Origin: Escherichia coli
Lineage (GTDB): Bacteria > Pseudomonadota > Gammaproteobacteria > Enterobacterales > Enterobacteriaceae
Strand: one strand, 5' to 3'
DNA: 64,000 nt
NCBI GenBank assembly: GCA_902500055.1
Contig: GCA_902500055.1_4131.1
Shown here: in pieces, positions 1 through 64,000 of the stretch
How the letters are laid out: each line of letters begins with the position of its first letter
How positions within the stretch are numbered: the stretch's first letter is position 1
Notes under the pieces: model-generated
Database searches by the model: none
Seen by the model: only the letters and a program-made list of their open reading frames with translations
Told to the model about the DNA's origin: nothing
Translations under genes and position numbers: made by a program

Positions 1-343
1 CAATGATTTCCATATCATATTCTTTTTCTGTAATAACTCCAATACTTAGTTTTGCATCAAGAACTTTAACATCATACTGTTCACGAGTAATTTTAGAATA
101 TTTTAGTTCAACATCAAGTACAGCAATTAGATATTCCAAATCTCCAATTACGCTATATTTCTTTTTAATATCCAATTGGGCCACTTCAACTTCATATGGA
201 GTTAGATATGTCAATTCAGCAACTTTCATATCAGCTTCATAATCATCATTGTAGTAATATGCTTTAGCTATCTCTTTTGCCTTTCCAGAAAGTCCCCAGT
301 GAGCAGGGACCATCCAAAATGGAATAAATTTCTTTTTAGCCAT
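1..343 (-). CDS. hypothetical protein, partial (C-terminus beyond window start); N-terminus MAKKKFIPFWMVPAHWGLSGKAKEIAKAYYYNDDYE
   Basis: Manual translation of the minus strand from ATG at 343-341 stays open to position 1; start overlaps the stop of the GroES-like gene (ATGGCTAA). Absent from ORF track because it has no stop in the window. Confidence 0.5.
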   Translation of the reverse strand, partial: MAKKKFIPFWMVPAHWGLSGKAKEIAKAYYYNDDYEADMKVAELTYLTPYEVEVAQLDIKKKYSVIGDLEYLIAVLDVELKYSKITREQYDVKVLDAKLSIGVITEKEYDMEII

Positions 344-635
344 TTTTCTTACCAAAAATCTCTTCGATTTTCATTACATAATATGTATCTTCGCCGCCAC
401 CAAGATCTTCAGTCAGTGGTGTGTTCAAAGATGAACGACCAAACACAACCATATCACCTTCTTTAATATTATGTTCTGCAAGTTGTCCGTTCGGAAGAAT
501 TTTACCTGGACCAACGGAAATTACCATCCCAATACATGGTGGTTCAACATTACCTAGAATAATACCACCAGTACTTTTATTCTGTGCTTCAATTTGTCGA
601 ACAAGAACGTAATCATTAATCATTTTAATTTTCAT
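336..635 (-). CDS. groES: GroES-like co-chaperonin (cpn10 family)
   Basis: Translation MKIKMINDYVLVRQIEAQNKSTGGIILGNVEPP...GDMVVFGRSS resembles bacterial GroES (VxV...K(S/T)xGGIxL mobile loop, ~99 aa). Start moved from track start 698 to ATG at 635, which has GGAGGT 5 nt upstream. Confidence 0.7.
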   Translation of the reverse strand: MKIKMINDYVLVRQIEAQNKSTGGIILGNVEPPCIGMVISVGPGKILPNGQLAEHNIKEGDMVVFGRSSLNTPLTEDLGGGEDTYYVMKIEEIFGKKNG

Positions 636-636
636 A

Positions 637-843
637 TTAGTAACCTCCAGTATTTGCAAACCATTTTCCACGGAAATAAAGATTAGCACCCTTATCACCT
701 GGAGTGAACACTTCCAACTTCATAGTTTTTTCACCATTACATTTAGGACAATCATGAGGTTCATCACGATTTGCAATTTTAACAATTTTTTCCATGCTAT
801 GTTTGCATTCTTCTTTTTCACAACGATATGTATATAATGGCAT
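637..843 (-). CDS. small zinc-ribbon protein (CxxC...CxxC, FmdB-like)
   Basis: 68-aa ORF with two Cys pairs (CEKEECKH ... CPKCNG). Confidence 0.45.
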   Translation of the reverse strand: MPLYTYRCEKEECKHSMEKIVKIANRDEPHDCPKCNGEKTMKLEVFTPGDKGANLYFRGKWFANTGGY

Positions 844-870
844 TTTGTATTCCTTTACTTTTTAAATCAA

Positions 871-889
871 ACTAATTTGGGGAACATAG
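871..889. other. perfect inverted repeat (GGGGAACA-tag-TGTTCCCC) between two minus-strand genes
   Basis: Hairpin seen directly; no strong T-run on the minus strand, so either a weak terminator or an RNA processing/regulatory hairpin. Confidence 0.3.
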
Positions 890-907
890 TGTTCCCCGTT
901 ATTTATA

Positions 908-1639
908 TTAGCAGCCTGTTACGTAAAATTTGTATACTGCAATTCCAGTATCTAGTGTTACATTTAGCATACCAGTTTTAGTAATACCAAGTGATACTGA
1001 TTCGGCATTAGATACGCGAGATAATGCTTGAAGTACGCGATCAATATTATAACCAAAACCAAGACCTAATTCACCTTCAGTTTTAGAAAAAGCTAGAGAA
1101 CCAACGTGGTTACTTTTGTTTTTCTCACCAACGTGAAAGTATAGGGTGTCGCCTTCAGTATACGGAGTTACAAGAGAACTAAAAGATTTAAATACACCAG
1201 AAAAACTCTTTAGTTCCTGAACTTTTGCTGCACTAGGAATAACCTGTACGTCATATGGTTGTTCATGAAAACGTGGTTGAACTGGAATAAGTTTTTCAGC
1301 TTGTACCATAAATGTAGTGCTTGCATCTTCAGATTTAAATGCCAGACTTTTAACTGAACCATCTTTAACATTTGATGTGATTGTGGTTCCTTCGGTACTG
1401 TATGTTTTTAGAGACATTAGACCCTGAAGAAGACCTAGATTACCTAAGCCAAAACGACCCTGAACTTCAGGAACATCTTCTTTAGTATATGCTCGCATTA
1501 CAAGAGTTCGGTCATCTGTGTACGCTTCTAGATATACACGTTGTCCTTCACCACGGTCTTCACTGCTTACTGCAATACAAGAGAAGTCAATACCACTGGT
1601 TGTGTTTACGAGGTCACGTAGTACGTTGCGTAGATCCAT
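908..1639 (-). CDS. putative sliding clamp (T4 gp45-like)
   Basis: 243 aa; N-terminus LRDLVNTTSGIDFS resembles T4 gp45 LKNFATINSGIMLKS, and the central GLGNLGLLQGLMSL segment resembles gp45 LNGFLGILSLV; size and position downstream of the polymerase fit. RBS GGAGA upstream of ATG. By-eye similarity only. Confidence 0.5.
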   Translation of the reverse strand: MDLRNVLRDLVNTTSGIDFSCIAVSSEDRGEGQRVYLEAYTDDRTLVMRAYTKEDVPEVQGRFGLGNLGLLQGLMSLKTYSTEGTTITSNVKDGSVKSLAFKSEDASTTFMVQAEKLIPVQPRFHEQPYDVQVIPSAAKVQELKSFSGVFKSFSSLVTPYTEGDTLYFHVGEKNKSNHVGSLAFSKTEGELGLGFGYNIDRVLQALSRVSNAESVSLGITKTGMLNVTLDTGIAVYKFYVTGC

Positions 1640-1740
1640 TATATAATTCTCCGTTTTATTTGTTAATCAAAAAATGTTTTTATGTAAGATTACTACAAGC
1701 ACCATTATATCTCAAAAATGATGCTTGTCTCAATTTTTTA

Positions 1741-2040
1741 TCAGTATTTTGTATTCCAACGTTGAAGATAAGGCTTATCAATTGTAGAACTCATGCCAAT
1801 TTTATCTCGTAATTTTTTCAAGTCTTTTAATGTATGTACATCATCGACAAAAACAACTTTACGCTTTTTCACAAGAGTGTAAACATCAGCAATCTCTCCG
1901 TCAACTTCCACTGAACCAGTGCGAGTAAAACCCGCACCAATTAGAACTACTTCTTCATCATTATCATATGCTAGTACAGAATTAATGATGCCATTACCTT
2001 CTAATACTTCACCAATACGCTTATATATATTACTCATCAT
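1741..2040 (-). CDS. hypothetical protein
   Basis: 99-aa ORF between polymerase and clamp-like gene; no recognisable motif. Confidence 0.4.
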   Translation of the reverse strand: MMSNIYKRIGEVLEGNGIINSVLAYDNDEEVVLIGAGFTRTGSVEVDGEIADVYTLVKKRKVVFVDDVHTLKDLKKLRDKIGMSSTIDKPYLQRWNTKY

Positions 2041-2190
2041 TTTTACCTTGTAATGAAGTCCATTCTACATATTTTTCCCATGCCTCATTTACACTTTCTT
2101 CAGTAAGATTCAACATCTCATTAGTGAAAGTATCGTTTACTTCGTCATAGTTTAGTTCAATTTCATTTACAATAACCATATTATTACTCC

Positions 2191-5100
2191 TTACCAAGTG
2201 AAGAATCCATTGTTTACTGACGCAGTACTTTTTTCATGAATACCAATATCCATATCCAAAATACCAAAAATATTCTCTAATTTTTTAGTTAGAACAATCT
2301 CTTCCATTTTTTCAGTATCAAATGGTAGTTCCAAGAACCATTCTGGAAGATACTCAACACAGTCAATTGGATAACCAACTGCTTTAATTCCCATAGGATT
2401 ATCTTTTAAGTTACAGACAATTACTTTTGTTCCATCTGTTACTTCTGGAACAGATTTATCATCATAAACTTCACGTAGACGGTTCCATTGGATACCAGCA
2501 AGAACGTGACCAACTTTACACTTACCAGTTAGCTGATATTCAGCCTCTAAATTAGTGTAGTTTTTTACAGTTTTTGGTGAACCTTTTTCATGTACAGGCA
2601 TATCCTTAAATACGTCCTTAAACTCACGTACACGCTGTTTTAGCTGTTGTTCACTCTCACCTACCAGTAATGCGATTAGAGTCTCTTCTAGGAAGTTCTG
2701 GATGTATTTTGGCGTGTCTGAGCGTTTAATTTCAAGACCCATCGCTTTGATTTCACCTGGTTTACCATCAATATCTTTACGGAACCCATCTTCCCAGTAC
2801 TTCAGAATTGCATAACGTTTTTTCTTCAAGAATAGGCCACGCGAACCAACCATCTCAAGGTCTGCACCAACAATCTTACCTTTTTCAATACCAGTGTTGA
2901 ACATCTCATGCATAAATGATGGGAAAGATTCACCAACTTCTTCACCAATTTTAATATACATATCAACAATCTCTTCTTTAGATAGATTATATGGAATACC
3001 TTGTTCTTTCAGATAATGAGTTACACTAAAGTAAACTGAGTCAGTATCACCATAAATTACTGAACCACCTTGGTGGTTATATACACCAGTAGTAATTTCA
3101 TTGATACGACTTGCCATATGTTTGGTCATAGAACGTCCAGTTAATGTTACGGATTGACCTAAACGTTTGTCAAAAAAACGAGAACCTTTGTTCAATAGTG
3201 CACCATATAGACTGTTTAGAAGAATCTTACGAATCTGTTGGTTCTGTTTCCAGAAAGCACTACGTTGTTTGAAGTAATCTTTTTCTTCTTTAGGACAGAA
3301 AATACGACCATCTTTTAGTACTAATCCGTTTTCTACAATCAACTTAGCAACTTCATCCCACTGTCCTTTACCAATTTCTTTACGAAGTAAGTATACAGGA
3401 TCATTATCATGAATATTAGTTCTAAACATTGTACCAGGGGTATAGTTTGATAGTAGTGGTTCGACTTTTTCATAGCCATTAAACTCCCAACCATCAGTAT
3501 ACATATGTTTGTAGTCAATGACCATTTTTTGCTGTGCTTTACGTTCAGAATACCATTGAGTTAGAATGTCAGGAATTACACCAGACTTAGACTTATCAAA
3601 AAGTGTTCCGTTTGCACTAAGTACAATAGTACTATCTTCTGCAAAAATAATATCATATAGCTCTTTGCCCGTTGCTTTAAAAGAACTCCCATCTTCTAAA
3701 TCAACAATCAATGTTTCTTCTGACTTTTCATGAACCATTGTAAATTCAACAGCAGCAAATAAACCATGCCATGCCGCAGTCCAATCTGGTTCAAATGATT
3801 TAGATTTAGATTTGTTCTTCTGTTCTTGGATTTTAGCTGCAAGATACGCATCGGTGTAATCTTGACGTAATTGACCAAGAATACATTCAGTACTCATACC
3901 CAAAGTACGTAGAACAGTAGGGTAAAGAGAGTTAAAGTCAGTACACCCAAGGTCACTTACAAGTCCTAGTACTGGATCTTGTACCCATGCACCTGCTGCT
4001 TTTGCACTAATTTTCTCATCTTCATCTTCACCATCTTCACCATAATATTCCATTTCTGGATCAAACTCAAGATCATCTTTCGGTGCTTTGTTGAAAACAA
4101 CTTCACCACGAGTATGTGCTAAGTTGATAATAGCAGTGTCGATTAGTGCTACTGAACCCATTGTTGTACTGATAAGTACACATTCTTTGTGTGCAAGTCG
4201 ATTGTGTAGGTTGATATAGTCACATTTAGCATCAATCTTTTTAAGAAGAATACTATCCTGTTTAGAATAACGCAAGAAAGTAATGTAATCCTCTCTGTAA
4301 AGTTTATCCAATGAACCTTCATATGATACTTTATTTTCTTTAGTTACTTTTTCAGCAATATAATCTAGTTTATAAGATTGTTCAACTTGACCAGCATGTT
4401 TCTTATACAAAGCCAAATAATCAAGATGGACGCGACCTACCAGATCATATGTTTGAACAGTTTTACCAAAGTTGTCTGCTTCACGTGAATTTGGTTTTTT
4501 ATTCCATAAACACCAACGAGCAGTTGTTGCTTCATTGAAGATTTTTTTAGTTCGATTGATCATATATGGAATATCAAAGAATTCACTATTCCATCCTGAA
4601 ATAACATCAGAATCATCAATTAAACTAAAGAATTCCATAAACATTTCCTTTTCGTCTGTATATAAAATTACAGTACTGTTAGGATCGTTTGTTTCTTCAT
4701 TTAGTTGGCGAACAATATCTTGTGCTTCATAAATTTCCATATCAGCAGGTGGTAAAGTAAGTACATAATCCTTTCCAGTCCATGATTGATATAGAGAAAT
4801 AGCGGTTACTCGGTTAAACGGGTCTGATGGTGGAGCATAACCAAATTTCTTATGGAAATCAGTCTCGATATCGAAGAACACGATGTTCAAATCGGGTGAA
4901 CCTTTTCCCATATATTCTTTAGCTAATGTTTTAAATGTAATGTTACAATCACTTTCAAAAATACGTAGACCTTCACTTTTGTGTTGCTCTACACTTTTAT
5001 TCATTTGAGCTTGAGTTTGAAACTCAAAATGTTTAGCCATTGTACCATAAACAGTTTTATGTGTTCCTTGTGGGGATTCAACATAATATTCATATACTGG

Positions 5101-5196
5101 TTCTAATTCGCGTAGAATACGTTTACCATTCTTACGTTCAACTACATGAAGAATATCACCAGTACGTTTACGTTCCATATAAGCATCGATATACAT
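2191..5196 (-). CDS. 43: DNA polymerase, family B (T4 gp43-like)
   Basis: 1001 aa; exonuclease motif FFDIETD, polymerase motif A (DxxSLYPT) and motif C YGDTDS all present; RBS AAGGGA upstream of ATG at 5196. Confidence 0.95.
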   Translation of the reverse strand: MYIDAYMERKRTGDILHVVERKNGKRILRELEPVYEYYVESPQGTHKTVYGTMAKHFEFQTQAQMNKSVEQHKSEGLRIFESDCNITFKTLAKEYMGKGSPDLNIVFFDIETDFHKKFGYAPPSDPFNRVTAISLYQSWTGKDYVLTLPPADMEIYEAQDIVRQLNEETNDPNSTVILYTDEKEMFMEFFSLIDDSDVISGWNSEFFDIPYMINRTKKIFNEATTARWCLWNKKPNSREADNFGKTVQTYDLVGRVHLDYLALYKKHAGQVEQSYKLDYIAEKVTKENKVSYEGSLDKLYREDYITFLRYSKQDSILLKKIDAKCDYINLHNRLAHKECVLISTTMGSVALIDTAIINLAHTRGEVVFNKAPKDDLEFDPEMEYYGEDGEDEDEKISAKAAGAWVQDPVLGLVSDLGCTDFNSLYPTVLRTLGMSTECILGQLRQDYTDAYLAAKIQEQKNKSKSKSFEPDWTAAWHGLFAAVEFTMVHEKSEETLIVDLEDGSSFKATGKELYDIIFAEDSTIVLSANGTLFDKSKSGVIPDILTQWYSERKAQQKMVIDYKHMYTDGWEFNGYEKVEPLLSNYTPGTMFRTNIHDNDPVYLLRKEIGKGQWDEVAKLIVENGLVLKDGRIFCPKEEKDYFKQRSAFWKQNQQIRKILLNSLYGALLNKGSRFFDKRLGQSVTLTGRSMTKHMASRINEITTGVYNHQGGSVIYGDTDSVYFSVTHYLKEQGIPYNLSKEEIVDMYIKIGEEVGESFPSFMHEMFNTGIEKGKIVGADLEMVGSRGLFLKKKRYAILKYWEDGFRKDIDGKPGEIKAMGLEIKRSDTPKYIQNFLEETLIALLVGESEQQLKQRVREFKDVFKDMPVHEKGSPKTVKNYTNLEAEYQLTGKCKVGHVLAGIQWNRLREVYDDKSVPEVTDGTKVIVCNLKDNPMGIKAVGYPIDCVEYLPEWFLELPFDTEKMEEIVLTKKLENIFGILDMDIGIHEKSTASVNNGFFTW

Positions 5197-5233
5197 CGTT
5201 TGTATTCCCTTACGTTTATTAAGTTAAAAAGAA

Positions 5234-5253
5234 AGCCTCCGTCATTGGAGGCT
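5234..5253 (-). terminator. rho-independent terminator (stem AGCCTCC / GGAGGCT, T-run on minus strand)
   Basis: Hairpin followed on the minus strand by TTCTTTTT, immediately downstream of the 5276-5578 gene and upstream of the polymerase start. Confidence 0.5.
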
Positions 5254-5275
5254 ATTTAATATATTTTAGTACTAA

Positions 5276-5578
5276 TTAGTAATCATCTGCTTGTGGAAGA
5301 TTATTAGTAACACTAAGAATAGTTTCGATATTATCGAGTTTATTTTGTTTGTCAAAGTAATCACCTTTGTACATACGTTGTGCAGCTTGTTTGATATCAG
5401 ATGCATCGATACCAAGTTCATCAGAAACACTAGAAACAAAATCAGATAAGGATGCTTTGGTATCATCAATGAAAGTTAGTTGTACAACAATGTTGTTAAG
5501 TGCGTCACCGAGACGTTTACGTTGTTCATCGTTTAGATCACGAATTTCAACTTTAACTTCTTTTTTAGATTTAGCCAT
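5276..5578 (-). CDS. hypothetical protein
   Basis: ORF track 5276..5605; start moved to ATG at 5578 (MAKSKKEVKVEIRDL...) which has GGAGA 8-9 nt upstream. Confidence 0.4.
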   Translation of the reverse strand: MAKSKKEVKVEIRDLNDEQRKRLGDALNNIVVQLTFIDDTKASLSDFVSSVSDELGIDASDIKQAAQRMYKGDYFDKQNKLDNIETILSVTNNLPQADDY

Positions 5579-5668
5579 TTTGTATTTCTCCATGTGTGTT
5601 TTCAAAAAAATGTCACCTCACCACAATCGGTGAGATGACTTAATTGTATCACGTCTTTACGTGTTGTC

Positions 5669-6184
5669 TCATTTTTTTTCCGGTTTAACTGGAAATGAAA
5701 ATGTTTTCTTGATCATGTCTGCTGGTTTGATTGAATTCAATTGCGTTACATAATCTTTCAATTTTACAAACAATACAGCTTCTTCATCAGTTGCTAACTC
5801 AAGATCCATAGCAGTTTTTAAGTGTCCAAGTTCTTGAATTGCAATGTATTTCAAATTAGATAATTCATTTTTTAGGCGTTCAATTTTTTCTTCTTTAGTT
5901 TCAATATAGTCATGAATAGTATTTCCATCGTAAACCATACCATAAAGTTTGTTAATATCACCATCATATTCAATTTCAGAAACACTAAAACCTAAAGGTA
6001 CTAGATCATAAATGTTATATGATGCTGAAACAATTAAACCGTTAATATCATACATAAATTTTGCTTTATTAATGTCAAACAATTCACGAGATTCATACCA
6101 ATCCATACCTTCATCGGACATCATATACAAAGAATTAGGATTACCACCTTCTTTTTCATACATCTTAAAATTTGTTAGTTGCAT
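5669..6184 (-). CDS. putative tail fibre assembly chaperone (Tfa/gp38-like)
   Basis: Immediately downstream of the tail-fibre gene; size and position typical of fibre chaperones. Start at ATG 6184 (MQLTNFKMYEKEGG...) with AAGGA upstream, avoiding overlap with the fibre gene. Functional call is positional. Confidence 0.4.
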   Translation of the reverse strand: MQLTNFKMYEKEGGNPNSLYMMSDEGMDWYESRELFDINKAKFMYDINGLIVSASYNIYDLVPLGFSVSEIEYDGDINKLYGMVYDGNTIHDYIETKEEKIERLKNELSNLKYIAIQELGHLKTAMDLELATDEEAVLFVKLKDYVTQLNSIKPADMIKKTFSFPVKPEKK

Positions 6185-6194
6185 TACACATTCC

Positions 6195-7805
6195 TTATTG
6201 TTGACGTACTGTTTCCCAGTTACCATTTATTTGCATTTGAACATAGCGATAACTAATTCGTTCTAAGTGAGTGCCTGAACTACCATTAACAGAAATCCAT
6301 ACGCCATCCATAAATGCACCTTCTGGTGTATATGTCCATGAAGAATCAGGTATTTTACGTGTTTCAATACGTGCACTCAAACGAATACTTTGTACGTTAT
6401 TAGTACTAATTTGCAAAGTAACGTTGCCACTAGCATCAGCAGCAGTACCGTTAATTGAACGAACAATATTTTTACCACCAACAGTAGCTGAGTTGTTAGA
6501 AACAGTTAATGATGGAGCAGCTAAAGTACCAGAAGAGTTTACAGTAACTTCTGCTCCACCGGAACGCAATCTCAATGTATTATTTGAAGAGTTATGATAC
6601 ACTGCCGCACGCTCACCACCGCTTGCGTTACGGAAATATAGAACTAATGATGTATCATTTGACTTAATTGACGCACTGTTTGCAATAGTCAATGAACCAG
6701 TCATTGTATCACCAGTTTTTAGTACATAACGAGTGTTTGCAACTTTTTCACTCAATGCAACGTTAGATTCAGCAATGTTATATAGATATGCAACGTTAAA
6801 GTGTTCCACATCAATGTTACTAATACCATGATAGTGTGGTTGGTTTCCACCAAGTGTGTTAGTGTTTCCACTAAATGAGTGAATGTGGTCTGGTGCTTCG
6901 TTAATGTTATTGATTACAGTTGGTATACCGTTATCATTACTTGAAGTTATCGCATTTAGACCACTACGGTCCATACCTTTTAGTGCTTGACTATGACCAT
7001 GACGACCAGCAGCCCCTGTGGTCCCACTAAAACTAAATGAGTGTGATGGTAATTGGGCAACACTTAATACTGTGCCGCTAATATTACCGCTACTACCAAT
7101 AACACTATCAGTTTTAGTTACACCAGATGTAGATATACCTTTTAAGTACGCTTTTTGGTTAAGGTTTGGTACTTGTTTAGTAATTGTACCATTTTCCCCC
7201 TCCCATTGCCACCACATACCATCAGCAAAACACCAACCGTCAGACGTTTTCCACGGAGCACCTTGTGAACCGTTTCTCCCACTTTGTCCATTCGATTGTC
7301 CTGACATTTGTTCACGTATACTAGCAACAGATTGACCAGAAGTCAATGAATATTGTGTAATAGCACCAGGTTTAAGTGAAGTGTAAAGACCAGTTGGACC
7401 AGAACCACCACTAGAAGCAGTAGGGAATACAATGTTTAAGGTTGTTCCACTAATACTTGCACTAGGAACAGTACTACTACTGTATGTTACACTTTCTACT
7501 TTTAAATTTAATTTTCGGTTTACTTCATCTAATGAAATTCTAATTGGTTCCAAAATAGTATCAGTATCATATACTGCAACCCAACTTGTACCGTTATGAT
7601 ACTTCAAAACTAATTCGCTTCGATCAAAAACCATTGCACCTTGTTCACCAGTAGGTAAAGTTTGTACTGGTATAATAACTGATGACGAATTAAAACGAAT
7701 AGGTCTTGGGTTAGTTGGTGTACCACCAAGCACTATTAGTTCTAAAGATCCATTAGCACCAGTACTGGTCATTGTATCCAATGGGTTATTAAAACTTATG
7801 CTCAT
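6195..7805 (-). CDS. tail fibre / receptor-binding protein (gp37/gp12-like distal fibre)
   Basis: 536 aa, Ser/Gly/Thr-rich, with His-x-His motifs (RHGHSQ, PDHIHSF, PHYHGISNIDVEH) characteristic of T-even fibre tips; followed by a chaperone-like gene. Confidence 0.6.
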   Translation of the reverse strand: MSISFNNPLDTMTSTGANGSLELIVLGGTPTNPRPIRFNSSSVIIPVQTLPTGEQGAMVFDRSELVLKYHNGTSWVAVYDTDTILEPIRISLDEVNRKLNLKVESVTYSSSTVPSASISGTTLNIVFPTASSGGSGPTGLYTSLKPGAITQYSLTSGQSVASIREQMSGQSNGQSGRNGSQGAPWKTSDGWCFADGMWWQWEGENGTITKQVPNLNQKAYLKGISTSGVTKTDSVIGSSGNISGTVLSVAQLPSHSFSFSGTTGAAGRHGHSQALKGMDRSGLNAITSSNDNGIPTVINNINEAPDHIHSFSGNTNTLGGNQPHYHGISNIDVEHFNVAYLYNIAESNVALSEKVANTRYVLKTGDTMTGSLTIANSASIKSNDTSLVLYFRNASGGERAAVYHNSSNNTLRLRSGGAEVTVNSSGTLAAPSLTVSNNSATVGGKNIVRSINGTAADASGNVTLQISTNNVQSIRLSARIETRKIPDSSWTYTPEGAFMDGVWISVNGSSGTHLERISYRYVQMQINGNWETVRQQ

Positions 7806-7845
7806 GTATAAATCCCTTTATGATTAATATATACTATATTTATTC

Positions 7846-8172
7846 CTATAGCAAGTCGTTATCCATATCATCCCACACAGAATCAATGATGTTTGCTGCT
7901 ATCTTTTTAGACATTTTAAACCACTCCGTGTTTGGTTGTCTAGTTGCATTCATTTGTTTAAGCCTTTTATGTATCTCTTTTTCAGCTAAACGTGCGTCTT
8001 CAAAGTGAACTTCATGATAAACTTCAAAATCACGAAACGGGGTAGCTGTCTGATACGTTCTCAAACGCTCTGTCATTTCAGATTTAGAAGTGAAACCAAT
8101 CTTAACATAGTCAGGCCATGCAGAGTTTATTATAACATAACATATCTGTGACATAGATTCAATCTCCATCAT
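7846..8172 (-). CDS. T5orf172 (GIY-YIG-like) domain protein
   Basis: Motif CYVIINSAWPDYVKIGFT...RLRTYQTATPFRDFEVYHEVHFEDARLAEKEIHKRL...EWF matches the T5orf172/MUG113 signature. Confidence 0.55.
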   Translation of the reverse strand: MMEIESMSQICYVIINSAWPDYVKIGFTSKSEMTERLRTYQTATPFRDFEVYHEVHFEDARLAEKEIHKRLKQMNATRQPNTEWFKMSKKIAANIIDSVWDDMDNDLL

Positions 8173-8193
8173 TAATATGGAGATATTTATCTA

Positions 8194-8553
8194 TCAATTA
8201 ATAGTGAATTTTAAACCAATATCAATTAAACGTTGAAAAGGATTATGTGGCTGAAATTCCGAGGGTTCTTGTGCAATGTTTAGCACAGGAGCATCAGAAT
8301 GCAGCAGCGACATACGTTCTCTATAATGATCGATGTATTCTTCATACAACATATCTTCAGTATGTGTATTAAGTATATCTTCTATGAAAGAATCTAAACT
8401 ATAATCTAATCTATCATCATTATAATACAATGTTTCAGTGGCTTCATCGTATCCAACTAACGTACCATAAGGAACATTTATTTCTATATTTGAGTACTGG
8501 CTCTTTAAGTACTCTTCTCTTTTAAATTTGTATACAGTTAACATCCGTGTCAA
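8194..8553 (-). CDS. hypothetical protein
   Basis: 119-aa ORF; no motif recognised. Confidence 0.4.
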   Translation of the reverse strand: MTRMLTVYKFKREEYLKSQYSNIEINVPYGTLVGYDEATETLYYNDDRLDYSLDSFIEDILNTHTEDMLYEEYIDHYRERMSLLHSDAPVLNIAQEPSEFQPHNPFQRLIDIGLKFTIN

Positions 8554-8567
8554 CTCCTTTAGATTGT

Positions 8568-9722
8568 TTACTTAAAGGTATTTACAATTTCCAGTACAGA
8601 TTTTAGATACTTTTCATCAAACGTTTCAGTAAATCCTGACGGCAACTCTTCAGTACTTACTACTCCACTTTCAATGTACTGCTTGATAAACTTTTCCAGT
8701 AAGAGGGGTTTATTACCATCTTCGAAGAAACGTTCTACTAGTACTTCATGGACGAATTCAGAATCACGACTCTGTTCGTTCACTCTACGTTTCATATCAC
8801 CAGTGATTCCATATTTGTAAACGGTTTTATCTTTATTAGTTAGTTTCTGTACATAAAAATATCCAGGCTTGGAAGTCTGATAACCATACTTACCGCATTT
8901 TGGACAACCACGACCTGTCAAATGTGCTTTAGGTTGCTGATGAAAAATATTTTTACAATTGTTGCATTTTATCTCGACCATTTTTTCACTATGCTCATAC
9001 ATAACAGATGAGTAATCATAATTATTGTTATGAACTTTTACAGCTTCTGCAATAAATTGCTCGGTTGTTCTCCCACCTTTACCTGAACATATACCACATC
9101 CTGACTTCCCAAGTATCAATGTTTTTGGATCAACTTCCCAATCATGATTTCCTTCATTGCAATGCACTGTGACTTTTGTTGTTCTGTTAATATAGTTGGT
9201 TTTTTGGAAACTAAATTTATCACCATAATTACGTTTAACAATTTTTATAAATTCATTATTCGTATGCACTACATTAATATTACAAACGTTACATCCAGCA
9301 CCAGTTAATAACTTATTTGGTGTTATGTGAAAATAACCATTATGTTTAGTGCAGAATATTGTAACTGGAGTTTTTGCATTAACATAAACCAATTTATCAA
9401 ATTTAAATTTTTCAGTCCCGAATTTCTTTTCAACTTTTAAAATGAAATCATCATTATTGGAACGCTGGGACATGTTACTATAACAGTTAGAGCAAGTACA
9501 TGAGATATGACGAATTGCAGACTTTGTATTTTCAATACCACATTTGTTACATTTCAAGGTAGTTTTGCTAGATTTAAAAATCATCGAATTAAAATCAAAC
9601 TCACCATACATTCCATATTTTTCATTCATTTTCTTTTTGAAATTTTCAATTAACATTTTCAATTTACTCAACTTGGTTTCGATTTGATAATTATATATAA
9701 TTAAAAATATTCTGTCAAGCAT
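8568..9722 (-). CDS. homing-endonuclease-like protein: tandem zinc-ribbon repeats plus C-terminal GIY-YIG-like module
   Basis: At least three repeats of the type VTIFCTKHNGYFHITPNKLLTGAGCNVC / VTVHCNEGNHDWEVDPKTLILGKSGCGIC / VEIKCNNCKNIFHQQPKAHLTGRGCPKCG (DUF4379-like ribbons); C-terminus GYFYVQKL...VYKYGITGDMKRR resembles GIY-YIG. Start set to ATG 9722, downstream of the terminator hairpin; track start 9863 would overlap the capsid gene. Confidence 0.5.
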   Translation of the reverse strand: MLDRIFLIIYNYQIETKLSKLKMLIENFKKKMNEKYGMYGEFDFNSMIFKSSKTTLKCNKCGIENTKSAIRHISCTCSNCYSNMSQRSNNDDFILKVEKKFGTEKFKFDKLVYVNAKTPVTIFCTKHNGYFHITPNKLLTGAGCNVCNINVVHTNNEFIKIVKRNYGDKFSFQKTNYINRTTKVTVHCNEGNHDWEVDPKTLILGKSGCGICSGKGGRTTEQFIAEAVKVHNNNYDYSSVMYEHSEKMVEIKCNNCKNIFHQQPKAHLTGRGCPKCGKYGYQTSKPGYFYVQKLTNKDKTVYKYGITGDMKRRVNEQSRDSEFVHEVLVERFFEDGNKPLLLEKFIKQYIESGVVSTEELPSGFTETFDEKYLKSVLEIVNTFK

Positions 9723-9743
9723 TTTTTTAACACAAAAGAAAAG

Positions 9744-9760
9744 GGACTCCGAAGAGTCCC
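9744..9760 (-). terminator. rho-independent terminator hairpin (GGGACTC-cgaa-GAGTCCC) downstream of capsid gene
   Basis: Perfect 7-bp stem; A-run on plus side (T-run on minus) and T-run on plus, so potentially bidirectional. Confidence 0.55.
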
Positions 9761-9804
9761 TATTGTTTTTATATTCTTGATTAAATCTTTTAAATCGTTT
9801 ATAA

Positions 9805-10980
9805 TTACATGAAAGTAACGTTTTTGATAGCGATTTTGCTGTAGTAGTCAGCAGCGTTACCAAGAGATGAAGTACTGTCGGTTAGCTGAACGTAGCCATA
9901 GCGTGTTAAAAATGTGGTCACGAGTTCACCAGTGTTAGGGTCCATTACAGTACCAGAAGCCATTAGTGGGATGTATGGGCAATAGAATACACCAGCATCA
10001 GTTTCCGCATTACCTTTATAACCAATTAGAATATCTTCTGCATCACTAGCATAGGTATCAACGAAAATACGCATAGTGCTGTTTAGAGTACCTACAAACT
10101 TAACGTTAGTTGGTGCTTCAAAAGTACCTTCAGTGGTACGTGCAAAGCTAGAAGTAGTAGCAGATTGTAGAATGGTTAGTGCAGTTGGGGAAACAACAGC
10201 CCAGTTTGCAGCACCACGCTTAGTACGACGAGCAACTTCGTTTGCTTGACGGTTAATTAGAGTAGCTAGAGCAGCGTGCTCATCACCAACGAAGGTTGCA
10301 ACACCAGTAACTTTAGATTGGTCATAAGTTACAGCAGCAGCACCAGGTAGTGCACGTAGACGGCTTAGTAGCTCTTGGTCGATTTCTACAGTAACTTCTT
10401 GAGCGATTGCAGCCATTAGTTCTGCTTCAACGTCAACACCATGTTGGGATTGAGCATCTTGTGCAGATTCAACAGTCCAACGTGCAGATAGACGACGAGA
10501 TTTCGCTTCAACAGTTTCACGTAGAATACGGATGTTAACGCGACGACCCATAGTACCTTCTAGTTGGCTAGTAGGAGCAGCTTGTGGGTTGCTATTATCC
10601 GCATTTAGATCACCAGAGTAGGATTTAGCGATTTTGTATGGAGAAAGCATTTCTTCACCAGCGATTACACCAGGTGCGTTATCAGCATATTGTACACGTA
10701 GGGTGTGGATCTGACCAACTGGACCAGTCATAGGTTGAACACCGATGATTTCGTTAGCAATAACGGTTGGCATTACACGACGCATAATTGGTAGAATCAC
10801 TTTGTTTAGAGTAGCGATGTTACCAGCGGTAGTTGCACCAGAAGTTGCGGATTCAGTTAGCATAACTTTACGATGGTTATCAAGAACAGTTTCCATTACA
10901 GACTTACGAGTACCCTGTAGACCTTCAACTAGTTTCTCTTTTACTGCTACCCATTTGGATTCATTTAGTAGTTGTGACAT
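9805..10980 (-). CDS. 23: major capsid protein (T4 gp23-like; gp24-like vertex paralog not excluded)
   Basis: IIGVQPMTGPVGQIHTLRVQY matches T4 gp23 ICGVQPMNSPTGQVFALRAVY; EAKSRRLSARWTVESAQDAQSQHGVDVEAEL matches EAKSRQLKAAYSIELAQDLRAVHGMDADAEL; lies after the scaffold gene as in T4. RBS AAGGAG. Confidence 0.8.
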   Translation of the reverse strand: MSQLLNESKWVAVKEKLVEGLQGTRKSVMETVLDNHRKVMLTESATSGATTAGNIATLNKVILPIMRRVMPTVIANEIIGVQPMTGPVGQIHTLRVQYADNAPGVIAGEEMLSPYKIAKSYSGDLNADNSNPQAAPTSQLEGTMGRRVNIRILRETVEAKSRRLSARWTVESAQDAQSQHGVDVEAELMAAIAQEVTVEIDQELLSRLRALPGAAAVTYDQSKVTGVATFVGDEHAALATLINRQANEVARRTKRGAANWAVVSPTALTILQSATTSSFARTTEGTFEAPTNVKFVGTLNSTMRIFVDTYASDAEDILIGYKGNAETDAGVFYCPYIPLMASGTVMDPNTGELVTTFLTRYGYVQLTDSTSSLGNAADYYSKIAIKNVTFM

Positions 10981-11026
10981 TATATATCTCCTTAAAGATG
11001 TTATATTCGTTTTTCAGTATGATATT

Positions 11027-11034
11027 ATTTATAG
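11027..11034 (-). promoter_or_regulatory. T4-type late promoter TATAAATA (minus strand) upstream of capsid gene
   Basis: Exact TATAAATA on the minus strand ~47 nt upstream of the capsid ATG; a gp55-like sigma factor is encoded in the window. Confidence 0.5.
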
Positions 11035-11071
11035 AACTGAAAAATTTGATTATTAAAATGCTTTAAAATGT

Positions 11072-12187
11072 TTATTTTTTATTGATACCTGAAAGAACAT
11101 CGAGTTCTTTTAGGAATGCCATATCGTCAGCGGTCATTTCTTCGCTTTCAACAATAGCCTGACGGTTGCCAGTGATTACTTTACCTTCTGCAAGAGTTTT
11201 CTTAGCGGAAGACTGAACTGCTTGACGAGTGGTAGCAGATTCATTTACTTTAGTACCGTTAAGTACTGACTTATGGTACTTGCTGAAATCTTCTTTAAGC
11301 TTTTCAGTAGGTGAAGTAGCTAGAAGAGATTCCATAATTTGTTTTTGCTGTGCAGTTAGTGGTTTTACTAGTTCAGACATAATCGCATTACGTGCTTGTG
11401 CATCTTCCATAATACGTAGTTTGGTTTTAGCAGCTTTAACCGCATTAGCAGTTTCATGTAGTTCTTGCTTAACTTGAGCAATTTCATCTTCTTTAGATTT
11501 AATTGATTCAGTTAGGGAACGTAGCAATGAGTTTTCATTAAATTGTTTGACATTAAACTCTTGAGCAAATGCTTCAAAGATTTTACGACCAAACATATTT
11601 TGTTTTGCTTCCACTAGATCTTGTTTCAACGCATATAGATTCTTCTGAGTGGTTTCTGCAATATATTTAGCAGCACTTTCAGATGTACGTTTGATGAAGT
11701 TATTACGAGCTTCAGCAATTTGACGTGAACCTTCAGCAAGTAGTTTAACGCGAGTTTCAACTAGTTGACGTTTTTCAGTGTGGAATTCTTTTAGCTCTTC
11801 TGCTAGGATACCGTTAGAAAAATTAACGAATTTACCCATGCATTCATGAAGATGCTTACGTTCTTTACGCATTTGTTTAACTTCTTCAGCCAAAACAGAG
11901 TTTGAAAACGCAGAGAAATTGCTTAGTGTTTTACGTAGAGTTACACGATCTTCAACAAGACGTTTTTTCTCTTCATATACAGCACCCATTTCTTCAGCAA
12001 TGACTTGAGTAACCATAGTGTTCAAACCTTCGGTTAGTTCAGCCAAATCTTGCTGATAACGGCCTTTCATTTCTTCACGCATCTCTGCGGCTAGTGTGTT
12101 CTTTTCTTCATTCCATGCTTCCTGAATTAGCTGTTTTGCCTCATCAGAAAGAGATGATTCTTTTAGAAGCTTTTCTAATTTAGACAT
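11072..12187 (-). CDS. 22: prohead core scaffold protein (gp22-like)
   Basis: 371 aa, Glu/Lys/Ala/Gln-rich with coiled-coil character; positioned between protease and capsid genes as in T4; RBS AAAGGAGAG. Confidence 0.6.
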   Translation of the reverse strand: MSKLEKLLKESSLSDEAKQLIQEAWNEEKNTLAAEMREEMKGRYQQDLAELTEGLNTMVTQVIAEEMGAVYEEKKRLVEDRVTLRKTLSNFSAFSNSVLAEEVKQMRKERKHLHECMGKFVNFSNGILAEELKEFHTEKRQLVETRVKLLAEGSRQIAEARNNFIKRTSESAAKYIAETTQKNLYALKQDLVEAKQNMFGRKIFEAFAQEFNVKQFNENSLLRSLTESIKSKEDEIAQVKQELHETANAVKAAKTKLRIMEDAQARNAIMSELVKPLTAQQKQIMESLLATSPTEKLKEDFSKYHKSVLNGTKVNESATTRQAVQSSAKKTLAEGKVITGNRQAIVESEEMTADDMAFLKELDVLSGINKK

Positions 12188-12234
12188 TCGTTCTCTCCTT
12201 TAAGTACTGAAATATCTGTACTTCAACATACAGA

Positions 12235-12242
12235 TATTTATA
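12235..12242 (-). promoter_or_regulatory. T4-type late promoter TATAAATA (minus strand) upstream of scaffold gene
   Basis: Exact TATAAATA on the minus strand ~45 nt upstream of ATG at 12187. Confidence 0.45.
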
Positions 12243-12253
12243 TTTTTAAAATG

Positions 12254-12877
12254 TTAACCTTTTAATTTCTTGAAAAAATCGTATATTTCAGAATCTAAAT
12301 TATTTACTTTTTTAGATTCAGTGATTTTTTTAGAACTATTACAAGGTGATCCGTACTTACTCATCAGAGATTCAAATACCGCTGTTGGGTATGCTTCTGG
12401 AGCACTAGGTTGAGCAACAATATCAATAGTGATAATTTCAAAATCAGAAACTATTCCATTATAATCAACGTTACCGGAACCGCGAGAACTTACACCAAGT
12501 TTTACACCAGCCTCTAGCATTTTACGGATATTTTGACCATGTGCAGTATCAAGTAGTTTGATTTCTGCCATACCATTAGCACCTTCCATCCAAACCTTAG
12601 TAATCATTGCTGCTACTCGGTCTAGGTTAATAGTTAGTGTTTCTGGATGGTCACATTCAACAAGAATGCTTTCACCTTTAGCTAAACGCTGGTTCATGTT
12701 ATTTACTGCCCTTGTAATTTCAGATAAAGGGTAAATTCTCTCGTTCAAATTTCGTTGGTCGGCTTGAATAGCAATACCACGAAGATAGCAGTCACGCCCA
12801 CCAAATCCATTATCACGATGTTCCAAAACAACTTTAGAATCATTGAATGAAGACCATTCACGAATCATACTACTCAT
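12254..12877 (-). CDS. 21: prohead core protease (gp21-like)
   Basis: RNLNERIYPLSEITRAVNN ... ECDHPE ... GVKLGVSSRGSGNV parallels T4 gp21 NRNKRLYPKRILEKAV ... LNHPP ... GWIPGVSSRGLGSL; RBS GGAGA. Confidence 0.8.
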   Translation of the reverse strand: MSSMIREWSSFNDSKVVLEHRDNGFGGRDCYLRGIAIQADQRNLNERIYPLSEITRAVNNMNQRLAKGESILVECDHPETLTINLDRVAAMITKVWMEGANGMAEIKLLDTAHGQNIRKMLEAGVKLGVSSRGSGNVDYNGIVSDFEIITIDIVAQPSAPEAYPTAVFESLMSKYGSPCNSSKKITESKKVNNLDSEIYDFFKKLKG

Positions 12878-12897
12878 AATGATCTCCTTTCAGATAT

Positions 12898-13722
12898 TTA
12901 TTTTAGTTTAGGTTGTGCTTTGCTTAGTGGTGATTTAGAATTAGATGCAGTAGTTTTTGGTGCTTTAACATCTTTCATTTCACCGCGAGCATTTTTACCA
13001 AGATCTAGACTATCTTTTGGTAGAACAGATTTATCATCTAGGTCTAGTAGTGGTGCTTGGTCAGTTTTCTTAGCGAATTTAACTGGCTCTGCTCCTGCTA
13101 CTGGAGATTTAGCTTCTGGTGCTACTGGAGATTTGGAATGAGTGCCAGCTTTTTCTTTCTTATCAACTGGAGCAACTTTTTCTAGTTTGAAGGATTCACC
13201 GAATTTTTCATCACCGAATTCAACATCAGCAAATTCGTCGTCACCGTCAACGCCAACTTCTTCTTCGCTATCTTCTACTTCTTCTTCAGAATCTAGATCA
13301 ACTTCACCGTCACCGATTTCATCAAACATTTGTTGTAGGCCACGGAAAGCATCTTGGATTGATTCCCATTGGTCTTCGGAAGGAACATCAGCATCAGCTT
13401 TCACTTCAACGTCAACATCGTCTTCACCGTCACCATCTTCATCAGCAGAGAATTCAACTTCTTCTTCTGCACTTTCATCTTCTTCACCAAGGGTGTATTC
13501 GATTTCAGCATTTAGACCTTCGTCTGGTTGTACATCAAAATCTTCGTCAAGCTTTTCTTCATCTTTGACTTCACAATCTTCATCTTCCATGCTTTCTTCT
13601 AGTTGTTTGTTAATTTCTTGAGCTTGCTCAACGAAATACTTACGCATTTTTTTATCAGCAATATCTTGTTCGCCATTTGCAAACGCCGCAATTGCTTCTT
13701 GTAGTAGTTTTAAATTCGCCAT
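12898..13722 (-). CDS. highly acidic prohead core / internal protein (gp68-like)
   Basis: Extremely Asp/Glu-rich low-complexity protein between portal and protease genes; start moved to ATG 13722 (MANLKLLQEA...) which has GGAGGA 5 nt upstream. Functional call is positional. Confidence 0.4.
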   Translation of the reverse strand: MANLKLLQEAIAAFANGEQDIADKKMRKYFVEQAQEINKQLEESMEDEDCEVKDEEKLDEDFDVQPDEGLNAEIEYTLGEEDESAEEEVEFSADEDGDGEDDVDVEVKADADVPSEDQWESIQDAFRGLQQMFDEIGDGEVDLDSEEEVEDSEEEVGVDGDDEFADVEFGDEKFGESFKLEKVAPVDKKEKAGTHSKSPVAPEAKSPVAGAEPVKFAKKTDQAPLLDLDDKSVLPKDSLDLGKNARGEMKDVKAPKTTASNSKSPLSKAQPKLK

Positions 13723-13823
13723 TATATCCTCCATAGATATATTACATTCGTATAAAGTATGATATTATTTAGTACTGAATAAAATCGCCTTTTTTAAAAG
13801 CTTTAAAAAGTGCGATTTTTGAT

Positions 13824-14051
13824 TTACATTAACCCAGAACCGTCACCTGTTGGTGCAGCGGCATAAACAACTGCAACCACATTTTTGCGGCGTTGTTCTT
13901 CATGTGCTTTAAATTCACGGTACTTTCTTAAGTTGTTTAATACTTGTAATGTTAGTTTCGGTTTTCTGGAATCAGTAATTTTATATACGTTCTGATCATC
14001 TTCAGGGTCGTACATTGAATCACTGCTAGATTCAAAGATGTCCTTTAACAT
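13824..14051 (-). CDS. small prohead core protein (gp67-like, positional)
   Basis: 75-aa ORF immediately downstream of the portal gene, as gp67 is in T4. Confidence 0.35.
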   Translation of the reverse strand: MLKDIFESSSDSMYDPEDDQNVYKITDSRKPKLTLQVLNNLRKYREFKAHEEQRRKNVVAVVYAAAPTGDGSGLM

Positions 14052-14123
14052 TTGATCTCCTTGAAATATGCATTATAAATGAGGGTAAAATAAACCCTCA
14101 TTCTTATACACTGTTATTTATGT

Positions 14124-15863
14124 TTAAAAAGAATTGCCTAAATTATTAGGGTCAAAACCACCACTTCCACTCTGTTGCTCTTGATATTCGGCATCAGCAC
14201 TTTCCAAATTACCTTCTCCATCAATACCAAGATCCATTCCAGGATCATTTGGAGCATCAATACCAACAGACTGCAATCCTGCGGAATCTTCTTCACCACC
14301 AGAAGGTTGGGAACCATCTTGTGGATTCTCTTGTAACCACATTTGTTCATTCTTAACAATATCAGCTTTAGAAAAGCCCATTTTTTCAAGAATTGTTTGT
14401 TTCGCCATATAAGGCAAGTCATTAAGAGGAAGATATGTATTAATTAGTTTAGCATCTAGTTCAGCTTTACGATAAGAAGCTAAGTTAATAGGTGGATTCA
14501 TAATAACTTCAAAAGATGAAGTACTAATGTTATATCCATTTTTAACCATAAATCTTTTGAATTCAGCATCAAAATGTTTTGCAACTAAACGTTGATAACG
14601 CATACATTGATTATTGAATCGCAATTCACTTGCCATAGCTTGTGTAGCACCATCACCAAATAATGAAACACCACCATCATCTGGACCTTGTGGTAGATAT
14701 GAAGCTGGTATTTGAAGACCACGAATCAATTTATTATTGAAATAACGTAAGTCATCAATTTGTCCTAAGTTATCACCGCCTGGTAATGTTTGAACATCTG
14801 AACCACGACCTTCAGAAGTTTGTGGGAAAAAGTAGTCTTCTAAAATGCTTAATGGATTATACGCTGCATCCATTAGTGAAGTACTTCCACCTTTGTTTGA
14901 AGGTATTCTACGCTGGTGGATTTCATTTTTAAATCTTTCAACATATGCCATTGCTTGGTGAGCTTGCATATCACCGACATCGATTTTAAATACGCGACGT
15001 TCCGGTGCACGTTGAACACGATAGATAATAATACTATCTTCCAGAAGTTCTTTTTGTTTATAGACTTTAAATACGTCCTCAAGTATACTAGTACCAAAGG
15101 GCCATACTCCATCTTGTCCTGTATTTAGTGTCAGGTGAATAACGTGTTCTGCACCTACTGGGATAACATCTAGTTGACCGTTAGTACTGAATGGATCAGC
15201 AGTATTTCCTTGACTTGTAAAACCAGATGCACCACCCGCAGCTACTGAACCACCACCACCCATTGTTGTCGGAATAGCTCCTGGATAAGCGGTTTTATCA
15301 AATCCTACTTGAAGGTTACTAAAAACTTTATCTTTCAAATTTAATGATACGTCACGTATATAATAAATTACTGGTGTTTTACCAGTGGCTTCGTTAACAA
15401 ATACTTGCTCAACATTTTTGGGACTTACCCAATACCAATCGAATGTTTCTGGATCTCGAATGAAAAATTGATCACCATATTTCAGAAGACCACGCACAAT
15501 TTCATACATTCGTGTTTTAAAATCATTTTGTTCAGTCCATGCATCTAAACGATCTTCAATAGTCGTTACTTCAGTATCACCAATATCATCTTTATATTTG
15601 ATTTTATATGGTAAACCAAAATCTTCAGTACTTTGGGTACAAAAGTCAGCAATTATATTCAATGCAGTTCTAATTTCAGGATCTTGGTCCATTTGCTCAT
15701 ACTGACTATAACGCTCAGTACGGTTTGCCAATCCATTATATACAACAGGAAGATAGGAAGCGAAATTTGTTTTCGTTCCTGTTGATTTATTGCTATTACT
15801 GGACTGATTTGGGATGGTCGATAGTTTAGACCTTCCCACTGTCATATGTCGTTTCCAACTCAT
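14124..15863 (-). CDS. 20: portal vertex protein (gp20-like)
   Basis: EDSIIIYRVQRAPERRVFKIDVGDM ... TLPGGDNLGQIDDLRYF matches T4 gp20 [25 protein letters not shown] ... TLPGADNTGNMEDIRWF; RBS AAGGA. Confidence 0.85.
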   Translation of the reverse strand: MSWKRHMTVGRSKLSTIPNQSSNSNKSTGTKTNFASYLPVVYNGLANRTERYSQYEQMDQDPEIRTALNIIADFCTQSTEDFGLPYKIKYKDDIGDTEVTTIEDRLDAWTEQNDFKTRMYEIVRGLLKYGDQFFIRDPETFDWYWVSPKNVEQVFVNEATGKTPVIYYIRDVSLNLKDKVFSNLQVGFDKTAYPGAIPTTMGGGGSVAAGGASGFTSQGNTADPFSTNGQLDVIPVGAEHVIHLTLNTGQDGVWPFGTSILEDVFKVYKQKELLEDSIIIYRVQRAPERRVFKIDVGDMQAHQAMAYVERFKNEIHQRRIPSNKGGSTSLMDAAYNPLSILEDYFFPQTSEGRGSDVQTLPGGDNLGQIDDLRYFNNKLIRGLQIPASYLPQGPDDGGVSLFGDGATQAMASELRFNNQCMRYQRLVAKHFDAEFKRFMVKNGYNISTSSFEVIMNPPINLASYRKAELDAKLINTYLPLNDLPYMAKQTILEKMGFSKADIVKNEQMWLQENPQDGSQPSGGEEDSAGLQSVGIDAPNDPGMDLGIDGEGNLESADAEYQEQQSGSGGFDPNNLGNSF

Positions 15864-15874
15864 TATTTTCGTCC

Positions 15875-18079
15875 TTAACTGTTTCTCTCACCTTGAGTGT
15901 TTTCAGAGATAGTTCTTAGATAGTTATTTGTCTGTTGCACAGCAGATAGAGATTGCTCATTAACATCAGCAAGTTTTTTAAGTAACTCTTTCATGTCTTC
16001 TGATATTGTGGCATTATTATTAGCATTTGCCATACTACTACCACTATTTATCATCGCTTTCATGGCCTCATAATCGTCCGGTTCAGCTTGAATTGGTGGT
16101 TCATTTGGACCCCATGCTGATTTATCAAAAGTTTTTGGAGTTATGGTAACATATGGTGCAACATGTTCAGATTTTTCGATTCTCGCAGTTGCTCTTGGCT
16201 TATTTTCAAGACCACTACTAATAAGTTTTTCAGCAACTGATTCATCAAGGGGTTTTGGTTGTTTAAAGTTTCTACTTGAATTCCATTTTAAAAAACCATC
16301 AAATGAACTAGAAATATAATCACCAAATGAATTCATTTTTTCTTCAAAATAATTATTAACTTTTTCTGCACCATCGGTAACAGAATTGTTTTCTACTTTT
16401 ACTTTGTCGTCTGATCCACCAAACCAACCTTTAACAGAATCCCAAAGTTTACCAGGAAGATCCATTAGGTTATTCATAAAGCTATCAAATGCTTCTGAAA
16501 CTTTATTATATCCACTACCAAAAATTTCAGTACCTAACCCTTCTAACCACTGCTCAAACTCACCACCAATCCTATCCAAATACGCAACTGCATCTTTCGC
16601 AATAGGAACCAAACCAAAACCATCAAGTGCTAACTCTCCGATGAATTCCCATGCACCATCAGTACGGTCTGCAATATCAGTAAGGTAATCCGCAATAGAA
16701 TTTTGTGTATCTGCATACATTTTATTAAATGGTTCAGTAAATTCTTTACTAATCCATCTATTGAATCTATCAGTGAATTGTGTTAGTTTATCTGCTGGTT
16801 GACTCTTAGGATCATTAATCGCAGCTTCCATATCAAGTAGTTGTTGGTTGAAGGTTGCTGCCGTAGTGTTTCCTAATTGTATTTGATTTAATAAATCTTG
16901 CTTTATTAGTTCTTTGTTCTTTTTAACAAATTCCAATTGTTGACGGCGAATTTCTTGTGAATCAGTAACACCACTACGTACCAAGTTCTCACCTAAATCA
17001 GCAAATTGGTTCAGTACTGGAGTCAATAAATCATCTGGTACTCCACCAATAGTTAAACGATGTGAAATTAAACGTAGAAAATCTGCACCAGCATCACCCA
17101 TACTGGCAGCAGCTTCGTTAAATGCTTTTGATGTTGCAACTGCTGCTTTACTAGATAATCCAGAATAGTTTTGTAATGCGATTTGCATTGAACGTGTGTC
17201 TAATGATTTATCTAAGTTTTGTGTTTTATTTAATAGTGCATCAACTGACTCACCCATACTTTTACTGAACTTAGTCATGCTCATGATAAACTGTTCAGTA
17301 CTTTTTGCTTGATCCATACTACGTAACATTTCTCTTCCACCAAATTGCTTTTGGAATTTAATATTACGTGCAGTTAAATCAGTTAATGTTTTTTGAGAAA
17401 CACCATATAAACCTAATTGATTTTGTGCTTGTTGCACAGTACCCAATAATTTACCAAATGTAGAAACACCATCACCATATGCACCATCTAATTGTGCAAC
17501 AACGGCACTATGAGTTTGTAATGCTTCACCAAATGCATCAATACTCATCATTGATGCACCAGCACCTTTTAATATGGAGCCGTAACCTTCAGATAGAGCG
17601 ACACCAGCACTGTTTATTCTATTATAAACTTCAAGCTGTGCATTTAACACATTATAAACTGCTAAACCAGCGTCAGCAACCAATTTGAATGCAGATGCTG
17701 CTGCACCAACTGGACCTGGGATCATTGCTAATGAACCAGCAAATGAAGATGCACTCATTCCTAGTGAGTTTACAACATTGCTAACGTTTGCAGACGTACT
17801 CATCATAGTTTTGCCGACATTCGATACTTCAGATGATAATGATTTGAATATTTTTCCAAATTCTTTACCATCATCAGCTTTGTTATTTGTTCGAGAGCCA
17901 CGGTTTCCAGTACTTGATGAATTACTTCCATTACGTTTTCCACTTTTAGAACCGGATTTCTTTCTATCATTTTTTATATTTTCAGCCAATAACTCACGTA
18001 TAGCACTCAAACTATCGTTGTTATCTTTAGTTTGATTAACCAACTGCTGGAGTAGGTAATCACTTGTATTTCCAGCCAT
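15875..18079 (-). CDS. tape-measure-like / internal virion protein (uncertain)
   Basis: 734 aa; low-complexity Ser/Asn/Gly/Lys-rich N-terminus, Gly/Ala-rich hydrophobic segment (MIPGPVGAAASAFKLVADAGLAV), long Gln/Leu-rich helical stretches. Sits directly upstream of the portal gene where T4 has the tail tube gene. Confidence 0.3.
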   Translation of the reverse strand: MAGNTSDYLLQQLVNQTKDNNDSLSAIRELLAENIKNDRKKSGSKSGKRNGSNSSSTGNRGSRTNNKADDGKEFGKIFKSLSSEVSNVGKTMMSTSANVSNVVNSLGMSASSFAGSLAMIPGPVGAAASAFKLVADAGLAVYNVLNAQLEVYNRINSAGVALSEGYGSILKGAGASMMSIDAFGEALQTHSAVVAQLDGAYGDGVSTFGKLLGTVQQAQNQLGLYGVSQKTLTDLTARNIKFQKQFGGREMLRSMDQAKSTEQFIMSMTKFSKSMGESVDALLNKTQNLDKSLDTRSMQIALQNYSGLSSKAAVATSKAFNEAAASMGDAGADFLRLISHRLTIGGVPDDLLTPVLNQFADLGENLVRSGVTDSQEIRRQQLEFVKKNKELIKQDLLNQIQLGNTTAATFNQQLLDMEAAINDPKSQPADKLTQFTDRFNRWISKEFTEPFNKMYADTQNSIADYLTDIADRTDGAWEFIGELALDGFGLVPIAKDAVAYLDRIGGEFEQWLEGLGTEIFGSGYNKVSEAFDSFMNNLMDLPGKLWDSVKGWFGGSDDKVKVENNSVTDGAEKVNNYFEEKMNSFGDYISSSFDGFLKWNSSRNFKQPKPLDESVAEKLISSGLENKPRATARIEKSEHVAPYVTITPKTFDKSAWGPNEPPIQAEPDDYEAMKAMINSGSSMANANNNATISEDMKELLKKLADVNEQSLSAVQQTNNYLRTISENTQGERNS

Positions 18080-18167
18080 AACATTCCCTTTTAATAGATG
18101 TATTATAGAAATATTTATGAAACTATAGAGAATATAAAAATTAGTTTAATTTAATCTTTTTTAGTCT

Positions 18168-18175
18168 TATAAATA
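18168..18175 (+). promoter_or_regulatory. T4-type late promoter TATAAATA (plus strand)
   Basis: Exact TATAAATA ~35 nt upstream of ATG 18210 in a divergent intergenic region. Confidence 0.5.
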
Positions 18176-18209
18176 CTAAAACACATTTATTACATGGAGA
18201 TTTAATAAA

Positions 18210-19046
18210 ATGGCTATGAATCCACTTGCTAAGTACACTAAAATTGAAGAGATCAGTACTAAGTTAGTTACAAACGGCGTTATTCCTTATAAAGAAGGAG
18301 TTCTAGGTCCAAAAGGTGTCAAATGTGGAGTTTGTGCACGTAGTGCACGTGATGAAATGACACTTAATACCCCCGATATGTTACTAAACGGAGATGCAGT
18401 ATCCCGTGTTATTGAAAACTGTGTTCCTAATGTAATTGACGCTGATGAGTTGTATGTAAATGACGTTGAAATGCTTCTTATTGCTATTAAAGTTGCTTCT
18501 AAAGAAGAAACATATGATATTAACGTTGTATGTCCTGAATGTGAAAAAGAAGGTCGATTTGAACGTAATCTATCATATCTTCTTGAAACTGCACAAGCAT
18601 TTGAAGAAATCCCATCAATTGATTTAGATAATGGACTCCGTTTAGAATTTAGACCACTGACATGGAAAGAATATTCATCGTTTGCTGAACGCATGTTCAG
18701 TGAGCAGCAGAAGACTAAGTTTCTTGAAACTGCTGATATTGATAAAGATGAAAAAGTAAAAATATTTTCTGAAGTATTTGAAAACATGGCTCAACTTAAC
18801 TTCGATATGATTGGTGGAGTTATTGCAAAAATTATAACACCAGATGGTGATGAAGTAGTTGAAAAAGAATTTATTAATGAATGGCTTGGACAACAATCGA
18901 AGGGAGTACTTAAACTAATTCGTGAAAAAATGGATGAAGTACTTGAAATTGGTGTATCTCATAGTATGGAAGTAGAATGTGATGGATGTAATCATCAATG
19001 GGAAATTGATGGACTAAAATATGATCCTAGTCATTTTTTCGAGTAA
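18210..19046 (+). CDS. zinc-binding hypothetical protein (three Cys pairs), likely late/structural
   Basis: 278 aa with CGVC, CPEC and CDGC motifs; late promoter and RBS GGAG upstream. Confidence 0.45.
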   Translation: MAMNPLAKYTKIEEISTKLVTNGVIPYKEGVLGPKGVKCGVCARSARDEMTLNTPDMLLNGDAVSRVIENCVPNVIDADELYVNDVEMLLIAIKVASKEETYDINVVCPECEKEGRFERNLSYLLETAQAFEEIPSIDLDNGLRLEFRPLTWKEYSSFAERMFSEQQKTKFLETADIDKDEKVKIFSEVFENMAQLNFDMIGGVIAKIITPDGDEVVEKEFINEWLGQQSKGVLKLIREKMDEVLEIGVSHSMEVECDGCNHQWEIDGLKYDPSHFFE

Positions 19047-19255
19047 TGCTTCTCCAGTCATCTCCTGAAGAAATACAAGAAGTACTGAAGGAGATAGAAC
19101 TGAATAAGTCAGAAATCAAAAATGCACTAATGGAATGTTCTGTATATATGGATAACATTGACTATGGAACACTCCTTAATATGCCATTAATAGATAGAGA
19201 CTTATTAGTTAAGTCTTTTAATAAAAAAATTAAAAAACAAAACGAGAAGCACTAA
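19046..19255 (+). CDS. hypothetical protein
   Basis: 69-aa ORF whose ATG overlaps the upstream stop (TAATG). Confidence 0.4.
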   Translation: MLLQSSPEEIQEVLKEIELNKSEIKNALMECSVYMDNIDYGTLLNMPLIDRDLLVKSFNKKIKKQNEKH

Positions 19256-19266
19256 TTTTCATATAG

Positions 19267-19292
19267 CCAGCACATTGTTGCTGGTTTTTTTT
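19267..19292 (+). terminator. rho-independent terminator (CCAGCA-cattgt-TGCTGG + T8)
   Basis: Perfect 6-bp stem followed by eight T immediately after the 19046-19255 gene. Confidence 0.65.
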
Positions 19293-19440
19293 GGTTTTAA
19301 ACTACAGAATTATTTGAATTGAATTATGAAAGGATTAATTTTAATATTATTGGATTCATCTAACTCATTTCATTCGTTAGCTGAAGAATATTCGTTACTA
19401 CGTAACTCATATTCATTTAATTAAATTAATTATAAAGAAC

Positions 19441-19920
19441 TTTAAAAGATTTAATACTTGACGGGATTTGTTGAGGACATTTTCATCCCCCCGCAGGGGA
19501 ATGAAGACAATAAAAAAGAGACAATGAAGTCTCTATTTCTTGACGCTGATGGTTTCAGCATTTATTGTATTGCGAATTTCTTAAAAATATATTAAGAACG
19601 AAAGCGGGTTGCTCTGTTTCTCTCTATCGCAGTCATGTGCAACGGTCGTCAGTCTTAATCATCCTGACACTCACCTGAAAGTCTATACAATCAAACTTCA
19701 GGCTGTTTATTAAAATCACTTAATAAACTCCCTTAGCAAATCTGGTAAGGTGCGATCCTTATATGTCTATCTAGGAACTCTCTGTATGCTTATCGGAGTT
19801 CTTTATTGAGCCGCATTGCCGTGAGGGGTTCAAACTATGCCCACATCTAACGGGTTTCTTTTGCTCATCGCACTGTTGAACTGCTCATCTGCCATCTACA
19901 TTTTCGATAGGATCAGGTTC
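19441..19920. ncRNA. candidate large structured non-coding RNA in an ORF-free region (strand and ends undetermined)
   Basis: ~840 bp (19256-20092) without any ORF of 60 aa or more in six frames; the core is visibly more GC-rich than flanks and contains multiple hairpins (TCATCCCC/GGGGAATGA, AGAGAC/GTCTCT, TAAGG/CCTTA, AGGAACTC/GAGTTCTT, GCTGA/TCAGC). No canonical tRNA T-loop found. Confidence 0.25.
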
Positions 19921-20092
19921 TAATTTATATGCATTTCTGCATTCAACAGGATTGTCATTACTACAACAAACATTATAGCACTATTTTTAAAATCTTCCCA
20001 CTAATATCATAAAAAAATAAAAAAGTACTTAGTACATTTTTGAAGTATAAAAAAACCAAGTAACAAAACATTACTTGGTTCATAAAAACTAT

Positions 20093-20644
20093 TCAATAAT
20101 TTATATTTTTTGATATGAAGTCTTTTATAATTTTAATGTGGTCATCTGAATACTTTATTCTAAGTAAAGTAATATTATTATCATAACAATACTTATTCTT
20201 AATTTCATCATTTCGTTGTTGTTCAGCTAAACCTTCTTCTCCACCGAAGTATTCTATTGGTTTGAAGTGTTGGATACCATCATATTCTATTAGTAGATTA
20301 AGTTCAGGAATATAAAAATCAAATGGTAAATGATTGATGTTTTTACAACTATCAAATTTCTTTTCCATTTCAAACATTATATCACACGTTTTTAAAAAAT
20401 TCTGAATTTCAATAACAGGTTTTGATTTTAGTTCTTGGTCTGAACAAACTGGACACCCTTGTTTTGCAGAAATGTGTTTATTAGGAACTACTGTGAAGTC
20501 ACCGTGAATGTTACACGTAACAGTTATTGGATGGTGTGCATTGACATATATTGTTTTATTGTATGTGTAAATACTACCATGAATATTCATTGATTTATCT
20601 ATGAATTGTTGTTGTGTAATTTTAGCTATTCTTGTGTACCTCAC
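20093..20644 (-). CDS. zinc-ribbon + PD-(D/E)xK (Vsr/DUF559-like) nuclease, homing-endonuclease-like
   Basis: N-terminus HHPITVTCNIHGDFTVVPNKHISAKQGCPVCS is the same ribbon type as in 8568-9722; C-terminus LPFDFYIPELNLLIEYDGIQHF...RDxxK fits the DUF559/Vsr-like PD-(D/E)xK core. Confidence 0.5.
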   Translation of the reverse strand: MRYTRIAKITQQQFIDKSMNIHGSIYTYNKTIYVNAHHPITVTCNIHGDFTVVPNKHISAKQGCPVCSDQELKSKPVIEIQNFLKTCDIMFEMEKKFDSCKNINHLPFDFYIPELNLLIEYDGIQHFKPIEYFGGEEGLAEQQRNDEIKNKYCYDNNITLLRIKYSDDHIKIIKDFISKNINY

Positions 20645-20689
20645 AAAACTTTTTAATATACATTATTTACAGAAACAGGACAAAACGCT

Positions 20690-21181
20690 ATGAAAAAGAG
20701 ATTGAAAAATCCCAATGAAGCAGCAGCTTACAGAAAAGAACTACTAAAAAAACAAAATGGTATTGACCCCATTATAGGAATAAAAATAACTAAACCAGTA
20801 CTTGACCACTATCATGGTGGAAATCAACATTGTAGACAGGTTCTTCAAAATGAGGTGAATGGATGGGAAGGAAGGGTCGCAAATTCATTTAAACGCTGTC
20901 TGGGCCATTTAACTGATAAACCTCTTCATGAAGTACTAAGAAATCTGGCAGATTATCTTGAAAAGAACAATAACATTCCACCTGAAGAGCAAGTCATACA
21001 TCACACAGCACTAACTGTGGATGTTAATAAGTTTAAAAGGCTTCCAGCAACACAGCAAAACGCGATTCTGGAAGGGTTAGGAGTTGTCCCTGGTAGTAAC
21101 ACTACTGCTCGTGTAAAGCAAGCTAGAAAGCTGATTAAGGACGGTAAATTAAATATGGTTGATATAAAAAAAGGGAGCTAA
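20690..21181 (+). CDS. endonuclease VII-like / His-Me finger nuclease (uncertain)
   Basis: PVLDHYHGGNQHCRQVLQNEVNGWEGRV loosely resembles T4 endonuclease VII HLDHDHELNGPKAGKVRGLLCNLCNAAEG; 163 aa versus 157 aa. Confidence 0.35.
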   Translation: MKKRLKNPNEAAAYRKELLKKQNGIDPIIGIKITKPVLDHYHGGNQHCRQVLQNEVNGWEGRVANSFKRCLGHLTDKPLHEVLRNLADYLEKNNNIPPEEQVIHHTALTVDVNKFKRLPATQQNAILEGLGVVPGSNTTARVKQARKLIKDGKLNMVDIKKGS

Positions 21182-21192
21182 GGCTCCCTTTA
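21174..21192. terminator. bidirectional terminator hairpin (GGGAGC...GCTCCC) between convergent genes
   Basis: Stem-loop with flanking A-run and T-run, between 20690-21181 (+) and 21200-23347 (-). Confidence 0.5.
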
Positions 21193-21199
21193 TCTTTAA

Positions 21200-23347
21200 T
21201 TAGAAAACATCGTCAAGGGTTGCATATTCAACAGTACTGAAACCGTCCTCTTTAACAACTTTGAGGATTTTTTCAGTCTTAGATAGTAACTCTTCTCTGT
21301 GGGAAATAGCATAAACGTTCTTACCACGTACAGCAGCCATATCTTGGAAGATAGACCACACACGTAGAACACCACTTGAGTCAAGACCTTGGTCAATCAT
21401 CTCATCAATGATAAGAATATTAATACTTTGGTATAATGACTCATATGTATCACGGAAAGCACAAGATAATGCGATGTTTACCCTTGTACGCTCACCTCTA
21501 CTAAGCTGTTTATAGTCAAAGTACTGTCCACTCTTCTCAATTTCAACACTCAAATCATTCAAAAACACAACATTATGCTCAGAACCGCACATATCGATAT
21601 AGTACTGAAGTCGTGTATTCAAATATGAGATATTTTGCTCAATAATACGTTTACGGACATAAGAATCCTTGTTTAAAAGTAATTTAACCAAGAAATCTTG
21701 GTGATTTGACATTTTATCAAGATTATTATAGTCGCTATAATCGATTGGTACTAAAGAATCAGTCTTCAGGGTATTAATTTGGCTAATAAATGTGTTAGTA
21801 GTCTTCAATTCACGATCTAATTGCTGTGATAATGAATTTACAGTCATTTCTAACTCTTTAACTTCATATTTGTTTAATGTATCTGGAACTTCCATTAGTT
21901 CATATGAGTTAAGTTCATCATATGATGACATAAGTTCATTTGCATAGATGTTTATTTGTTCTTCTTCACTCTTTCTGACCAATTCTTGAAGCTTATGTTC
22001 ATGCATTTGTGCTTCTGAAAGTGTATTATAATATGTCACAGGCTTAGGTGGCATATCAAAAATCTCAATACTATCAATTTCTTGAAGTAATGTTTCAATT
22101 TCCGAAGAAGAACTATCAATTTTAGCTTGAAGATCATTAATAGTACTTTGGATTTTGTCTTTAATTGAAGAAGTATGTTCGTTATGTTCTAATTCAGACA
22201 TACAAAGTGGACATTTGCTGTTTTCAACTGTTGATAATTTGTCAATTTCAGCATTAATTGAACATTCATATCCTTTTAAAGCTATTTTTAGTGAGTTTAG
22301 TTTTTGTTCTTTGAAACGTTTTTGGTTATTATTCTCTTTTAGAATACCCTCTAACTGTTTCCATATCTCCAACTCATTATGATTTTCCAATTCTGCACTA
22401 ATATCAATAGTTTTTAGCTTATCAATGCTTAGATTTAATGCTCTTTTAGATCTTTCAAGTTCACGGTCATATGCATCAAATTTTAAAGCCAACTCTTGTA
22501 CACGGCGTTCGATTTCACCACGCTTTGCGTTATGAATAAGAGCTTTCTCTTTTATGTCAGCAGCTTCATAGAGGTCATTAAAGTCTAAAGTTTTATATAT
22601 ATTCAACTCTTCATTTAACTTAGATACTCTATTATTTTTATCAATTTCAAACTGGTTTGCCTGTTCTTGTAGTGCCTCAATACTTTTTTGAATACGTTCA
22701 TTACTTGCAGCTACAGTTTCATTTTTGAACTTTTCTTGTTCGGCTAAACGTTTAGTATCCTTATACATCTCCTTTAGCATTTCAGCTTTTTCCGTCAACT
22801 GTGTTATTCCAAGAAGTTCTTCTATCATATCACGTTGTTTTTGTGTGGATAAAGCTAAGAAAGGTTCAACGTTAGCATTCAGTACTACAATATGTTCAAA
22901 TAATAATTGAGATATACCAAGAATTTCATTCAAATCTTCTTGTGTGTCTTTCTTTTCTCCCCTTGATTCATCTTCAATTTTATTATCTTTCCCTAAAGTA
23001 ACAAAATTGAAATACGTGGGACTTCTCCCACGTTCAACCAAATATTGTACACCATCTTTTTCAAACTCTACAACTACTTCACAATTTTTTCCATTAGTTT
23101 TATTGACTAGGTTAGGAATTTTAATATCGTTACCAATACTTTTACCAAATAATCCAAAAACTAATCCTTGAATAATAGCACTTTTCCCTACACCATTTCG
23201 ACGTCCGGTACTGTCACCACCTTCAATAACTGCATCATTATTTTGACCCAGTACTAATGAAATGTCGGAACCATTTAAATCAATTGATTGTGGTGCATTA
23301 CCAAATGAAAAGAAGTTCCTCATAGATATACGTGTAATGTTTAGCAT
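21200..23347 (-). CDS. 46: recombination endonuclease subunit gp46 (SbcC/Rad50-like ATPase)
   Basis: P-loop GRRNGVGKSAIIQGLVFGLFGK at N-terminus, long coiled-coil middle, C-terminus LSRGERTRVNIALSCAFRD...ILIIDE matching T4 gp46 FSEGEKARIDIALLFTWRD...LILDE. Confidence 0.85.
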   Translation of the reverse strand: MLNITRISMRNFFSFGNAPQSIDLNGSDISLVLGQNNDAVIEGGDSTGRRNGVGKSAIIQGLVFGLFGKSIGNDIKIPNLVNKTNGKNCEVVVEFEKDGVQYLVERGRSPTYFNFVTLGKDNKIEDESRGEKKDTQEDLNEILGISQLLFEHIVVLNANVEPFLALSTQKQRDMIEELLGITQLTEKAEMLKEMYKDTKRLAEQEKFKNETVAASNERIQKSIEALQEQANQFEIDKNNRVSKLNEELNIYKTLDFNDLYEAADIKEKALIHNAKRGEIERRVQELALKFDAYDRELERSKRALNLSIDKLKTIDISAELENHNELEIWKQLEGILKENNNQKRFKEQKLNSLKIALKGYECSINAEIDKLSTVENSKCPLCMSELEHNEHTSSIKDKIQSTINDLQAKIDSSSSEIETLLQEIDSIEIFDMPPKPVTYYNTLSEAQMHEHKLQELVRKSEEEQINIYANELMSSYDELNSYELMEVPDTLNKYEVKELEMTVNSLSQQLDRELKTTNTFISQINTLKTDSLVPIDYSDYNNLDKMSNHQDFLVKLLLNKDSYVRKRIIEQNISYLNTRLQYYIDMCGSEHNVVFLNDLSVEIEKSGQYFDYKQLSRGERTRVNIALSCAFRDTYESLYQSINILIIDEMIDQGLDSSGVLRVWSIFQDMAAVRGKNVYAISHREELLSKTEKILKVVKEDGFSTVEYATLDDVF

Positions 23348-23355
23348 ATAGTCCC

Positions 23356-24393
23356 TTATAACGATCTGTAAATTTGGATTAGAAGATTTTTATCAAACAT
23401 TGGTGAATCAATTTCCATAATTTGCTGTAAAACTATCTCATCAACTGATTCAGTACTTTCAAAACTAACACCATCTTCGATTAATTCTGAAATACTTTGC
23501 TTGCTAGTTACAACATTAAACTCCCTAATGTTATAAAGTTTAGTAAATGTATCACGAATAAAACTAATCTCATCAGTTGTTATTGATATATCAACTTGAA
23601 CTTTTGATATTGTGTTATCTTGTAGATAATAGCTTGGATCAGTCAACAATTCAGAAAGTGTGAATGTTCTATATTTTGGTGCATTATCCCATGACTTGAA
23701 AATAGGTTCTTTACCATGTTCAAGAATCATCACACCTCTTGCATCATCCCATGTATCGGAAAAATTATGTGGAAAACAATTACCAGTATAAACTACACGA
23801 GTTCCTTTTGAAGTTGTTTTTGACTGCCTTTTATGAAAATGCCCACTAAAAACATACTCACAACCACCAAAAGAACCTTCTGTTTCTTTTCCATGATCAG
23901 GCATTTCTACCATCTTGTTAAGCAAGTAACCTGGTAACTCTAAGTGACCAAAAACATACTTACTTTTTAGTTGAGGTAACAACTTATATTCATCTTCAAT
24001 CATAAATGGAATGAAAGTACAATCATCAAATGTTGTAATTTCATTAATGAATTCTATATTTTCATAAACTTGAGCCATATTGATACTTGTTATATCACGT
24101 TTGTTTTTATGATACATATCATGGTTGCCTACTAAAAAATATACTTTTTCAAAATTATCATTTAATAATTGAAGAATTTGTAAACCATAGTTTAGTGTTT
24201 GGATATTGATATTACTTCTATTATGAAAATAATCTCCCATAAAAACACAAACTTTGATATTATTTTTTTTAGCTACATCAATCATGAATTTAATGAAGTT
24301 TAAACAATCTTCATTGTGTTGCTTGCTGTTATTCTTTAAACCTAAGTGAATATCAGTGAATGTAATTGCTTTATCAAACAGAGCCATCTTCAT
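23356..24393 (-). CDS. 47: recombination endonuclease subunit gp47 (SbcD/Mre11-like metallophosphatase)
   Basis: Calcineurin-like motifs FTDIHLG, FMGDYFH, VGNHD, FGHLE, FSGHFH. Start chosen at ATG 24393 (MKMALFDK...) with AAAGGA upstream; track start 24405 is TTG. Confidence 0.85.
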   Translation of the reverse strand: MKMALFDKAITFTDIHLGLKNNSKQHNEDCLNFIKFMIDVAKKNNIKVCVFMGDYFHNRSNINIQTLNYGLQILQLLNDNFEKVYFLVGNHDMYHKNKRDITSINMAQVYENIEFINEITTFDDCTFIPFMIEDEYKLLPQLKSKYVFGHLELPGYLLNKMVEMPDHGKETEGSFGGCEYVFSGHFHKRQSKTTSKGTRVVYTGNCFPHNFSDTWDDARGVMILEHGKEPIFKSWDNAPKYRTFTLSELLTDPSYYLQDNTISKVQVDISITTDEISFIRDTFTKLYNIREFNVVTSKQSISELIEDGVSFESTESVDEIVLQQIMEIDSPMFDKNLLIQIYRSL

Positions 24394-25213
24394 TTTTCCT
24401 TTCAATCATGTTCAATTCAATTTCAATTTGACGTGTATGTGATGGCGTAAAGCCATGCATTTCAAGTAAATCATCACGTATATTTCGAACATTTTTCTCA
24501 CTATTCAATATAGAACGAAAACTATTGTTTACGAATGATGTATAGTAAGAGAAAGGATTTAGCTGAACTGCTGGTTTATCTTTTTTATAAAGAATGCTCT
24601 CTTTAAAGAGAAGTGCGTTTTTAACTAATTGTATTCTTGCATCACCCATCATTTCATCTAAGTATGTATAGTTTCTGTAATTAGATTTGTGTGAGATTTC
24701 CTCTGCAAGTTTAATGAACATCTTCCCAAGTTCATTTGTAATTTTACCATGAACAGTACTGAATTCACCAGTTTCAAGGTCGCCTTTCCAGTGAGAACGA
24801 CAAACTTCATAGAGAATACCTTCATTATCTACAATATAATGCTTGAATGGTTCAAAGTTAACTCTAGTATCTGGTGGAATATGTTCATCTGTAATAACAC
24901 GAATAACAACTTCATCAATTGGAACGTCAGTGATAACTAAATTGTGTTCATCTGCATATTCTTTAGCTTTTTTAGCACTCATATTTTCCTTTTCACGAAT
25001 ACTATCAAGCATTTCATTGTTCAGTCGTTTAATTCGGGCTGCCTTAGCTTTTTCTAGTAACTCAGCAGTAATTTCTGACTCATGAAAAACAATATAATCA
25101 TACATACTATATGATTTGTCTAATAACCAGCAATATGAAATTTTACTTTTTTGTATTTCACGCAGTAAATCAGCATTATTGAGATACTTTTTACGCTTTG
25201 GTCTATTTGTCAT
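24374..25213 (-). CDS. 55: putative late-transcription sigma factor (gp55-like)
   Basis: N-terminus KYLNNADLLREIQKSK resembles T4 gp55 KYNYVNNKELLQAIIDWK; adjacent to gene 47 as in T4; late TATAAATA promoters present. The protein is longer (279 aa) than T4 gp55. Confidence 0.5.
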   Translation of the reverse strand: MTNRPKRKKYLNNADLLREIQKSKISYCWLLDKSYSMYDYIVFHESEITAELLEKAKAARIKRLNNEMLDSIREKENMSAKKAKEYADEHNLVITDVPIDEVVIRVITDEHIPPDTRVNFEPFKHYIVDNEGILYEVCRSHWKGDLETGEFSTVHGKITNELGKMFIKLAEEISHKSNYRNYTYLDEMMGDARIQLVKNALLFKESILYKKDKPAVQLNPFSYYTSFVNNSFRSILNSEKNVRNIRDDLLEMHGFTPSHTRQIEIELNMIERKNEDGSV

Positions 25214-25301
25214 TGTATTTTACTCTCCATGTTTAAATCCAATAGGTACAATCCTTGTACCATCAATGTTATTATAGCACCAAAAAGCAGTTTGTCCCAC
25301 G

Positions 25302-25309
25302 TATAAATA
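25302..25309 (+). promoter_or_regulatory. T4-type late promoter TATAAATA (plus strand)
   Basis: Exact TATAAATA ~36 nt upstream of ATG 25345, with RBS GGAG in between. Confidence 0.5.
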
Positions 25310-25344
25310 CATCAAATGTTCCCTTATTATGGAGAATCAAAAAG

Positions 25345-26076
25345 ATGATTGATCGTAGAATTCGATTACGACCTAAAGCCGCAGGTGCTAACTATGTATA
25401 TGGTGATTTTGGAGATAGCTCCGAACCAACTCTACTTTCGTTTCTGCGTCCAACTAATGGGTTGGTTTGGACTGTAACACCAACAATTACTGAACAAAGG
25501 TCAATTCAGTATGAAACACAGTCCCCTATACATACTAACAGTAACTATAACAACTATAAGAACACTACTAATACAGTTTTCACGATTCAGGGTGAATTTT
25601 ATGCGAATACAGCAGCAGAAGCTATGTATGCGTTGGCATGTGTTCATTTTATACGTTCTGTTTCGTTGATGGATTTTGGTAGACAAGCTGCTTCGGCTAA
25701 TAACCCCGAACTCGCAATTGCAGGTGCACCACCACCAATCTTACTTCTAAGTGGATATGGTCGTTATACATATAATGATATTCCTGTTATTTTAAAATCT
25801 TATAATTTTACTTACCCAAATGATGTTTCTTATATTCAAGTTCCGTTGAATAGTAGCGATAGTACTTTTAATTTATCCGACATGGATAGTAGAAAATTCT
25901 TCGAACAACTTAGAAGTACTGGATATATGAACCCACAAGATGAAGTTTGGGTTCCACAAAAAATCTCAGTTATGTTACAACTTGAAGAACAACCAACATC
26001 GGATTATATGACTAAAACGTTCAACCTCAATGCATTCAAACGTGGTGAACTATTACGTAAAGGAGGATTCATTTAA
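25345..26076 (+). CDS. hypothetical baseplate/tail-associated structural protein
   Basis: ORF track 25255..26076; real start taken as ATG 25345 (MIDRRIRLRPK...) downstream of the late promoter and RBS. First gene of the long plus-strand structural operon. Confidence 0.4.
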   Translation: MIDRRIRLRPKAAGANYVYGDFGDSSEPTLLSFLRPTNGLVWTVTPTITEQRSIQYETQSPIHTNSNYNNYKNTTNTVFTIQGEFYANTAAEAMYALACVHFIRSVSLMDFGRQAASANNPELAIAGAPPPILLLSGYGRYTYNDIPVILKSYNFTYPNDVSYIQVPLNSSDSTFNLSDMDSRKFFEQLRSTGYMNPQDEVWVPQKISVMLQLEEQPTSDYMTKTFNLNAFKRGELLRKGGFI

Positions 26077-26390
26077 TGTCCAACTATAGTCAATACTCAC
26101 CTTACGCTAAGGTGAAACAAACATGGTATCTTGGGTATAATTTACCACGTGATATTGTTCCGGCTGATACTGATGATTTTTATGAGATCCCATTGAAATA
26201 TGAATATCAACCTTGGCGTTTAGCATACGAAATGTATGGTAATGAACGCTTATATTATATTTTCGCATTGTTAAATCCAGACATACTAGGAGAAGATCCT
26301 ATATATAATTTTAAAAGTGGAGTAACAATTAGAATACCAGCAAATCAAAGAGTACAAAATTATCTTAATGGTACTCGAAACATAGGCTAA
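26076..26390 (+). CDS. baseplate wedge protein, gp53-like
   Basis: LAYEMYGNERLYYIFALLNPDILGEDPIYNF resembles T4 gp53 ELANAIYGNPQLYWVLLMCNDNYDPYYGW; RBS GGAGG; start overlaps upstream stop. Confidence 0.45.
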   Translation: MSNYSQYSPYAKVKQTWYLGYNLPRDIVPADTDDFYEIPLKYEYQPWRLAYEMYGNERLYYIFALLNPDILGEDPIYNFKSGVTIRIPANQRVQNYLNGTRNIG

Positions 26391-26401
26391 TGGAGTAACG
26401 T

Positions 26402-28651
26402 ATGGCAGATTTACGAAGTACAGTTGATAATTTTCAAAATGATATTACAAGTATTACTGGTAAGGCTAAAACCACCACATCTAATGCACTTGATAGTTTG
26501 AAAGCTACAGCAAATACATTACAAAATGATGTGAAAACTATTACAAAAAATAATTACAAAGCAAATGTAAGTAATGTAGTATCATTACCAAAACAAAGTG
26601 CTAGTGTTGATCAAGTTTATGAAGATCTAGATTTAAGTCAGTTTGTAATACCGTATGACAATAAATTATTGAAATATGATAATCCAACATGGCACTTTTG
26701 TTTATTTGCCTTAGATAAAGATGATTTTAAAAACTTTTGGCTTTACCCAGATGCAGAAGTGCAACGACATGTGATATCAGAAAGTGGTGTTACTGGCAAA
26801 TATAATATCACTAGTGTACAAATGACACAAGCTGGACCTTCAACACCAGGAATGACAACAAACTATTGTTTTAATACAGCAGTACTTAATATGTCTGAAA
26901 ATAATAGTATGAGTCTTTATGATGAATTAATTTCGTTAAGTAACAAACTTAGATATCATAAATTTATGGACTTGCCATTGATCTTGGAATTAAAGTTTAT
27001 TGGCTTTAATAAAAATGGAATACCTGAAATTATCCCAGAAACAACAAGACGCTGGTCAGTTAAAATTAATAGTGTTACTGCAAGTGCTTCACAAAGTGGT
27101 AGTACTATGATGTATACTATGAACTTAGTTCATAATAGAGCAGCTTTAGTTGATAACATTGAATGGACCTTAAAAGAACCATTCAATTGTACTGCTGAAA
27201 ACTTTGGTGACTTCTGCTTTGATTTAGAAGATAAATTAAATCAGATGGCTGACCAACAATATGGTTATCTTAGATATAAATTTGGTGAATTATCCGAAGG
27301 TAAATTTTTCGAATTTAAAGTAGCACCTGATTTGCAAGATTTGTTTATAAACTATGATTCTAAACAAATGGCAGAGGCCGGAACAACTAAAAGTGGTGCA
27401 CAAGGTTCTAAAAACTTTTCATGGAACCCAAGTACTCCTATATCTCGAATTATTGATGACGTTATTGATACATGTACTGTACAAGCCGATGATAGTACTA
27501 GTGTGCGTCAATTTGTAAACATTATACCAGTTAAACAATACGTTGGTTTTGATAATTATCGTAATACTTCTGTTTATAAAGTAATTTTTTATATTGTTAG
27601 ATTTAAAATAGGTGATATTGTTCATGAATCGGATTTACAACCTGAAAATTTCACATTTGAGTACTTTTTCGAGAACGCAGAAAAATACGTAGATCCTAAT
27701 GATCAAAAACCAAAAATAAACATGAAAACTTATAATTATCAATTTAGTGGGCTTAATAGTGAGATACTTGATTTGGATTTGAAATTCGATCAGCAATTTT
27801 TCGTAGCCACTACACGTAACCCTGGTCCGATACAAGATGTAGCGAACCATGCAGGTACACATACATCCCAAGAACTCAATATTCAAGGTGTACAATACAA
27901 TAGTATACCAGACGCATGGGCAAAAACAAGTGATTTACGTGTAACTCGTGATTTAGGAGGGATGTTAACACAAGCCCAACAACAATTGTTAACTGAAGTT
28001 GAAACTTTAGCAAAAAATCAAATGCAGGTTGGTAACGCAGAAGAACAAGACCGTTATAATAACTATCAAGTCAATGTTTTACCTCAATATATTGAGGATT
28101 ATGTAACCACTTATGAAGAAAACGATGGCGGTACTGATGGTGTTGGTCACCGTTATGGTGAAGTGTTCACAATGCCAACCGAAGCAACTAACAATGAAAC
28201 AACTTTATCCGCTTCGTTAAACGATAACAGCAGCACATATGAAATGGATAGACGTAAAATACGTGACAACTATTACAATAGACCTTTTTTGTGTAAACTC
28301 GATATGCGTGTAGTAGGCGACCCGTACTGGTTAGGGTGGAGTGATTACTCTTACTTACAATATCTAGAACAAGTAATTAATGGTGAAGATATGGAAATTA
28401 ACCCAGATGATTATCATGTAGCAAATTATATAACATCTGAAGCGTATCTATTACTGAAATTACAACCAGTAATATCAATAAATGATAACACTGGTGTTTT
28501 GGATATTAATACACCAACCACATTTAACCAAACAATTTATCGTGTTAATAAAATTGTTCATGATTTTGGTGCAGGTGGTTCTTTTACACAACAAATTCAA
28601 GCTGCAATTGTAATTCGTGCACTCAAACGTCACGATAGTATAGTTGATTAA
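26402..28651 (+). CDS. large baseplate protein (possible hub component)
   Basis: 749-aa ORF immediately upstream of the gp5-like spike gene; RBS GGAG; function is positional inference. Confidence 0.3.
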   Translation: MADLRSTVDNFQNDITSITGKAKTTTSNALDSLKATANTLQNDVKTITKNNYKANVSNVVSLPKQSASVDQVYEDLDLSQFVIPYDNKLLKYDNPTWHFCLFALDKDDFKNFWLYPDAEVQRHVISESGVTGKYNITSVQMTQAGPSTPGMTTNYCFNTAVLNMSENNSMSLYDELISLSNKLRYHKFMDLPLILELKFIGFNKNGIPEIIPETTRRWSVKINSVTASASQSGSTMMYTMNLVHNRAALVDNIEWTLKEPFNCTAENFGDFCFDLEDKLNQMADQQYGYLRYKFGELSEGKFFEFKVAPDLQDLFINYDSKQMAEAGTTKSGAQGSKNFSWNPSTPISRIIDDVIDTCTVQADDSTSVRQFVNIIPVKQYVGFDNYRNTSVYKVIFYIVRFKIGDIVHESDLQPENFTFEYFFENAEKYVDPNDQKPKINMKTYNYQFSGLNSEILDLDLKFDQQFFVATTRNPGPIQDVANHAGTHTSQELNIQGVQYNSIPDAWAKTSDLRVTRDLGGMLTQAQQQLLTEVETLAKNQMQVGNAEEQDRYNNYQVNVLPQYIEDYVTTYEENDGGTDGVGHRYGEVFTMPTEATNNETTLSASLNDNSSTYEMDRRKIRDNYYNRPFLCKLDMRVVGDPYWLGWSDYSYLQYLEQVINGEDMEINPDDYHVANYITSEAYLLLKLQPVISINDNTGVLDINTPTTFNQTIYRVNKIVHDFGAGGSFTQQIQAAIVIRALKRHDSIVD

Positions 28652-28664
28652 GGAATAAAATATT

Positions 28665-31328
28665 ATGGCAGATACAAGTAAAAAGTATGCACAACAGCAG
28701 TTGGGTCGTTTTGACCCATCTTATCCGCAGTTAGCAACTGTTATGGATAACAGAGATCCAACTAAATCAGGAAAACTGAAAGTTTGGATACAAGGTTCTC
28801 AAAGTGATAAAAACTCAAAAGAATCATGGATAGAAGCATCTTACATGTCTCCTTTTGCTGGCAAAACACCAGGTATTCCAAGTGCTGATGCATATGGTCA
28901 ATATCCAAAAGGATATGGTTTTTGGGCAGTACCACCAGATGTAGGGTGTACAGTTGTTGTAATTTTTGCACAAGCCCGTACATTCCAAGCATATTGGATT
29001 GGTTGTGTATATGACCAGCGTATGAATACTATGGTTCCTGGTATGGCAACTGAAGTAAGTAATTATGGTGGAACTGATATGCCACTTCCTGTTACTGACT
29101 ATGATCGTAACACTATCACTACCGATATGCAAGACAAATATGCTAACGTTCCAATTATCGCAGGTCTTAAAAAGCAAAACCTTTTATATGACGAAGAAGC
29201 TGGGTTGGCGAATCGTAGTAGTACTCGTCAAACCACCAGTACTGTATATGGTATGTCTTCGCCACGTGGTAATAGTTTTATTATTGATGATGGATATACT
29301 GAAGAGGAATTAACAGCACCAACGTGGGATCAAGACCCAGATGGATATCAAGATACACAATTTAATAACCCAGTAAACGATACACGTGTTGGTTCTCGTA
29401 AAAATGAAGGTGTCGTAATAAAAACACGTAGTGGTGCACAACTTCTTTTATCAGAAGCTACTGGTGATGTTCTTTTAATTAACCGTGATGGCACTGCACG
29501 TATAAAATTCACTGGTGAAGGTGATATTGACATGCACTGTGATAAGAATATTAATATTCGTGCTGGTCAAGATATTAATATTACTGCTGGACGTTCATAT
29601 AATATTGAAACCGGACAAGATTTCAATGCACGAGTTGGTGCAAATACTAAATTAGATCTAATTGGTGCTCTTGATGCAAAAGTTGGTGGTCAAGTTGTTG
29701 TTAATTCTGGGGCAGACCTTCGTTTAGTTACTGCTGCATCATTACGTATGCAAAGTGGTAGCAGTACTGATATTACGGCTGGTTCAAATGCTTCTATTTC
29801 TGCCGCAACATCTGCAAACCTAATTGGATCATCATCAGCAATTATTAGTGGTGGTGGTCAAACATTAACAGTTAATAGTGGTGGTAATAGCGGTACTGCT
29901 GAATTTACTGCACCAAACTTTAGAACACCATCTGCTGGTCTTAATGAACACATTCATGATATTGCTGCATGGGTTAACGCTGAAAATCATGGTAGTTATG
30001 TTGAACCACCAAGACAAGGTGGTGGAAGTGGTTCTAGTGAATCACCAGTACAACCACAACCAGCAAATGATGTATCACCAGAATTACCCGTAGCACAAGA
30101 CACTGAAGCTGTTCAGTTTGTTAACTATACATCAGAAACTGAACAAGTTCAATCACAAGATTTGATGACATCTGATCCTGGGATGACTGGATATAGTATT
30201 ACATATGAAGGTTTACATATGTTAATGCCATGTAGCGGTACTATTCGCCAATATGGTTATTGGGGGAAAGGTGTTCCAACACAAAGTGGTGGGAAGTCAG
30301 ATCGTTCTGGATGGGAAATACAATGTAAAGGTGATGTAGTTGCACCAGATGGTGGTGTGGTAGTAATTACTAATGGTGCTCTTTTAATACAACATAAGTC
30401 TGGATATAAATCTATTTTTTATAATATTCAATCTGATTTATTAAACAAAGATGTTGTTCAAAAAGGTCAAGTTGTTGGAAAAGCAAATGGTGTCATACAG
30501 TTTGAAATTCGTGTTACATCAGCAAATGTTCTTGGATTCAGTGGTTCTGTTGACCCAGGATTATTTTATGCTTCACAAACAGGAACAGGGTCTGATGCGG
30601 CGAATAAAACATTAATTGGTGGTCAAGCAACTAATCAATCTGCTCCAAAAGCAGTTGTACAACCTTCAGTTGATAGTGATGAATTGGTAGTTACAACAAA
30701 AATCAAAACGATAGGTACTGGATATTCTCAACGTGGTTCTCGTCATGTGCCTCGTAGGAGAAGAACACAGAGAAGTGGAGCTTCAACAACTCCGGTGGAG
30801 CAACCTACCTATAATATTGGAAATGTTGATAAAACTGCAATCGATTGGAAAGTTGTTCCAGGTGATGCACAGTTTATTTCTGAATTAAAAGAATATGAAG
30901 GTACATTACAATACCAACAAGCAAAAGGATATTATCGTAATGGTAAATTCTGGCGTTATTTGGATAGTCGTGGGTATCCAACTATTGGTTATGGTCACTT
31001 GATTATTAGTGGTGAAAACTTTTCAGATGGAATAACTGAACAGCAAGCCAACGATATGTTAGTTCGTGATAGTAGTAAAGCAATTTATGATGCCAAATCA
31101 ATTTATGCATCATATAACATGAAAACTCCTTATCTTGCTCAACAAGTACTATGCCAAATGGTATTTCAGATGGGTAAAGGTGGTGTATTGAAATTTAAAA
31201 CTATGTTATCAGAAATGGCAAAAGGTAATTACAAACAAGCAGCGGCACAAATCCGTAATTCTGCTTGGTATCGCCAAACTACACGCCGTGCGGAGTTAAT
31301 GGCTCGTCGTTTGGAGGCATGTCAATAA
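28665..31328 (+). CDS. 5: baseplate central spike protein (gp5-like) with C-terminal T4-type lysozyme (GH24) domain
   Basis: C-terminal ~150 aa (YEGTLQYQQAKGYYRNGKFWRYLDSRGYPTIGYGHLI ... MVFQMGKGGVLKFKTML ... SAWYRQTTRRAELM) parallels T4 lysozyme ([23 protein letters not shown] ... MVFQMGETGVAGF ... SRWYNQTPNRAKRV); central region has beta-helix-like repeats (NINIRAGQDINITAGRSYNIETGQDFNARVGA...). Confidence 0.75.
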   Translation: MADTSKKYAQQQLGRFDPSYPQLATVMDNRDPTKSGKLKVWIQGSQSDKNSKESWIEASYMSPFAGKTPGIPSADAYGQYPKGYGFWAVPPDVGCTVVVIFAQARTFQAYWIGCVYDQRMNTMVPGMATEVSNYGGTDMPLPVTDYDRNTITTDMQDKYANVPIIAGLKKQNLLYDEEAGLANRSSTRQTTSTVYGMSSPRGNSFIIDDGYTEEELTAPTWDQDPDGYQDTQFNNPVNDTRVGSRKNEGVVIKTRSGAQLLLSEATGDVLLINRDGTARIKFTGEGDIDMHCDKNINIRAGQDINITAGRSYNIETGQDFNARVGANTKLDLIGALDAKVGGQVVVNSGADLRLVTAASLRMQSGSSTDITAGSNASISAATSANLIGSSSAIISGGGQTLTVNSGGNSGTAEFTAPNFRTPSAGLNEHIHDIAAWVNAENHGSYVEPPRQGGGSGSSESPVQPQPANDVSPELPVAQDTEAVQFVNYTSETEQVQSQDLMTSDPGMTGYSITYEGLHMLMPCSGTIRQYGYWGKGVPTQSGGKSDRSGWEIQCKGDVVAPDGGVVVITNGALLIQHKSGYKSIFYNIQSDLLNKDVVQKGQVVGKANGVIQFEIRVTSANVLGFSGSVDPGLFYASQTGTGSDAANKTLIGGQATNQSAPKAVVQPSVDSDELVVTTKIKTIGTGYSQRGSRHVPRRRRTQRSGASTTPVEQPTYNIGNVDKTAIDWKVVPGDAQFISELKEYEGTLQYQQAKGYYRNGKFWRYLDSRGYPTIGYGHLIISGENFSDGITEQQANDMLVRDSSKAIYDAKSIYASYNMKTPYLAQQVLCQMVFQMGKGGVLKFKTMLSEMAKGNYKQAAAQIRNSAWYRQTTRRAELMARRLEACQ

Positions 31329-31340
31329 ATATTTTAGCAC

Positions 31341-31348
31341 TATAAATA
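31341..31348 (+). promoter_or_regulatory. T4-type late promoter TATAAATA upstream of lysozyme gene
   Basis: Exact TATAAATA 17 nt upstream of ATG 31365. Confidence 0.5.
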
Positions 31349-31364
31349 AAACGAGGATATCTTT

Positions 31365-31853
31365 ATGAGTAAATGGGAAATTAAAAATACAGATGAGCAA
31401 TTTTTTAAGGAAATTAAAGAATTTGAAGGAACTATTGCTTATCAGAAAAAACTTGGTTATTTTAAAAATGATAAGTTTTGGGTATATAAAGACAGTTTAG
31501 GTCTTGATACTATTGGTTATGGTCATCTAGTTCTTCCTGGTGAAAATTTCAAGAATGGTTTGACCGAAGCTCAAGCTGACCAACTTCTTCTCAAAGATGC
31601 TCAAACTGCGTACAATGATGCAAAATCAATTTATGAACAATTCGGTATGACTGCACCAGTACAGGTACAACGTGTATTATGGTTAATGGTATTCCAAATG
31701 GGAAAAACCAAAGTTTTGAAATTTAAAAAAGCAATGACCGCATTAGGTAAAGCTGATTACAAAACTGCTGGTAAAGAATTGCGTGATAGTACATGGTATA
31801 AACAAACCACTTCACGAGCGGAAAAGATGGCACGTATCGTTGAATCCGTATAA
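31365..31853 (+). CDS. e: T4-type lysozyme / endolysin (glycoside hydrolase family 24)
   Basis: 162 aa; EGTIAYQKKLGYFKNDKFWVYKDSLGLDTIGYGHLV, MVFQMGKTKVLKFKKAM and STWYKQTTSRAEKM match the T4 lysozyme catalytic and core motifs; RBS GAGGA. Confidence 0.85.
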   Translation: MSKWEIKNTDEQFFKEIKEFEGTIAYQKKLGYFKNDKFWVYKDSLGLDTIGYGHLVLPGENFKNGLTEAQADQLLLKDAQTAYNDAKSIYEQFGMTAPVQVQRVLWLMVFQMGKTKVLKFKKAMTALGKADYKTAGKELRDSTWYKQTTSRAEKMARIVESV

Positions 31854-31868
31854 TAAAGGAAATAGACA

Positions 31869-32264
31869 ATGGCAGTTGTTTTTAAAGGGTTTTCTACCCC
31901 TGTAGTTGGTAGAACTGAAACATTGTATGATAGTGAATTGGTTCGCCAAGATTTAATGAATCATTTCAATACAAAAAAAGGTGAACGAGCATTTGATGCT
32001 GACTATGGGTTTATTGCATGGGATTTGCTATTTGAATTGGAAGGTTATAATACTATCAACCTTTTAGAAGCAGATGCCCGTAGAATAATTAGCTTAGACC
32101 CACGTTTAAATCTTAAAAAATTACAAATTTCAAGAATAGAATATGGATACCAAATGAATATTGTATTACAGTACGTAGTATTGGACACATTAGAAGAACT
32201 TACTATAGTATTTGATGCAAGAAGTAATAATCGAATGGCAACATATTCAGTTTCGTCTTTATAA
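31869..32264 (+). CDS. 25: baseplate wedge protein gp25-like (GPW/gp25 family)
   Basis: KGERAFDADYGFIAWDLLFE resembles T4 gp25 KGSRPFDPEFGCDLSDQLFE; size 131 aa versus 132 aa. Confidence 0.6.
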   Translation: MAVVFKGFSTPVVGRTETLYDSELVRQDLMNHFNTKKGERAFDADYGFIAWDLLFELEGYNTINLLEADARRIISLDPRLNLKKLQISRIEYGYQMNIVLQYVVLDTLEELTIVFDARSNNRMATYSVSSL

Positions 32265-32270
32265 TTATAA

Positions 32271-32298
32271 AAGCACTCTTCGGAGTGCTTTTCTTTTT
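32271..32298 (+). terminator. rho-independent terminator (AAGCACTC-ttcg-GAGTGCTT + T-run)
   Basis: Perfect 8-bp stem with tetraloop followed by TTCTTTTT, just after the gp25-like gene. Confidence 0.65.
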
Positions 32299-32333
32299 GA
32301 ATAAATATTTCTATATAAATCATGGAGTGATGT

Positions 32334-33041
32334 ATGAAAAGATATTATGGTTTCATTTATCAATGGGAAGATTGTTCCAATGGTATAAAATATATAGGTT
32401 CTCATTATGGAACAACTGATGACAAGTACGTGTCTTCTAATATTATAGTTAATCGCATTTATAAGAGTAGACCCCTTGATTTATCAAGAGTCGTTTTGGA
32501 ATATATTATTGTTAATGATAAGAATTTTTTATTGGAAAGAGAACAAAAATACTTAGATTTAATACTTCCGTCTGAATTGTATACTAGTACCAATAGAAAA
32601 AACAAAACCGTAAAATATTACAACATGAAAAAGAATGCATGTGGTGGTAACGGTGGTATTGGAAGTAATGGTATATTGAAAAATAAAATAAAATATTTTA
32701 ATAAAAATACTTTAGAACAGAAATTCTTTCATTATAATGATGACATATCGGATGATTGGATTAAAGGTGTACCCCCATCTAAGGTTAGTTGTTCAGGTAG
32801 TATTTGGTATCTAAATATACATACTGGAGAAAATAAAAGATTTAGACATAACCCTGGTATAGATTGGATTGAAGGAAAACGCAATACTTCAACAACACCA
32901 AAAAAGGTAAGCACACCATATGGGATTTTCGAAAGTGCATCTGAATGTAGTAGACAAACTGGAATAAAACAAGGAACTGTATCATTTAGGTGTCGTTCCA
33001 AATCAACTAATATGACAAATTGGTTTTATATAGAGGAATAA
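32334..33041 (+). CDS. GIY-YIG homing endonuclease (Seg-like)
   Basis: N-terminal YYGFIYQWEDCSNGIKYIGSHYG is a GIY-YIG motif; basic C-terminal half resembles the DNA-binding region of Seg endonucleases; inserted between gp25-like and gp6-like genes. Confidence 0.6.
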   Translation: MKRYYGFIYQWEDCSNGIKYIGSHYGTTDDKYVSSNIIVNRIYKSRPLDLSRVVLEYIIVNDKNFLLEREQKYLDLILPSELYTSTNRKNKTVKYYNMKKNACGGNGGIGSNGILKNKIKYFNKNTLEQKFFHYNDDISDDWIKGVPPSKVSCSGSIWYLNIHTGENKRFRHNPGIDWIEGKRNTSTTPKKVSTPYGIFESASECSRQTGIKQGTVSFRCRSKSTNMTNWFYIEE

Positions 33042-33044
33042 ATT

Positions 33045-36000
33045 ATGTCACAACAAAAAAGACAGTCTAATTTATATAGTGGTGAGGATTGGACCCAGGT
33101 ATATGAAAGTTTTTATAAGATCAATCTCACTGCATTTGATTTTGACACTATTCGTCAAAGTATGATTGATTATCTACGTGCAACTTACCCAGATTCATTT
33201 AACGACTGGATCGAAAACGATCAGTTTATTTTTATTTTAGATACGATTTCTATGCTAGGACAGAACTTGGCATTTCGTATGGATTTGAACACGCGTGAAA
33301 ACTTTTTAGATACTGCAACTCGTCGTGCGTCAGTACTAAAACTAGCTAAAATGATTTCTTACTCACCACGCCGCTCATATCCAGGTCGTGCAGTTGCTAA
33401 ATTAACCGAAATTAAAACAAACCAAGATGTTCGTAATAGTTTTAATGAATCATTAAAAGATAAAATCATTCGTTGGAATGACCCGATGGATGCTAACTGG
33501 TATGAAAACTTTATTCTAGTAATGAACAGTTCATTTGTCAGTACTAACCAATTTGGTAATCCAGTCAAGCGTATTGATGTTAATGGTGTCTCCCGCCAAC
33601 TATATCGAATGAACACCATCCCAATGACAGCACCCAGTATTCCATTTGTTGCAACTGTCAATGGTGAATCTATGACATTTGAAGTAGTGAATCCTGATAT
33701 TACGTCTGTTGGTGTTGAAGAACGACATCCAGAACCACAAGAGCAAAAATATATTGTTTATCAAAATGATGGTAATGGATTTAGCTCACCAAATACTGGG
33801 TTTTTTGTATATTTCGTACAAGGTACATTGACATATCAAGATTATCAATATGCTATCCGTGAAGAGAACCGTATACAAGATATTAACGTTGATAATATCA
33901 ACGAAACTGATGTATGGGTTCAAGAAATAAATGAAGATGGTATTGTTCGTACCAAATGGACAAAAGTTCCATCAATGGAAAGTATTGCATATAACACTGT
34001 TAATCGTCAATTAAAAACAATTTTTGCTGTTACTACTCGTGATAAAGACCAAATAACAATTAAGTACCCAGACTCAAGAAGTGGTGTTGTTCCCCGTGGG
34101 ACGTTCCGTGTATGGTATCGTGTTAGTAATGGTAAAACATATAACATTAAAACTTCTGAAATTCAAAATAAAAGCGTAAAATATACATATCGTACAAAAA
34201 CACAGTCAAGTTATGAATCTAGTACATTGGATATACGTTTTTCATTACAATATGAGTCCGACCGTGCACAAAGTGCAGAGACTATTGAGCAGATTAAAGC
34301 ACGTGCACCACAAATGTACTATACACAAAACCGTTTTGTCAATGGTGAAGATTATAATATTGCACCACTTAGTTTAGGCAATACTGTACTTAAATCTAAA
34401 GCTATTAATAGAATTTATAGTGGACAATCAAGATTTATTGATATTAATGATCCTACTGGTAAGTATCAAAATACCGATGTTTTTAGTGATGATGGTGCAT
34501 TATATCAAGAAAACACACAATTTAATAGATCATTATTGCTACCAACTACAAAAACAAATGCTAGTATTGTTATTGACAATATTCAACCATTGATTGGTGA
34601 AAATGCGGTAATACAACGTTACCAAGCGTTTCCATCAAATACAATTGGTATTGAAATACAACAAGCATGGACTCCGGTATACAATTCAAATTATACAACT
34701 AACACATATGGTAGAATTTTGGGTTCATCTGGTACAGTTTATGGTTCATATCAGGTTGGTACTCTAATTAAATTTTCTAATTCTGGAACTACTATATGGG
34801 CTAGTGTAGTTAGTGTATTGGATAATGGATTTTATGTACTGAGTACATCGGTTCCAAGTGGAATGCAAGCCATAGAGTACATTTTACCATATAGAACTAG
34901 ATTTAACTCGGTTGAAGTTCAAGCAATTTCTGCTATGCTAGATAAAAAAACTGATTTTGTTATTGTACATGACAAAGAAACGACATCATGGGTTCCTATT
35001 GAAGTAAGTACCAATGATGATACTATTGTATATAATGGAAATGAAGTTTTAATTATAATTAATGTAAAATATACAGCAGAAACTTGGGAATTTGATGCTA
35101 ACGGTATTGAATATATTTTTGTGGGTGGAGAAAAAGTAAGATTTTACTTTGTATCATCTAAAAAAATTACTGATATTAGTACTGGTACAGTTCAAAGTGA
35201 TAAGATTGAAATTTTATCATCTAACACTACTAGTAGTAGTAATTCAGGATTGACAAGTAATATAGATTTTCAAATTTATGACACAATTCAACAAGAGAAT
35301 GGCTATCTAGATGGTTCTCGTGTTATTGTTACATCTAGGAAAGTAGATAGTAATGGTATACCATTGGAACCAAACCAATTTAAAGAAATTGTTCCTACTT
35401 GGACTGGAACCGATGCATTAAAATATGGTGGTATTTTGGTATTTCAGGAAAATAGTGATTTCACTATATCAGTACTGTCGTTACCAAATGATACCTTCAC
35501 ACTTCTTGATTCATCGTGGTCTTATACAATGGAACAAGCCTTGGCAGAGCCGAATGCATATAAAAGAACTGAATTTGTTAGAAATAACGCAATTCGTTCA
35601 ACCACATTGAGTGGATTATATAGTAAAGGTTCTGGATTTTTAGTTGGTTTTAACTATGATGGTAAATATTATTTTATTGAACAAACAGTTGGTAATAACA
35701 ATGATCGTTTAGGACAGCTAATTAGTAATTTAACTTATTCCGATGATACTGGCACTGTTAGTCCTGAATTGGCTTTTTATCGTGCAATTAATAACATGGG
35801 AACTAATGCTGACGAGAATCAGAAGCTAGATTATTATGGATACAAAGATGTTACTTCACAGTACACTGTTAAAACTAATGCACGTACTAGTATAGACTTC
35901 CATTGGAAACACTATGCACCTGACGACAATCGCATTGATCCTAGTAGAACAAACTTAATTGATATGTATGTATTAACCAATTCATATAAAACTGAAGTTG

Positions 36001-36506
36001 ACGTTTGGTTGAAAAATAATGCTGTTGGTAGTATTCCTAAACCACCAACATCGGTTGAATTAAAAGATATGTTCAAAGATGTTGAACAAAAAATAGTCAT
36101 TAGTGATAGTATCATTTGGCATAGTGCTGAGTACTTACCTTTATTTGGAAACAGTGCTGCTGAAGATTACAAAGCTGATTTTAAAGTAGTGAAATTACCA
36201 AACAGCACAATGAGTGATGATGAAATTCGTCAAAATGTCATAGCATTAACTAATGAATACTTCAATGTTGATAACTGGGATTTCGGTGAAAGTTTCTATT
36301 ATACTGATTTGTGTACTTACATACACTCACAGTTAGGTAGACATATTAGTACTATTGTTATAGTTGCACAAAATCCAAATTCAAAATTTGGTTCTCTATT
36401 TGAAATCCCTTCACGTTCAGACCAAATATTCTTGAGTACTGCATCTGTTGAAAATGTTCAAATTGTTAACTCACTAGCTAAAAGTAATATTAATATCGGT
36501 TCTTAA
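33045..36506 (+). CDS. 6: baseplate wedge protein, gp6-like (enlarged, 1153 aa)
   Basis: N-terminal region (IDYLRATYPDSFNDWIENDQFIFILDTISMLGQNLAFRMDLNTRENFLDTATRRASVLKLAKMISY) resembles T4 gp6 (IEWLNGQNEFLDYDFEGSRLNVLCDLLAYNTLYIQQFGNAAVYESFMRTANLRSSVVQAAQ). Confidence 0.5.
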   Translation: MSQQKRQSNLYSGEDWTQVYESFYKINLTAFDFDTIRQSMIDYLRATYPDSFNDWIENDQFIFILDTISMLGQNLAFRMDLNTRENFLDTATRRASVLKLAKMISYSPRRSYPGRAVAKLTEIKTNQDVRNSFNESLKDKIIRWNDPMDANWYENFILVMNSSFVSTNQFGNPVKRIDVNGVSRQLYRMNTIPMTAPSIPFVATVNGESMTFEVVNPDITSVGVEERHPEPQEQKYIVYQNDGNGFSSPNTGFFVYFVQGTLTYQDYQYAIREENRIQDINVDNINETDVWVQEINEDGIVRTKWTKVPSMESIAYNTVNRQLKTIFAVTTRDKDQITIKYPDSRSGVVPRGTFRVWYRVSNGKTYNIKTSEIQNKSVKYTYRTKTQSSYESSTLDIRFSLQYESDRAQSAETIEQIKARAPQMYYTQNRFVNGEDYNIAPLSLGNTVLKSKAINRIYSGQSRFIDINDPTGKYQNTDVFSDDGALYQENTQFNRSLLLPTTKTNASIVIDNIQPLIGENAVIQRYQAFPSNTIGIEIQQAWTPVYNSNYTTNTYGRILGSSGTVYGSYQVGTLIKFSNSGTTIWASVVSVLDNGFYVLSTSVPSGMQAIEYILPYRTRFNSVEVQAISAMLDKKTDFVIVHDKETTSWVPIEVSTNDDTIVYNGNEVLIIINVKYTAETWEFDANGIEYIFVGGEKVRFYFVSSKKITDISTGTVQSDKIEILSSNTTSSSNSGLTSNIDFQIYDTIQQENGYLDGSRVIVTSRKVDSNGIPLEPNQFKEIVPTWTGTDALKYGGILVFQENSDFTISVLSLPNDTFTLLDSSWSYTMEQALAEPNAYKRTEFVRNNAIRSTTLSGLYSKGSGFLVGFNYDGKYYFIEQTVGNNNDRLGQLISNLTYSDDTGTVSPELAFYRAINNMGTNADENQKLDYYGYKDVTSQYTVKTNARTSIDFHWKHYAPDDNRIDPSRTNLIDMYVLTNSYKTEVDVWLKNNAVGSIPKPPTSVELKDMFKDVEQKIVISDSIIWHSAEYLPLFGNSAAEDYKADFKVVKLPNSTMSDDEIRQNVIALTNEYFNVDNWDFGESFYYTDLCTYIHSQLGRHISTIVIVAQNPNSKFGSLFEIPSRSDQIFLSTASVENVQIVNSLAKSNINIGS

Positions 36507-36513
36507 TATAACG

Positions 36514-36537
36514 GGCGTTCTTCGGAACGCCTTTTTT
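36514..36537 (+). terminator. rho-independent terminator (GGCGTTC-ttcg-GAACGCC + T6)
   Basis: Perfect 7-bp stem with tetraloop followed by TTTTTT, after the gp6-like gene. Confidence 0.65.
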
Positions 36538-36585
36538 ATATCATAAATAAATCAAATGAATGAACGAATTATATGGAGTCCAAAA

Positions 36586-39500
36586 ATGACTAATAATTTT
36601 AAGTTTCAACCTACACAGATGGCTGAAGCAGTACAGAAGAAGCTTTTTATTAAAAGATTGCCTGAGTGGATGCAAGGCTTAGAAGATATTCAAAAAGTCA
36701 GTGATGATGTTATTCAACAATGGTTTAATCCGGCTGAAAACGAATTAGTTGACGGCTATATTGGTGATATGGGTTCTCCTGCCGCTGCTGGTAATATCTT
36801 CTTACATGAAAGTACTGTAGCACGTCAACTTTATCAGTTGTCCACTGCTTACGTCTCAAAAAATGATGATTCGACAATTCGTTCAATTCAATTTTATGAT
36901 GATCTAGTTGGATACATGAATCATTATGGAGCACTAACCGATAATGAAAGCCGTTTGTTCAACGGTAAGTTTTATGCATGGACTCCAGCTATTAACCCAA
37001 ATAAAATGAACAATTTTAGCTCATATCTTTGGGATACTAAAAACTCTTATAATATTACTTCACCTGATTACATTGTAATGGAACGTGGAGCACTTAATGG
37101 TAATACATGGTCACTACAAAACTTTTGGTATACTTTAGGTGAAACATTAGAAGATGGCTCAATATTAACTGAAGAATTAATGCAAGATTCACGTTTTATT
37201 CGTGCACGTGCACCAATTATTGAATATAATAAAAATATTGAGCTAATTAACTACGGTACAAAATTCCGTGGAACTGTTGATCTGTTCTCTGATATTATTA
37301 AACCTGAAGATATCGTTCAAAAAGATATTAATAGTGGTATACGTATTGATGGTATTATTCCGCAAGATGGAATGCGTATTCTATTCACCAGTATTGGTAA
37401 CAATGGTGAAAACAATAGAATTTATAATGTATATGTGAAAAAAATGCAAGATGGTACTCGTGTTTATGGTTTAGCACTAGATCCAGAAGAAGAAACCGAA
37501 TCACGCCCAAGTGGTGAACCACAAGATGGTGATGTTGTTCTAATCACTAAAGGTAATGAGTATGGTAATAGTTCTATGTACTGGAATGGATCTTTGTGGG
37601 TTCGTGCACAATCAAAAACTAGTGTTAACGTATTCCCTAAATTCCAACTTTATGATCGTAATGGTATCAAACTTGACAACAGTACTACATATCCATCAAG
37701 TAACTTTAAAGGTTCAGAGTTGTTTGGTTTTAAAATAAATTACAACTATGCAACTGATAGTGTATATGGATATAACATTGAACTTGGTGATTATAATTAT
37801 TACATTTATGAAAACTTTTTACAATCCCAACGTTATACCTATGACCATCTTGGAAAAGAAGTTGAAATTGATGGTTTATACTATTATAACATTATTGATG
37901 AAAATAATGAAATGAATCTTCAAACCGATTGGGTTCGTTCAGAAGAGTACTCTAAACAATTTGTAAAACAAACTCCACAAGTCAAACGTACTGATATGTA
38001 TCGTGTATTCAGTACTGTTTATGATATGGAAGTTTTTAAAGAACCAGTTGATGGTATGTATGCATATGTTATTGAAGTTGATAGAACCTATCAGTACTAT
38101 AAAGCAGACCGCGAAACTTATCTAGACTGGCATCCAATCACTGGTGATGGTGTTCAGATTGTAAAATATGACCATACATTCGAATTGGCACAAAAAGTTT
38201 TAGATAATGATTCTGATATTATTGAAGTTGTGGTTGATGGTGTTGATGTGTCCAAATATACCAAAAATGTTTCAAAAGGTCAAGTACAAAGCATCACTCT
38301 AGATAGTACTGTAGATTTGGATGAAGATTCTGTTATTCAAATCAGAACTTATAGCAGTACTGTAACTCCTAATAAAGAATTAGGTGCATATGAAGTTCCA
38401 ATCAACCTACAAAATAACCCATATAATTCTAATATTATATACATTAACCAAGGTGACTACACTTTACATTTTCAGGATATTATTCAAAAGAACATTACAC
38501 GTGGTTCTTCTGATGATTTCAATGACTATGAAGAACGTTTGGCTAAAGGATTGGTTAATAATGGCGTAGGTACTAAAATTATCCAAAATGAAGCATCTAT
38601 GCTTCCATTGATGGCACATACTGCAAATGAAGATATTGATTTGTTTGAAGCAACTATGTTTATGCAATCTGAATATTTTAGATTCATTAATAAATTTAAT
38701 ACACAAATGCTTCGTATGTATGATGAAAATCCATCAGACTTTTTACAAAATAGTGCTGCAAACATTGTTGATGCAATTTTAACTACTATTAATATGGGAC
38801 GTGATAGTTCATTCCCATTCTATTATGATAATGTTGGAAGTACTTCTGGATTCATTCGTGCATTTATACCACCAACACCACAGTTCTTAGGTATTCTTCA
38901 AGCATATGTACCAGAAAAAGCGACATTCCTCACTGCTGGTAGTAAACCAAGCTGTTATAACATCAGTCATACTGGTATTATTTCCAAAGCATACCGTGTT
39001 ATCAATGGTGTTGATAAAATGGATGATGTTGTATATGAATTAGAAAATAGAATTTTTAATAGTATTGATAATAAATTCAAAGATGTTGATTACGTACCAG
39101 TATTGAATAGTGATGACCTTTTCCCTACACCATATTTCACTAAAACTGAATATAGTGCTGAAGAGAAACAAACATTATTACTACGTGGATACATTAACTT
39201 CACCGCAACTAATGGTATCAGTAATAGTACACATGATTATGATCCTAACAATTGGAGAACTTGGAACTATACTGGCACTTATTATGTAGTTAATGGTCAA
39301 AGTACTGAAATTCCTGCTCGTGGTTCATGGCGTGCAATTTATACTGACCAATATGGTACATATCGCCCTGCAACACATCCGTGGGAAATGTTTGGCTTTT
39401 CACAGCGTCCAACTTGGTGGAACCAAGAATATGAACCAACTGCTGTTCAAGTTGGTGAGCGTGATAGTGATGTGGTATATGTATATGAAGCACTTGTTAT

Positions 39501-42500
39501 GAATGAACAAGGAGATTTAGTTCCTAGTGGTCTATGGGATATCGACGGCACTATCGGAGATAGTAGTACTGGTACTATTTTGTCTGGTGATCGCCGTGGA
39601 CAGTATGACAAATATAAAAGATTTGGTGTACAGCCATTTAAAATCACAAAAACTGGTAATAAAACATCTTCCGGTATTGATATTTGTGTTGTTGAATATA
39701 TTGCACCTGAAATTTTAGGTTTAGTGTCTGGTTCTTTAAATCATAGAGCAGAACCTTGGGCATATGGTGACATGGGTGACATGGAATTTACATACATGAA
39801 CACTACATTGTTTGCATATGACCAAATGCTACTTTTGTATAAAGCTAAACCTGCACAATTTGCTAACTATTTTTGGGATACCCGAAATGACAATTTAAAA
39901 GAAGTATTCACTGATGGTTCACAATTCCTTTATGGTGATACACGTAAGCGTATTAATTTTGATAAAAACACTGTAGTTCATGGTGAAAATAACACAAGAA
40001 CAATTGGTTATCAAATGTTTGTTAGTGATTATTTGATGTATCAAAATAAAAACATTACAACCAAATATGGGGATGTAGTTCGTTCTTCTTATATAAATGT
40101 TGGTCATAAAATTGGTGGTTTTACTAAAGCAGATCAGCTAACATTCAATGCTAAATCATTTGGTCTTATTTCACAAGAAAACCAAACTATTGGTCTTGTT
40201 CGCTCGAATAATATTCGTGATGAACAAATGAGTGCTATCAAAATTACTTGGAATGGTAGTGCATATCAGATTGATGGATATGATTTAGTTGGTGCTAAAT
40301 TCAAATATAAACTGCCAGTGAAAAATGGTAGAAAAGTAACTCTTAAATTAGAAAACCGCAATGTTGTTCATTATAACGAATGGAAATCTGAAGCTTCCAT
40401 TGAATATGGTAAAGTTTTTAATAGTTACCAAGAAGTTTATACTTTTATTTGTGGTTATGGTGAATATCTTAAAGAACATGGCTGGATTTTTGAAGATGTA
40501 AATGATAGTGGTGCTCAACAAGATTGGAACACTATTGCTAAAGATTTTGTGATCTGGAGTCAGAATTCTCTGGTAACGGGTGAATTTATTTCTTGTACAC
40601 CAAGTGCAGCAAATGCTAAATTTGGTGCAGACTTTGGTTCAGTTCAATCTATTACACAAAATAACGGTGGTGTGTGGTCATTACTTGATGATAACAACCA
40701 AGGTATACGTCAATATGAAATTGAAACTTCTCGTATTGGTAATATCTTTACTGTTAGAACTTTAGAATCCAATAAACGTATAGCATTAATTCGTTTAAGT
40801 TTGTGTTCATATGAACATGCTGTTATTTTTGATGATAAGACTATTTTTGGTGATTATATCTATCAGCCAACTTATGGTTCTATTCAAGAATTAATTAAAA
40901 TGTATGGCTACATTACTGGTTCATGGACTGGTCGTCTACAAGCTCCTGGATTTATTATCTTGGAAGCTGGAACACTACCATCATTTGAAAAATTAGTGTC
41001 GGATTTCCAACATTATTATGATAGTGAAACTCCAGTAAGTGATGTACAATTACAAGAGTTGTCAAACCATTTGATTGGTTATCAATCTCGTGATTATCTA
41101 CAGCGTATGATTAGTAGTGATGTTAGTCGTGTTGATTTCTATAAAGGATTCATTCATGATAAAGGTACTAACCAAGTTTTAGAACGTGTACTTCGTGTTT
41201 CTAAATCATATGACACAGATGAATATAAAGCATTACAAGAATGGGCATTTAAAATTGGTACATATGGTAATATTGATGGTAAGAAAAACCTTCAATTTAA
41301 ACTAATCAATGACCAATTTAAACAACAACCACAAATGGTATCTTTTGATGTAAACGCTACTTCAAATGGAAATGGAAACAATATTGTATACTTCGGCGAA
41401 CAAGGTAAAGATCCTCGTTGGATTACACGTCCAAATGGTAAGTTCTCATTCCCGATGCGTAGTGGAAGAAGTGAAAACATTCAACTTCCAGATATTGGTC
41501 CAGTAACATTGGATGAAGTATCTTACACTACAAAAGATTTCAGTACTGCATATAATGACCGTATAACTTACACTAATGGTAAAGGTGAAAACCCTGAATC
41601 TGTTTGGATGTTTAAAGACGGAAATGGTTTATGGAATATTTTTGAATTAGTTGATACTAATGTGCAAATGGTTTCTATAACACCTATTGAAAATACCGAT
41701 GTGTATGCTGAACAATTTTGTAAAGTAACTTTAACTGATAATGTGCCACTTGAAGATGGTGATTATTATTATTTTGTTGATGAAACTAACTTTATGCCAG
41801 ATACTTTAACAGTAGAAAGTCAATATTATACTGCTGGTTCTGATCCTAAAGTTATGGTAGTTCCATTTGACACTTCTATTGATATTGAATTTACTGATCC
41901 AGATACACGTCCACGTTTGTATCGTTATGTATCACGTTTTGCCAGTGCAGAAGAGCGTCAAGCATATATTGACAAAAAGTATAGTTACAAAGCACCACAA
42001 AGTACTTTTTTTGACCGTCCAACTACATATGATGAACGTACTAACATTACTGCATTATATCTAAATGTGTATGACCCTATCAATGGGGTTATTCCTGGTG
42101 CAGCAATGCAAAACGTAACTTATACGTCACCAATAGACCCAGCACAATATAATAGCAATGGTGAATTAATTCAGGCTTGGGGTGCTGATAAAGTTGGTCA
42201 AGTATGGTGGAACACTAGCACTGCATTTTATTTGGATTATACTCGTGCAATTTATGACGCAGACGGTAATGTTGACATTGATGCAACCAATGAATACAAA
42301 CGTTACAACTGGGGTCGTTTATTACCACATAGTACAATTGATGTGTTAGAGTGGGTTTGTTCACCAGTTGAGCCATATAACTGGGACAAATACTGTAAAG
42401 ATGTTGCTAAGAAAAACAAAAATAATACTATGTATCTACCAAGTGGAACTGCACTTGAAGATAATTATAGTACATTTTTGGAATATGATAGTTCAACTGA

Positions 42501-45500
42501 TAGTTATGTGACAAAATACTATTTCTGGGTACGTGATACAATTTATGTACCACCACTACATACCAGAACAAAATCATGTACTGACATTGCTCGTATTATT
42601 AAAGATCCAACACAGCTAAACATTCCTTGGTTCGCTCCAATCAATGAAAACTCGTTTATTCTTAGTAATATGCAATTTAAAGTGAATGATGATACCAGTA
42701 TTTTAACTGTTTCTTATTACATGGATAGTACTGAAGTTGTTAAACATGACCAGTATCAACTATGTAAAGAAGGTGACAGCTATAACTTTAACCCACTAAT
42801 TTGGGATTCAATGTGGAACTCACTAATTGGTCAAGAAACAACTGAATCAGGTTCTGTGATTAATTTATTATATCCAGATGTTGATAACGGTTTAGGTTCA
42901 AACAAAACTTGGTTCCAAAATGTTATAGAAGCTCGTAGAAACTTTGTAGAAAGTGCTAATAATTATTATAGGTCACAAAACATAACCACTAATAGTGTTG
43001 TTATGAAAGATGTGTTTAATGTTAAAACCACTGAAGTTAACCCTAATGAAGTTTCTTTCCGTGTCTTGTCTTACAATAATGAATTAGTTATTGCAGTTGA
43101 AAGTGATAAATTTAAAGAAAATGACGCTGTTATTTTAAGTACTAGTGGATATCTACCAAATCCATTAACTTCTAGTGCTGTTTATTTTATTCACTTCGAC
43201 GAAAATGGATATATTCAGTTAATGAATAGTCCAGCAAACGCGGGTAGTGTTGTTACTATAACGTTAGAGAACAAAGGTGAGGGACAACATAAAATGATTA
43301 AGCAATCTGATTATGTTGAATCACTAGGAACTTCATTAGACATGACTCAGTACTGGTCATATGCTGATTGGTATGATGTTGGGTATGATAGTAACACGAC
43401 TTATACACAAGAGTCAAGCTTAGAAGATGCTAATACTAAAAACTACCAAGTTGGCGATATTATCAGAGTTACCGATAGTGAAAACATTTGGACATTGTAT
43501 ATTAAATCACAATCACGCGATTCAATTTATTGGAAAGCGATTGGTCGTGAAAACAGTACAGTTGAACTCAATGATATGCTTTACGCAGATTATAGTGTTC
43601 ATAATGATAATGGTTCACTAAGCAATCGTGAAATCAACGTTCGTAAAGCACTAGCTTTACTCAAAAATTCTTTCGATTTACATCAAAGCGAAATTGTTTT
43701 TGATATGGTCAAATATGTACATGTTGAACAAAGTGTTGTGGATTGGGTATTTAAAACATCATATATCTATATTGTTGGTTTGGAACAATCATTAGTTCAA
43801 AACTATTCAAACGATAATTTGATTAATCAAATTGTTGAATATTTTGAAGAAGTTAAACCTTATAGAACTAAAATTCGTTCACAAATAGAGCAAAAGACAT
43901 CTGATGATGATTTAATAAAAGGTCTATGTAATGATTTAGATCCTAATGGATATATTTTCGTTGATGGTTCTTGGATCAAAACTGAAAAAGATATTTGGGA
44001 TTATGAGTACGCTCAATTTAATGAAATTACCCAAAAATGGGAACAGGTAGGTTCACTACCAAGTGATTTCGTTACACCAAATAGAAGATTCCAAGAAATT
44101 GATATTATTATGCATTATGATAATATTCAGTGTAAACCAAATGAAGATTTGGCAAGCATAAATGAATTAGTAAGTGTTAATAACAAATATCAATCCAATG
44201 AAAAGGATGCTGTTAGTAACTATGAATTACAACGTTATATATATTCTTTCCCAGAATATAGTGAAGAAACTTTCGATCTTCTTATTGCTTATCAAATGCA
44301 AATCTACTATCCAGAATTGGATGTAACACTAGGAACAGCATATGGCGTTAACCAGTGGTATAAAGACCATGCGGAAGATTTAGAAGCAACTGATGAATTC
44401 ACTGCTACATTGGAACGTGTTTATAAAGAATCAACGCATAACGATATGTTTACTGACCTTAGACAATATGTTCAGTATAACACATTGGCAAACCGTTTGA
44501 AACTTTATAAAGATATAAGTGATGAGAAAATTCACGATGAAGTTGGATGTGGATTTAGTGGACTTACTTATAATGACAATCCTAGTACTAGACTTCCATT
44601 AGGCTTTTCTTCTAGTAATGATTATAACTATGGATATTTTGAAATAAGCAGTGAATTGTATCAAAAATACATTTCATTAATTAAAGATAAAAATCCTGAC
44701 GCATCAGACTATGAAGTAAAAGTTAAACTTGAAGTTGAGTATGGTGTATATGTTTATCGTTATGATGAAGTAGGTGGTGATACCCGTTTCTATACTGATG
44801 CTATTCACGTATTAGCAGGTATGAGAGGGTTATTCGACAAAGACGCTACTGATAAGTACGAAAAAGCTGAAGAGATTCTTAGTAAGACCCCAATTGATAT
44901 CTATGCAATTACAATGATTCCACGAAAATATGTTTACTTAAATGTTAACGGTGTATATCAAAGTATACCTGATGAACAAAGTATTGATGATTTCATGGAA
45001 GATTATTTTATCACAAATGGTGAAATGGTTGAACTAGCTGAAATAAATCTTGATGATTTACCACTAGATCAAAATAATCCAATGTATTCTGATTATCAAT
45101 ATATACTTGATAGTATTACTGAAGCTAAGTACTTCAATGATATGAATGCATTTGATAACCTAGCATTAGAATCTCAAACTTCTTCAATAAAATGGGAAGT
45201 TAAAGATGATGAGGTTGATCCTTATATTGTGGATATATCTGACATAAACCCTTCTGGGCGTGATGTTGGTCAAATTAGATTTACAGTTGATGGATATGGG
45301 TTTGACAATGTATCTCTTGTACAATTACGTGATAACAGCAGATATCAAACTGAAGGTATGGCAATTATCAATCCATATAAACATACAGAAGCAATTGTTA
45401 GTATTCCTTCATATGCTAAGATTGAAAATGATATTAATAAAACAACATCGAAGTTTGATGAAAAATATTTCTATCGTGTGAGATCTATTAATAGCTTAAC

Positions 45501-46557
45501 TGAAGCAGAAATAGTTGACAATGACCTATCTGATGGTGATAAGGTGATGATTTTCACTCCTGATGGTGAAGATTTTGTGAGATATCAAAATCACACATGG
45601 GAAACAATCTTGCGTGTATCTAACATCAAAAACAATACAACTCCGATCCTATTCACTGTAAGAAATACAGGTAAGGAAACGATTGAATTGATTGATGAGA
45701 GTACTGGTGCAGTTCTCCGTTATGATAACATCACTCTTGCACAACAAAATGAGCCAGTACAGCCTCTAGCATTGAACATTGTTCGTGTTAGAACATTTGC
45801 TGACCCTGAATTTGTCAAGAATGGTATTAAATTGTATGAACAAAATAGAAATTACACCATTGATGTAATTAATTATGATGTTTTCTACGATACTACTTTA
45901 AATGGTGGTAAGTACAATGACGGAATAACACCAGATGACGTTGACGTTTGGATAATCTCTAATGAAATATTTGATGTTGATGGAATTACTATCGATAACG
46001 GTTATAACTTACCAATTACGGGTGCGGGAGTTCTTAGTGAATTGGCAAGAACTAAAATGACTGATAGTTTAGAAATCAACGTTATCGAATATGATTCAAG
46101 TGTTATTCAACCGTTTAGAAATAATGAAGGGATATGGGTTTATGGATTCCCAATGGTTGACGGTATGTATATCGGTGTTGTTGGTGGTACTGTTACTAAC
46201 ATCACAACCATTAGTGAAGAAAATACAACCTATGTTTCTCAACCTAAATCAATAAGTCCTTATAGTATTAGAAATAATGTTTTATCCGGTTCAGCCGCAA
46301 ACATGAATGATATTATATCGATTGGATATGAAAAAGTTGAAGTTAGAAATGCAAATAATTTACTCCGTGGTGTAATGTATAGTGCAGAACATGATTTTAA
46401 ACTTAATACTACATATTCTTTCAATGGAATTAATTTAGGTAATTATGATATGTTAAAACGTTACACACAAAATAGTTACACTATAGATCTTTCAGTATAC
46501 ACTGATAGTCTACAAGTTAGTGGTAATGATATTAAAAATATATTATTAGTTAAGTAA
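36586..46557 (+). CDS. giant virion structural protein (~3,320 aa), positional analogue of baseplate gp7
   Basis: Uninterrupted ~10-kb reading frame in the baseplate module; start set to ATG 36586 (GGAG 8 nt upstream) rather than track start 36556, which lacks an RBS. Non-repetitive, Asn/Tyr/Asp/Thr-rich. No catalytic motif recognised by eye. Confidence 0.6.
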   Translation: MTNNFKFQPTQMAEAVQKKLFIKRLPEWMQGLEDIQKVSDDVIQQWFNPAENELVDGYIGDMGSPAAAGNIFLHESTVARQLYQLSTAYVSKNDDSTIRSIQFYDDLVGYMNHYGALTDNESRLFNGKFYAWTPAINPNKMNNFSSYLWDTKNSYNITSPDYIVMERGALNGNTWSLQNFWYTLGETLEDGSILTEELMQDSRFIRARAPIIEYNKNIELINYGTKFRGTVDLFSDIIKPEDIVQKDINSGIRIDGIIPQDGMRILFTSIGNNGENNRIYNVYVKKMQDGTRVYGLALDPEEETESRPSGEPQDGDVVLITKGNEYGNSSMYWNGSLWVRAQSKTSVNVFPKFQLYDRNGIKLDNSTTYPSSNFKGSELFGFKINYNYATDSVYGYNIELGDYNYYIYENFLQSQRYTYDHLGKEVEIDGLYYYNIIDENNEMNLQTDWVRSEEYSKQFVKQTPQVKRTDMYRVFSTVYDMEVFKEPVDGMYAYVIEVDRTYQYYKADRETYLDWHPITGDGVQIVKYDHTFELAQKVLDNDSDIIEVVVDGVDVSKYTKNVSKGQVQSITLDSTVDLDEDSVIQIRTYSSTVTPNKELGAYEVPINLQNNPYNSNIIYINQGDYTLHFQDIIQKNITRGSSDDFNDYEERLAKGLVNNGVGTKIIQNEASMLPLMAHTANEDIDLFEATMFMQSEYFRFINKFNTQMLRMYDENPSDFLQNSAANIVDAILTTINMGRDSSFPFYYDNVGSTSGFIRAFIPPTPQFLGILQAYVPEKATFLTAGSKPSCYNISHTGIISKAYRVINGVDKMDDVVYELENRIFNSIDNKFKDVDYVPVLNSDDLFPTPYFTKTEYSAEEKQTLLLRGYINFTATNGISNSTHDYDPNNWRTWNYTGTYYVVNGQSTEIPARGSWRAIYTDQYGTYRPATHPWEMFGFSQRPTWWNQEYEPTAVQVGERDSDVVYVYEALVMNEQGDLVPSGLWDIDGTIGDSSTGTILSGDRRGQYDKYKRFGVQPFKITKTGNKTSSGIDICVVEYIAPEILGLVSGSLNHRAEPWAYGDMGDMEFTYMNTTLFAYDQMLLLYKAKPAQFANYFWDTRNDNLKEVFTDGSQFLYGDTRKRINFDKNTVVHGENNTRTIGYQMFVSDYLMYQNKNITTKYGDVVRSSYINVGHKIGGFTKADQLTFNAKSFGLISQENQTIGLVRSNNIRDEQMSAIKITWNGSAYQIDGYDLVGAKFKYKLPVKNGRKVTLKLENRNVVHYNEWKSEASIEYGKVFNSYQEVYTFICGYGEYLKEHGWIFEDVNDSGAQQDWNTIAKDFVIWSQNSLVTGEFISCTPSAANAKFGADFGSVQSITQNNGGVWSLLDDNNQGIRQYEIETSRIGNIFTVRTLESNKRIALIRLSLCSYEHAVIFDDKTIFGDYIYQPTYGSIQELIKMYGYITGSWTGRLQAPGFIILEAGTLPSFEKLVSDFQHYYDSETPVSDVQLQELSNHLIGYQSRDYLQRMISSDVSRVDFYKGFIHDKGTNQVLERVLRVSKSYDTDEYKALQEWAFKIGTYGNIDGKKNLQFKLINDQFKQQPQMVSFDVNATSNGNGNNIVYFGEQGKDPRWITRPNGKFSFPMRSGRSENIQLPDIGPVTLDEVSYTTKDFSTAYNDRITYTNGKGENPESVWMFKDGNGLWNIFELVDTNVQMVSITPIENTDVYAEQFCKVTLTDNVPLEDGDYYYFVDETNFMPDTLTVESQYYTAGSDPKVMVVPFDTSIDIEFTDPDTRPRLYRYVSRFASAEERQAYIDKKYSYKAPQSTFFDRPTTYDERTNITALYLNVYDPINGVIPGAAMQNVTYTSPIDPAQYNSNGELIQAWGADKVGQVWWNTSTAFYLDYTRAIYDADGNVDIDATNEYKRYNWGRLLPHSTIDVLEWVCSPVEPYNWDKYCKDVAKKNKNNTMYLPSGTALEDNYSTFLEYDSSTDSYVTKYYFWVRDTIYVPPLHTRTKSCTDIARIIKDPTQLNIPWFAPINENSFILSNMQFKVNDDTSILTVSYYMDSTEVVKHDQYQLCKEGDSYNFNPLIWDSMWNSLIGQETTESGSVINLLYPDVDNGLGSNKTWFQNVIEARRNFVESANNYYRSQNITTNSVVMKDVFNVKTTEVNPNEVSFRVLSYNNELVIAVESDKFKENDAVILSTSGYLPNPLTSSAVYFIHFDENGYIQLMNSPANAGSVVTITLENKGEGQHKMIKQSDYVESLGTSLDMTQYWSYADWYDVGYDSNTTYTQESSLEDANTKNYQVGDIIRVTDSENIWTLYIKSQSRDSIYWKAIGRENSTVELNDMLYADYSVHNDNGSLSNREINVRKALALLKNSFDLHQSEIVFDMVKYVHVEQSVVDWVFKTSYIYIVGLEQSLVQNYSNDNLINQIVEYFEEVKPYRTKIRSQIEQKTSDDDLIKGLCNDLDPNGYIFVDGSWIKTEKDIWDYEYAQFNEITQKWEQVGSLPSDFVTPNRRFQEIDIIMHYDNIQCKPNEDLASINELVSVNNKYQSNEKDAVSNYELQRYIYSFPEYSEETFDLLIAYQMQIYYPELDVTLGTAYGVNQWYKDHAEDLEATDEFTATLERVYKESTHNDMFTDLRQYVQYNTLANRLKLYKDISDEKIHDEVGCGFSGLTYNDNPSTRLPLGFSSSNDYNYGYFEISSELYQKYISLIKDKNPDASDYEVKVKLEVEYGVYVYRYDEVGGDTRFYTDAIHVLAGMRGLFDKDATDKYEKAEEILSKTPIDIYAITMIPRKYVYLNVNGVYQSIPDEQSIDDFMEDYFITNGEMVELAEINLDDLPLDQNNPMYSDYQYILDSITEAKYFNDMNAFDNLALESQTSSIKWEVKDDEVDPYIVDISDINPSGRDVGQIRFTVDGYGFDNVSLVQLRDNSRYQTEGMAIINPYKHTEAIVSIPSYAKIENDINKTTSKFDEKYFYRVRSINSLTEAEIVDNDLSDGDKVMIFTPDGEDFVRYQNHTWETILRVSNIKNNTTPILFTVRNTGKETIELIDESTGAVLRYDNITLAQQNEPVQPLALNIVRVRTFADPEFVKNGIKLYEQNRNYTIDVINYDVFYDTTLNGGKYNDGITPDDVDVWIISNEIFDVDGITIDNGYNLPITGAGVLSELARTKMTDSLEINVIEYDSSVIQPFRNNEGIWVYGFPMVDGMYIGVVGGTVTNITTISEENTTYVSQPKSISPYSIRNNVLSGSAANMNDIISIGYEKVEVRNANNLLRGVMYSAEHDFKLNTTYSFNGINLGNYDMLKRYTQNSYTIDLSVYTDSLQVSGNDIKNILLVK

Positions 46558-46565
46558 TAAAAAAA

Positions 46566-46597
46566 GGAGAGCATTATGCTCTCCTTTTCTTTTTTTA
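46566..46597. terminator. bidirectional terminator (GGAGAGCAT/ATGCTCTCC, A-run upstream, T-run downstream)
   Basis: Perfect hairpin between convergent giant structural gene (+) and ClpA-like gene (-). Confidence 0.65.
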
Positions 46598-48883
46598 TAC
46601 TAGTGCTTTATCTACAGCTTTGGTACGTTTCGGCTTAATACCGATTTTACCATCAATAACATCAAATGTAATGTTACCACCATTCACAAGTGAACCACAC
46701 AACATTTCTTTAGCTAGTGGTACACGAATGTTTTGTTCAATGGTACGTTTCATTGGACGTGCACCCATGCCAACTTTTACCCCATTTTTCGCAAGCCATT
46801 CACGTGCAGCTTTTGTTAATGTAACTTTAACATTACGGTCTTTGACTTGTTCATTCAAACCACCCATGAACTTATCAATGATGCTGTCAATAGCTTCACT
46901 GCTTAGGTCTTTAAACGTAACGATACTATCAATACGGTTAATAAACTCTGGTGGCAAGAATGCTTTAATTGCCTTGTCCTGTGCAGTGTCACTACCGCTC
47001 ATACCAATGCTACGCTTTGTTGAATCAGCCGCACCAAGGTTTGTAGTCATAATAACAGTTACGTTATTAAAATATACAGTTTTACCTTGAGAACCAGTCA
47101 GACGACCTTCATCCAAAACCTGTAGGAAGGTTAGTAGTACTTTACGATCTGCTTTTTCAATTTCATCAAGTAACAGTACTGCATTAGGGAACTGCTCAAT
47201 TTTATCCAACAGTAAACCGTTACCAGAATCATGACCAACATAACCTGGAGGTGAACCAATTAGTTTAGAAACAGTATGTTCTTGAGAAAATTCTGACATA
47301 TCAAAGCGAATCAGTTCCGCACCAGTTGCATCTGCTAATGCTTTGGTAATTTCTGTTTTACCAGTACCAGATGGTCCAACAAACATAAATGCACCCTGAA
47401 CACTAGATTTGTCACGCAGTCCTGCACGAGCTACCATCACGTTATCAACTAATTTTTGAATAGCTTCCTCTTGACCGTATACACGTGAGCGTAGTGCATC
47501 TGGTAGATTACGCATACGATCACTTTCAGTACATGCAACCACGTTGATATCCAAATTGGCAATACCAGCAACAACTTCTTGAATCAAATTGGCAGTAATA
47601 AGCTTACTATTGTTGTCACGTGAACGAACTTTTGCAGCGGCAGCGTCCATTAGATCAATTGCTTTATCTGGGAAGTGCTTATTCTTCAGGAATTTATCAC
47701 TGAGAGAAATTACAGCATCCATTGCATCAGTTGTGAACTCAACATTATGGAATTTTTCATAAGTTGGTTTCAAACCATTAACAATTGCACGAGTTTCATC
47801 AATTGACGGCTCAACTACATCAATTTTCATAAAACGACGAGTTAATGCACTATCTTTCTCGATATTTTTACGATATTCATCATATGTTGTTGCACCAATT
47901 ACACGAATCTCACCACGTGAAAGTGCTGGCTTAAGCATATTGCTCATGTCCATAGAACCATTACTTGCGGAACCAGCCCCAACCATAATATGAATTTCAT
48001 CAATGAAAACAATAGTATTTTCACGTTTCTTTAGTTCTTTTAGCAAATTGTCGATGCGTTCTTCAAACTCACCACGATACTTAGTACCAGCAGTCAATGC
48101 ACCAACATTTAGTGAAAGAATTTCAACGTCTTTCAGGTGTTCAGGTACGTTGCCGTCAGCAATAGCTTGTGCAAGACCGTCGATGATTTGTGTTTTACCT
48201 ACACCAGCTTCACCAGTAAGAATAGCATTCTTTTTGGTTTTGCGAGCAAGAGTCTCAATCAATGCAGACAATTCTTTCTGGCGACCAATCATAGGATCTA
48301 GTTTGCCTTCTTTTGCAAGAGCAGTTAGATTCGTTGTATAGTCTTCCAAACCTTTTTGTTTAGATGATTGCTGCTGTTGGGCCACTTTTTTATCTCCAAT
48401 CGGTTCGTCATTAATACTTTGTAAGTTGATACCCTTATCAAGTGACTCAACGTGTTTTTGCAATGCACGTGCAGCTTCAGTACAGCTAACACCTTCTTCT
48501 TTCAACGCAGCTTCTAGTGCTGTGTTAGGGAAAGACAGACATTCGAATAGAACAAAATATGCATCAATCGAAAAATCATCACTTTTTAGTTGTTCAATAA
48601 CTGATTTTTTAGAAAGCTCATGTACAACGCGATTCACTAGAAGTGAAGTGCGATTCGCGTCTTCATCTTTAACACTTTTTGGTGCATGTGGAACTGTTGT
48701 ATTTTTAAGATAGTTCATCAGGCGGTTGTGCAGTTTGTCTGCATCAATGTTCATATCTTCAAATACGTTCTTGATGCTATCAATAGTCAGTACTGTGGCA
48801 CTTACGTGGTCAATAGTCAAGAATGTATGACCTAGAGATGTTGCCAGTTCGTCGCTTTTTTTGAACAATTGAGTAAGATTCAT
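46595..48883 (-). CDS. clpA: ClpA-like double-ring AAA+ unfoldase (Clp/Hsp100 family)
   Basis: Two nucleotide-binding domains: Walker [10 protein letters not shown] and Walker B VFIDEIH; second Walker [10 protein letters not shown] and Walker [10 protein letters not shown]; KRSIGM loop and [12 protein letters not shown]-terminus closely parallel E. coli ClpA (RKSIGL ClpP-docking loop, AMGARPMARVI); no long ClpB-type middle domain. Start set to ATG 48883 with AGGAGA upstream (track start 48904 is GTG). Confidence 0.85.
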
Positions 48884-48993
48884 GTATTCTCCTATGTGAT
48901 TCACGTCACTCTAATTAATAAACATTATATCACATTCTTACGGTTTGTCTACAAGGTAAATAAAGATATACCCGATTTATTTTGGAGACAAAC

Positions 48994-50487
48994 ATGACAT
49001 ATAGAATGTGGAAAAAAGGTAGAACCAATGATTACAAGTTCATTGATTCTGCCATTGCTGAACAATACAACATTGGTGGAGTTGACATGTGGCTTTATGC
49101 ATATGTCGGTCCAAAACAAGTTGCTGACAACACTGACTTATCCTATGGAGGTGATTATACATCTTCAGGATCAGTTGTGTCAAGTATTGGCGATTTAATT
49201 TTTGGTGACACACCAAACAGAAACTACAACCTTGAAGCTATCACACTTAGTTGTGTCTATCAAGTTCAAGAAGCAACTCCAGACTTGAAAATCCCAGGAT
49301 TGTTCTTTAATTTCAACACTATGGACATCACAATCCATTATAATACAATGATGCAGCGTTTAGGTAGAAAAATCATGCCAGGGGATGTGATAGAACTACC
49401 AAATTTACGTGATTTTGATGTATTGGGTAAAGATACAGGTCTAAACCGCTTCTATGTCGTCCAAGATGCATTTCGTACATCTGAGGGATACTCGGTTACG
49501 TGGCAACATCACATTTATAAACTTAGAGTTAAACCGCTAACCGACTCACCTGAGTACTCCGATTTACTCGGTAACAATAATTATCCTGATAATCCAGATG
49601 ACCCTAATAATGGTAATGGAAATACCGATGATGGTTCGTCGGAAAACAGTAACTATGGCAATGAAATGGATATCATGAACCGTATCATCATGCAAGCTGA
49701 TGATGAAGTACCCTATATTCATTATACAAATGAACATTTGTATGATGATCGACCTGATACAGTAGATTTATCAAAATATATGCTTAACGGTTATGATTTT
49801 CCAGAAGAACCTGCCGATGGAATGTATTTTTTGAAAAAAACATACCCAGTACTCAAAGAGTTTGTTAATGATACATGGATTTCTGTGGAAGTCAAGCGTG
49901 GAACCATCTTTCCCAGAAAACCAATGGATGGTGACTTCTTCTTTAAAGAAAATGACGCAGATGTGACAGGTTATACGTTGTATCAATATGATAAAAGTGC
50001 TAAAAAATGGTTAAATTGTGATGTAGAATATACTACCAGTGATGTTCCACCAGAAGATGTGGAAGATTTTTGTATTTTTTATAAAGAACCACACATTTAT
50101 CAGTATAATGATGACAAGTGGGGGGAACCAAAGGTAACTTATGTCAATGAACCATTCACGTCCAATTGTGTATATGGTAATATTGATTCGCAACAAGATT
50201 ATCGTCCTAAAATTCCACCAGCACGAGGTACAGTCCCTGAAGGAAATATGTTCCCAACTGATGCAGTAGATGGTGACTATTTCTATCGCACCGATTATAC
50301 TCCAGTTACGTTATGGGAATTCAATGCAACTAAGAATTCATGGGTTATTTTTGATTATGGTGGAAGAAAACCGTGGGAAGGTGCAGACTTAGCACTTACA
50401 CAGTTTGTAAATAGTGATAACAAAGTTCCATTACATGACGCAGTTAAACCTAATACTGTTTATCGCATACATAAGGACACAGAATGA
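48994..50487 (+). CDS. hypothetical virion structural protein
   Basis: Track ORF starts at TTG 48982; ATG 48994 with GGAG upstream preferred. 498 aa; lies in the structural cluster; contains Asn/Asp/Gly-rich linker (NNYPDNPDDPNNGNGNTDDGSSENSNYG). Confidence 0.4.
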   Translation: MTYRMWKKGRTNDYKFIDSAIAEQYNIGGVDMWLYAYVGPKQVADNTDLSYGGDYTSSGSVVSSIGDLIFGDTPNRNYNLEAITLSCVYQVQEATPDLKIPGLFFNFNTMDITIHYNTMMQRLGRKIMPGDVIELPNLRDFDVLGKDTGLNRFYVVQDAFRTSEGYSVTWQHHIYKLRVKPLTDSPEYSDLLGNNNYPDNPDDPNNGNGNTDDGSSENSNYGNEMDIMNRIIMQADDEVPYIHYTNEHLYDDRPDTVDLSKYMLNGYDFPEEPADGMYFLKKTYPVLKEFVNDTWISVEVKRGTIFPRKPMDGDFFFKENDADVTGYTLYQYDKSAKKWLNCDVEYTTSDVPPEDVEDFCIFYKEPHIYQYNDDKWGEPKVTYVNEPFTSNCVYGNIDSQQDYRPKIPPARGTVPEGNMFPTDAVDGDYFYRTDYTPVTLWEFNATKNSWVIFDYGGRKPWEGADLALTQFVNSDNKVPLHDAVKPNTVYRIHKDTE

Positions 50488-51827
50488 AAATAGATTATTA
50501 TTATGACGGTCAATTTCGCAGAGTACTGAAACATCTTATCAGAGTTTTTGGTGAATTTCAAGTACAAAATGGTATTGATGCTAATGGAAACCCAAAATAC
50601 AAAAAGGTTCCATGTCGCTATGCCGATATTTCAAGAATGGCAGCAGCAATTATAAATGGGAATAGTGAAAATGTTCTCCCATCAGCACCTATAATGACCA
50701 TAAGTGTTAATCAACTAAAGTTGGATCGTAAAAATATTCGTTCTAATGCCAACGAAACTATAGTAATGGGGTCTAACAAGTCCCCTGCTATTAATGAGTA
50801 CACAAAAGATCTTGACACACAATACAAAATTGTAAGACATAACCCAGTACCTTGGACTTTTACGTTTGATTTGAATATTTGGGTAACTCAAACTCAAACT
50901 AAAATGGAATTATTCGAACAAATCTCAACTTTGTTTGCACCTAGTATACAACTTCAATTATCTGATAACCCGTTAGATTGGACATCGCTTAGTGATGTTG
51001 AACTAATAGATTGTCAGTTTTCTACTCGTGGTTTTCCACAAGGAACTGACCCAGATTTGGATATAATGGTTTTAACATTTGAAACGACAATATGGTTTTC
51101 TTTACCAGCTATTGTTGAAAAACCAAAATTAATCCAACAGATTACTACAAATATTAAAGGTGCTCGTGACGAATTTGATTTTGAAATGGGAAATTATTCA
51201 GATATAATAACAGATGTTTTTACACCCAAGAATTTATGCATTAAAGTTGAAGAAATTACTAATTCCAAGTATAATTTACCTGATACATACCAACTTACCT
51301 TGGTTAGCCAATCGCTATCTGCGGTTTCTCCCAACGGTGGAATATATTCATGGGAAAAATATCTTAAATATCTAGAACCAAATTTTGATGACAAAAAAGT
51401 AGGGATTAAATTTCAACAATCTATTGAAGAAGACAACCCACTAAAAGGTCATATAGCGTCGTATGGTGAAAATGAAGATGCCAACAAAATTATAGTACAG
51501 CTTGATAATACCAATTATACTGTTGATTACACTATACATGGGTTTGTGCAGAAAGATTCAGTACTTTCAAGTGCATTACCTGAACAATATTATGTAAATA
51601 ACAGTATACATAACATCATTTATAAAGAAACCGAAATCCCATCAAATTATTTGTTTAAAATTACAAATGATGGTGCACAATTAATTGATCCATCTACTGT
51701 ACGAAATTACATTTATAATAAAGAAGACAATGGTTATTATAGATATAATGACAAATTTAAATGGCATAAAAGTATCATGCCTGTGTATCGTCAGGGATAT
51801 TGGAAAATAACTTTCACTGACAAATAA
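50484..51827 (+). CDS. hypothetical structural protein (possible tail-tube-fold protein)
   Basis: 447 aa; start overlaps upstream stop (ATGA); functional call is weak positional inference. Confidence 0.3.
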   Translation: MKIDYYYDGQFRRVLKHLIRVFGEFQVQNGIDANGNPKYKKVPCRYADISRMAAAIINGNSENVLPSAPIMTISVNQLKLDRKNIRSNANETIVMGSNKSPAINEYTKDLDTQYKIVRHNPVPWTFTFDLNIWVTQTQTKMELFEQISTLFAPSIQLQLSDNPLDWTSLSDVELIDCQFSTRGFPQGTDPDLDIMVLTFETTIWFSLPAIVEKPKLIQQITTNIKGARDEFDFEMGNYSDIITDVFTPKNLCIKVEEITNSKYNLPDTYQLTLVSQSLSAVSPNGGIYSWEKYLKYLEPNFDDKKVGIKFQQSIEEDNPLKGHIASYGENEDANKIIVQLDNTNYTVDYTIHGFVQKDSVLSSALPEQYYVNNSIHNIIYKETEIPSNYLFKITNDGAQLIDPSTVRNYIYNKEDNGYYRYNDKFKWHKSIMPVYRQGYWKITFTDK

Positions 51828-51840
51828 AGGAGGTGTTGTT

Positions 51841-52305
51841 ATGAATGAAGCGGTTGGTGCTATATTTTTATCAAAAAGTACTGGACATATGATGTTAAAC
51901 TTGCGTTCTGAAAGAAGTACCTATTCTAACAACTGGGCATTTGTTGGTGGAAAGCTTGAACATAACGAAACACCACTACAAGGTCTGATGAGAGAAATTA
52001 AAGAAGAGTTGGGCAACTCAATACCTAACATTATTGATATTATACCGTTTGATGTATTTTGTACAAAAAATGGTAAATTTAAATATTATTCATTTGTTAT
52101 TGTAGTTGAGAATGAATTTGTACCAACTTTAAATCATGAAAGCTCTGGTTATGCTTGGGTTAGAATTGGTTCTTGGCCTAAACCATTACACCCTGGTGCT
52201 AAAAATACTTTACTTAACACAAACTTAATGAAAGATTTTTACTCACTATGGGAAAGTATACGTGAAGGTACACAGTTTGTCAACAGTTTACCATATAGAT
52301 ATTAA
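51841..52305 (+). CDS. Nudix hydrolase
   Basis: Nudix box GGKLEHNETPLQGLMREIKEELG (Gx5Ex7REUxEExGU). Confidence 0.8.
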   Translation: MNEAVGAIFLSKSTGHMMLNLRSERSTYSNNWAFVGGKLEHNETPLQGLMREIKEELGNSIPNIIDIIPFDVFCTKNGKFKYYSFVIVVENEFVPTLNHESSGYAWVRIGSWPKPLHPGAKNTLLNTNLMKDFYSLWESIREGTQFVNSLPYRY

Positions 52306-52313
52306 AACAAAAA

Positions 52314-52336
52314 GGAGCCGTGTGGCTCCTTTTTTT
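52314..52336. terminator. bidirectional terminator (GGAGCC-gtgt-GGCTCC + T7)
   Basis: Perfect 6-bp stem followed by TTTTTTT, between convergent Nudix (+) and 52335-53435 (-) genes. Confidence 0.65.
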
Positions 52337-53435
52337 ATACTCCAATAATCGGAATACCTGTAATATTTAACAACACGGATGCTTGTAGTTTAACGGATTC
52401 ACCAGCAGTTAGATTACTAATGCTACCATCAACTCGAAAACCTAAATTTTTATTTGAGTTTAGAGAATTGATAACCCAATTTTCATAATCAGCTTTAGAT
52501 GTTCCATTAGGATTTGGGATAGATGGATCTACACCATTAATAACAATATTTACGTCCCAGTTTGGGCGACTACTGGTAATAACATCTTTTATGGATTCTA
52601 ATTGTGTAATCCTACGTGGGTCTGGCATTTGACTTGCCCCCACCGAACCAGGAACAAAAGTTCCTTGATTATCTACATAAAATTGCCCTTTTATAAAAAA
52701 GGTTTTTGAATTGTATGGAAGAGAAACTATCTCACCAGAAGAATCATTTACTTCTCTAATCATAATTTTTAATTCATAGAAATAGTTGCTACCAAATTCA
52801 AAGACACCAGTACCATTAGTTAATGTTGTCCAGTTATTTGTATCTACTTGTGAAGTACCACCTAAGTTAAAATACGCAATTGGTTTAGTACTGTTACTTT
52901 GTGTGAACTCTATATATTTTTTACCATTATCATAGTTAATATCTAATAATGATGAATACTCTTTGTTTTCTGGTCTAGATGTTTGAATTTCACGCCATTC
53001 TTTGTTTTTCATTAACACACGAAGAGAATCACCGTTACTAGTTAATACCATACGACCCATAACACTATTTTCACCATCAGGTACTGTGTTAAAAACAGTA
53101 ATCATAGGGATAGCCGCCCATTCAGCTTCACTTACCATATCAGCAGGTTGTCTAGCATTATCAACTAATGATATCAATAACTCACCAGTACTACCAGTGT
53201 TTCTATACCAAAGTTGACCATTGACGTTGCCACGTGGTGCAGATGCTGAACTGAAATTTTCAACTAAATGTAAAAAGTTTTCGTTCCATGCTTGACCGTA
53301 ACTTACTTTATTTCTACCAACTAAATTTAACGGAACTGGGTTACTTCCGGGCTGGTTTGGTCCTAAAATAACATTATTTGGAATGGTAGCATAAACACTA
53401 CCATTACTTCTATAAATTGTATAATTAACACTCAT
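52335..53435 (-). CDS. hypothetical protein, probably tail/fibre-associated
   Basis: 366 aa, Asn/Gly/Ser/Thr-rich; last gene of an inverted three-gene block; RBS GGGGA. Confidence 0.35.
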   Translation of the reverse strand: MSVNYTIYRSNGSVYATIPNNVILGPNQPGSNPVPLNLVGRNKVSYGQAWNENFLHLVENFSSASAPRGNVNGQLWYRNTGSTGELLISLVDNARQPADMVSEAEWAAIPMITVFNTVPDGENSVMGRMVLTSNGDSLRVLMKNKEWREIQTSRPENKEYSSLLDINYDNGKKYIEFTQSNSTKPIAYFNLGGTSQVDTNNWTTLTNGTGVFEFGSNYFYELKIMIREVNDSSGEIVSLPYNSKTFFIKGQFYVDNQGTFVPGSVGASQMPDPRRITQLESIKDVITSSRPNWDVNIVINGVDPSIPNPNGTSKADYENWVINSLNSNKNLGFRVDGSISNLTAGESVKLQASVLLNITGIPIIGV

Positions 53436-53447
53436 TATATGTCCCCA

Positions 53448-54056
53448 TTATTGTAATTGTACACGAACTGTGTATTTAATTTGTAAGACACGGTTTGCAC
53501 TTTTCTCAACTGGGTGAAAAATGATATGGGTTAAAGGAATACCACTATCGCCATCCGTGTATAATCCCAATTCATCAAACACATAAGTTCCATCCATGCT
53601 TGTCCCTGAGCTTACACCTTGGTCGGATGGTTCACCTAACCCTAGAGTACAAATACATACAATATCAGTATAGGACTGTCCTGGTATATGTACAGTTGTA
53701 ATATTATTGTATTGTGAATCAATACCTGCCGTAATTCGTGGGTTGATTTTTTTCAAATATGTTTGTGAATACAAACCACCAAATGATGTAACACGTGGTT
53801 TTTTATAAGTAACACGACCAGTACTTAAAACTACTGTACCACCATTACCAAAACGCATCTCGCTAATAGAACCAATAGGAATACCAGTACTGTCTTGATT
53901 ATATGCTAACGCATTAGCAATGGCAGTACTCATATTTTCAGGGTGAATAGCGTTAGATTTATCTAAAACGATTTTTTGATTTGATGGATCAGTAACGTCA
54001 GTAATTAGGACATGACCTTTAACAAATAGTTTTGGTTGTTCTGTTTCTAATTTCAT
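53448..54056 (-). CDS. hypothetical protein, probably tail/fibre-associated
   Basis: 202-aa ORF with RBS AAGGA; middle gene of the inverted block. Confidence 0.35.
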   Translation of the reverse strand: MKLETEQPKLFVKGHVLITDVTDPSNQKIVLDKSNAIHPENMSTAIANALAYNQDSTGIPIGSISEMRFGNGGTVVLSTGRVTYKKPRVTSFGGLYSQTYLKKINPRITAGIDSQYNNITTVHIPGQSYTDIVCICTLGLGEPSDQGVSSGTSMDGTYVFDELGLYTDGDSGIPLTHIIFHPVEKSANRVLQIKYTVRVQLQ

Positions 54057-54065
54057 TTCTAATCC

Positions 54066-54563
54066 TTAGTAGTTAATTAAAATTTGTTCTAACTTCCCAG
54101 CTAAACTTTTTTGGACATCTGATGGATACTTACTAATATAATCACGGTCTATACCAACTTTAAGGTAAGTAAAATTACCAGTTACTGTTTCAGCAAATGT
54201 TCCGGTAGTTCCTTGTTGTCTAATTAAATCTCCACCATTTGGATTTAAAATAACCATATCAGTAAATTCAAGATAATAATTACAACTTTCAGTGAATTTA
54301 ATTGGAAACCAATCATCATCAGTAGGATTACTAGCTAATGTAGCTAACACATAAATTCTACCAATAAAATTACGTAGTGTAAATGAAATCGTATGTAAAC
54401 CTGTAGTACAGCCATAGTAGCCACCACTTGCTAGTGGTAACGTTTGTTCATTCCAGTGATAATCCAAGTTAGCTGGATACCAGCTATCAGATTCAGGAAA
54501 ATCTTGCCATGAACCATCTTTTGTTTTTCTTCTGAAGAGAAAGTCTTTTGATCTTAATGCCAT
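54066..54563 (-). CDS. hypothetical protein
   Basis: 165-aa ORF with RBS AAGGG; first gene of the inverted block. Confidence 0.35.
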   Translation of the reverse strand: MALRSKDFLFRRKTKDGSWQDFPESDSWYPANLDYHWNEQTLPLASGGYYGCTTGLHTISFTLRNFIGRIYVLATLASNPTDDDWFPIKFTESCNYYLEFTDMVILNPNGGDLIRQQGTTGTFAETVTGNFTYLKVGIDRDYISKYPSDVQKSLAGKLEQILINY

Positions 54564-54673
54564 TGTTTAAGCCCTTTTAGTAGTGAACTTTCATTTATTT
54601 ATTAATGATAACGAAATGTATTTTGTACTGATAAATATTGGTATATGACATTAACTCATACAAGGGAAATATT

Positions 54674-55801
54674 ATGACAATTTCATTTAACAATGGGTCC
54701 AGTGGTTCATGTAATAACTCCGGCATCAAAAGTCTAGTTATTAATGGTGCTGGGCATTTAATTGTAACCTATGCAGATAACACAATTCAAGATTTAGGTC
54801 TTGTTGTAGGACAGAATGGCGAGAATGGTAAAAACTTTTATCCTAATGAGATTGGTTTTGAAATTCCTTCCGAACAATTTAAAGTTGGTGAACCACTTGG
54901 GTGGTGCTACTTAAGCTTGGCTAACAACACCAGTACTCTATACTTTAAATCAAACGATGCACAAGATCCGACAAGTACATGGATTAGTGTTGAGTTTGGT
55001 AAAGGTGATACTGGTGAAGCGGGTAAGCCGTTCCACATTGATAGTGCTGGGACTACTTTCCCAACAACTGGTCTTTTTAATAACTATACATTTTATAATA
55101 CTCAAGATGGTAAGCTTTATTTCTATCAAAGTGTAACTGCCACTTGGAGTGATGGTATCCCTTTCCGTGGTGAACAAGGTCCGCGTGGTCGTTTCCATAT
55201 TGATAGTAGTGGTGATCAATTTCCAAGTATTGAAAATCTTCCAGTTGATTATTGTTTTTATAACAACACTGATGGAAAACTATATTATGTTGATGAAGTA
55301 ACTACAACTACCCCTCCTTCAAAAGAGTGGAGTGATGGTATTCTATTCCGTGGTAAAGAAGGTCAGCAAGGTATTCAAGGTATACAAGGCGAACCAGGTG
55401 CACCAGGTAAAGATACAATTTCTATTAGAAATACAATAGATAGCTCATGGACTAACGCACTATTAGTTATTGGTACGTGTCCTGCTGGATATGTAGTTTC
55501 TAATATTGATGTAAACGTTATACAACCTTATTCTCTTCCTGTAACTGATATGTTTGTACGTTTTGGTGGTGAAGCACAAGAAGATATTGGTGGGACTGTA
55601 ATTGCACCAACTTCCTACTTTGATATCAATCGTCAGATGCGTTTTATTGTTAATGAAACTAATCATGCAGCATCCGATGTTGATGAAATTATTTCATGTG
55701 TATTCAACGATTCTGTTAACAACAGTCCTTATGGAAAAATGGAAATTATTTGTACTCTTTCATGGCAAGCTCCTATCCAACCGATTCAAGATAATATTTA
55801 A
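54674..55801 (+). CDS. collagen-like repeat tail fibre protein
   Basis: Three copies of a ~45-aa motif (G-x-x-G-x-P-F-H-I-D-S-x-G-x-x-F-P ... Y-x-F-Y-N-x-x-D-G-K-L-Y-(F/Y)) each preceded by Gly-X-Y collagen-like tracts (GEQGPRGR; GKEGQQGIQGIQGEPGAPGKD). Start set to ATG 54674 (track start 54638 is TTG). Confidence 0.55.
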   Translation: MTISFNNGSSGSCNNSGIKSLVINGAGHLIVTYADNTIQDLGLVVGQNGENGKNFYPNEIGFEIPSEQFKVGEPLGWCYLSLANNTSTLYFKSNDAQDPTSTWISVEFGKGDTGEAGKPFHIDSAGTTFPTTGLFNNYTFYNTQDGKLYFYQSVTATWSDGIPFRGEQGPRGRFHIDSSGDQFPSIENLPVDYCFYNNTDGKLYYVDEVTTTTPPSKEWSDGILFRGKEGQQGIQGIQGEPGAPGKDTISIRNTIDSSWTNALLVIGTCPAGYVVSNIDVNVIQPYSLPVTDMFVRFGGEAQEDIGGTVIAPTSYFDINRQMRFIVNETNHAASDVDEIISCVFNDSVNNSPYGKMEIICTLSWQAPIQPIQDNI

Positions 55802-55815
55802 GGGAGGATGTCATA

Positions 55816-57957
55816 ATGGCAGTATTTTCTAATTTTGAAGGAACTATGCAGCCCAAATTCATATTGGGGAAAAAAGGTGCTTCAATAAATTTTATCAATG
55901 ATTCAGTTTCTATAAAAGATTATCTAGGAGAACAGTTCCTACCACTGAAGGTAGGAACTTCATCTGATCCTAATTCAGCAGTTAACGTAAAATATCTTGA
56001 AGATAACCCTAATGCATTATTTGGTGTTGTACCACCTACCGATGATATAGGAAAGAACAATAATACGTATTTTCAAATTGATGAAGATGGTATTGTTGAT
56101 ATTTTTGCAAAAAGCAATGGTACATGGGTAAAATCATTATACATTAATAAAAAAGTTCTATCCAGTAAAAATGGTGGAGATTTCATCGGACTTATTACTG
56201 GAGGTACAGTTCAACAGGCACAGTTTTATATAACACCAGAAGAATTTGGTGCTAAAGGTGATGGCGAAACTGATGACACTGCTGCTGTAAATTTATGTGC
56301 TGCTTATGCTAAAGAAAATAAAATCCAAATTCAGGCTGGTGGTAATTACCGTATCAAAACTGCAATATATCTGGAAGATGTAACTTGGTTTGGGGGAACT
56401 ATTACTGGTAACGGTGGTACTATGGTATCCGTTATTAATTCCCAAATACAATTTGCAACACTTACTGGATGTTATTTAAAATTCTTCGGCGGCGATGGTA
56501 AGTTTTATTTTAATAAATTTATAAACATCACAAGTACTGCTGCATTTTTAATGCAAGGTATGACACAACCAGGTACAATAGATTTTTGCTTTAATGAAAT
56601 GACCCAATGTAAGTATGGCGTTCTTCAACAAGGTACTGGTGAGAAAATGAAGGTTGGTAGATATTCATATAACCACATACATGATATATATGGTGATGCA
56701 ATTGAACTAAACGTAATTAACTCACACTATCCTGATGGTTTTGTTATTGAAGGGAACATAATTGAAAACGTTGATGGTTCTAACGCTCCAATCCCACTTT
56801 CAAACTGGGGTATTGGTATTGGAGTTGCTGGTTCTGGACCTTATGGTTTAGATGCACCAGACACACAATATGTAAGAAACTTTGTTATTAAAAATAACAG
56901 ACTATATAATGTTAGACAATGTATCCACGTTGAATTAGGCATGGACTTTAAAATACTTAATAATGAAGTTTATCCATCATCTTTAGTTTCTGTCGGTACT
57001 GGATTAACCACTGCTGGTGTTATAACTTATGGTTCTAAAGAATTCATTATTGATGGGTTGACTGGTCATTTGCTTAATGATCCTTCTATCACAAATAGAA
57101 TGGTTTCAATAAACTGGGGTGTAACTTCTGGTCGTTTTGCTGGACCACCTAGAAACTTTAAAATTTCTAATCTCTATATTCCAGAGTCTTCTATACTTGT
57201 TTATACTTCCGGTTCTGATAATTGGTTAAATAATACAGAATTGAGCAATATCACCTGTTCTAAAATTCTTTGGCGTGGTTTGCCATCATCATCTAAATTT
57301 AGTGATATTAGAACTAAAGAATTAGATGTAATTGGTCAACACCTCTCTACAGAAGGCGAAGGTGGTGGTATATATACTCGCTCTAAATATACTTATACTA
57401 ATTGGACTAACTGTGTTGTTCAAGATGATTGTAATGTTTCAAAATATAGTTTTTCTAAAATGTATGTAGACAGAATAGACCAATCATCTAATAACTTTAA
57501 AGTTACAACTGCAATCGATGGTACAGGTCACCGTGGCCCAGTACTGATACCTGTAGTTGAACAATATTATATTCCATATGATACTTTTCCAGGGGGACGC
57601 TATTTCTCTGAAGGCACGATTATTCATAAACAATCGGGTGGAAAATATATTGTAACTGTTGGTGGTTCTTTTTTCGGAAAATATGACACAATTAGACAAA
57701 CGGTAGCAGGACAAACATACATAGAAGCATTGGGTGTGTCATGGGGTGAAAACCAATATGCAAAAGCTGCTGGTACTGAGATTATTATATCTGGTGCTGG
57801 TGAAAATGGTGGTGATTTGAGAACGTATATAACTCGTGCAGTGTATGTTGTAAACAACGTATATAGAATTGATATTGCAGATCCTATCATAACAGCAACT
57901 GCCGCTGGTGCAGCATTAAAAGCCGCCCAACCCGTAACTTACATAACCCTACCATAA
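55816..57957 (+). CDS. tailspike with pectate-lyase-fold (right-handed beta-helix) polysaccharide depolymerase domain
   Basis: Signature ITPEEFGAKGDGETDDTAAVNLCAAYA typical of the pectate lyase superfamily N-terminal cap in phage depolymerases; N-terminal ~55 aa shared with the next gene; RBS GGGAGG. Confidence 0.7.
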   Translation: MAVFSNFEGTMQPKFILGKKGASINFINDSVSIKDYLGEQFLPLKVGTSSDPNSAVNVKYLEDNPNALFGVVPPTDDIGKNNNTYFQIDEDGIVDIFAKSNGTWVKSLYINKKVLSSKNGGDFIGLITGGTVQQAQFYITPEEFGAKGDGETDDTAAVNLCAAYAKENKIQIQAGGNYRIKTAIYLEDVTWFGGTITGNGGTMVSVINSQIQFATLTGCYLKFFGGDGKFYFNKFINITSTAAFLMQGMTQPGTIDFCFNEMTQCKYGVLQQGTGEKMKVGRYSYNHIHDIYGDAIELNVINSHYPDGFVIEGNIIENVDGSNAPIPLSNWGIGIGVAGSGPYGLDAPDTQYVRNFVIKNNRLYNVRQCIHVELGMDFKILNNEVYPSSLVSVGTGLTTAGVITYGSKEFIIDGLTGHLLNDPSITNRMVSINWGVTSGRFAGPPRNFKISNLYIPESSILVYTSGSDNWLNNTELSNITCSKILWRGLPSSSKFSDIRTKELDVIGQHLSTEGEGGGIYTRSKYTYTNWTNCVVQDDCNVSKYSFSKMYVDRIDQSSNNFKVTTAIDGTGHRGPVLIPVVEQYYIPYDTFPGGRYFSEGTIIHKQSGGKYIVTVGGSFFGKYDTIRQTVAGQTYIEALGVSWGENQYAKAAGTEIIISGAGENGGDLRTYITRAVYVVNNVYRIDIADPIITATAAGAALKAAQPVTYITLP

Positions 57958-57973
57958 AGGAGATTATATTAAA

Positions 57974-58870
57974 ATGGCAGTTTTTTCTAATTTAGAAGGA
58001 ACCATGAAGAAGTCCTTCATTCTTGGGAAGAATGGTGCACAGATTACCACAAATGGTAGTGTTGTGCAAATTCAAAACTACTCAGGAACACAACTTCTTC
58101 CAATTTCAGCAGGTGAACCAACTGCAAACACACACTTGGTTACATTGGGATATTTAAACGCACACAGTGGTGGTGGTAGTTCTGGTATCTTACGTGGAAC
58201 AACAGCACCATCCGATTCTATTGGTCTAGATGGTGACGTTTACTTTTTGGTTGATAGTACTAATGTTCTTCAAATTTATATTAAAGATCTTGGTATTTGG
58301 AAACCATTTAAAGGTAGCTCACCGGGAACTGATAGCTCATATGTAACTACTGAAATAGTTCCTGTTTCTGCATTTACATTAGTACCAGATACTACTGATC
58401 ATTATACTTACACACTACCAGAATCAGTTCATGGTAGAGGTTCTGATATTATGATTCAACTACAAGGTGACCCAGGTAATGTTGCATTGGAATCAGTATT
58501 CCAAACCACAGTAACAGTTAGTGGTATTGGGGATATAACAATTGATGTGATTGGTCAAATCACAGATTATGCAAGTGTTAAAGTAAACATTATAGGAGCA
58601 ACAACAATGACAGTACCTTATAGTAAATTAGTAAACCAAGCCGATTGGGTTTCTAGTGCTGGTGATTTCACAATCACTATTCCAGCATCCGAACACAATC
58701 AAACCCCAGATAATTTGTATATTTCAATTTATGCAAATAAAACACCTGGAAGTGTTGCGTCATCTCCATTCGAGTTGGTAGTGACTGATACACAAATTAG
58801 TAGTACTGGTGATGTAATCTTCACTTCTGATATTTCTTTCAGTGGTAAGATTGTCATCTCCGGTAAGTAA
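57974..58870 (+). CDS. tail fibre / receptor-binding protein paralog sharing the tailspike N-terminal anchor
   Basis: N-terminus MAVFSNLEGTMKKSFILGKNGAQI... parallels MAVFSNFEGTMQPKFILGKKGASI... of the preceding gene; C-terminal region diverges. Confidence 0.55.
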   Translation: MAVFSNLEGTMKKSFILGKNGAQITTNGSVVQIQNYSGTQLLPISAGEPTANTHLVTLGYLNAHSGGGSSGILRGTTAPSDSIGLDGDVYFLVDSTNVLQIYIKDLGIWKPFKGSSPGTDSSYVTTEIVPVSAFTLVPDTTDHYTYTLPESVHGRGSDIMIQLQGDPGNVALESVFQTTVTVSGIGDITIDVIGQITDYASVKVNIIGATTMTVPYSKLVNQADWVSSAGDFTITIPASEHNQTPDNLYISIYANKTPGSVASSPFELVVTDTQISSTGDVIFTSDISFSGKIVISGK

Positions 58871-58878
58871 CAAATTAA

Positions 58879-58909
58879 CCAGGCTTGTTCTAAATAAGTC
58901 TGGTTTTTT
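58879..58909 (+). terminator. rho-independent terminator (CCAGGCTT...AAGTCTGG + T6)
   Basis: 8-bp stem with one G-U pair, followed by TTTTTT, after the 57974-58870 gene. Confidence 0.5.
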
Positions 58910-59007
58910 ATTATATTTGCTTTTGTCAAATAATGTATTAATTGTTGGATAACAGCATAATAAAACTAAATATATACATATTAACAAGGTTATAATGGAG
59001 GGTATAA

Positions 59008-62000
59008 ATGTACTCAATAAAAACTGACTTAGATATTACTGGTGCTGGTACGGTTGGTAAGGATCTTTTAGTCAAAGGAAATGCTGTTTTCAATAATAAC
59101 CTAACTGTAAATGGTACTGTAACTTTTGCAAATGCAACTTTTACTGCCATTGAATCATCAACTGCCAATATTACATCTACTTTAGATGTAGGTGGCAAAG
59201 CAACACTTTCTGGTGGTCTTGGTGTTGAGGGTAATACTACAATCGGTAGTGCAGTGGTCGGGTCTGATACAGCAACAATTAATTCAAACGCTACCTTTAA
59301 CGGTACTGTATCAGTTGGTTCTGATTTTACACAAACTGCTGGTACAACCACTCTACAAGCAACTAAAGTTAAAAACTTAGAAGTTGCTGAAACAACAGCA
59401 TTTAAAGGTAATATTACTGCTGATGTTGGTACTACTGCTGCATTTGATAAAATTACTGCTAATACCGCAGAAATTACTAATGTAAGTACAACCGATATTA
59501 GTAGTACTGGTACTGCTACATTTAAAGATGTGACAATTAGTGGTACACTTGGTGGTGAGTTTAATCTATCTGACTTAAATGCAGTAACATTGAACGTTAC
59601 TGGTGCATCTAACCAACAAGGTGCAGTAACTTTCGGTGCTAACGTAACTGGTATTAACAGTACTGCTACTTTTAAAGACATTCGTATTGGTTCTAACTCT
59701 GAATCTCAAACCTTCAGATTAAGCTTCCCTTACACTGCTCCTGGTAAACGCCCAACTGTTATTCTACAAAACGAAATTCAGTCCGAGTTAATGTCACCTG
59801 CAAACTTAACAGTTTTGACATCTGCTTCTTTTGGTAATGCGTCATTATCTTCTTATGGTATTACTGGTAATGGTCTAAACAAATTAGATTATCTAACAGT
59901 TTCTGGTAACAATACACAATCACCAGACACCCCACTATTAGAAGTTCAAAAAGGAAAAACCAAAGTTGCCGATTTTGAAGTTACAGGAACCGCAACTATA
60001 CCAAATATTGAAAGTACTGGAACTGCTAATTTTAATAATATTAATATTTCTGGTGTTCTTGGTGGAACATTCCAACTAGATGATATTAATGCAGTAACAT
60101 TGAACGTTACTGGGGCCACTTCGTTAGTTGGTGGTGTTACTCTTGGTTCTAATATTACTGGTTATAATAGTACTGCTACCTTTAAAGCTATTAGCTTAGG
60201 TCAAAATAGTCAAGATGCAGCAGTGAAACTAGGTTTTGGATATACTGCACCCGGTCAACGCCCAACAGTTATTCTACCTAATGAAGTTCAATCAGAAGTA
60301 GTTTCTCCTTCTACATTGAACGTTCTTAAAACTGCAACTTTTGGTAATGCGTCATTATCGTCTTATGGCATTACTGGTAATGGCCTAAACAAATTAGATT
60401 ATCTAACAGTTTCTGGTAACGAAACACAAGCTCCAGATACACCACTATTAGAAGTTCAAAAAGGAAAAACCAAAGTTGCTGACTTTGAAGTCACCGGAAC
60501 TGCAACTATACCAAATATTGAAAGTACTGGAACTGCTAATTTTAATAATATTAATATTTCTGGTGTTCTTGGTGGAACATTCCAATTAGACGATATTAAT
60601 GCAGCATCTTTGAACGTTACTGGTGCAACTTCATTAGTTGGTGGTGTTACTCTTGGTTCTAATATTACTGGTTATAACAGTACTGCATCATTTAAAGCTA
60701 TCAGCTTAGGCCAAAGTAGTCAAGATTCTGCTGTAAAACTTGGATTTGGATATACTGCACCAAGTCAACGTCCAACCGTGATTTTACCTAACGAAGTTCA
60801 ATCAGAATTAGTTTCTCCTTCAACACTGAACGTTCTAAAAACGGCAACTTTTGGTAATGCTGCACTTTCTACGTATGGTATTACTGGTAATGGCCTAAAC
60901 AAATTAGATTACCTAACCATTACAGGTAACGCAACACAAGACCCTAGTACACCATTCCTACAAGTTGGTGGTAAAGCAATTCTTAATGATGTTGAATTTA
61001 CTGGAACAGTAACTGGGTTAACTGTTGATGTAAGTGGTCAGGATCTAACACCAAACTCAGTTGTTGCTGCGACAAATATTAAAGGTGCAACCCTTGAAAG
61101 TACTGGTAACACTACTGTGGGTGCTAAACTAACTGTTACTGGTGATATTGCTGGTACAACTGCAACTCTTTCTGGTGCATTATCTGCTGGTTCAATAAGT
61201 TCTGGTGTTATTACTGGTACAACTTCAGTTTCAGCACCAACAATTAGTGCATCTACTGAAGTAACTGCTCCTACTATCACTGCTAGTGGGACTTTAAGTG
61301 GTCAAACTATTAACGGAACTAATATTAGTGCAACAACTCTTACTGCACCAACTATTAGTGGTAATACAAACTTTACAGAAAATGTTGATATTACTGGCAA
61401 CCTAACCGTTACTGGCACAGTAACGCCAGGTACGATTGATTTGAGCACAACTGATGTAAGTGCGAAATCTATTACTACTACCGCTGGTGCAAATATTGGT
61501 GGTGATCTTGTGGTTCAAGGTTCTTTTGATTTATCATCAGCAGACATTAGCGTTAAATCACTAACTGCTTCTGGTATTGTTAAAAGTAATGATCTTGTTA
61601 ATGCTAACGTACTTCCAGTACTTAATAGTACTACTGCAACAATTAATACTGTTAATGCAACTGAACTTGCGGTAACAGGTCCATCCAATCTAGCATCTGT
61701 TCGTACAAGTGCTGATGTTGTAGTCGGAACAACTTTAAATGTAAGTGGTGAAACAACAACTGCATCTCTAGTTACTCCATCTATTTCCAATGCAACTGGT
61801 GTTACAATTGGTAATAATACTTCTATCACTGGTGACTTAACTGTTAGTGGTGCTGTGATTCCTGGATCTATCGACCTAGCATCAACTGATGTTAACGCTA
61901 AATCAATCACAACAACTGCTGGTGCAACAATTGGTGGAAACTTAACCGTTAACGGTACAGTAGACCTAACTGCTGCTGATGTAACAGTTAAATCTCTAAC

Positions 62001-64000
62001 CAGTACTGGTGCAATCATTAGTAATGAATCAACTATTAGTAGTGTTCTACCTAAACTACAAAGTACTGATGCGACAATTGCAACTCTAGGTTCTACTACT
62101 GCGAATATTACTAATTTGAATGTAACTGGTGCAACTTCTGTTGCTGATGTAACATCTTCTGGTAAAGTTACAGCAGTTTCTATTGAAGTTCCAACCATTG
62201 GTAATACTGCGGGTGTATCTATTGCTAATAATACATCTATTACTGGTGACCTAACAGTTTCTGGTACAGTGACACCAGGTGCTATTGATTTAACAACAAC
62301 TGATGTTAATGCTAAATCAATCACAACAACTGCTGGTGCGACTATTGGTGGTGATCTTGTTGTTTCTGGTACAGTTGATTTAAGTGGTTCTGATGTATCT
62401 GTTAAATCTCTAACAAGTACTGGTATTATTACAGTTAGTAGTGCAGAAGGTATTAACGTTCTACCTAAAGTTCAAAGTACTGAAGTTACAGTGTCTGCTC
62501 TAAATGCAACAAATGCAGTAGTTTCTGGTGATGTTTCAGCAGCAACAGCTTCAATCTCAGGTGCAGTTACTGGTGGTTCAGCAACGCTATCTGGTGCTGG
62601 AACTGCTCTAAATGTAACTAATAATGCAACTGTCGGCGGTACACTTACTGTTGGTTCTATTACTTCAGCGGCAGAAAATGTATCCATTACTAAAAATACC
62701 GCTGTCACTGGTAATTTAGCAGTATCTGGAACTCTAACTGCTGGTGTTATTGATTTGAGCACAACTGATGTGTCTGTGAAGACATTAACTTCTCTAGGTG
62801 ATGCAACCGTTCAAGGTAACTTAACTGTTGATGGTTCTATTGACCTAAGTTCTGCAAACATCGTCGGTGTAACACTAGAAAGTACTGGCTCTACCACTGT
62901 AGGTACTGATTTGATTCTAACTACAGGTAACATTACAGGTAGTCCATCTATTTCTGGTAACTTGGGTGTTACTGGAACCACAACGTTAACTGGTGCAACT
63001 ACAGTTTCAAACACATTGTCAACTGGTGGTAAACTAACAGTTAATACTGGTGGTATTCAAGTAGTTGATGGTGGTATTCAAGTTGATGCAGGAACTATTA
63101 CCGCACCAAGTGCTAATATTTCTGGTGACTCTACCCTTAATAGTGCAACTGTAACTACTACCCTTGGTGTTACTGGTGCAGCTAGTATGAATGGTGGCCT
63201 TACAGCATCTACTCTAGATGTAACTGGTGACAGTACTGTACAAAAACTAACTGTTAAGGGTGCATTTATTCCTGAAGGTGGTTTGGACCTATCCGGTGCT
63301 GATCTTAACGTGAATAGCGTAACTGCTGCAACCACATTAAGTGTTACTGGTGCAAGTACTCTAACTGGTGGTGTTTCCACTTCAACTGTTACTGCATCCG
63401 GTAAGGTAACCTCACAAGAACTAAGTACTGGTACATTGGCAGTAACCACAAATGGAACAGTTGGTGGTACTTTAGATGTAACTGGAAAGGCAACAGTCGG
63501 TTCACTAGATTCAGGTGCAATATCTGCAACTTCTGGTACATTTAGTACTACACTAGGTGTAACAGGTGCAGCAACATTTGGTAACAATGTTAATATTACT
63601 GGCACGTTAACCCCAGGTGCATTGGATTTATCTAGTACTGATGTAGATGCTAACAGTCTTTCTGTTGCAACAACCCTACATTCAAACGGCAATGCAACAA
63701 TCGGTGGTACACTAGGTGTAACTGGTGCAGCAACTGCTCCATCAATCGCTCTTAATGGTGAAGGAACTGCATTAGCAGTTACTAACAATGCAACAATTGG
63801 TGGTACACTAGGTGTAACTGGAAAGGCAACTGTCGGTTCACTAGATTCAGGTGCAATATCTGCCACATCTGGTACATTTAGTACTACACTGGATGTAACT
63901 GGAGCAGCAACATTTGGTAACAATGTTAACATTACTGGCACATTAACACCAGGTGCATTGGATTTAACTAGTACTGATGTAGTTGCTAACAGTCTTTCTG
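59008..64000 (+). CDS. giant repetitive Thr/Gly/Ser/Asn-rich fibre-like protein, partial (at least 1,660 aa, continues past window end)
   Basis: Manual codon-by-codon translation from ATG 59008 (RBS GGAGGG at 58997-59002) shows no stop up to 64000: MYSIKTDLDITGAGTVGKDLLVKGNAVFNNNLTVNGTVTFANATFTAIESS... Contains three tandem ~170-aa repeats and many copies of motifs such as TPG(A/T)IDL(S/T)TTDV(N/S)AKSITTTAGA(T/N)IGG. Missing from ORF track because no stop lies in the window. Confidence 0.75.
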   Translation, partial: MYSIKTDLDITGAGTVGKDLLVKGNAVFNNNLTVNGTVTFANATFTAIESSTANITSTLDVGGKATLSGGLGVEGNTTIGSAVVGSDTATINSNATFNGTVSVGSDFTQTAGTTTLQATKVKNLEVAETTAFKGNITADVGTTAAFDKITANTAEITNVSTTDISSTGTATFKDVTISGTLGGEFNLSDLNAVTLNVTGASNQQGAVTFGANVTGINSTATFKDIRIGSNSESQTFRLSFPYTAPGKRPTVILQNEIQSELMSPANLTVLTSASFGNASLSSYGITGNGLNKLDYLTVSGNNTQSPDTPLLEVQKGKTKVADFEVTGTATIPNIESTGTANFNNINISGVLGGTFQLDDINAVTLNVTGATSLVGGVTLGSNITGYNSTATFKAISLGQNSQDAAVKLGFGYTAPGQRPTVILPNEVQSEVVSPSTLNVLKTATFGNASLSSYGITGNGLNKLDYLTVSGNETQAPDTPLLEVQKGKTKVADFEVTGTATIPNIESTGTANFNNINISGVLGGTFQLDDINAASLNVTGATSLVGGVTLGSNITGYNSTASFKAISLGQSSQDSAVKLGFGYTAPSQRPTVILPNEVQSELVSPSTLNVLKTATFGNAALSTYGITGNGLNKLDYLTITGNATQDPSTPFLQVGGKAILNDVEFTGTVTGLTVDVSGQDLTPNSVVAATNIKGATLESTGNTTVGAKLTVTGDIAGTTATLSGALSAGSISSGVITGTTSVSAPTISASTEVTAPTITASGTLSGQTINGTNISATTLTAPTISGNTNFTENVDITGNLTVTGTVTPGTIDLSTTDVSAKSITTTAGANIGGDLVVQGSFDLSSADISVKSLTASGIVKSNDLVNANVLPVLNSTTATINTVNATELAVTGPSNLASVRTSADVVVGTTLNVSGETTTASLVTPSISNATGVTIGNNTSITGDLTVSGAVIPGSIDLASTDVNAKSITTTAGATIGGNLTVNGTVDLTAADVTVKSLTSTGAIISNESTISSVLPKLQSTDATIATLGSTTANITNLNVTGATSVADVTSSGKVTAVSIEVPTIGNTAGVSIANNTSITGDLTVSGTVTPGAIDLTTTDVNAKSITTTAGATIGGDLVVSGTVDLSGSDVSVKSLTSTGIITVSSAEGINVLPKVQSTEVTVSALNATNAVVSGDVSAATASISGAVTGGSATLSGAGTALNVTNNATVGGTLTVGSITSAAENVSITKNTAVTGNLAVSGTLTAGVIDLSTTDVSVKTLTSLGDATVQGNLTVDGSIDLSSANIVGVTLESTGSTTVGTDLILTTGNITGSPSISGNLGVTGTTTLTGATTVSNTLSTGGKLTVNTGGIQVVDGGIQVDAGTITAPSANISGDSTLNSATVTTTLGVTGAASMNGGLTASTLDVTGDSTVQKLTVKGAFIPEGGLDLSGADLNVNSVTAATTLSVTGASTLTGGVSTSTVTASGKVTSQELSTGTLAVTTNGTVGGTLDVTGKATVGSLDSGAISATSGTFSTTLGVTGAATFGNNVNITGTLTPGALDLSSTDVDANSLSVATTLHSNGNATIGGTLGVTGAATAPSIALNGEGTALAVTNNATIGGTLGVTGKATVGSLDSGAISATSGTFSTTLDVTGAATFGNNVNITGTLTPGALDLTSTDVVANSLS
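59581..60960 (+). repeat. direct tandem repeat, period 510 bp (170 codons), about 2.7 copies, inside the giant fibre gene
   Basis: Copies begin at 59581, 60091 and 60601 (each starts GCAG(T/C)A...TTGAACGTTACTGG); copies 2 and 3 are near-identical over long stretches. Confidence 0.8.
63481..64000 (+). repeat. direct repeat, period ~340 bp, within the giant fibre gene
   Basis: ACTGGAAAGGCAAC(A/T)GTCGGTTCACTAGATTCAGGTGCAATATCTGC...GGTACATTTAGTACTACACT... occurs at 63481 and again at 63821 with few substitutions. Confidence 0.7.

Follow-up and report, generated by a model that had tools for sequence, protein, structure and literature searches.

A probable baseplate tail fibre and its assembly chaperone, with an exchangeable tip, at a conserved locus of RaK2-like jumbo phages

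The tail fibre gene and adjoining chaperone gene described here, with a probability of roughly 80%, encode the baseplate fibre typical of the 121Q/PBECO4-type lineage of RaK2-like jumbo myoviruses, along with a chaperone for its folding. The window, by which we mean the whole 64,000-nucleotide stretch of DNA analysed, belongs to Asteriusvirus and derives from a 121Q/PBECO4/phAPEC6-like, RaK2-like jumbo phage. It carries the commonest 121Q/PBECO4 allele of the pair, fibre and chaperone (Tfa) being 98.5–99.3% identical in 22 phage records. The counterparts gp607/gp608 of 121Q and gp515/gp514 of PBECO4 (tail fiber/tail fiber assembly protein), at 98.9–99.2% nucleotide identity and with the same order and neighbours, differ from the window only in the adjacent endonuclease, and both genes already bear names in the GenBank/RefSeq records of 121Q, PBECO4 and others. 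The features of the region are as follows.

2191–5196: family-B DNA polymerase gene (polB), flanking the Tfa side
5612–5639, minus strand: strong intrinsic terminator, 12-bp stem with 6 GC pairs, then T7
5669–6184, minus strand: tail fibre assembly protein Tfa, 171 aa, of the Mu U/P2 G/lambda Tfa type
6195–7805, minus strand: tail fibre gene, 536 aa, an ORF of the RaK2 gp098/CBB_260/121Q gp607 family
6198–6416, minus strand: distal tip of the fibre, aa 464–536 (73 aa), exchangeable, putatively receptor-binding
6417–7070, minus strand: fibre shaft, aa 246–463, with three HxH motifs, a conserved YVLKTGDTMTGSL segment and the RSINGxxADxxGNVTL junction at its end
6828–6836, minus strand: HxH motif 3, QPHYHG, aa 324–326
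6879–6887, minus strand: HxH motif 2, PDHIHS, aa 307–309
6993–7001, minus strand: HxH motif 1, GRHGHS, aa 269–271
7071–7805, minus strand: N-terminal ~245 aa of the fibre, kept in all genera, putative baseplate attachment
7846–8154, minus strand: T5orf172 gene (GIY-YIG-related), 102 aa (Pfam T5orf172, 3.7e-13)
8568–~9656, minus strand: free-standing endonuclease with treble-clef zinc fingers and a C-terminal T5orf172-like domain (phrog_681, 9e-73; DUF4379); the start at 9656 is the probable one
9805–15863: major capsid protein, scaffold, protease and portal genes, starting 2 kb beyond the fibre

The original prediction of a fibre with an adjacent chaperone-like gene is borne out, both ORFs being present on the minus strand and the second identified as Tfa by Pfam, PHROG and PDB searches. 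Over its full length (aa 1–536 on profile positions 1–544) the fibre matches phrog_13229 ‘tail fiber protein’ (E 1.4e-272), and it is 99% identical to 121Q gp607, an annotated tail fiber protein. For the family, 138 clusters of 520–600 aa came to light, and those of their longest contigs that are complete assemblies measure ~345–385 kb. A Pfam search of the fibre protein gave no family match, and PDB searches with the single sequence (phmmer) or a 13-sequence profile returned only chance matches at E ≤ 1. The AlphaFold2 monomer of the full-length fibre has a pLDDT of 70.3 and a pTM of 0.31, while a model of aa 376–536 is all-beta with a pLDDT of 86.7. Family alignments reveal two alternative versions of aa ~245–320, followed by a conserved stretch at aa 322–463.

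Tfa scores 36.3 bits (7.4e-9) against Pfam PF02413 Caudo_TAP, for which the curated cut-off is 22.1 bits, and matches phrog_136 (4.9e-37) and the phage Mu Tfa U structure (PDB 5yvq_B, 3.5e-8). Its start is the ATG at 6184, preceded by an AAGGA ribosome-binding site (6192–6196) that overlaps the fibre stop codon; a 185-aa version starting at 6226 was rejected as an ORF-caller extension, the PHROG and Mu-U homology beginning at its residue 15. The two genes are separated by 10 nt and share the terminator, which is annotated at the corresponding place in the UE-S1 record. A T4-type late promoter (TATAAATA) precedes the capsid, scaffold and hub genes; upstream of the fibre the match is only 7/8 (AATAAATA, 7837–7844), and late expression of the fibre–Tfa unit is presumptive. 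The order of fibre then Tfa is that of Mu S/U (PDB 5yvq, 8ju3), P2 H/G and P1 S/U, the window Tfa being a recognisable homolog of Mu U, and no Mu/P1-style paralogous or alternative tips were found within the window.

The description of the fibre as ‘gp37/gp12-like’ holds for its three HxH motifs, a feature shared with T4 gp12 and gp37, but not for its sequence, which has no homology to either T4 protein by Pfam or PDB (including 2xgf and 1h6w). At least three HxH motifs arise in only 0.075% of 20,000 shuffles of the fibre protein, and H324 and H326 are invariant in 45/45 family members; the AlphaFold2 monomer has a pLDDT below 50 across this stretch. By analogy with T4 gp37/gp12, the motifs may bind metal. 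T4 gp12 is 527 aa and ~34 nm long, close to the 536 aa of the window fibre, and the ortholog data described below suggest a similar baseplate-bound role in irreversible binding. The chaperones differ, being gp57A/gp38 in T4 and of the Mu-U type here.

The order polB, small ORF, (Tfa), fibre, T5orf172, small ORF, (endonuclease), major capsid is the same in 16/16 loci from at least four named genera and unclassified relatives, covering Asteriusvirus, Mimasvirus (GAP32, CBB), Eneladusvirus (Serratia BF), Alcyoneusvirus (RaK2), Salmonella 7t3 and Klebsiella fENko-Kae01. This identical gene order indicates that the whole clade inherited the locus from its ancestor, and that the fibre has its place on the margin of the head/baseplate block. 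The pair was correctly placed between the DNA polymerase on one side and nuclease-like genes (T5orf172 and the endonuclease) on the other; however, it cannot be called ‘displaced’ from a slot it occupies in every locus, nor is this a pure replication region, since the head genes begin 2 kb past the fibre and, in 121Q and PBECO4, further genes with a virion structural annotation are found across polB.

A further part of the original prediction, that the pair is a horizontally acquired host-range cassette, possibly mobilised by the endonucleases next to it, we regard as very improbable in the form of a recent insertion of foreign DNA among the replication genes, driven by homing-type enzymes. 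It would account for the nuclease-like genes on one flank, the turnover of the large endonuclease slot, the swapping of tip and Tfa among lineages, and the local mosaic in UE-S1 (nucleotide identity is ~100% over the stretch that runs from the 5′ end of the fibre gene to hyp116 inclusive, but ~92% in polB). Yet both the position across genera and the high identity within the window’s species group, signs that the original prediction itself named as pointing to ancestry, speak against recent acquisition, and a check of local composition found nothing foreign: fibre and Tfa have a GC3 of 0.197–0.198 against a window mean of 0.209, synonymous codon use is typical for the window, and the sole oddity is the low total GC of Tfa (0.287), its GC3 being average. 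Nor could we find a close donor among phages, in E. coli or in a large protein collection. The DNA of tip and Tfa has no match in 5,426 complete E. coli genomes, and the closest relatives from beyond the jumbo phages share only 35–44% identity in the tip and 27–31% in Tfa. The rV5/phAPEC8-like phages (Vequintavirinae, Phapecoctavirus) are the nearest non-jumbo kin of the last ~110 aa (35–44%) and of Tfa (27–28%), and phrog_4465 matches fibre aa 415–534, but the remainder of their fibre is unrelated and they are too far removed for a recent donor. In a collection of 5.8 billion proteins, a 117-aa tip query returned three clusters and a Tfa query four, in which a word-index search of limited sensitivity revealed no outside donor, all hits being E. 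coli or jumbo-phage records, ~345–386 kb contigs or short fragments.

The endonucleases themselves fit poorly with a role in mobilisation. What really varies in this region is the endonuclease at 8568–9656, which has its own 12/12 sigma-70 consensus (9690–9718) and a best phage match of 73% nucleotide identity against at least 98.5% in its flanks; its slot is empty in PBECO4, holds another allele in SHEFM2K and G17, and a 72% (aa) version in 121Q. Presence/absence polymorphism is confined to this gene, the fibre being found in every relative, and the endonuclease stands two genes from the fibre, adjoining the capsid gene. The same tip/Tfa allele occurs with four large-endonuclease states, including the empty one, whereas in Ec-M-J and Turkey3 the tips have been swapped and the endonucleases still score 70% and 69% against that of the window, the T5orf172 scores also being equal. 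The T5orf172 gene is 68–100% identical in all relatives but RaK2, that is, a conserved resident in every genus except RaK2’s. What survives of the host-range cassette is an exchange on a finer scale, that of the last ~73 residues and Tfa, rather than of the whole pair.

This smaller block is exchangeable, and its divergence is decoupled from that of the core genes. The fibre N-terminus retains 59–68% identity as far as RaK2, GAP32, CBB and Serratia BF, is the sole fibre part alignable to RaK2 at DNA level, and among Asteriusvirus relatives except A4 follows polB while diverging somewhat faster. Tip identity to JNE01, Ec-M-J and EJP2, by contrast, is 42–54% regardless of a polB identity of 76–94%, and in identity matrices both tip and Tfa distances are flat (42–54%) over all core distances. 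The clearest pair is Ec-M-J and Turkey3: their polB is 100% identical and the N-termini of their fibres are 98% identical, yet the tips fall into different Pfam classes, with 24% identity, and only one of the two phages has a Tfa. Nucleotide identity to relatives dips only between ~5600 and ~6500, with sharp edges at the conserved RSINGxxADxxGNVTL junction and at the terminator, to the left of which identity rises again. We propose that the tip/Tfa block was probably replaced by recombination. The alternative of fast diversifying selection acting in place, with no recombinational replacement, is quite unlikely: rapid evolution is known for receptor-binding tips, and UE-S1 has a gradual rise in divergence (N-terminus 96% identical, middle 95%, tip 83%, Tfa 86%), but selection of this kind is hard to reconcile with the Ec-M-J/Turkey3 comparison, the flat distances or the sharp block edges. 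The joint exchange of tip and Tfa also lends indirect support to a need for Tfa in folding or trimerisation of the tip.

Three tip classes were found, namely Tfa-dependent, PF21882 and PF13884. In place of the window’s tip, Turkey3 and RaK2 have a Gp53-like_C domain and Serratia BF a Peptidase_S74 domain. These may represent three solutions for one slot: a Mu-U-type Tfa encoded as its own protein, a Gp53-like_C tip that would fold unaided, and a tip with the S74 intramolecular chaperone.

The location of the fibre on the particle is suggested by its orthologs. RaK2 gp098 (identical to phiK64-1 S2-8) is a virion protein, a baseplate-located secondary receptor-binding protein; serum against its C-terminus reduces plating efficiency, and in contracted particles the immunogold label is found on the baseplate (PMC10253068). 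Its gene, like that of the window fibre, is found between polB and the gene for the major capsid protein; the N-terminal 230 aa are 62% identical and the HxH/stem region is conserved. It differs in lacking a T5orf172 neighbour and in its Gp53-like_C (PF21882) tip with no Tfa after it, where the window fibre ends in 73 aa of the Tfa-dependent class; as the two tips are only 15% identical, function is transferred through the shared N-terminus and stem only. Two further orthologs are present in virions, CBB_260 by 11 mass spectrometry peptides (PMC5259590) and ENKO_290 of fENko-Kae01, recorded as ‘identified with LC-MS/MS’, while the Tfa of each, CBB_261 and that of fENko-Kae01, is absent from the peptide list (PMC5259590) and without such a note, respectively. 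The phAPEC6 Tfa, Gp220, was likewise undetected in the virion (PMC7247149). The fibre ORF is unannotated in the phAPEC6 GenBank record, so the phAPEC6 virion proteome could not report it, and merits a re-search with the missing gene.

Six short fibres have been seen beneath the baseplate of phAPEC6 and CBB (PMC7247149, PMC5259590), and the window fibre probably corresponds to these rather than to the ‘hairy’ tail and capsid fibres. That it belongs instead to the whiskers which decorate the sheath or capsid in virions of the 121Q/phAPEC6/CBB type, or forms part of a long tail fibre, appears unlikely. The gene does adjoin head genes, and phAPEC6 and CBB bear unassigned filaments on tail and capsid (PMC7247149, PMC5259590), but RaK2, which is not described with whiskers, has the ortholog at its baseplate, where it is needed for infection (PMC10253068). 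A Tfa-dependent exchangeable tip is moreover typical of receptor-binding fibres. The fibre’s length is close to that of T4 gp12. The short fibres of CBB measure 28.6 nm (PMC5259590).

In our working model of the preferred reading, a baseplate fibre with its chaperone, the fibre is presumably a homotrimer, anchored to the baseplate in Asteriusvirus by the conserved N-terminal ~245 residues, from which the HxH-bearing shaft and beta-rich stem would extend. The last ~73 residues would bind a cell-surface receptor, probably in a secondary, irreversible step analogous to that of the T4 gp12 short tail fibres. The 171-aa Tfa, encoded directly downstream and likely made from the same late transcript, may help the tip trimerise from its C-terminal end, as do Mu U and P2 G, and would not be kept in the virion in a detectable amount. 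Homologous recombination between the RSINGxxADxxGNVTL junction and conserved sequence past the Tfa terminator could then swap tip and chaperone together. We advance more tentatively the idea that the invariant RSINGxxADxxGNVTL is a dedicated recombination junction for the three tip/chaperone solutions in one baseplate-fibre slot; that the conserved T5orf172 neighbour additionally stimulates this recombination is less likely.

Beyond correct annotation the importance of the finding is small, the RaK2 ortholog having been studied experimentally and the pair itself annotated. Besides the large fibre cluster, this fibre probably helps to determine the host range of Asteriusvirus phages proposed for therapy, and it is practically useful that the exchangeable unit is sharply bounded, ~0.9 kb comprising the 73-aa tip and Tfa. 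If the junction idea is true, jumbo phages would possess a natural, engineerable host-range switch.

The tail fibre and its assembly chaperone (Tfa) sit in a region where all genes of the window's first 18 kb are on the minus strand, in the following transcription order.

Features around the fibre locus, in transcription order
14124-15863, minus strand: portal, the first gene
minus strand: structural protein, between portal and prohead protease
12254-12877, minus strand: prohead protease
11072-12187, minus strand: scaffold
9805-10980, minus strand: gp23-type major capsid protein (Pfam Gp23, 1.3e-89)
8568 to about 9656, minus strand: zinc-finger endonuclease, next after the capsid gene
minus strand: 116-aa ORF, between the endonuclease and T5orf172 genes
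7846-8154, minus strand: T5orf172 protein, 102 aa
6195-7805, minus strand: fibre, 536 aa
5669-6184, minus strand: Tfa, 171 aa
5612-5639, minus strand: strong terminator, after Tfa
5276-5578, minus strand: 100-aa ORF, between the Tfa terminator and the polymerase
2191-5196, minus strand: family-B DNA polymerase (polB)
908-1639, minus strand: 243-aa ORF, counterparts in Turkey3 and fENko-Kae01 carry the annotation sliding clamp or Gp45-like
minus strand: GroES, the last named

The original prediction, of a fibre and chaperone between polB and nuclease-like genes, holds, its coordinates being the exact span of the two genes. The Tfa start codon is the ATG at 6184, and its AAGGA site overlaps the fibre TAA stop; a longer 185-aa ORF is an ORF-calling artefact. 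The 100-aa ORF is conserved in every relative and weakly matches phrog_639, a PHROG transcriptional-regulator family (2e-7). Exact copies of the T4 late-promoter sequence TATAAATA (900-907, 11026-11033, 12235-12242, 18168-18175, 25302-25309 and 31341-31348) lie just upstream of structural genes, among them capsid, scaffold and hub; as the total of six in the window is not above chance, it is their placement alone that is suggestive. A gp55-like late sigma factor gene is found at 24374-25213.

The 5-kb region matches Escherichia phages 121Q, PBECO4, phAPEC6, SHEFM2K and about 20 more Asteriusvirus records of 348-373 kb, and the fibre and Tfa alone align gap-free at 98.5-99.3% identity in 22 records. 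Several records, including 121Q, PBECO4, SHEFM2K and JP4, already label the pair 'tail fiber protein' and 'tail fiber assembly protein'. We compared the homologous locus in 16 phages: Asteriusvirus or close relatives (121Q, SHEFM2K, PBECO4, phAPEC6, UE-S1, JNE01, vB_Ec-M-J, Turkey3, A4 and EJP2), Salmonella 7t3, Klebsiella fENko-Kae01, the Mimasviruses Cronobacter GAP32 and Pectobacterium CBB, the Eneladusvirus Serratia BF and the Alcyoneusvirus Klebsiella RaK2. All 16 share the order polB, ~100-aa ORF, (chaperone), fibre, T5orf172, small ORF, (endonuclease), major capsid protein, scaffold, protease and portal, with ORF097 in place of T5orf172 in RaK2. This common order, with the fibre slot kept between polB and the major capsid gene throughout, contradicts the proposed displacement into a replication region. 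In 121Q and PBECO4, polB also has genes with a virion structural protein annotation on its far side; the fibre is therefore no stray in a replication module, and it is the polymerase that forms an island within a structural super-module. Searching 5.8 billion proteins yielded 138 fibre-family clusters (515-602 aa among the matches listed); where the longest contig of a cluster is a complete assembly, it measures ~345-385 kb, which marks the fibre as a core gene specific to the lineage of RaK2-like jumbo phages.

Per-gene identities and full pairwise matrices reveal a layered pattern of divergence. Among the Asteriusvirus relatives, A4 excluded, the N-terminal 245 aa of the fibre track the core genes with somewhat faster divergence, the stem diverges faster still, and the last ~73 aa (the tip) and Tfa are decoupled from the core genes. 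JNE01, Ec-M-J and EJP2, with polB 76 to 94% identical to that of the window, share 42-54% identity with its tip and 46-50% with its Tfa. Between Ec-M-J and Turkey3, polB is identical and the fibre N-termini agree at 98%, but the tips share only 24% identity; Ec-M-J carries a Tfa and Turkey3 does not, the Turkey3 tip being Gp53-like_C (PF21882), the same kind as that of RaK2. Likewise, 7t3 and fENko-Kae01 have identical polB, with tips at 50% and Tfa at 55% identity, while in Serratia BF and its relatives the fibre ends in a Peptidase_S74 intramolecular-chaperone domain. Sliding nucleotide identity delimits a divergent block from the terminator at ~5600 to ~6400-6600, and the protein break falls directly after RSINGxxADxxGNVTL (aa 448-463), conserved across all tip classes but the S74 type of Serratia BF. 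Judged from these edges, the exchangeable unit would be the tip plus chaperone, about 0.9 kb, within an ancestral locus.

Two relatives stand out. Downstream of its fibre, phage A4 carries two chaperone genes that differ from each other (positions 5118-6271 of its locus). The A4 fibre is divergent along its whole length, with an N-terminus 66% identical to the window's, though polB is at 94%, and marginally nearer RaK2 (68%); here the gene seems to have been replaced whole, not by a tip swap. UE-S1 is ~100% identical in nucleotides to window positions 7700-8560, running from the 5' end of the fibre gene over T5orf172 and the 116-aa ORF, with polB at only ~92% and tip/Tfa at 78-89%, which makes the surroundings of its fibre locus a local recombination mosaic.

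The suggestion that neighbouring endonucleases mobilised the pair is not borne out. T5orf172 (68-100% identity) holds the same place in every genus except that of RaK2 and is therefore a resident gene. The large endonuclease slot beside the capsid gene (8568-9863, minus strand) is unstable and hypervariable: the best match to the window's allele among 50,697 phage records is 73% in nucleotides (121Q), unlike its flanks, both at least 98.5% identical; SHEFM2K, G17/slurp01 and others carry different alleles, and in PBECO4 and Salmonella SD phages the slot is empty. Yet across all these endonuclease states (121Q, SHEFM2K, G17/slurp01, PBECO4, Salmonella SD) the window's tip/Tfa is retained at 98.5% identity or above. 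Conversely, the endonucleases of Ec-M-J and Turkey3 score alike against the window's (70% and 69%), as do their T5orf172 genes (92% each), despite their different tips. The evidence thus speaks against the endonucleases as agents of tip/Tfa exchange. The window's enzyme, with treble-clef zinc fingers and a T5orf172-like C-terminus, is free-standing, lies two genes from the fibre, and has its own promoter (12/12 sigma-70 consensus, 9690-9718) and a place after the capsid terminator, as in free-standing homing endonucleases. The 431-aa ORF listed for it extends too far, into the capsid gene, and the start is likely to be at 9656. Elsewhere, a 183-aa ORF (20093-20644, minus strand) resembles the zinc-finger repeats of this endonuclease (tblastn E 5e-6), and the stretch separating the baseplate hub gene from the endonuclease VII gene has ~570 nt more in the window than in SHEFM2K; together these suggest a second mobile endonuclease insertion.

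For the window's own pair, allele frequency, composition, codon use and donor searches show no sign of recent acquisition. The tip/Tfa allele is the common one, the GC3 of the two genes (0.197 and 0.198) is close to the window mean (0.209), and their synonymous codon use is typical for the window. No E. coli genomes searched carry similar DNA, and a large protein database returned for tip and Tfa solely E. coli/jumbo-phage records, jumbo-size contigs and short fragments. Outside the jumbo clade the nearest relatives are distant: rV5/phAPEC8-type fibre ends for the tip (35-44% identity), and phAPEC8-like phages, P1, Mu and P2 for Tfa (27-31%).

The predicted HxH motifs of the fibre (aa 269, 307 and 324) are real, at least three occurring in only 0.075% of shuffled sequences, with H324 and H326 invariant in 45/45 homologs. 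The RaK2 ortholog, gp098, is a virion component; antiserum against its C-terminus reduced plating efficiency, and immunogold labelled the baseplate, mainly on contracted particles, from which its authors concluded that it is a baseplate protein and secondary receptor-binding protein with a role comparable to T4 gp12 (PMC10253068). CBB virions contain the ortholog CBB_260 (11 peptides, 24% coverage), and the Tfa CBB_261 is absent from their protein list (PMC5259590); similarly, the fENko-Kae01 record marks the fibre, and not Tfa, as MS-identified. The phAPEC6 Tfa, Gp220, was undetected in the virion (PMC7247149). In the phAPEC6 record (MK817115.1, 137511-139121; 4527-6137 of the extracted locus) the intact 536-aa fibre ORF is unannotated, with only a 49-aa 'gp221c' inside it, so the published virion proteome could not have reported the fibre. 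Six short fibres lie beneath the baseplate in phAPEC6 (PMC7247149) and CBB (PMC5259590), and we infer that they are formed by this protein. The locus is ancestral, already annotated and partly characterised; 'host-range cassette' fits only its tip-plus-chaperone block, which is decoupled from the core genes.

Follow-up and report, generated by a model that had tools for sequence, protein, structure and literature searches.

An Asteriusvirus locus carrying intact, probably selfish homing endonuclease cassettes that join one zinc module type to two unrelated nuclease domains

Are the nuclease-like genes lying between the tail-fibre and capsid genes of a jumbo coliphage selfish elements, and does the zinc-binding module of one of them recur on a different nuclease in the same genome? 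The question arose from an earlier reading of a 64,000-nucleotide stretch of DNA (hereafter the window), which belongs to an Asteriusvirus, i.e. a Rak2-like jumbo coliphage of the 121Q/PBECO4 type. All three open reading frames singled out in that original prediction were found where it placed them, on the minus strand, and the 7846-9722 group does lie in the interval flanked by the tail-fibre gene (6195-7805) on one side and the major capsid gene (9805-10980) on the other. Homing endonuclease genes are abbreviated HEG below, and phage PBECO4 served as the reference for both insertions. The genes at issue are the following.

8568..9656, minus strand: HEG 1, 362 aa, with four zinc modules ahead of a T5orf172 nuclease at the C-terminus (P0001, 99% identical, also has 362 aa)
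20093..20644, minus strand: HEG 2, 183 aa from a GTG start (165 aa from an ATG), one zinc module and a Vsr-like nuclease (phrog_559, 1e-50; phrog_9084 'homing endonuclease', 4e-30)
7846..8172, minus strand: stand-alone T5orf172 protein of 108 aa, GIY-YIG superfamily, without a DNA-binding domain (Pfam T5orf172 E=3.7e-13, MUG113 E=9.3e-13)
8194..8544, minus strand: conserved 116-aa gene, phrog_15724 (PHROG 7e-57), between the two T5orf172-bearing genes and outside the cassette

The large gene had been predicted to start at 9722. This start was rejected in favour of 9656, because the 9722 ATG lies partly within a promoter's -35 box and the 99%-identical database protein begins at the ATG at 9656. 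Comparison with PBECO4, a relative without the insertions, of the kind that the earlier reading had suggested, gave exact junctions at both HEG sites and candidate target regions in the flanks. At the capsid site, the features are these.

8545..9726, minus strand: HEG cassette 1, 1182 bp inserted where PBECO4 has 40 bp; PBECO4 homology ends at 8544 and restarts at 9727
9690..9718, minus strand: predicted sigma-70 consensus promoter TTGACA-17-TATAAT (12/12 match), within cassette 1 and straight after the capsid-gene terminator
9742..9761, minus strand: intrinsic terminator of the major capsid gene (8-bp stem with 5 GC pairs, T-run; conserved in PBECO4), left boundary of the homing site
9850..9930, minus strand: hypervariable synonymous patch, capsid codons 351-377, predicted HEG 1 recognition/cleavage region or end of a co-conversion tract

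Cassette 1 sits directly downstream of the major capsid gene and comprises, besides the ORF and its promoter, the Shine-Dalgarno sequence of the next gene downstream. The promoter is presumably used, judging from its match to the consensus; the whole promoter scan was not enriched over shuffled sequences (12 found, 12.0 expected). HEG 1 is absent from PBECO4 and SD-1_S14, and in other Asteriusvirus genomes site 1 carries alleles of 306-368 aa or is empty; a diverged allele of 332 aa also occurs. The site carries a 304-aa ORF in Klebsiella phage fENko-Kae01 and is empty in Pectobacterium phage CBB. When HEG 1 was compared with other alleles, the nuclease domain was 85-91% identical and the DNA-binding region 44-62%, and tblastn found no allele above 68% amino acid identity to HEG 1 in the deposited phage collection.

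The capsid gene next to this site carries a conspicuous footprint. Thirteen of the 28 capsid codons that differ from PBECO4 sit within 18 codons (binomial P=8e-11), none of them non-synonymous. Across 15 genomes the patch occurs in at least 7 DNA versions (8 on one reading) with an identical protein, and in nine close relatives its identity is 73-85%, versus 99.3-99.9% in codons 1-300. Phage 121Q has the patch of A4, the rest of its capsid gene being 99.9% identical to that of the window. SHEFM2K, which combines a diverged HEG with PBECO4's capsid patch, is a point against the homing interpretation given below.

A second insertion is found just upstream of the endonuclease VII (endoVII) gene.

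20032..20688, minus strand: HEG cassette 2, a 657-bp insertion relative to PBECO4 (58 bp there), between a non-coding element and endonuclease VII
20053..20081, minus strand: intrinsic terminator of cassette 2 (13-bp stem and T-run), just past the stop codon and inside the insertion
20690..21007, plus strand: first 106 codons of the endonuclease VII gene, a diverged stretch linked to cassette 2 that may represent a co-conversion tract and the target region

Among 58 related records, the cassette 2 insert is covered in just 2; in fENko-Kae01, site 2 holds a 318-aa ORF on the opposite strand. The endoVII gene is 70-75% identical to that of PBECO4 over codons 1-106 (43 synonymous and 22 non-synonymous codon differences) and shows zero differences from codon 107 onwards, with a sharp boundary at 106/107. 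The 5' tract is identical in ECO103 4-12-1, likewise a HEG carrier. This phage also encodes the closest relative of HEG 2, a protein of 323 aa with three modules, and nearly all HEG 2 homologues among the matches listed have 290-320 aa. Alignment indicates that the one-module 183-aa gene arose by truncation of a gene whose product normally has three modules: exactly 420 bp were deleted, in frame and between 24-nt imperfect repeats, and the remaining module is a chimera of the N-terminal part of ancestral module 1 and the end of module 3. Collapse during assembly is an unlikely though conceivable source of the single module, the same sequence (165 aa from the internal ATG, P0058) being on record from two contigs.

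The two neighbours of HEG 1 behave differently. Besides matching the Pfam profiles PF10544/PF13455, the 108-aa protein holds the family-invariant residues Y12, N16, K24, G26, P45, E83 and W84 and the near-invariant R36. One copy of its gene was found in each of 66 Rak2-like phages of several genera (68-100% amino acid identity), at the same position in CBB and fENko-Kae01. By these comparisons it is a fixed gene conserved in the lineage, with no indel and outside the mobile cassette, possibly an old domesticated nuclease domain. The 116-aa gene, whose product had no Pfam match, is retained in PBECO4, which lacks HEG 1, with a start equivalent to window position 8544; it is syntenic in CBB and fENko-Kae01 and is conserved along with the 108-aa gene across Rak2-like genera. 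Sporadic presence or absence at a fixed site among close relatives was thus found for HEG 1 and HEG 2, not for the 108-aa gene. The description of the region as a cluster of selfish-nuclease-like genes consequently holds for the two zinc-module genes, with their indels and footprints, and is overstated for the 108-aa gene, which is present in all 66 relatives.

The above findings fit free-standing HEGs of a 'beads-on-a-string' build, with an N-terminal array of zinc modules for reading DNA and a nuclease at the C-terminus for cutting it. When a carrier and a cassette-free phage infect the same cell, the enzyme would cut the empty allele in or beside the adjacent essential gene, the predicted targets being capsid codons ~351-377 for HEG 1 and, for HEG 2, the intergenic spacer or endoVII in its 5' part. 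Repair of the break off the HEG-carrying genome would copy the cassette together with flanking sequence, and synonymous or diverged flanks would protect the carrier's site from its own enzyme. The modules would change in number and sequence as repeats, and also alleles, recombine with one another, and the enzymes would thereby be retargeted; HEG 2 has lost two of its three modules in such a way. Taken as a whole, the homing interpretation of both zinc-module genes is one that we hold with good confidence, and both may be active and mobile at present, HEG 2 perhaps in weakened form. Flank divergence linked to a HEG was seen at capsid codons 351-377 and at endoVII codons 1-106, a correlative observation that could also reflect normal recombination with divergent phages in which a cassette was present by chance; since linkage alone cannot establish it, the patch is not proven to be the target.

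If these genes homed once, they could by now be domesticated or decaying relics, either neutral passengers or recruited to another role. The 420-bp loss of two of the three modules in HEG 2, which may have left that gene weakened, decaying or inactive, speaks for such a history, as does the fixation across genera of a T5orf172 protein without a DNA-binding domain. Both ORFs are however intact, with all family-invariant catalytic residues kept and the deletion in frame, and the cassettes retain a promoter (cassette 1) and a terminator (cassette 2) of their own. Site 1 is moreover highly multi-allelic, with mosaic alleles and mosaic flanks, which argues for continuing exchange. We therefore consider relics unlikely, though they are the most serious competitor to homing.

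A different possibility is that the HEGs are weapons against subviral parasites or co-infecting phages, comparable to Odn, the T5orf172 nuclease that ICP1 directs against the PLE satellite, with gene spread being secondary. Proteins with T5orf172 or CapR domains are documented in phage-satellite conflict (PMC8263062; PMC10448857), and the promoter of cassette 1 is of host type and looks early. Against this, fixed intergenic sites beside essential genes, presence or absence of the insert, and diverged linked flanks form the classical signature of homing, and Asteriusvirus is not known to have a satellite or a foreign target of this kind. A primary role as weapons thus seems improbable; the two roles are compatible, since a nuclease that cuts the allele of a competitor thereby also causes marker exclusion. 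The inter-phage exclusion raised in the original prediction may be among the effects of these genes. More speculative still, and rather a long shot, is a lock-and-key coevolution of the capsid patch (codons 351-377) with the HEG 1 alleles, in which each set of modules would read one synonymous version, giving a decipherable modular recognition code, and the fixed 108-aa/116-aa pair would be a domesticated nuclease joining or policing the conflict. Were this so, the code could be about as useful as zinc-finger or TALE arrays.

The C-terminal domains of the two HEG products were assigned as follows.

8571..8873, minus strand: T5orf172/GIY-YIG-fold nuclease domain of HEG 1, GYFYV ... YKYGIT ... 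R ... GFTETF
20096..20422, minus strand: Vsr-like/EDxHD-type PD-(D/E)xK domain of HEG 2, D109 ... E120-x-D122 ... H126 ... D146 (from conserved residues and Foldseek)

The HEG 1 protein matches phrog_681 'endonuclease' (PHROG, 3e-73), and its AF2 model (pLDDT 88.5) displays the beta-beta-alpha-beta-alpha core of the GIY-YIG fold. Taken alone, it matched Pfam T5orf172 below threshold (E=0.032); 15 of 44 homologues matched the profile, the best at 2.7e-6 and 3.5e-7. The C-terminus had earlier been called GIY-YIG-like; the nuclease fold stood up to profiles and structure prediction, and the domain turned out to be T5orf172 itself. Only profile-profile comparison linked it to that of the 108-aa family (hhalign, 89.9% probability, E=1.7e-6): BLASTP of one window domain against the other fell short of significance (E=0.55), and an HMM of the HEG 1 C-terminus gave E=0.15 on the 108-aa ORF. 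A match of this HMM to the 183-aa ORF was discarded, being due to PD-(D/E)xK-bearing homologues in the alignment, which were taken out afterwards. Residues G265, Y268, Y280, K281, G283, I284, R291 and E344 are conserved in at least 90% of the HEG 1 homologues. The GIY and YIG tyrosines, the conserved arginine and the putative catalytic glutamate are present in both HEG 1 and the 108-aa protein, their roles being assigned from the family literature.

These data also bear on the idea that the HEG 1 product is mainly a DNA-binding regulator of the adjacent capsid or late genes with an inactive nuclease. Its CapR-homology match and its location beside the major capsid gene recall CapR, the PLE satellite protein that represses the ICP1 capsid operon through DNA binding (PMC8096241). 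Yet CapR has no nuclease domain, unlike HEG 1, where T5orf172 is the most conserved part (85-91% versus 44-62%) and the GIY, YIG, Arg and Glu positions are maintained; PBECO4 and SD-1_S14 do without HEG 1, so it is not a needed regulator. We regard this role as very improbable.

For HEG 2, the PD-(D/E)xK core inferred in the original prediction is borne out by a Vsr-like fold and a conserved motif. In the model of the 183-aa protein (pLDDT 94.8), the top Foldseek matches of the C-terminus were 1vsr (prob 1.00, E=1.3e-2) and 1cw0 (prob 0.99), E-values of the Vsr matches lying around 1e-2; R2 restriction-like endonuclease, AbaSI, PvuRts1I and TnsA followed. Among 44 homologues, E120, H126 and D146 never vary and D109 is kept in at least 90%; D122 occurs in the window protein and in most homologues, with N or Q in its place in some. 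The residue set therefore appears to correspond to the composite EDxHD active site as defined in PMC3239194, by motif rather than by direct alignment to I-Bth0305I. Searches of PDB sequences with phmmer and profiles found no significant match to I-Bth0305I or Vsr (best AbaSI, E=0.31), so membership in the EDxHD group rests on fold, motif and annotated relatives, the last being tblastn matches labelled 'VSR homing endonuclease' and 'Hef-like homing endonuclease'. Pfam matches to DUF559 (E=0.063) and DUF2726 (9e-4) were below threshold, and direct sequence searches of PDB chains with both HEG proteins returned chance zinc-finger/RING matches only.

The part common to both proteins is the zinc module, of which the large protein has four, about 57 aa each and of DUF4379/DUF723/CapR type.

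9483..9656, minus strand: zinc module 1, CxxC...CxxC, which diverges most (22-26% identical to the rest in the alignment)
9282..9452, minus strand: zinc module 2, CxxH...CxxC, with 40% identity to the HEG 2 module
9087..9260, minus strand: zinc module 3, C-x4-H...CxxC, with the Pfam CapR-homology match
8895..9065, minus strand: zinc module 4, CxxC...CxxC, with the Pfam DUF4379 match
20444..20614, minus strand: single zinc module of HEG 2, CxxH...CxxC (BLASTP and alignment to the HEG 1 modules)

Pfam matches were DUF4379 (E=6e-7) and a weak CapR (6e-3) for the HEG 1 protein and DUF723 (E=1e-3, just under threshold) for the 183-aa protein; the homologues matched DUF4379 in 36, DUF723 in 17 and CapR in 10 of 44 cases. 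The ligands follow C-x2-[CH] (C-x4-H in module 3) ... C-x2-C, in mixed CCCC/CHCC sets; two Cys/His knuckles 20-30 residues apart, with a profile match, place the modules in the CapR/DUF723/DUF4379 group. Even module 1 has the same helix, beta-hairpin and short helix in the model. An HMM built from the five modules found no further copy in the window.

The recurrence of the ribbon type of the large protein in 20093-20644 proved to be true sequence homology. In BLASTP between the two proteins, three pairings of modules scored E=1e-8, 2e-8 and 4e-7, with 29-41% identity across 44-108 residues, so the similarity exceeds Cys spacing; the match covers the non-ligand positions F-I, HG, Y-x-Y, V-x-C and P-x-x-H/L, within a common alignment pattern F-I...HG..Y.Y...Y....V.v.C..H/C...P..hl.g.GC..C. 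The module regions of both proteins match PHROGs 559, 681 and 4605. As proposed, one zinc module is thus combined with unrelated nuclease folds inside a single genome, and also among homologues: P0047 and P0053, relatives of HEG 1, have the same modules with a PD-(D/E)xK C-terminus. That two unrelated proteins merely converged on a Cys/His spacing is scarcely credible, for although zinc ribbons are short and recur by convergence, and module 1 is so divergent from the rest, the BLASTP values with matched non-ligand positions, the shared PHROGs and the homologues of one protein that bear the nuclease of the other all speak against it. In CapR, a repressor with the same type of module, DNA binding depends on four cysteines, as seen by EMSA with Cys-to-Ser mutants (PMC8096241); by analogy, the modules of both HEGs probably read DNA.

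The closest known counterparts are the T5orf172 HEGs with repeated CapR/DUF723/DUF4379 modules of Vibrio phage ICP1, gp121, gp165 and gp174 (Barth, Dunham & Seed 2023, PMC10448857; Netter et al. 2021, PMC8096241). Like HEG 1, they have an N-terminal array of Cys knuckles and a C-terminal T5orf172; they are free-standing beside essential genes, vary in module number, swap modules and nucleases, and mark exchange boundaries. By tblastn, residues 225-383 of the window's large protein were 32% identical to ICP1 'tcgB putative homing endonuclease', and gp121 adjoins the capsid gene gp122 by gene numbering, which would parallel the location of HEG 1. In-frame repeat deletion to one module removed 228 bp in ICP1 gp174* and 420 bp in the window, here in a Vsr-type gene. 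In contrast to ICP1, the host genome is a Rak2-like jumbo coliphage, the four modules have mixed CCCC/CHCC ligands, and the hypervariable, synonymous patch of the capsid gene allows a target to be predicted. The kind of element is not new, as the architecture, in-frame repeat loss, domain swapping and HEG-linked exchange boundaries were described by Barth et al. 2023 (PMC10448857); the locus adds a further member.

HEG 2 resembles the Vsr-like 'EDxHD' homing endonucleases, including the phage Hef type and I-Bth0305I (PDB 3R3P; Taylor et al. 2011, PMC3239194), in being phage-borne with a C-terminal Vsr-like nuclease and composite Asp/Glu/Asp/His/Asp site. In both, the DNA-binding region precedes the nuclease, opposite to the order in I-TevI; I-Bth0305I is intron-encoded with NUMOD/helix-turn-helix, whereas HEG 2 is free-standing with a zinc module. 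T4-like phages have free-standing Seg (GIY-YIG) and Mob (HNH) endonucleases, with SegF and SegG as examples of marker exclusion and intronless homing. These too are intergenic cassettes between conserved genes, sporadic among close relatives, and cut the neighbouring gene of a HEG-less phage with co-conversion of the flanks, as proposed for the window HEGs; they differ in having an N-terminal nuclease and helix-turn-helix or zinc-finger tails. A true Seg/Mob-type relative is also present in the window at 32334-33041.

HEGs drive phage genome mosaicism and are a source of programmable nucleases. The locus leaves the current view of how they work unchanged and offers a well-resolved natural case, one DNA-reading module with two unrelated cutting domains in a single genome, together with an allele series varying in module number and sequence and footprints that yield concrete target predictions (capsid codons 351-377; endoVII codons 1-106). 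For phage-therapy genomics, HEGs would explain sharp short-tract differences in essential genes of otherwise 99%-identical Asteriusvirus genomes.

Adjoining cassette 2 is a candidate non-coding RNA of ~450 nt that shows covariation, predicted on the minus strand at 19517-19977 and with 4-5 paralogues per genome. A group I intron or other known RNA was rejected, Rfam giving nothing at the gathering threshold or at E<=1 except chance sRNA matches; no tRNA or tmRNA genes were found, and nhmmer detected no similarity to the first 30 kb of the related phage PA5oct, which holds the RNA-seq-defined ncRNA001 and ncRNA002. This candidate may be more novel than the HEGs themselves.

Megablast searches of the deposited phages with 7000-11000 and 19000-22000 as queries matched 63 and 58 records of Rak2-like jumbo phages, respectively, the nearest being Escherichia phages of the genus Asteriusvirus (121Q, PBECO4, ECO103 4-12-1 and others). 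The large nuclease gene and a 108-aa T5orf172 gene were situated in the late/structural region, and both ORFs were found where the original prediction had located them, between the fibre gene and the capsid gene, in the following minus-strand order:

9805-10980, minus strand, major capsid gene (rightmost)
8568-9656, minus strand, large nuclease gene, between the capsid gene and a 116-aa gene
minus strand, 116-aa gene, between the large nuclease gene and the 108-aa T5orf172 gene
7846-8172, minus strand, 108-aa T5orf172 gene, between the 116-aa gene and the tail fibre gene
6195-7805, minus strand, tail fibre gene (leftmost)

The large ORF matched DUF4379 (E = 6e-7) and, weakly, CapR in Pfam, and phrog_681 'endonuclease' (3e-73) in PHROG. 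Its protein contains four repeats of ~57 residues, each made of an alpha-helix (F-I..A...HG) followed by two beta-hairpin knuckles, C-x2-[C/H] and C-x2-C, the first knuckle of module 3 being C-x4-H. One repeat is present in the small protein, the 183-aa ORF at 20093-20644, and BLASTP aligned it with three of the four large-protein repeats (E = 1e-8, 2e-8 and 4e-7; 29-41% identity), with similarity extending to many non-ligand positions. The resemblance is therefore not one of Cys spacing only, and the claim that the same ribbon type occurs in both proteins was borne out. An HMM built from the five repeats detected no further module copies among the window's 457 ORFs. When the large-protein model was searched with Foldseek, the best PDB match for the zinc-module array was the Trypanosoma brucei mitoribosomal assembly-intermediate protein 6yxx_E2 (E = 5.8e-5, prob 1.00, 282 columns), with kinetoplastid mt-SSU proteins next in rank; ciliate and apicomplexan mitoribosomal proteins were likewise among the matches of the small protein's Vsr-like domain. 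These model-based matches hint that organellar ribosomal proteins may reuse homing-endonuclease-type modules of this sort.

The C-terminus of the large protein alone gave a weak Pfam match to T5orf172 (E = 0.032), and BLASTP found no significant similarity between it and the 108-aa protein (E = 0.55). T5orf172/MUG113 was matched by 15 of 44 large-protein homologues (best 2.7e-6 and 3.5e-7), and profile-profile comparison joined this family to that of the 108-aa protein with 89.9% probability (E = 1.7e-6), in a register setting GYFYV/YKYGIT/R/ETF of the former against G.vYV/KIG/R/EWF of the latter; these matches uphold the nuclease C-terminus proposed for the tandem-ribbon protein. The PD-(D/E)xK core proposed for 20093-20644 was likewise recovered: the small-protein model (pLDDT 94.8) had Vsr as its top structural match (prob 1.00/0.99), followed by the R2 restriction-like endonuclease, AbaSI, PvuRts1I and TnsA, and within the family D109, E120, H126 and D146 are kept at at least 90%, with D122 present in most members. 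Taylor et al. used this composite Asp/Glu/His set to define the Vsr-like 'EDxHD' homing endonucleases, phage Hef type included (PMC3239194). Relatives found by tblastn are annotated 'VSR homing endonuclease' or 'Hef-like homing endonuclease'. Matches to DUF2726 and DUF559 were under the Pfam threshold, and sequence searches of the PDB found no direct similarity of either protein to solved structures. The nuclease swap on one module type is seen within this genome and also across the family, as the large-protein homologues P0042, P0047 and P0053 have PD-(D/E)xK C-termini in place of T5orf172.

The 108-aa ORF matched T5orf172 (E = 3.7e-13) and also MUG113 in Pfam. It is present as a single copy in each of 66 Rak2-like phages (68-100% identity) of Escherichia, Salmonella, Klebsiella, Erwinia, Yersinia, Pectobacterium, Xanthomonas, Cronobacter and Serratia, at a constant position next to the 116-aa gene and with all family-invariant residues intact in the window's copy; its next-nearest relatives are in T5-like phages. 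Judged by this conservation, the 108-aa gene has the behaviour of a fixed gene rather than of a sporadic, selfish one, and is perhaps an anciently domesticated nuclease domain. The proposed cluster of selfish-nuclease-like genes thus stands for the zinc-module gene at 8568-9656, an indel relative to PBECO4, and not for the 108-aa gene. At 7846-8544 and at loci L010 and L011 of related phage records, the 108-aa/116-aa pair is kept in the order capsid gene, pair, tail fibre across Rak2-like genera.

Homology to PBECO4 ends at 8544 and restarts at 9727. Here, with the capsid-gene terminator on one side and the 116-aa gene on the other, 1182 bp (cassette 1, carrying the large gene, HEG 1) stand in place of 40 bp in PBECO4. 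The cassette includes:

9718-9690, minus strand, predicted sigma-70 consensus promoter (12/12 match)
start at 9656, minus strand, HEG 1 ORF, matched at 99% identity by a database protein of 362 aa
inside the cassette, Shine-Dalgarno of the downstream gene

The site is vacant in PBECO4, SD-1_S14 and Pectobacterium phage CBB. Alleles with three modules (306-307 aa) occupy it in E9.1, ECO103 4-12-1 and slurp01, and alleles with four (362-368 aa) in the window, 121Q, UB, A4, BF17 and others; SHEFM2K has a very divergent 332-aa allele there, and Klebsiella phage fENko-Kae01 a 304-aa ORF, placed by its position. Cassette 2 (20032-20688) puts 657 bp in place of 58 bp before the endonuclease VII gene (endoVII), brings its own predicted terminator, and has its site filled in 2 of 58 related records; in fENko-Kae01 a 318-aa ORF matches in position and orientation. 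On these comparisons both zinc-module genes are classed as mobile-type cassettes.

The small gene, HEG 2, has three modules (323 aa) in its closest relative, and nearly all of the database homologues listed are 290-320 aa long. The window copy is short by exactly 420 bp, the junction falling where an imperfect direct repeat of 24 nt codes for the '(K)QGCPVCSD' knuckle. The database entry P0058, recorded from two contigs, is the same sequence, with 165 aa called from an internal ATG. With modules lost, the specificity of the 183-aa protein may therefore be altered or reduced.

Comparison with relatives lacking the insertions placed the junctions relative to PBECO4 and brought out a tract beside each cassette. 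The capsid region is ~99-100% identical to close relatives on both sides, and this identity collapses beside cassette 1. All 28 codon differences between the capsid gene and that of PBECO4 are synonymous, and 13 lie inside codons 351-368 (binomial P = 8e-11). Over codons 340-391 the protein is identical in 15 of 15 genomes, in which codons 351-377 (the capsid patch) occur in at least seven DNA versions (eight by our reading), some mosaic, including Ser TCN/AGY and Arg CGN/AGR switches. Among nine close relatives, identity to the window is 73-85% in the patch versus 99.3-99.9% in codons 1-300. The 121Q capsid gene is otherwise 99.9% identical to that of the window, yet its patch is that of the divergent phage A4 and its HEG is A4-like, which indicates that the HEG was imported along with its flank. 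HEG 1 alleles share 44-62% identity in the DNA-binding part and 85-91% in the nuclease part. At the second site, identity to PBECO4 is 70-75% over endoVII codons 1-106 (43 synonymous and 22 non-synonymous codon differences), with zero differences from codon 107 onward, and the HEG carrier ECO103 4-12-1 has the same endoVII as the window over its whole length. Homing accompanied by co-conversion and by immunity of the target site would be expected to leave such capsid and endoVII patterns, the association being correlative; SHEFM2K, with a diverged HEG and a PBECO4-type patch, does not fit simply. In Salmonella phage SD-15_S21 (locus L006, 2045-2400, corresponding to 20689-21181), endoVII looks disrupted: the part matching 20689-20836 is just 73.6% identical, versus 99.6-99.7% elsewhere, the counterpart of 20837-20982 is absent, and two small ORFs are annotated in place of endoVII. 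This could be homing-site damage or an assembly problem.

A third cassette, a 707-bp insertion (32321-33027) replacing 27 bp of PBECO4, sits between the gp25-like and baseplate-wedge genes; flank identity is down to 86-89% over the first 200 bp downstream. It carries:

32334-33041, plus strand, 235-aa ORF of free-standing homing-endonuclease type

A GIY...YIG motif is visible by eye in the N-terminal part of this protein; Pfam adds an I-TevI-type DNA-binding domain (PF20987, E = 4e-6), and phrog_314 'homing endonuclease' is matched at 1.4e-12.

Barth, Dunham and Seed described T5orf172 HEGs from ICP1 and further phages. In their data set 87% have CapR, DUF723 or DUF4379-type zinc-finger domains, which are often arrayed in series like 'beads on a string'; they also reported that gp174* keeps a single module after an in-frame deletion from one repeat to another, that domains are swapped from HEG to HEG, and that HEGs lie at genetic-exchange boundaries (PMC10448857). 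The CapR module shows Cys-dependent DNA binding and derives from such HEGs (Netter et al., PMC8096241). In RefSeq, the genes of 121Q and PBECO4 are already annotated as 'endonuclease' and 'GIY-YIG nuclease family protein'. The finding is therefore the correct recognition of a known kind of element; the observation behind the original prediction is confirmed and its interpretation supported with corrections. Three points are new: a Vsr-like nuclease joined to the zinc module within one and the same genome, a series of alleles, and target predictions.

Adjoining cassette 2 is an ORF-free stretch of ~780 bp that holds a GC-richer element of ~450 nt:

19517-19977, minus strand, RNA candidate, conserved structured core ~19570-19919
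19972-19977, minus strand, -10-like TATAAT of the RNA element

By blastn the element is present in 71 Rak2-like jumbo phage records of several genera; most genomes have it at 4-5 places, those of the Klebsiella RaK2/K64-1 group at 2, and every copy lies in an unannotated gap (0 copies annotated as a gene). A consensus fold from seven copies of five genera has 82 pairs, with 95.6% of cells paired; 37 pairs show compensatory changes, versus 5-11 in slid controls, and 0 of 500 shuffles scored as high. The minus strand is indicated by G-U pairs, the -10-like box (kept in closer copies) and hairpin/T-run terminators. No Rfam 15 family matched, and no similarity was found to the two phage PA5oct RNAs compared, ncRNA001 and ncRNA002. 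The element looks like a candidate undescribed phage RNA family.

Within the window, a 29-nt inverted match (19427-19455 versus 9780-9807; 90% identity, E = 0.001) joins sequence just 3' of the capsid stop codon to the AT-rich spacer that lies upstream of the element, and may be a common regulatory motif or chance. At 60241-64000, identity to the right end of the PBECO4 genome is only 93%, with shifted, overlapping secondary matches at 61389-61515, 63434-63843 and 63770-64000, a pattern that suggests tandem or dispersed repeats close to the genome end.

Follow-up and report, generated by a model that had tools for sequence, protein, structure and literature searches.

The DNA analysed here is a stretch of 64,000 nt from a contig assigned to Escherichia coli (assembly GCA_902500055.1), referred to below as the window. 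Between a convergent plus-strand operon and a minus-strand endonuclease gene lies an interval (19256–20092) that a sequence-only reading of the same DNA had described as an island without ORFs of 60 aa or more, with a GC-rich core and many hairpins, and had put forward as a candidate large structured non-coding RNA. The longest ORF on either strand of this interval was 45 aa, and the GC content was 0.365–0.425 over 19500–19900, compared with 0.185–0.28 in the flanks. The boundaries given in that reading, a terminator upstream and a minus-strand nuclease gene downstream, were both recovered, the first by a terminator scan and the second by a PHROG match (Table 1), and ARAGORN detected no tRNA or tmRNA gene (0 genes) in the whole window, as the reading had also supposed for tRNAs. 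The island as such is real, but its extent had to be redrawn: the conserved module occupies ~19355–20000 and the RNA core 19510–19966, so that the right side is narrower and the left edge is differently defined. The endonuclease gene is an insertion upstream of the RNA promoter; it is missing in the relatives G17 and UE-S1, where endonuclease VII lies directly at this place instead; in most other relatives the match to the window ends at ~20031.

Table 1. Features of the RNA module and its surroundings in the window
Feature	Position	Strand	Remarks
Terminator of convergent plus-strand operon (baseplate-hub gene 18210–19046 and ORF 19046–19255)	19265..19286	+	Terminator scan; context
3′ hairpin module: GAAUAUGAGUUAC-GUA-GUAACGAAUAUUC, then CUAAC-GAAUGAAAUGA-GUUAG	19360..19414	-	Degenerate compared with other genera
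AT-rich spacer, 4 G/C in 43 bases, 91 % A+T	19415..19457		Read from the sequence
‘Box 1’, CAAAUCCCGUCAA, second constant copy of the CGUCA(A/G) motif	19458..19470	-	Nearly invariant in 36 sequences
GC-rich hairpin UUCAUUCCCC-UGC-GGGGGGAUGAA, just past the terminator	19482..19505	-	In every copy
Intrinsic terminator, stem AGAGAC/GUCUCU then U6; presumed RNA 3′ end	19510..19534	-	Terminator scan
Core non-coding RNA, ~455 nt, at least 16 helices including three pseudoknotted	19510..19966	-	Alignments A1 and A2; transcript inferred
‘Box 2’ hairpin GCUGA-AACCA-UCAGC, then CGUCAA	19540..19559	-	In all copies; one copy of the motif AUC(N)CGUC(A/C)(A/G)
Pseudoknot A, 3′ arm AUACAAU	19564..19570	-	Continues directly from helix 19627–19631/19571–19575; coordinates verified
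H-type pseudoknot, most conserved core	19600..19643	-	Helices 12 and 14
Pseudoknot A, 5′ arm AUUGUAU, a hairpin loop	19685..19691	-	Pairs with 19564–19570; helix 10
5′ hairpin AUGCA-GAAA-UGCAU, GNRA-type loop	19929..19942	-	All 5 pairs covary (helix 1)
Extended −10 element TGCTATAAT (TGnTATAAT)	19972..19980	-	Conserved among copies
−35 element of the RNA promoter, TGGGAA; family consensus TG(G/A)(G/A)AC/A	19995..20000	-	17 nt upstream of the −10 in every copy
Terminator of endonuclease gene	20081..20053	-	Terminator scan
Free-standing HNH/homing endonuclease gene	20093..20644	-	PHROG 559, E = 1e-50; context, outside the RNA

The island was identified with high confidence as a structured RNA gene on the minus strand, encoding a non-coding RNA with its own promoter and intrinsic terminator; the transcript itself is inferred, there being no experiment. 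Assignment to the minus strand rests on promoter and terminator logic. The arrangement TGRRAC/A, 17 nt, TGnTATAAT was met in the window (20000..19972) and also in the phage and island copies examined; TATAAT was found in all copies examined (as TATACT in three island copies), was preceded by TGn in nearly all, and had diverging flanks. From the spacing, transcription is inferred to start at ~19964–19967. The −35 element of the window matches the ‘divergent RpoD-like’ class, with −35 TGAAACG, which has been described for phages CBB and GAP32 and reported upstream of DNA-synthesis genes in CBB (PMC5259590). The ECO103 genome contained 21 promoters of the class to which the RNA promoter belongs, all on one strand. 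Terminators of the upstream genes immediately preceded the RNA promoter in several copies, and the genes flanking the RNA were co-oriented with it in RaK2, as well as at paralogues A, C and D of ECO103. The plus strand was considered as the RNA strand on account of two promoter-like TTGACG boxes and was rejected: these boxes, present in the E. coli phages, are CTGACG in most other genera and are not accompanied by a conserved −10, while both TGnTATAAT and a terminator are found on the minus strand. GAAA loops recurred in several lineages only when the minus strand was read. Counts of G.U versus A.C pairs followed whichever strand the structure had been predicted on and were equal on shared pairs.

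Compared with dinucleotide shuffles, the 458-nt stretch scored z = −3.0 when folded as the minus strand (−111.7 kcal/mol) and z = −2.0 as the plus strand. The hairpin richness of the island is thus above chance by fold energy and, what counts for more, its helices are retained through compensatory changes among relatives. Alignment A1 supported 81 pairs, 96.3 % paired, of which 50 were compensatory. Full-length members numbered 58 in the collected loci, and covariation statistics were calculated on the 36 non-redundant copies (alignment A2): 73 pairs were 97.3 % paired, 53 of them with compensatory changes, compared with 78.8 % in shuffled and ~40 % in slid controls, and none of 500 shuffles (0/500) reached the A2 value. 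Compensatory substitutions were found in 15 of the 16 modelled helices, including the three pseudoknotted ones, and the window sequence forms every helix of the 73-pair model. The covariation among relatives that the sequence-only reading had proposed as a check is therefore present, and its candidate large structured RNA is upheld.

The helix of pseudoknot A comprises 7 bp, with 99.2 % of cells paired and compensatory change in six of the seven pairs. In the H-type pseudoknot, GUUGC (19643..19639)/GCAAC (19612..19608) crosses the hairpin GAGAG (19624..19620)/CUUUC (19604..19600); both helices were 100 % paired with three compensatory pairs each, and the second has one G.U pair that was invariant in 36/36 sequences. 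Conserved unpaired positions were A-rich (58/116) and included long invariant stretches, among them GAUAGAGAGAAACAGAGCAACCCGCUUUCG and CUAAGGGAG.

Several other elements were tried and discarded. A long-range GAUG/CGUC pairing in the first alifold model was contradicted by an uncompensated A→U change in seven sequences, and the alifold helix UAAGG/CCGUU, which had no covariation, was replaced by the GUUGC/GCAAC pseudoknot helix, which is 100 % Watson–Crick. Hammerhead-like (CUGAnGA...GAAA) and RNase P-like resemblances (with AGAGAGnAAAC among the superficial motifs) were unconserved or unsupported by any model, and a small ORF following an invariant Shine–Dalgarno-like AAGGGAG had no conserved start codon or frame.

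The terminator, with a covarying stem and U6–7, was present in approximately three quarters of family members and absent from paralogues A and D. The family layout, in which the terminator is followed by the GC hairpin CCCCUGCGGGGGG and the box CAAAUCNCGUCA, was met in the window at 19534..19458, and the hairpin and box were found in all members. Only one-sided (G.U) changes and no compensatory pair were seen in the GC-rich hairpin in A2, so the sequence of this hairpin may itself matter. The motif AUC(N)CGUC(A/C)(A/G) occurred 17 times on the sense strand of the whole ECO103 genome, eight of these inside the four modules (0.9 % of the genome), and AAATC.CGTCA was confined to the modules in that genome. 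The CGUCA(A/G) box was also considered as a genome-wide promoter or operator, but outside the modules it was not above chance frequency. The AT-rich spacer varied between copies in length and sequence, and a role as an unwinding element is only inferred. In other copies the 3′ module consisted of two hairpins, a long one capped by the loop (A)ACGAAGUGA and UUUGACAUUC-GAA-GAAUGGCAAA, and the pairing of both was kept by compensatory changes. The window module stands alone, facing the convergent operon, and has no co-oriented gene downstream, as is also the case for its orthologues and for the copies in Serratia islands L089 and L091. Most paralogues were followed, 30–60 nt past the 3′ hairpins, by a co-oriented gene with a Shine–Dalgarno sequence and without a clear promoter of its own; these downstream genes were unrelated between paralogues.

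The RNA apparently belongs to an undescribed family and constitutes a new RNA class. BLAST detected the family in every one of the 72 RaK2-like phage records and in no other phage record (0/50,625), at four to five places per genome in RaK2-like phages and two in Alcyoneusvirus. The carriers form a clade of ~350-kb phages infecting E. coli, Klebsiella, Salmonella, Serratia, Erwinia and Yersinia. ECO103 had four copies on the same strand, at 18, 128, 208 and 262 kb of 352 kb, and its paralogue D shared its downstream genes (Dam methylase and cytidylyltransferase) with the RaK2 copy. Among the matches listed, a 501-nt core was 100 % identical in 12 phage records, whose 951-nt region was 97.6–100 % identical; identity across genera was 67–78 %. 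The full-length profile (nhmmer) matched the window at 19458–19981 (E = 9e-143), the family spanning ~480–620 nt from box 1 to the promoter.

The specific classes suggested by the sequence-only reading (GOLLD, ROOL, group I and II introns, tmRNA and RNase P) could not be substantiated: no Rfam family matched at gathering score and none of these matched at E ≤ 10 in the core. GOLLD had no match in the window at gathering score, none at E ≤ 10 in 19100–20250 on either strand and none in 10 family loci; ROOL had no Rfam match in the window, the core or these 10 loci; Rfam gave no tRNA or tmRNA; and RNase P RNA, group I/II introns and known small ribozymes had no match at E ≤ 10 in the core. Weak Rfam matches were confined to terminator look-alikes at 19215–19299. 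No homology to ncRNA001 or ncRNA002 of phage PA5oct was detected (nhmmer --max, E ≤ 100, 16 kb covering both, with ncRNA003/004 outside the comparison). In the literature on RaK2, CBB, PA5oct, viral structured RNAs and island transduction by jumbo phages the element is undescribed, only its promoter class being reported; fragments are possibly included among 10,006 unnamed viral candidates (PMC10690425).

Members of the family were also found in small integrative islands of Citrobacter, Klebsiella, Serratia, E. coli and an Enterobacteriaceae MAG; such islands occur in host genera of RaK2-like phages. The islands carry an integrase and defence-type cargo, including retron- and SIR2-type genes, and the module is found at the island end, with transcription directed inward, in each of the five island types. 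Replication or transfer genes were not recognizable in the islands examined, and no homologues of island proteins were found in the phage genome for the two islands compared (L096 and the E. coli island L099). Searches of neighbouring and island proteins against Pfam yielded only recombinase, ParB_N/RepB, sigma-70 and DUF7325 and nothing else informative, and a plasmid collection gave no family match. Island copies possess two tandem perfect extended −10 promoters and are, for this reason, probably constitutively expressed. A gene of 165 aa lies after the RNA, in the same orientation, in the Citrobacter and Klebsiella islands. The sequence-only reading had missed the minus-strand sense with its conserved promoter and terminator, the four paralogous copies in the genome and the occurrence of the family in bacterial integrative islands.

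What the module does is inferred and has not been shown. Our tentative preference, held at somewhat below even confidence, is that it acts as the pre-primer or organizer RNA of a Rep-independent, RNA-primed replication origin, which the islands copy in order to hitchhike. A replication origin had been named briefly in the sequence-only reading and stays a viable view of the module's function. On this view the promoter would be followed by a long folded RNA serving as ‘pre-primer’, then by the terminator and its U-run, the G-rich hairpin, between two and four CGUCA(A/G) boxes and, last, the AT-rich spacer. Whether the 3′ part of the RNA remains on the template and primes a leading strand, synthesized in the same direction as transcription, would depend on how the RNA folds. 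A comparable logic of fold and primer is known from the T4 origin transcripts and ColE1 RNA II. Replication of a 350-kb genome would be served by four to five dispersed origins, and for islands without replication or transfer genes the benefit of a retained copy might be that they are replicated, and then packaged, by an infecting jumbo phage.

The evidence for such an origin is circumstantial throughout. The copies are dispersed and on the same strand (four in ECO103), T4 has roughly five origins, and by analogy the four to five places per genome would approximate that number. The promoter class is tied to DNA-synthesis genes in CBB, and conserved parts extend past the terminator, namely the non-covarying GC hairpin and the module-specific boxes, together with the 91 % A+T spacer. 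The module often stands alone, without a co-oriented gene downstream. In the islands, inward transcription from the end in all five types, the lack of a recognizable replication or transfer gene in those examined and the lack of any phage-shared protein (L096 and E. coli L099) would all suit such a role. Integrase-plus-defence islands are among the satellites that jumbo phages are known to transduce (PMC12595487).

Other observations weigh against an origin. A transcript, an R-loop and origin activity all lack experimental demonstration. Three pseudoknots and many invariant unpaired bases are more than a primer RNA would obviously need; complexity of this kind is more typical of ribozymes and RNP scaffolds. 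The AT-rich spacer lies ~510 nt downstream of the promoter and beyond the intrinsic terminator, so most transcripts would stop before reaching it; it is also unconserved, and its composition is what intergenic DNA of this genome ordinarily shows. No origin signal emerged from GC skew or from maps of gene orientation, and neither an antisense control RNA nor an initiator-binding protein was identified. The probable constitutive expression of the island copies is not required of an origin used only during infection.

A large structured RNA acting in trans, in the manner of GOLLD, ROOL, OLE, 6S or CsrB, is a rival explanation that we regard as possible but less likely. The 455-nt RNA would be released at the terminator, accumulate from its four copies and bind, or catalyse a reaction on, a conserved phage or host partner; constitutive island copies would be decoys or immunity factors against RaK2-like phages, or the island's own regulator. 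The stand-alone layout of promoter, RNA and terminator in approximately three quarters of copies, the three pseudoknots with their long invariant unpaired stretches, the two tandem perfect extended −10 promoters in island copies and the lack of a downstream gene at the window copy and at two island copies all suit a released product, and several gene copies suggest a dosage requirement. Abundant long non-coding RNAs of 236–619 nt have moreover been reported from the related jumbo phage PA5oct (PMC7318152). A trans-acting RNA nevertheless leaves unexplained why the GC hairpin, box 1 and 3′ hairpins are conserved past the terminator, why the terminator is lost in paralogues A and D and why the module is transcribed inward from the island end in all five types. 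It also lacks a partner protein common to phage and islands, and the RNA has no similarity to any Rfam family or to ncRNA001/002, two of the four PA5oct long non-coding RNAs.

Another rival is that the RNA works in cis at the head of a middle transcription unit, as its 5′ leader or as a giant nut/put-like element for antitermination or attenuation. The choice between stopping at the terminator and reading into the downstream genes would lie with a phage factor, or with the RNA itself through an action on RNA polymerase, and island genes would be switched on only at the arrival of the helper phage. The upstream genes end in terminators close before the RNA promoter; in most paralogues the gene that follows is co-oriented and has a Shine–Dalgarno sequence, and in the Citrobacter and Klebsiella islands the 165-aa gene follows; the terminator comes directly after the folded domain, as in riboswitch-type leaders. 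We nevertheless consider a leader improbable. The window copy and its orthologues have no downstream gene and yet keep the full fold under compensatory evolution, the Serratia island copies likewise lack a downstream gene, and the downstream genes of the paralogues are unrelated. Known antitermination RNAs measure 50–120 nt, against ~455 nt here, and no alternative antiterminator pairing covarying with the terminator stem was found.

An element working only as DNA (a packaging signal, recombination hotspot or protein-binding array), with an incidental transcript, would fit the conservation of the CGTCA(A/G) boxes and the GC hairpin as sequence and not as pairs, and the inward orientation at island ends also suits a packaging start site. 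Compensatory retention of long-range and pseudoknotted pairings, including a 7-bp helix between segments ~115 nt apart, is, on the other hand, expected of a folded single strand and not of sites in duplex DNA; a G.U pair within a covarying helix is invariant, the element is bracketed by a conserved promoter and terminator, and for CBB a defined terminal repeat has been reported (PMC5259590), with which as many as four to five packaging sites would be at odds, all of which makes this explanation very unlikely. Unannotated small protein genes, or a chance ORF-free fluctuation in AT/GC content, can be dismissed almost entirely, for although the region carries ‘hypothetical protein’ ORFs in several automatic annotations and the longest ORFs of family members are 28–130 aa, the conserved small protein-coding gene that the sequence-only reading had named as its refutation is not there: no ORF is conserved, every frame of the window copy has 7–16 stop codons, ORF position and strand differ between members, indel-run lengths modulo 3 (100, 391, 75) show no preference for multiples of three, substitutions track base-pairing and not codon structure, and the family is kept at the identity given above across genera.

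Because the RNA is present in several copies in every RaK2-like phage and in enterobacterial mobile islands, it is probably an important and still unstudied part of jumbo-phage biology. To our knowledge, large, intricately folded bacterial and phage RNAs are rare, and nearly every one that has been studied has proved to be a ribozyme, the core of an RNP or an example of a new structural principle. By protein comparison (L096 and L099), the RNA is the sole element common to RaK2-like phages and the retron/SIR2-type islands. The module may, as a more doubtful extension would have it, be a shared handle that links these phages with minimal defence islands, being a Rep-independent origin or another essential cis- or trans-acting RNA through which the islands are replicated and transduced or jam the phage; if so, it would represent a new class of large pseudoknotted RNA in DNA replication or in satellite–helper conflict. 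Its sequence gives a handle on how RaK2-like phages start replication or time gene expression, and a way into the spread of islands without transfer genes, a question newly opened by island transduction by jumbo phages. RaK2-like phages are used as therapy candidates, and an element that mobilizes or blocks islands therefore matters in practice.

GOLLD and ROOL are RNAs of several hundred nucleotides with many covarying helices and pseudoknots, are borne by phages and mobile elements, and have no known function. The RNA described here resembles them in length, in its covarying helices and pseudoknots and in its carriage by phages and other mobile elements, but differs in having no match to their covariance models, even at E ≤ 10, in not lying beside tRNA genes (ARAGORN, window), in occupying four to five places per genome, at conserved positions where checked, in having conserved parts past its terminator and in being confined to one jumbo-phage clade and enterobacterial islands. 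The lambda nut and HK022 put sites are 50–75 nt long with one or two hairpins; they too are folded RNAs between promoter and terminator that head transcription units and occur more than once per genome, whereas the present RNA is ~455 nt long with three pseudoknots and several of its copies have no downstream gene. PA5oct, of a related jumbo-phage clade, has four ORF-free loci (ncRNA001–004) of 236–619 nt that are co-oriented with flanking genes, as here, two of them highly transcribed by RNA-seq (PMC7318152); the PA5oct RNAs differ in having no published structure or family, and ncRNA001/002 showed no similarity in a profile search with filters off. The islands resemble PICMIs (PMC10803314) and I55 (PMC12595487) in being small, with an integrase, defence-type cargo and no recognized transfer genes; a text search of the I55 paper revealed no shared RNA or non-coding element. 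With ColE1 RNA II and the T4 origins oriF and oriG there is no sequence similarity; the new fold is far more elaborate and is pseudoknotted, its terminator precedes the AT-rich stretch and no antisense regulator like RNA I was found. Like them, however, the module specifies a promoter-driven transcript of ~0.5 kb whose fold could control primer formation, with no dedicated initiator gene nearby and a promoter class associated with replication genes, and, as in T4, several dispersed copies are present in each phage genome.

The interval 19256-20092 was found to hold a conserved, heavily pseudoknotted RNA locus, complete from promoter to terminator, which occurs in multiple copies in a single phage clade and is also carried by small islands; no function of the RNA has been shown. 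The sequence-only reading had described an interval without ORFs of 60 aa or more, with a GC-rich core, an upstream terminator, a downstream minus-strand nuclease gene and no canonical tRNA. The longest ORF on either strand was 45 aa, GC content was 0.37-0.43 in 19500-19900 vs 0.19-0.28 on both sides, a plus-strand terminator was located, the nuclease gene proved to encode a homing-type HNH endonuclease and ARAGORN detected no tRNA or tmRNA; the description was therefore correct. The families it had named as candidates (GOLLD, ROOL, introns, RNase P and tmRNA) were excluded at the sensitivity of their models, the Rfam scan giving no match at the gathering score and none at E<=10 in the core. 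As a positive control, the Rfam scan recovered a TPP riboswitch (73.5 bits; L085:5385-5481, minus strand) upstream of thiM, adjoining the island of an Enterobacteriaceae MAG.

The window belongs to a RaK2-like (Asteriusvirus) jumbo phage. Over the 951 nt surrounding the RNA locus, identity with Escherichia phage ECO103 4-12-1 was 99.7%; the record of this phage corresponds to the window from about position 109,020. The genes around the locus are T4-like. The HNH gene is an insertion between the RNA promoter and endonuclease VII, present in the window phage and two near-identical records; the relatives G17 and UE-S1 lack it and have endonuclease VII directly after the locus, and in most other relatives the match ends at about window 20031. 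Elsewhere, within a long plus-strand coding sequence at 59200-64000, several families of direct repeats were seen, with units of 300-510 nt and of 30-50 nt and periods of 510, 414-465, 336 and 81-96 nt; this suggests a structural gene of the repetitive fibre or adhesin type.

Features of the RNA locus and its surroundings (window positions), and the island contexts of the RNA
Feature	Position or site	Strand	Remarks
Baseplate-hub protein	18210-19046		Pfam T4_baseplate
Terminator	19265-19286	+	ends convergent baseplate operon
3' hairpin UUUGACAUUC-GAA-GAAUGGCAAA		-	covaries
3' hairpin, apical loop (A)ACGAAGUGA		-	covaries
Spacer	19457..19415		91% A+T, unconserved
Box 1, CAAAUCNCGUCA(A/G)	19470..19458	-	
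GC hairpin UUCAUUCCCC-UGC-GGGGGGAUGAA	19505..19482	-	in all copies; changes one side at a time only
Intrinsic terminator of RNA	19534..19510	-	
Extra helix, GUUGC with GCAAC	19643..19639 with 19612..19608	-	crosses hairpin GAGAG/CUUUC
Extra helix, 7 bp	hairpin loop 19691..19685 with 19570..19564	-	partner segment ~115 nt downstream
Extra helix, 3-bp contact			
Extended -10 element	19980..19972	-	implies start near 19965
-35 element	20000..19995	-	
Free-standing HNH/homing endonuclease gene	20093-20644	-	PHROG 559, E = 1e-50; terminator 20081..20053
Endonuclease VII	20690-21181		
gp46-like recombination nuclease	from 21200		
Island, Citrobacter amalonaticus	between ppdD and nadC		large serine recombinase, RNA, 165-aa ORF, CI-like repressor, Ner-like gene; also a small resolvase
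Cargo of ppdD/nadC island			retron-Sen2-like pair (RVT_1 + STM3845); SIR2_2 protein in some copies
Island, Serratia sp. 2723	adjoining dapE/yffB		serine recombinase, then RNA
Island, Serratia fonticola, complete chromosome	at rof		4.7-kb element: serine recombinase, two ParB_N/RepB proteins, RNA
Island, Enterobacteriaceae MAG	beside thiM riboswitch		CI-like repressor downstream
Island, E. coli (2 of 5,426 complete genomes)	at ffs		tyrosine integrase

The 501-nt core 19440-19940 matched 72 of 50,697 phage records, all of them RaK2-like, with hosts in Escherichia, Klebsiella, Salmonella, Erwinia, Yersinia, Cronobacter, Pectobacterium, Serratia and 'Xanthomonas' and identity falling to 67-77% across genera; a divergent RaK2 copy used as query again gave 72 records from the same genera. 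Among the records listed, 12 had a core of 100% identity, with 97.6-100% over the wider 951-nt region. Each genome had 4-5 matching places, except for two in Alcyoneusvirus (at BLAST sensitivity). The ECO103 genome, assembled from eight pieces, had exactly four RNA copies (paralogues A-D), all on one strand, at 18.3, 128.3 (the window copy), 208.1 and 261.5 kb. A hypothetical gene, Dam methylase and cytidylyltransferase lie downstream of both the RaK2 copy and paralogue D; since copy position was conserved in this way where it could be checked, the duplication is probably old.

The RNA was assigned to the minus strand on three lines, promoter, terminator and gene context, an assignment that is well supported but inferred, there being no transcript data. 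On this strand every copy has a -35-like TG(G/A)(G/A)AC/A, 17 nt and an extended -10 TGnTATAAT, fixed amid diverging surroundings. A 'divergent RpoD-like' promoter (-35 TGAAACG), enriched before DNA-synthesis genes, is known from CBB and GAP32 (PMC5259590), and the RNA promoter is of this class. As TGRRAH, N14-16, TGnTATAAT, the class occurred 21 times in the 352-kb ECO103 genome, always on the same strand, and four of the 21 drive RNA copies. In about three-quarters of the copies the conserved core closes with a covarying minus-strand stem and U6-7; several copies are preceded by a terminator directly ahead of the RNA promoter, and in RaK2, as at ECO103 paralogues A, C and D, the neighbouring genes point the same way as the RNA. 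The minus strand was further supported by A-rich conserved unpaired positions (58 of 116), GAAA loops in the 5' hairpin and a G.U pair inside a covarying helix that was invariant in 36 of 36 sequences; the fold z-score was -3.0 vs -2.0 on the plus strand. The overall count of G.U vs A.C tracked the strand used for prediction and did not settle the matter. A protein of the sigma-70 family (321 aa, with Pfam regions 2, 3 and 4) is encoded just upstream of paralogue A (L002:18823-19788, minus strand, in one ECO103 piece), the terminator of its gene standing immediately before the promoter of that copy; this protein may read the TGAAAC-type -35.

RNAalifold analysis of 21 non-redundant copies gave 81 pairs, 50 with compensatory changes, and 96.3% of cells were paired vs 81% after shuffling and ~40% with partners slid. 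A symmetric search for stacked covarying columns, directed at helices absent from the nested model, found three extra helices, of which GUUGC/GCAAC is predicted to make, where conservation is highest, an H-type pseudoknot. Scanning metagenomes and genomes for sequence patterns enlarged the set to 36 sequences of <95% identity, for which a model built by hand, with 73 pairs forming 16 helices, had 97.3% of cells paired vs 78.8% shuffled and 39-45% slid; both sides had changed in 53 pairs (470 cells), and the observed values were attained in 0 of 500 shuffles. Covariation across relatives, which the earlier reading had proposed to look for, was present, with compensatory support in 15 of the 16 helices. 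Kinship among the sequences means that the shuffle control overstates significance and that the slid control is fairer; MAFFT misaligned two variable stems, which were assessable in the smaller alignment only. A Shine-Dalgarno-like AAGGGAG in the 19737-19745 region (minus-strand CUAAGGGAG) was unchanged in all 36 sequences; it lies in a segment that appears to be unpaired, has no conserved start codon after it, and may make a ribosome contact or a tertiary contact.

Minus-strand conservation extends past the terminator U-run, through the GC hairpin, box, spacer and two hairpins in that order; the latter two are degenerate in the window copy (19414..19360). The CGUCA(A/G) motif also occurs before the terminator (box 2, 19559..19540) and, in some copies, in short hairpins inserted at two alternative positions, and 8 of its 17 sense-strand occurrences in ECO103 fell within the four modules. 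A short hairpin with the motif GAUCCGUCCAAAAUU, which resembles boxes 1 and 2, was seen in the loop of either or both of two helices at L014, L020, L006, L010 and other loci carrying the RNA and was missing from the window copy and others; it behaves like a movable sub-module. Most paralogues have a co-oriented gene downstream; the window copy and its orthologues have none next and instead meet the terminator with which the convergent baseplate operon ends.

A degenerate pattern of 21 bases, taken from the conserved core, retrieved 50 metagenome and 10 genome loci, of which 43 and 4, respectively, were true full or partial members by profile search; most pattern-matched members lay on 350-370 kb contigs or on short contigs of unassessed origin. 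Five contexts of the RNA were bacterial islands, which are interrelated and do not represent five independent observations. The 165-aa protein next to the RNA led to further islands of the ppdD/nadC type, in Klebsiella variicola and other Enterobacteriaceae, and the E. coli ffs island has the RNA, a 118-aa protein and the resolvase in common with this Citrobacter/Klebsiella type. Each of the five types has the module at one island end, with transcription directed inward. Island copies retain the promoter (TGAAACA/G with TGnTATAAT or TATACT; two in tandem in one type), GC hairpin, box and 3' hairpin loop, and those of the L088 type also the terminator. At L096:9071-9200, in a ppdD/nadC island, TGAAACA, N17, TGGTATAAT occurs twice ahead of the RNA; the tandem promoters suggest strong expression in the uninfected host. 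No phage-genome homologues of island proteins were found for the two islands tested (L096 and the E. coli island L099), and no RNA copy was present in the plasmid collection. The ppdD/nadC islands L095-L098 were 11-12 kb, with an S24 CI-like repressor, an HTH_35 protein and, in some copies, a 1056-aa SIR2_2 protein, and cargo varied among otherwise identical backbones. The minimal element of S. fonticola GTA-SR07 (L091:61-4700) held nothing beyond the recombinase, two ParB_N/RepB proteins and RNA module, and rof occurred twice at this locus (4775-5038 and 5227-5490).

Three functional readings were ranked: an origin, then a trans-acting RNA, then a leader or antitermination element. Tentatively, and short of an even chance, the RNA of the module would serve as pre-primer or organiser of an RNA-primed replication origin that needs no Rep. 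This reading is favoured by the dispersed same-strand copies in ECO103 and by the 4-5 places in each genome, against about five transcript-primed origins in T4, by the promoter class linked to replication genes, by the elements conserved in sequence and the AT-rich spacer that follow the RNA, by copies that stand alone without a downstream gene, and by islands that lack recognisable replication or transfer genes and carry the module facing inward at one end. A precedent is ColE1 RNA II, a primer precursor of ~550 nt whose fold controls priming. The known transduction of integrase-plus-defence islands by jumbo phages is also in its favour (PMC12595487). However, a primer would not seem to need so rich a fold, the terminator stands before the AT-rich stretch and skew analysis gave no signal. 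A trans-acting RNP, decoy or ribozyme RNA is possible but doubtful; it would suit so complex a fold, a layout typical of a stand-alone gene and island promoters that look constitutive, but leaves the post-terminator elements and island geometry unexplained. That most copies stand at the head of an operon speaks for a leader or giant antitermination element, which is nevertheless unlikely given the copies without a downstream gene. A DNA-only element is very improbable, and a coding region scarcely credible: no coding signal was found, with stops in every frame, unconserved ORFs and indel-run lengths modulo 3 of 100, 391 and 75.

The RNA is like GOLLD and ROOL in kind, as a large ornate phage RNA, but is a member of neither, nor of any Rfam family. 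The related phage PA5oct has four lncRNAs defined by RNA-seq, and no similarity was found to the two tested (ncRNA001/002). No description of the RNA was found in the RaK2, CBB, PA5oct, viral structured-RNA catalogue or jumbo-phage island-transduction papers, in which only the promoter class had been noted. For these reasons it is regarded as a new class of RNA, of a general kind already known, with two unusual properties: several same-strand copies occur in each phage genome, and it is common to virulent jumbo phages and to integrative islands with defence-type genes.
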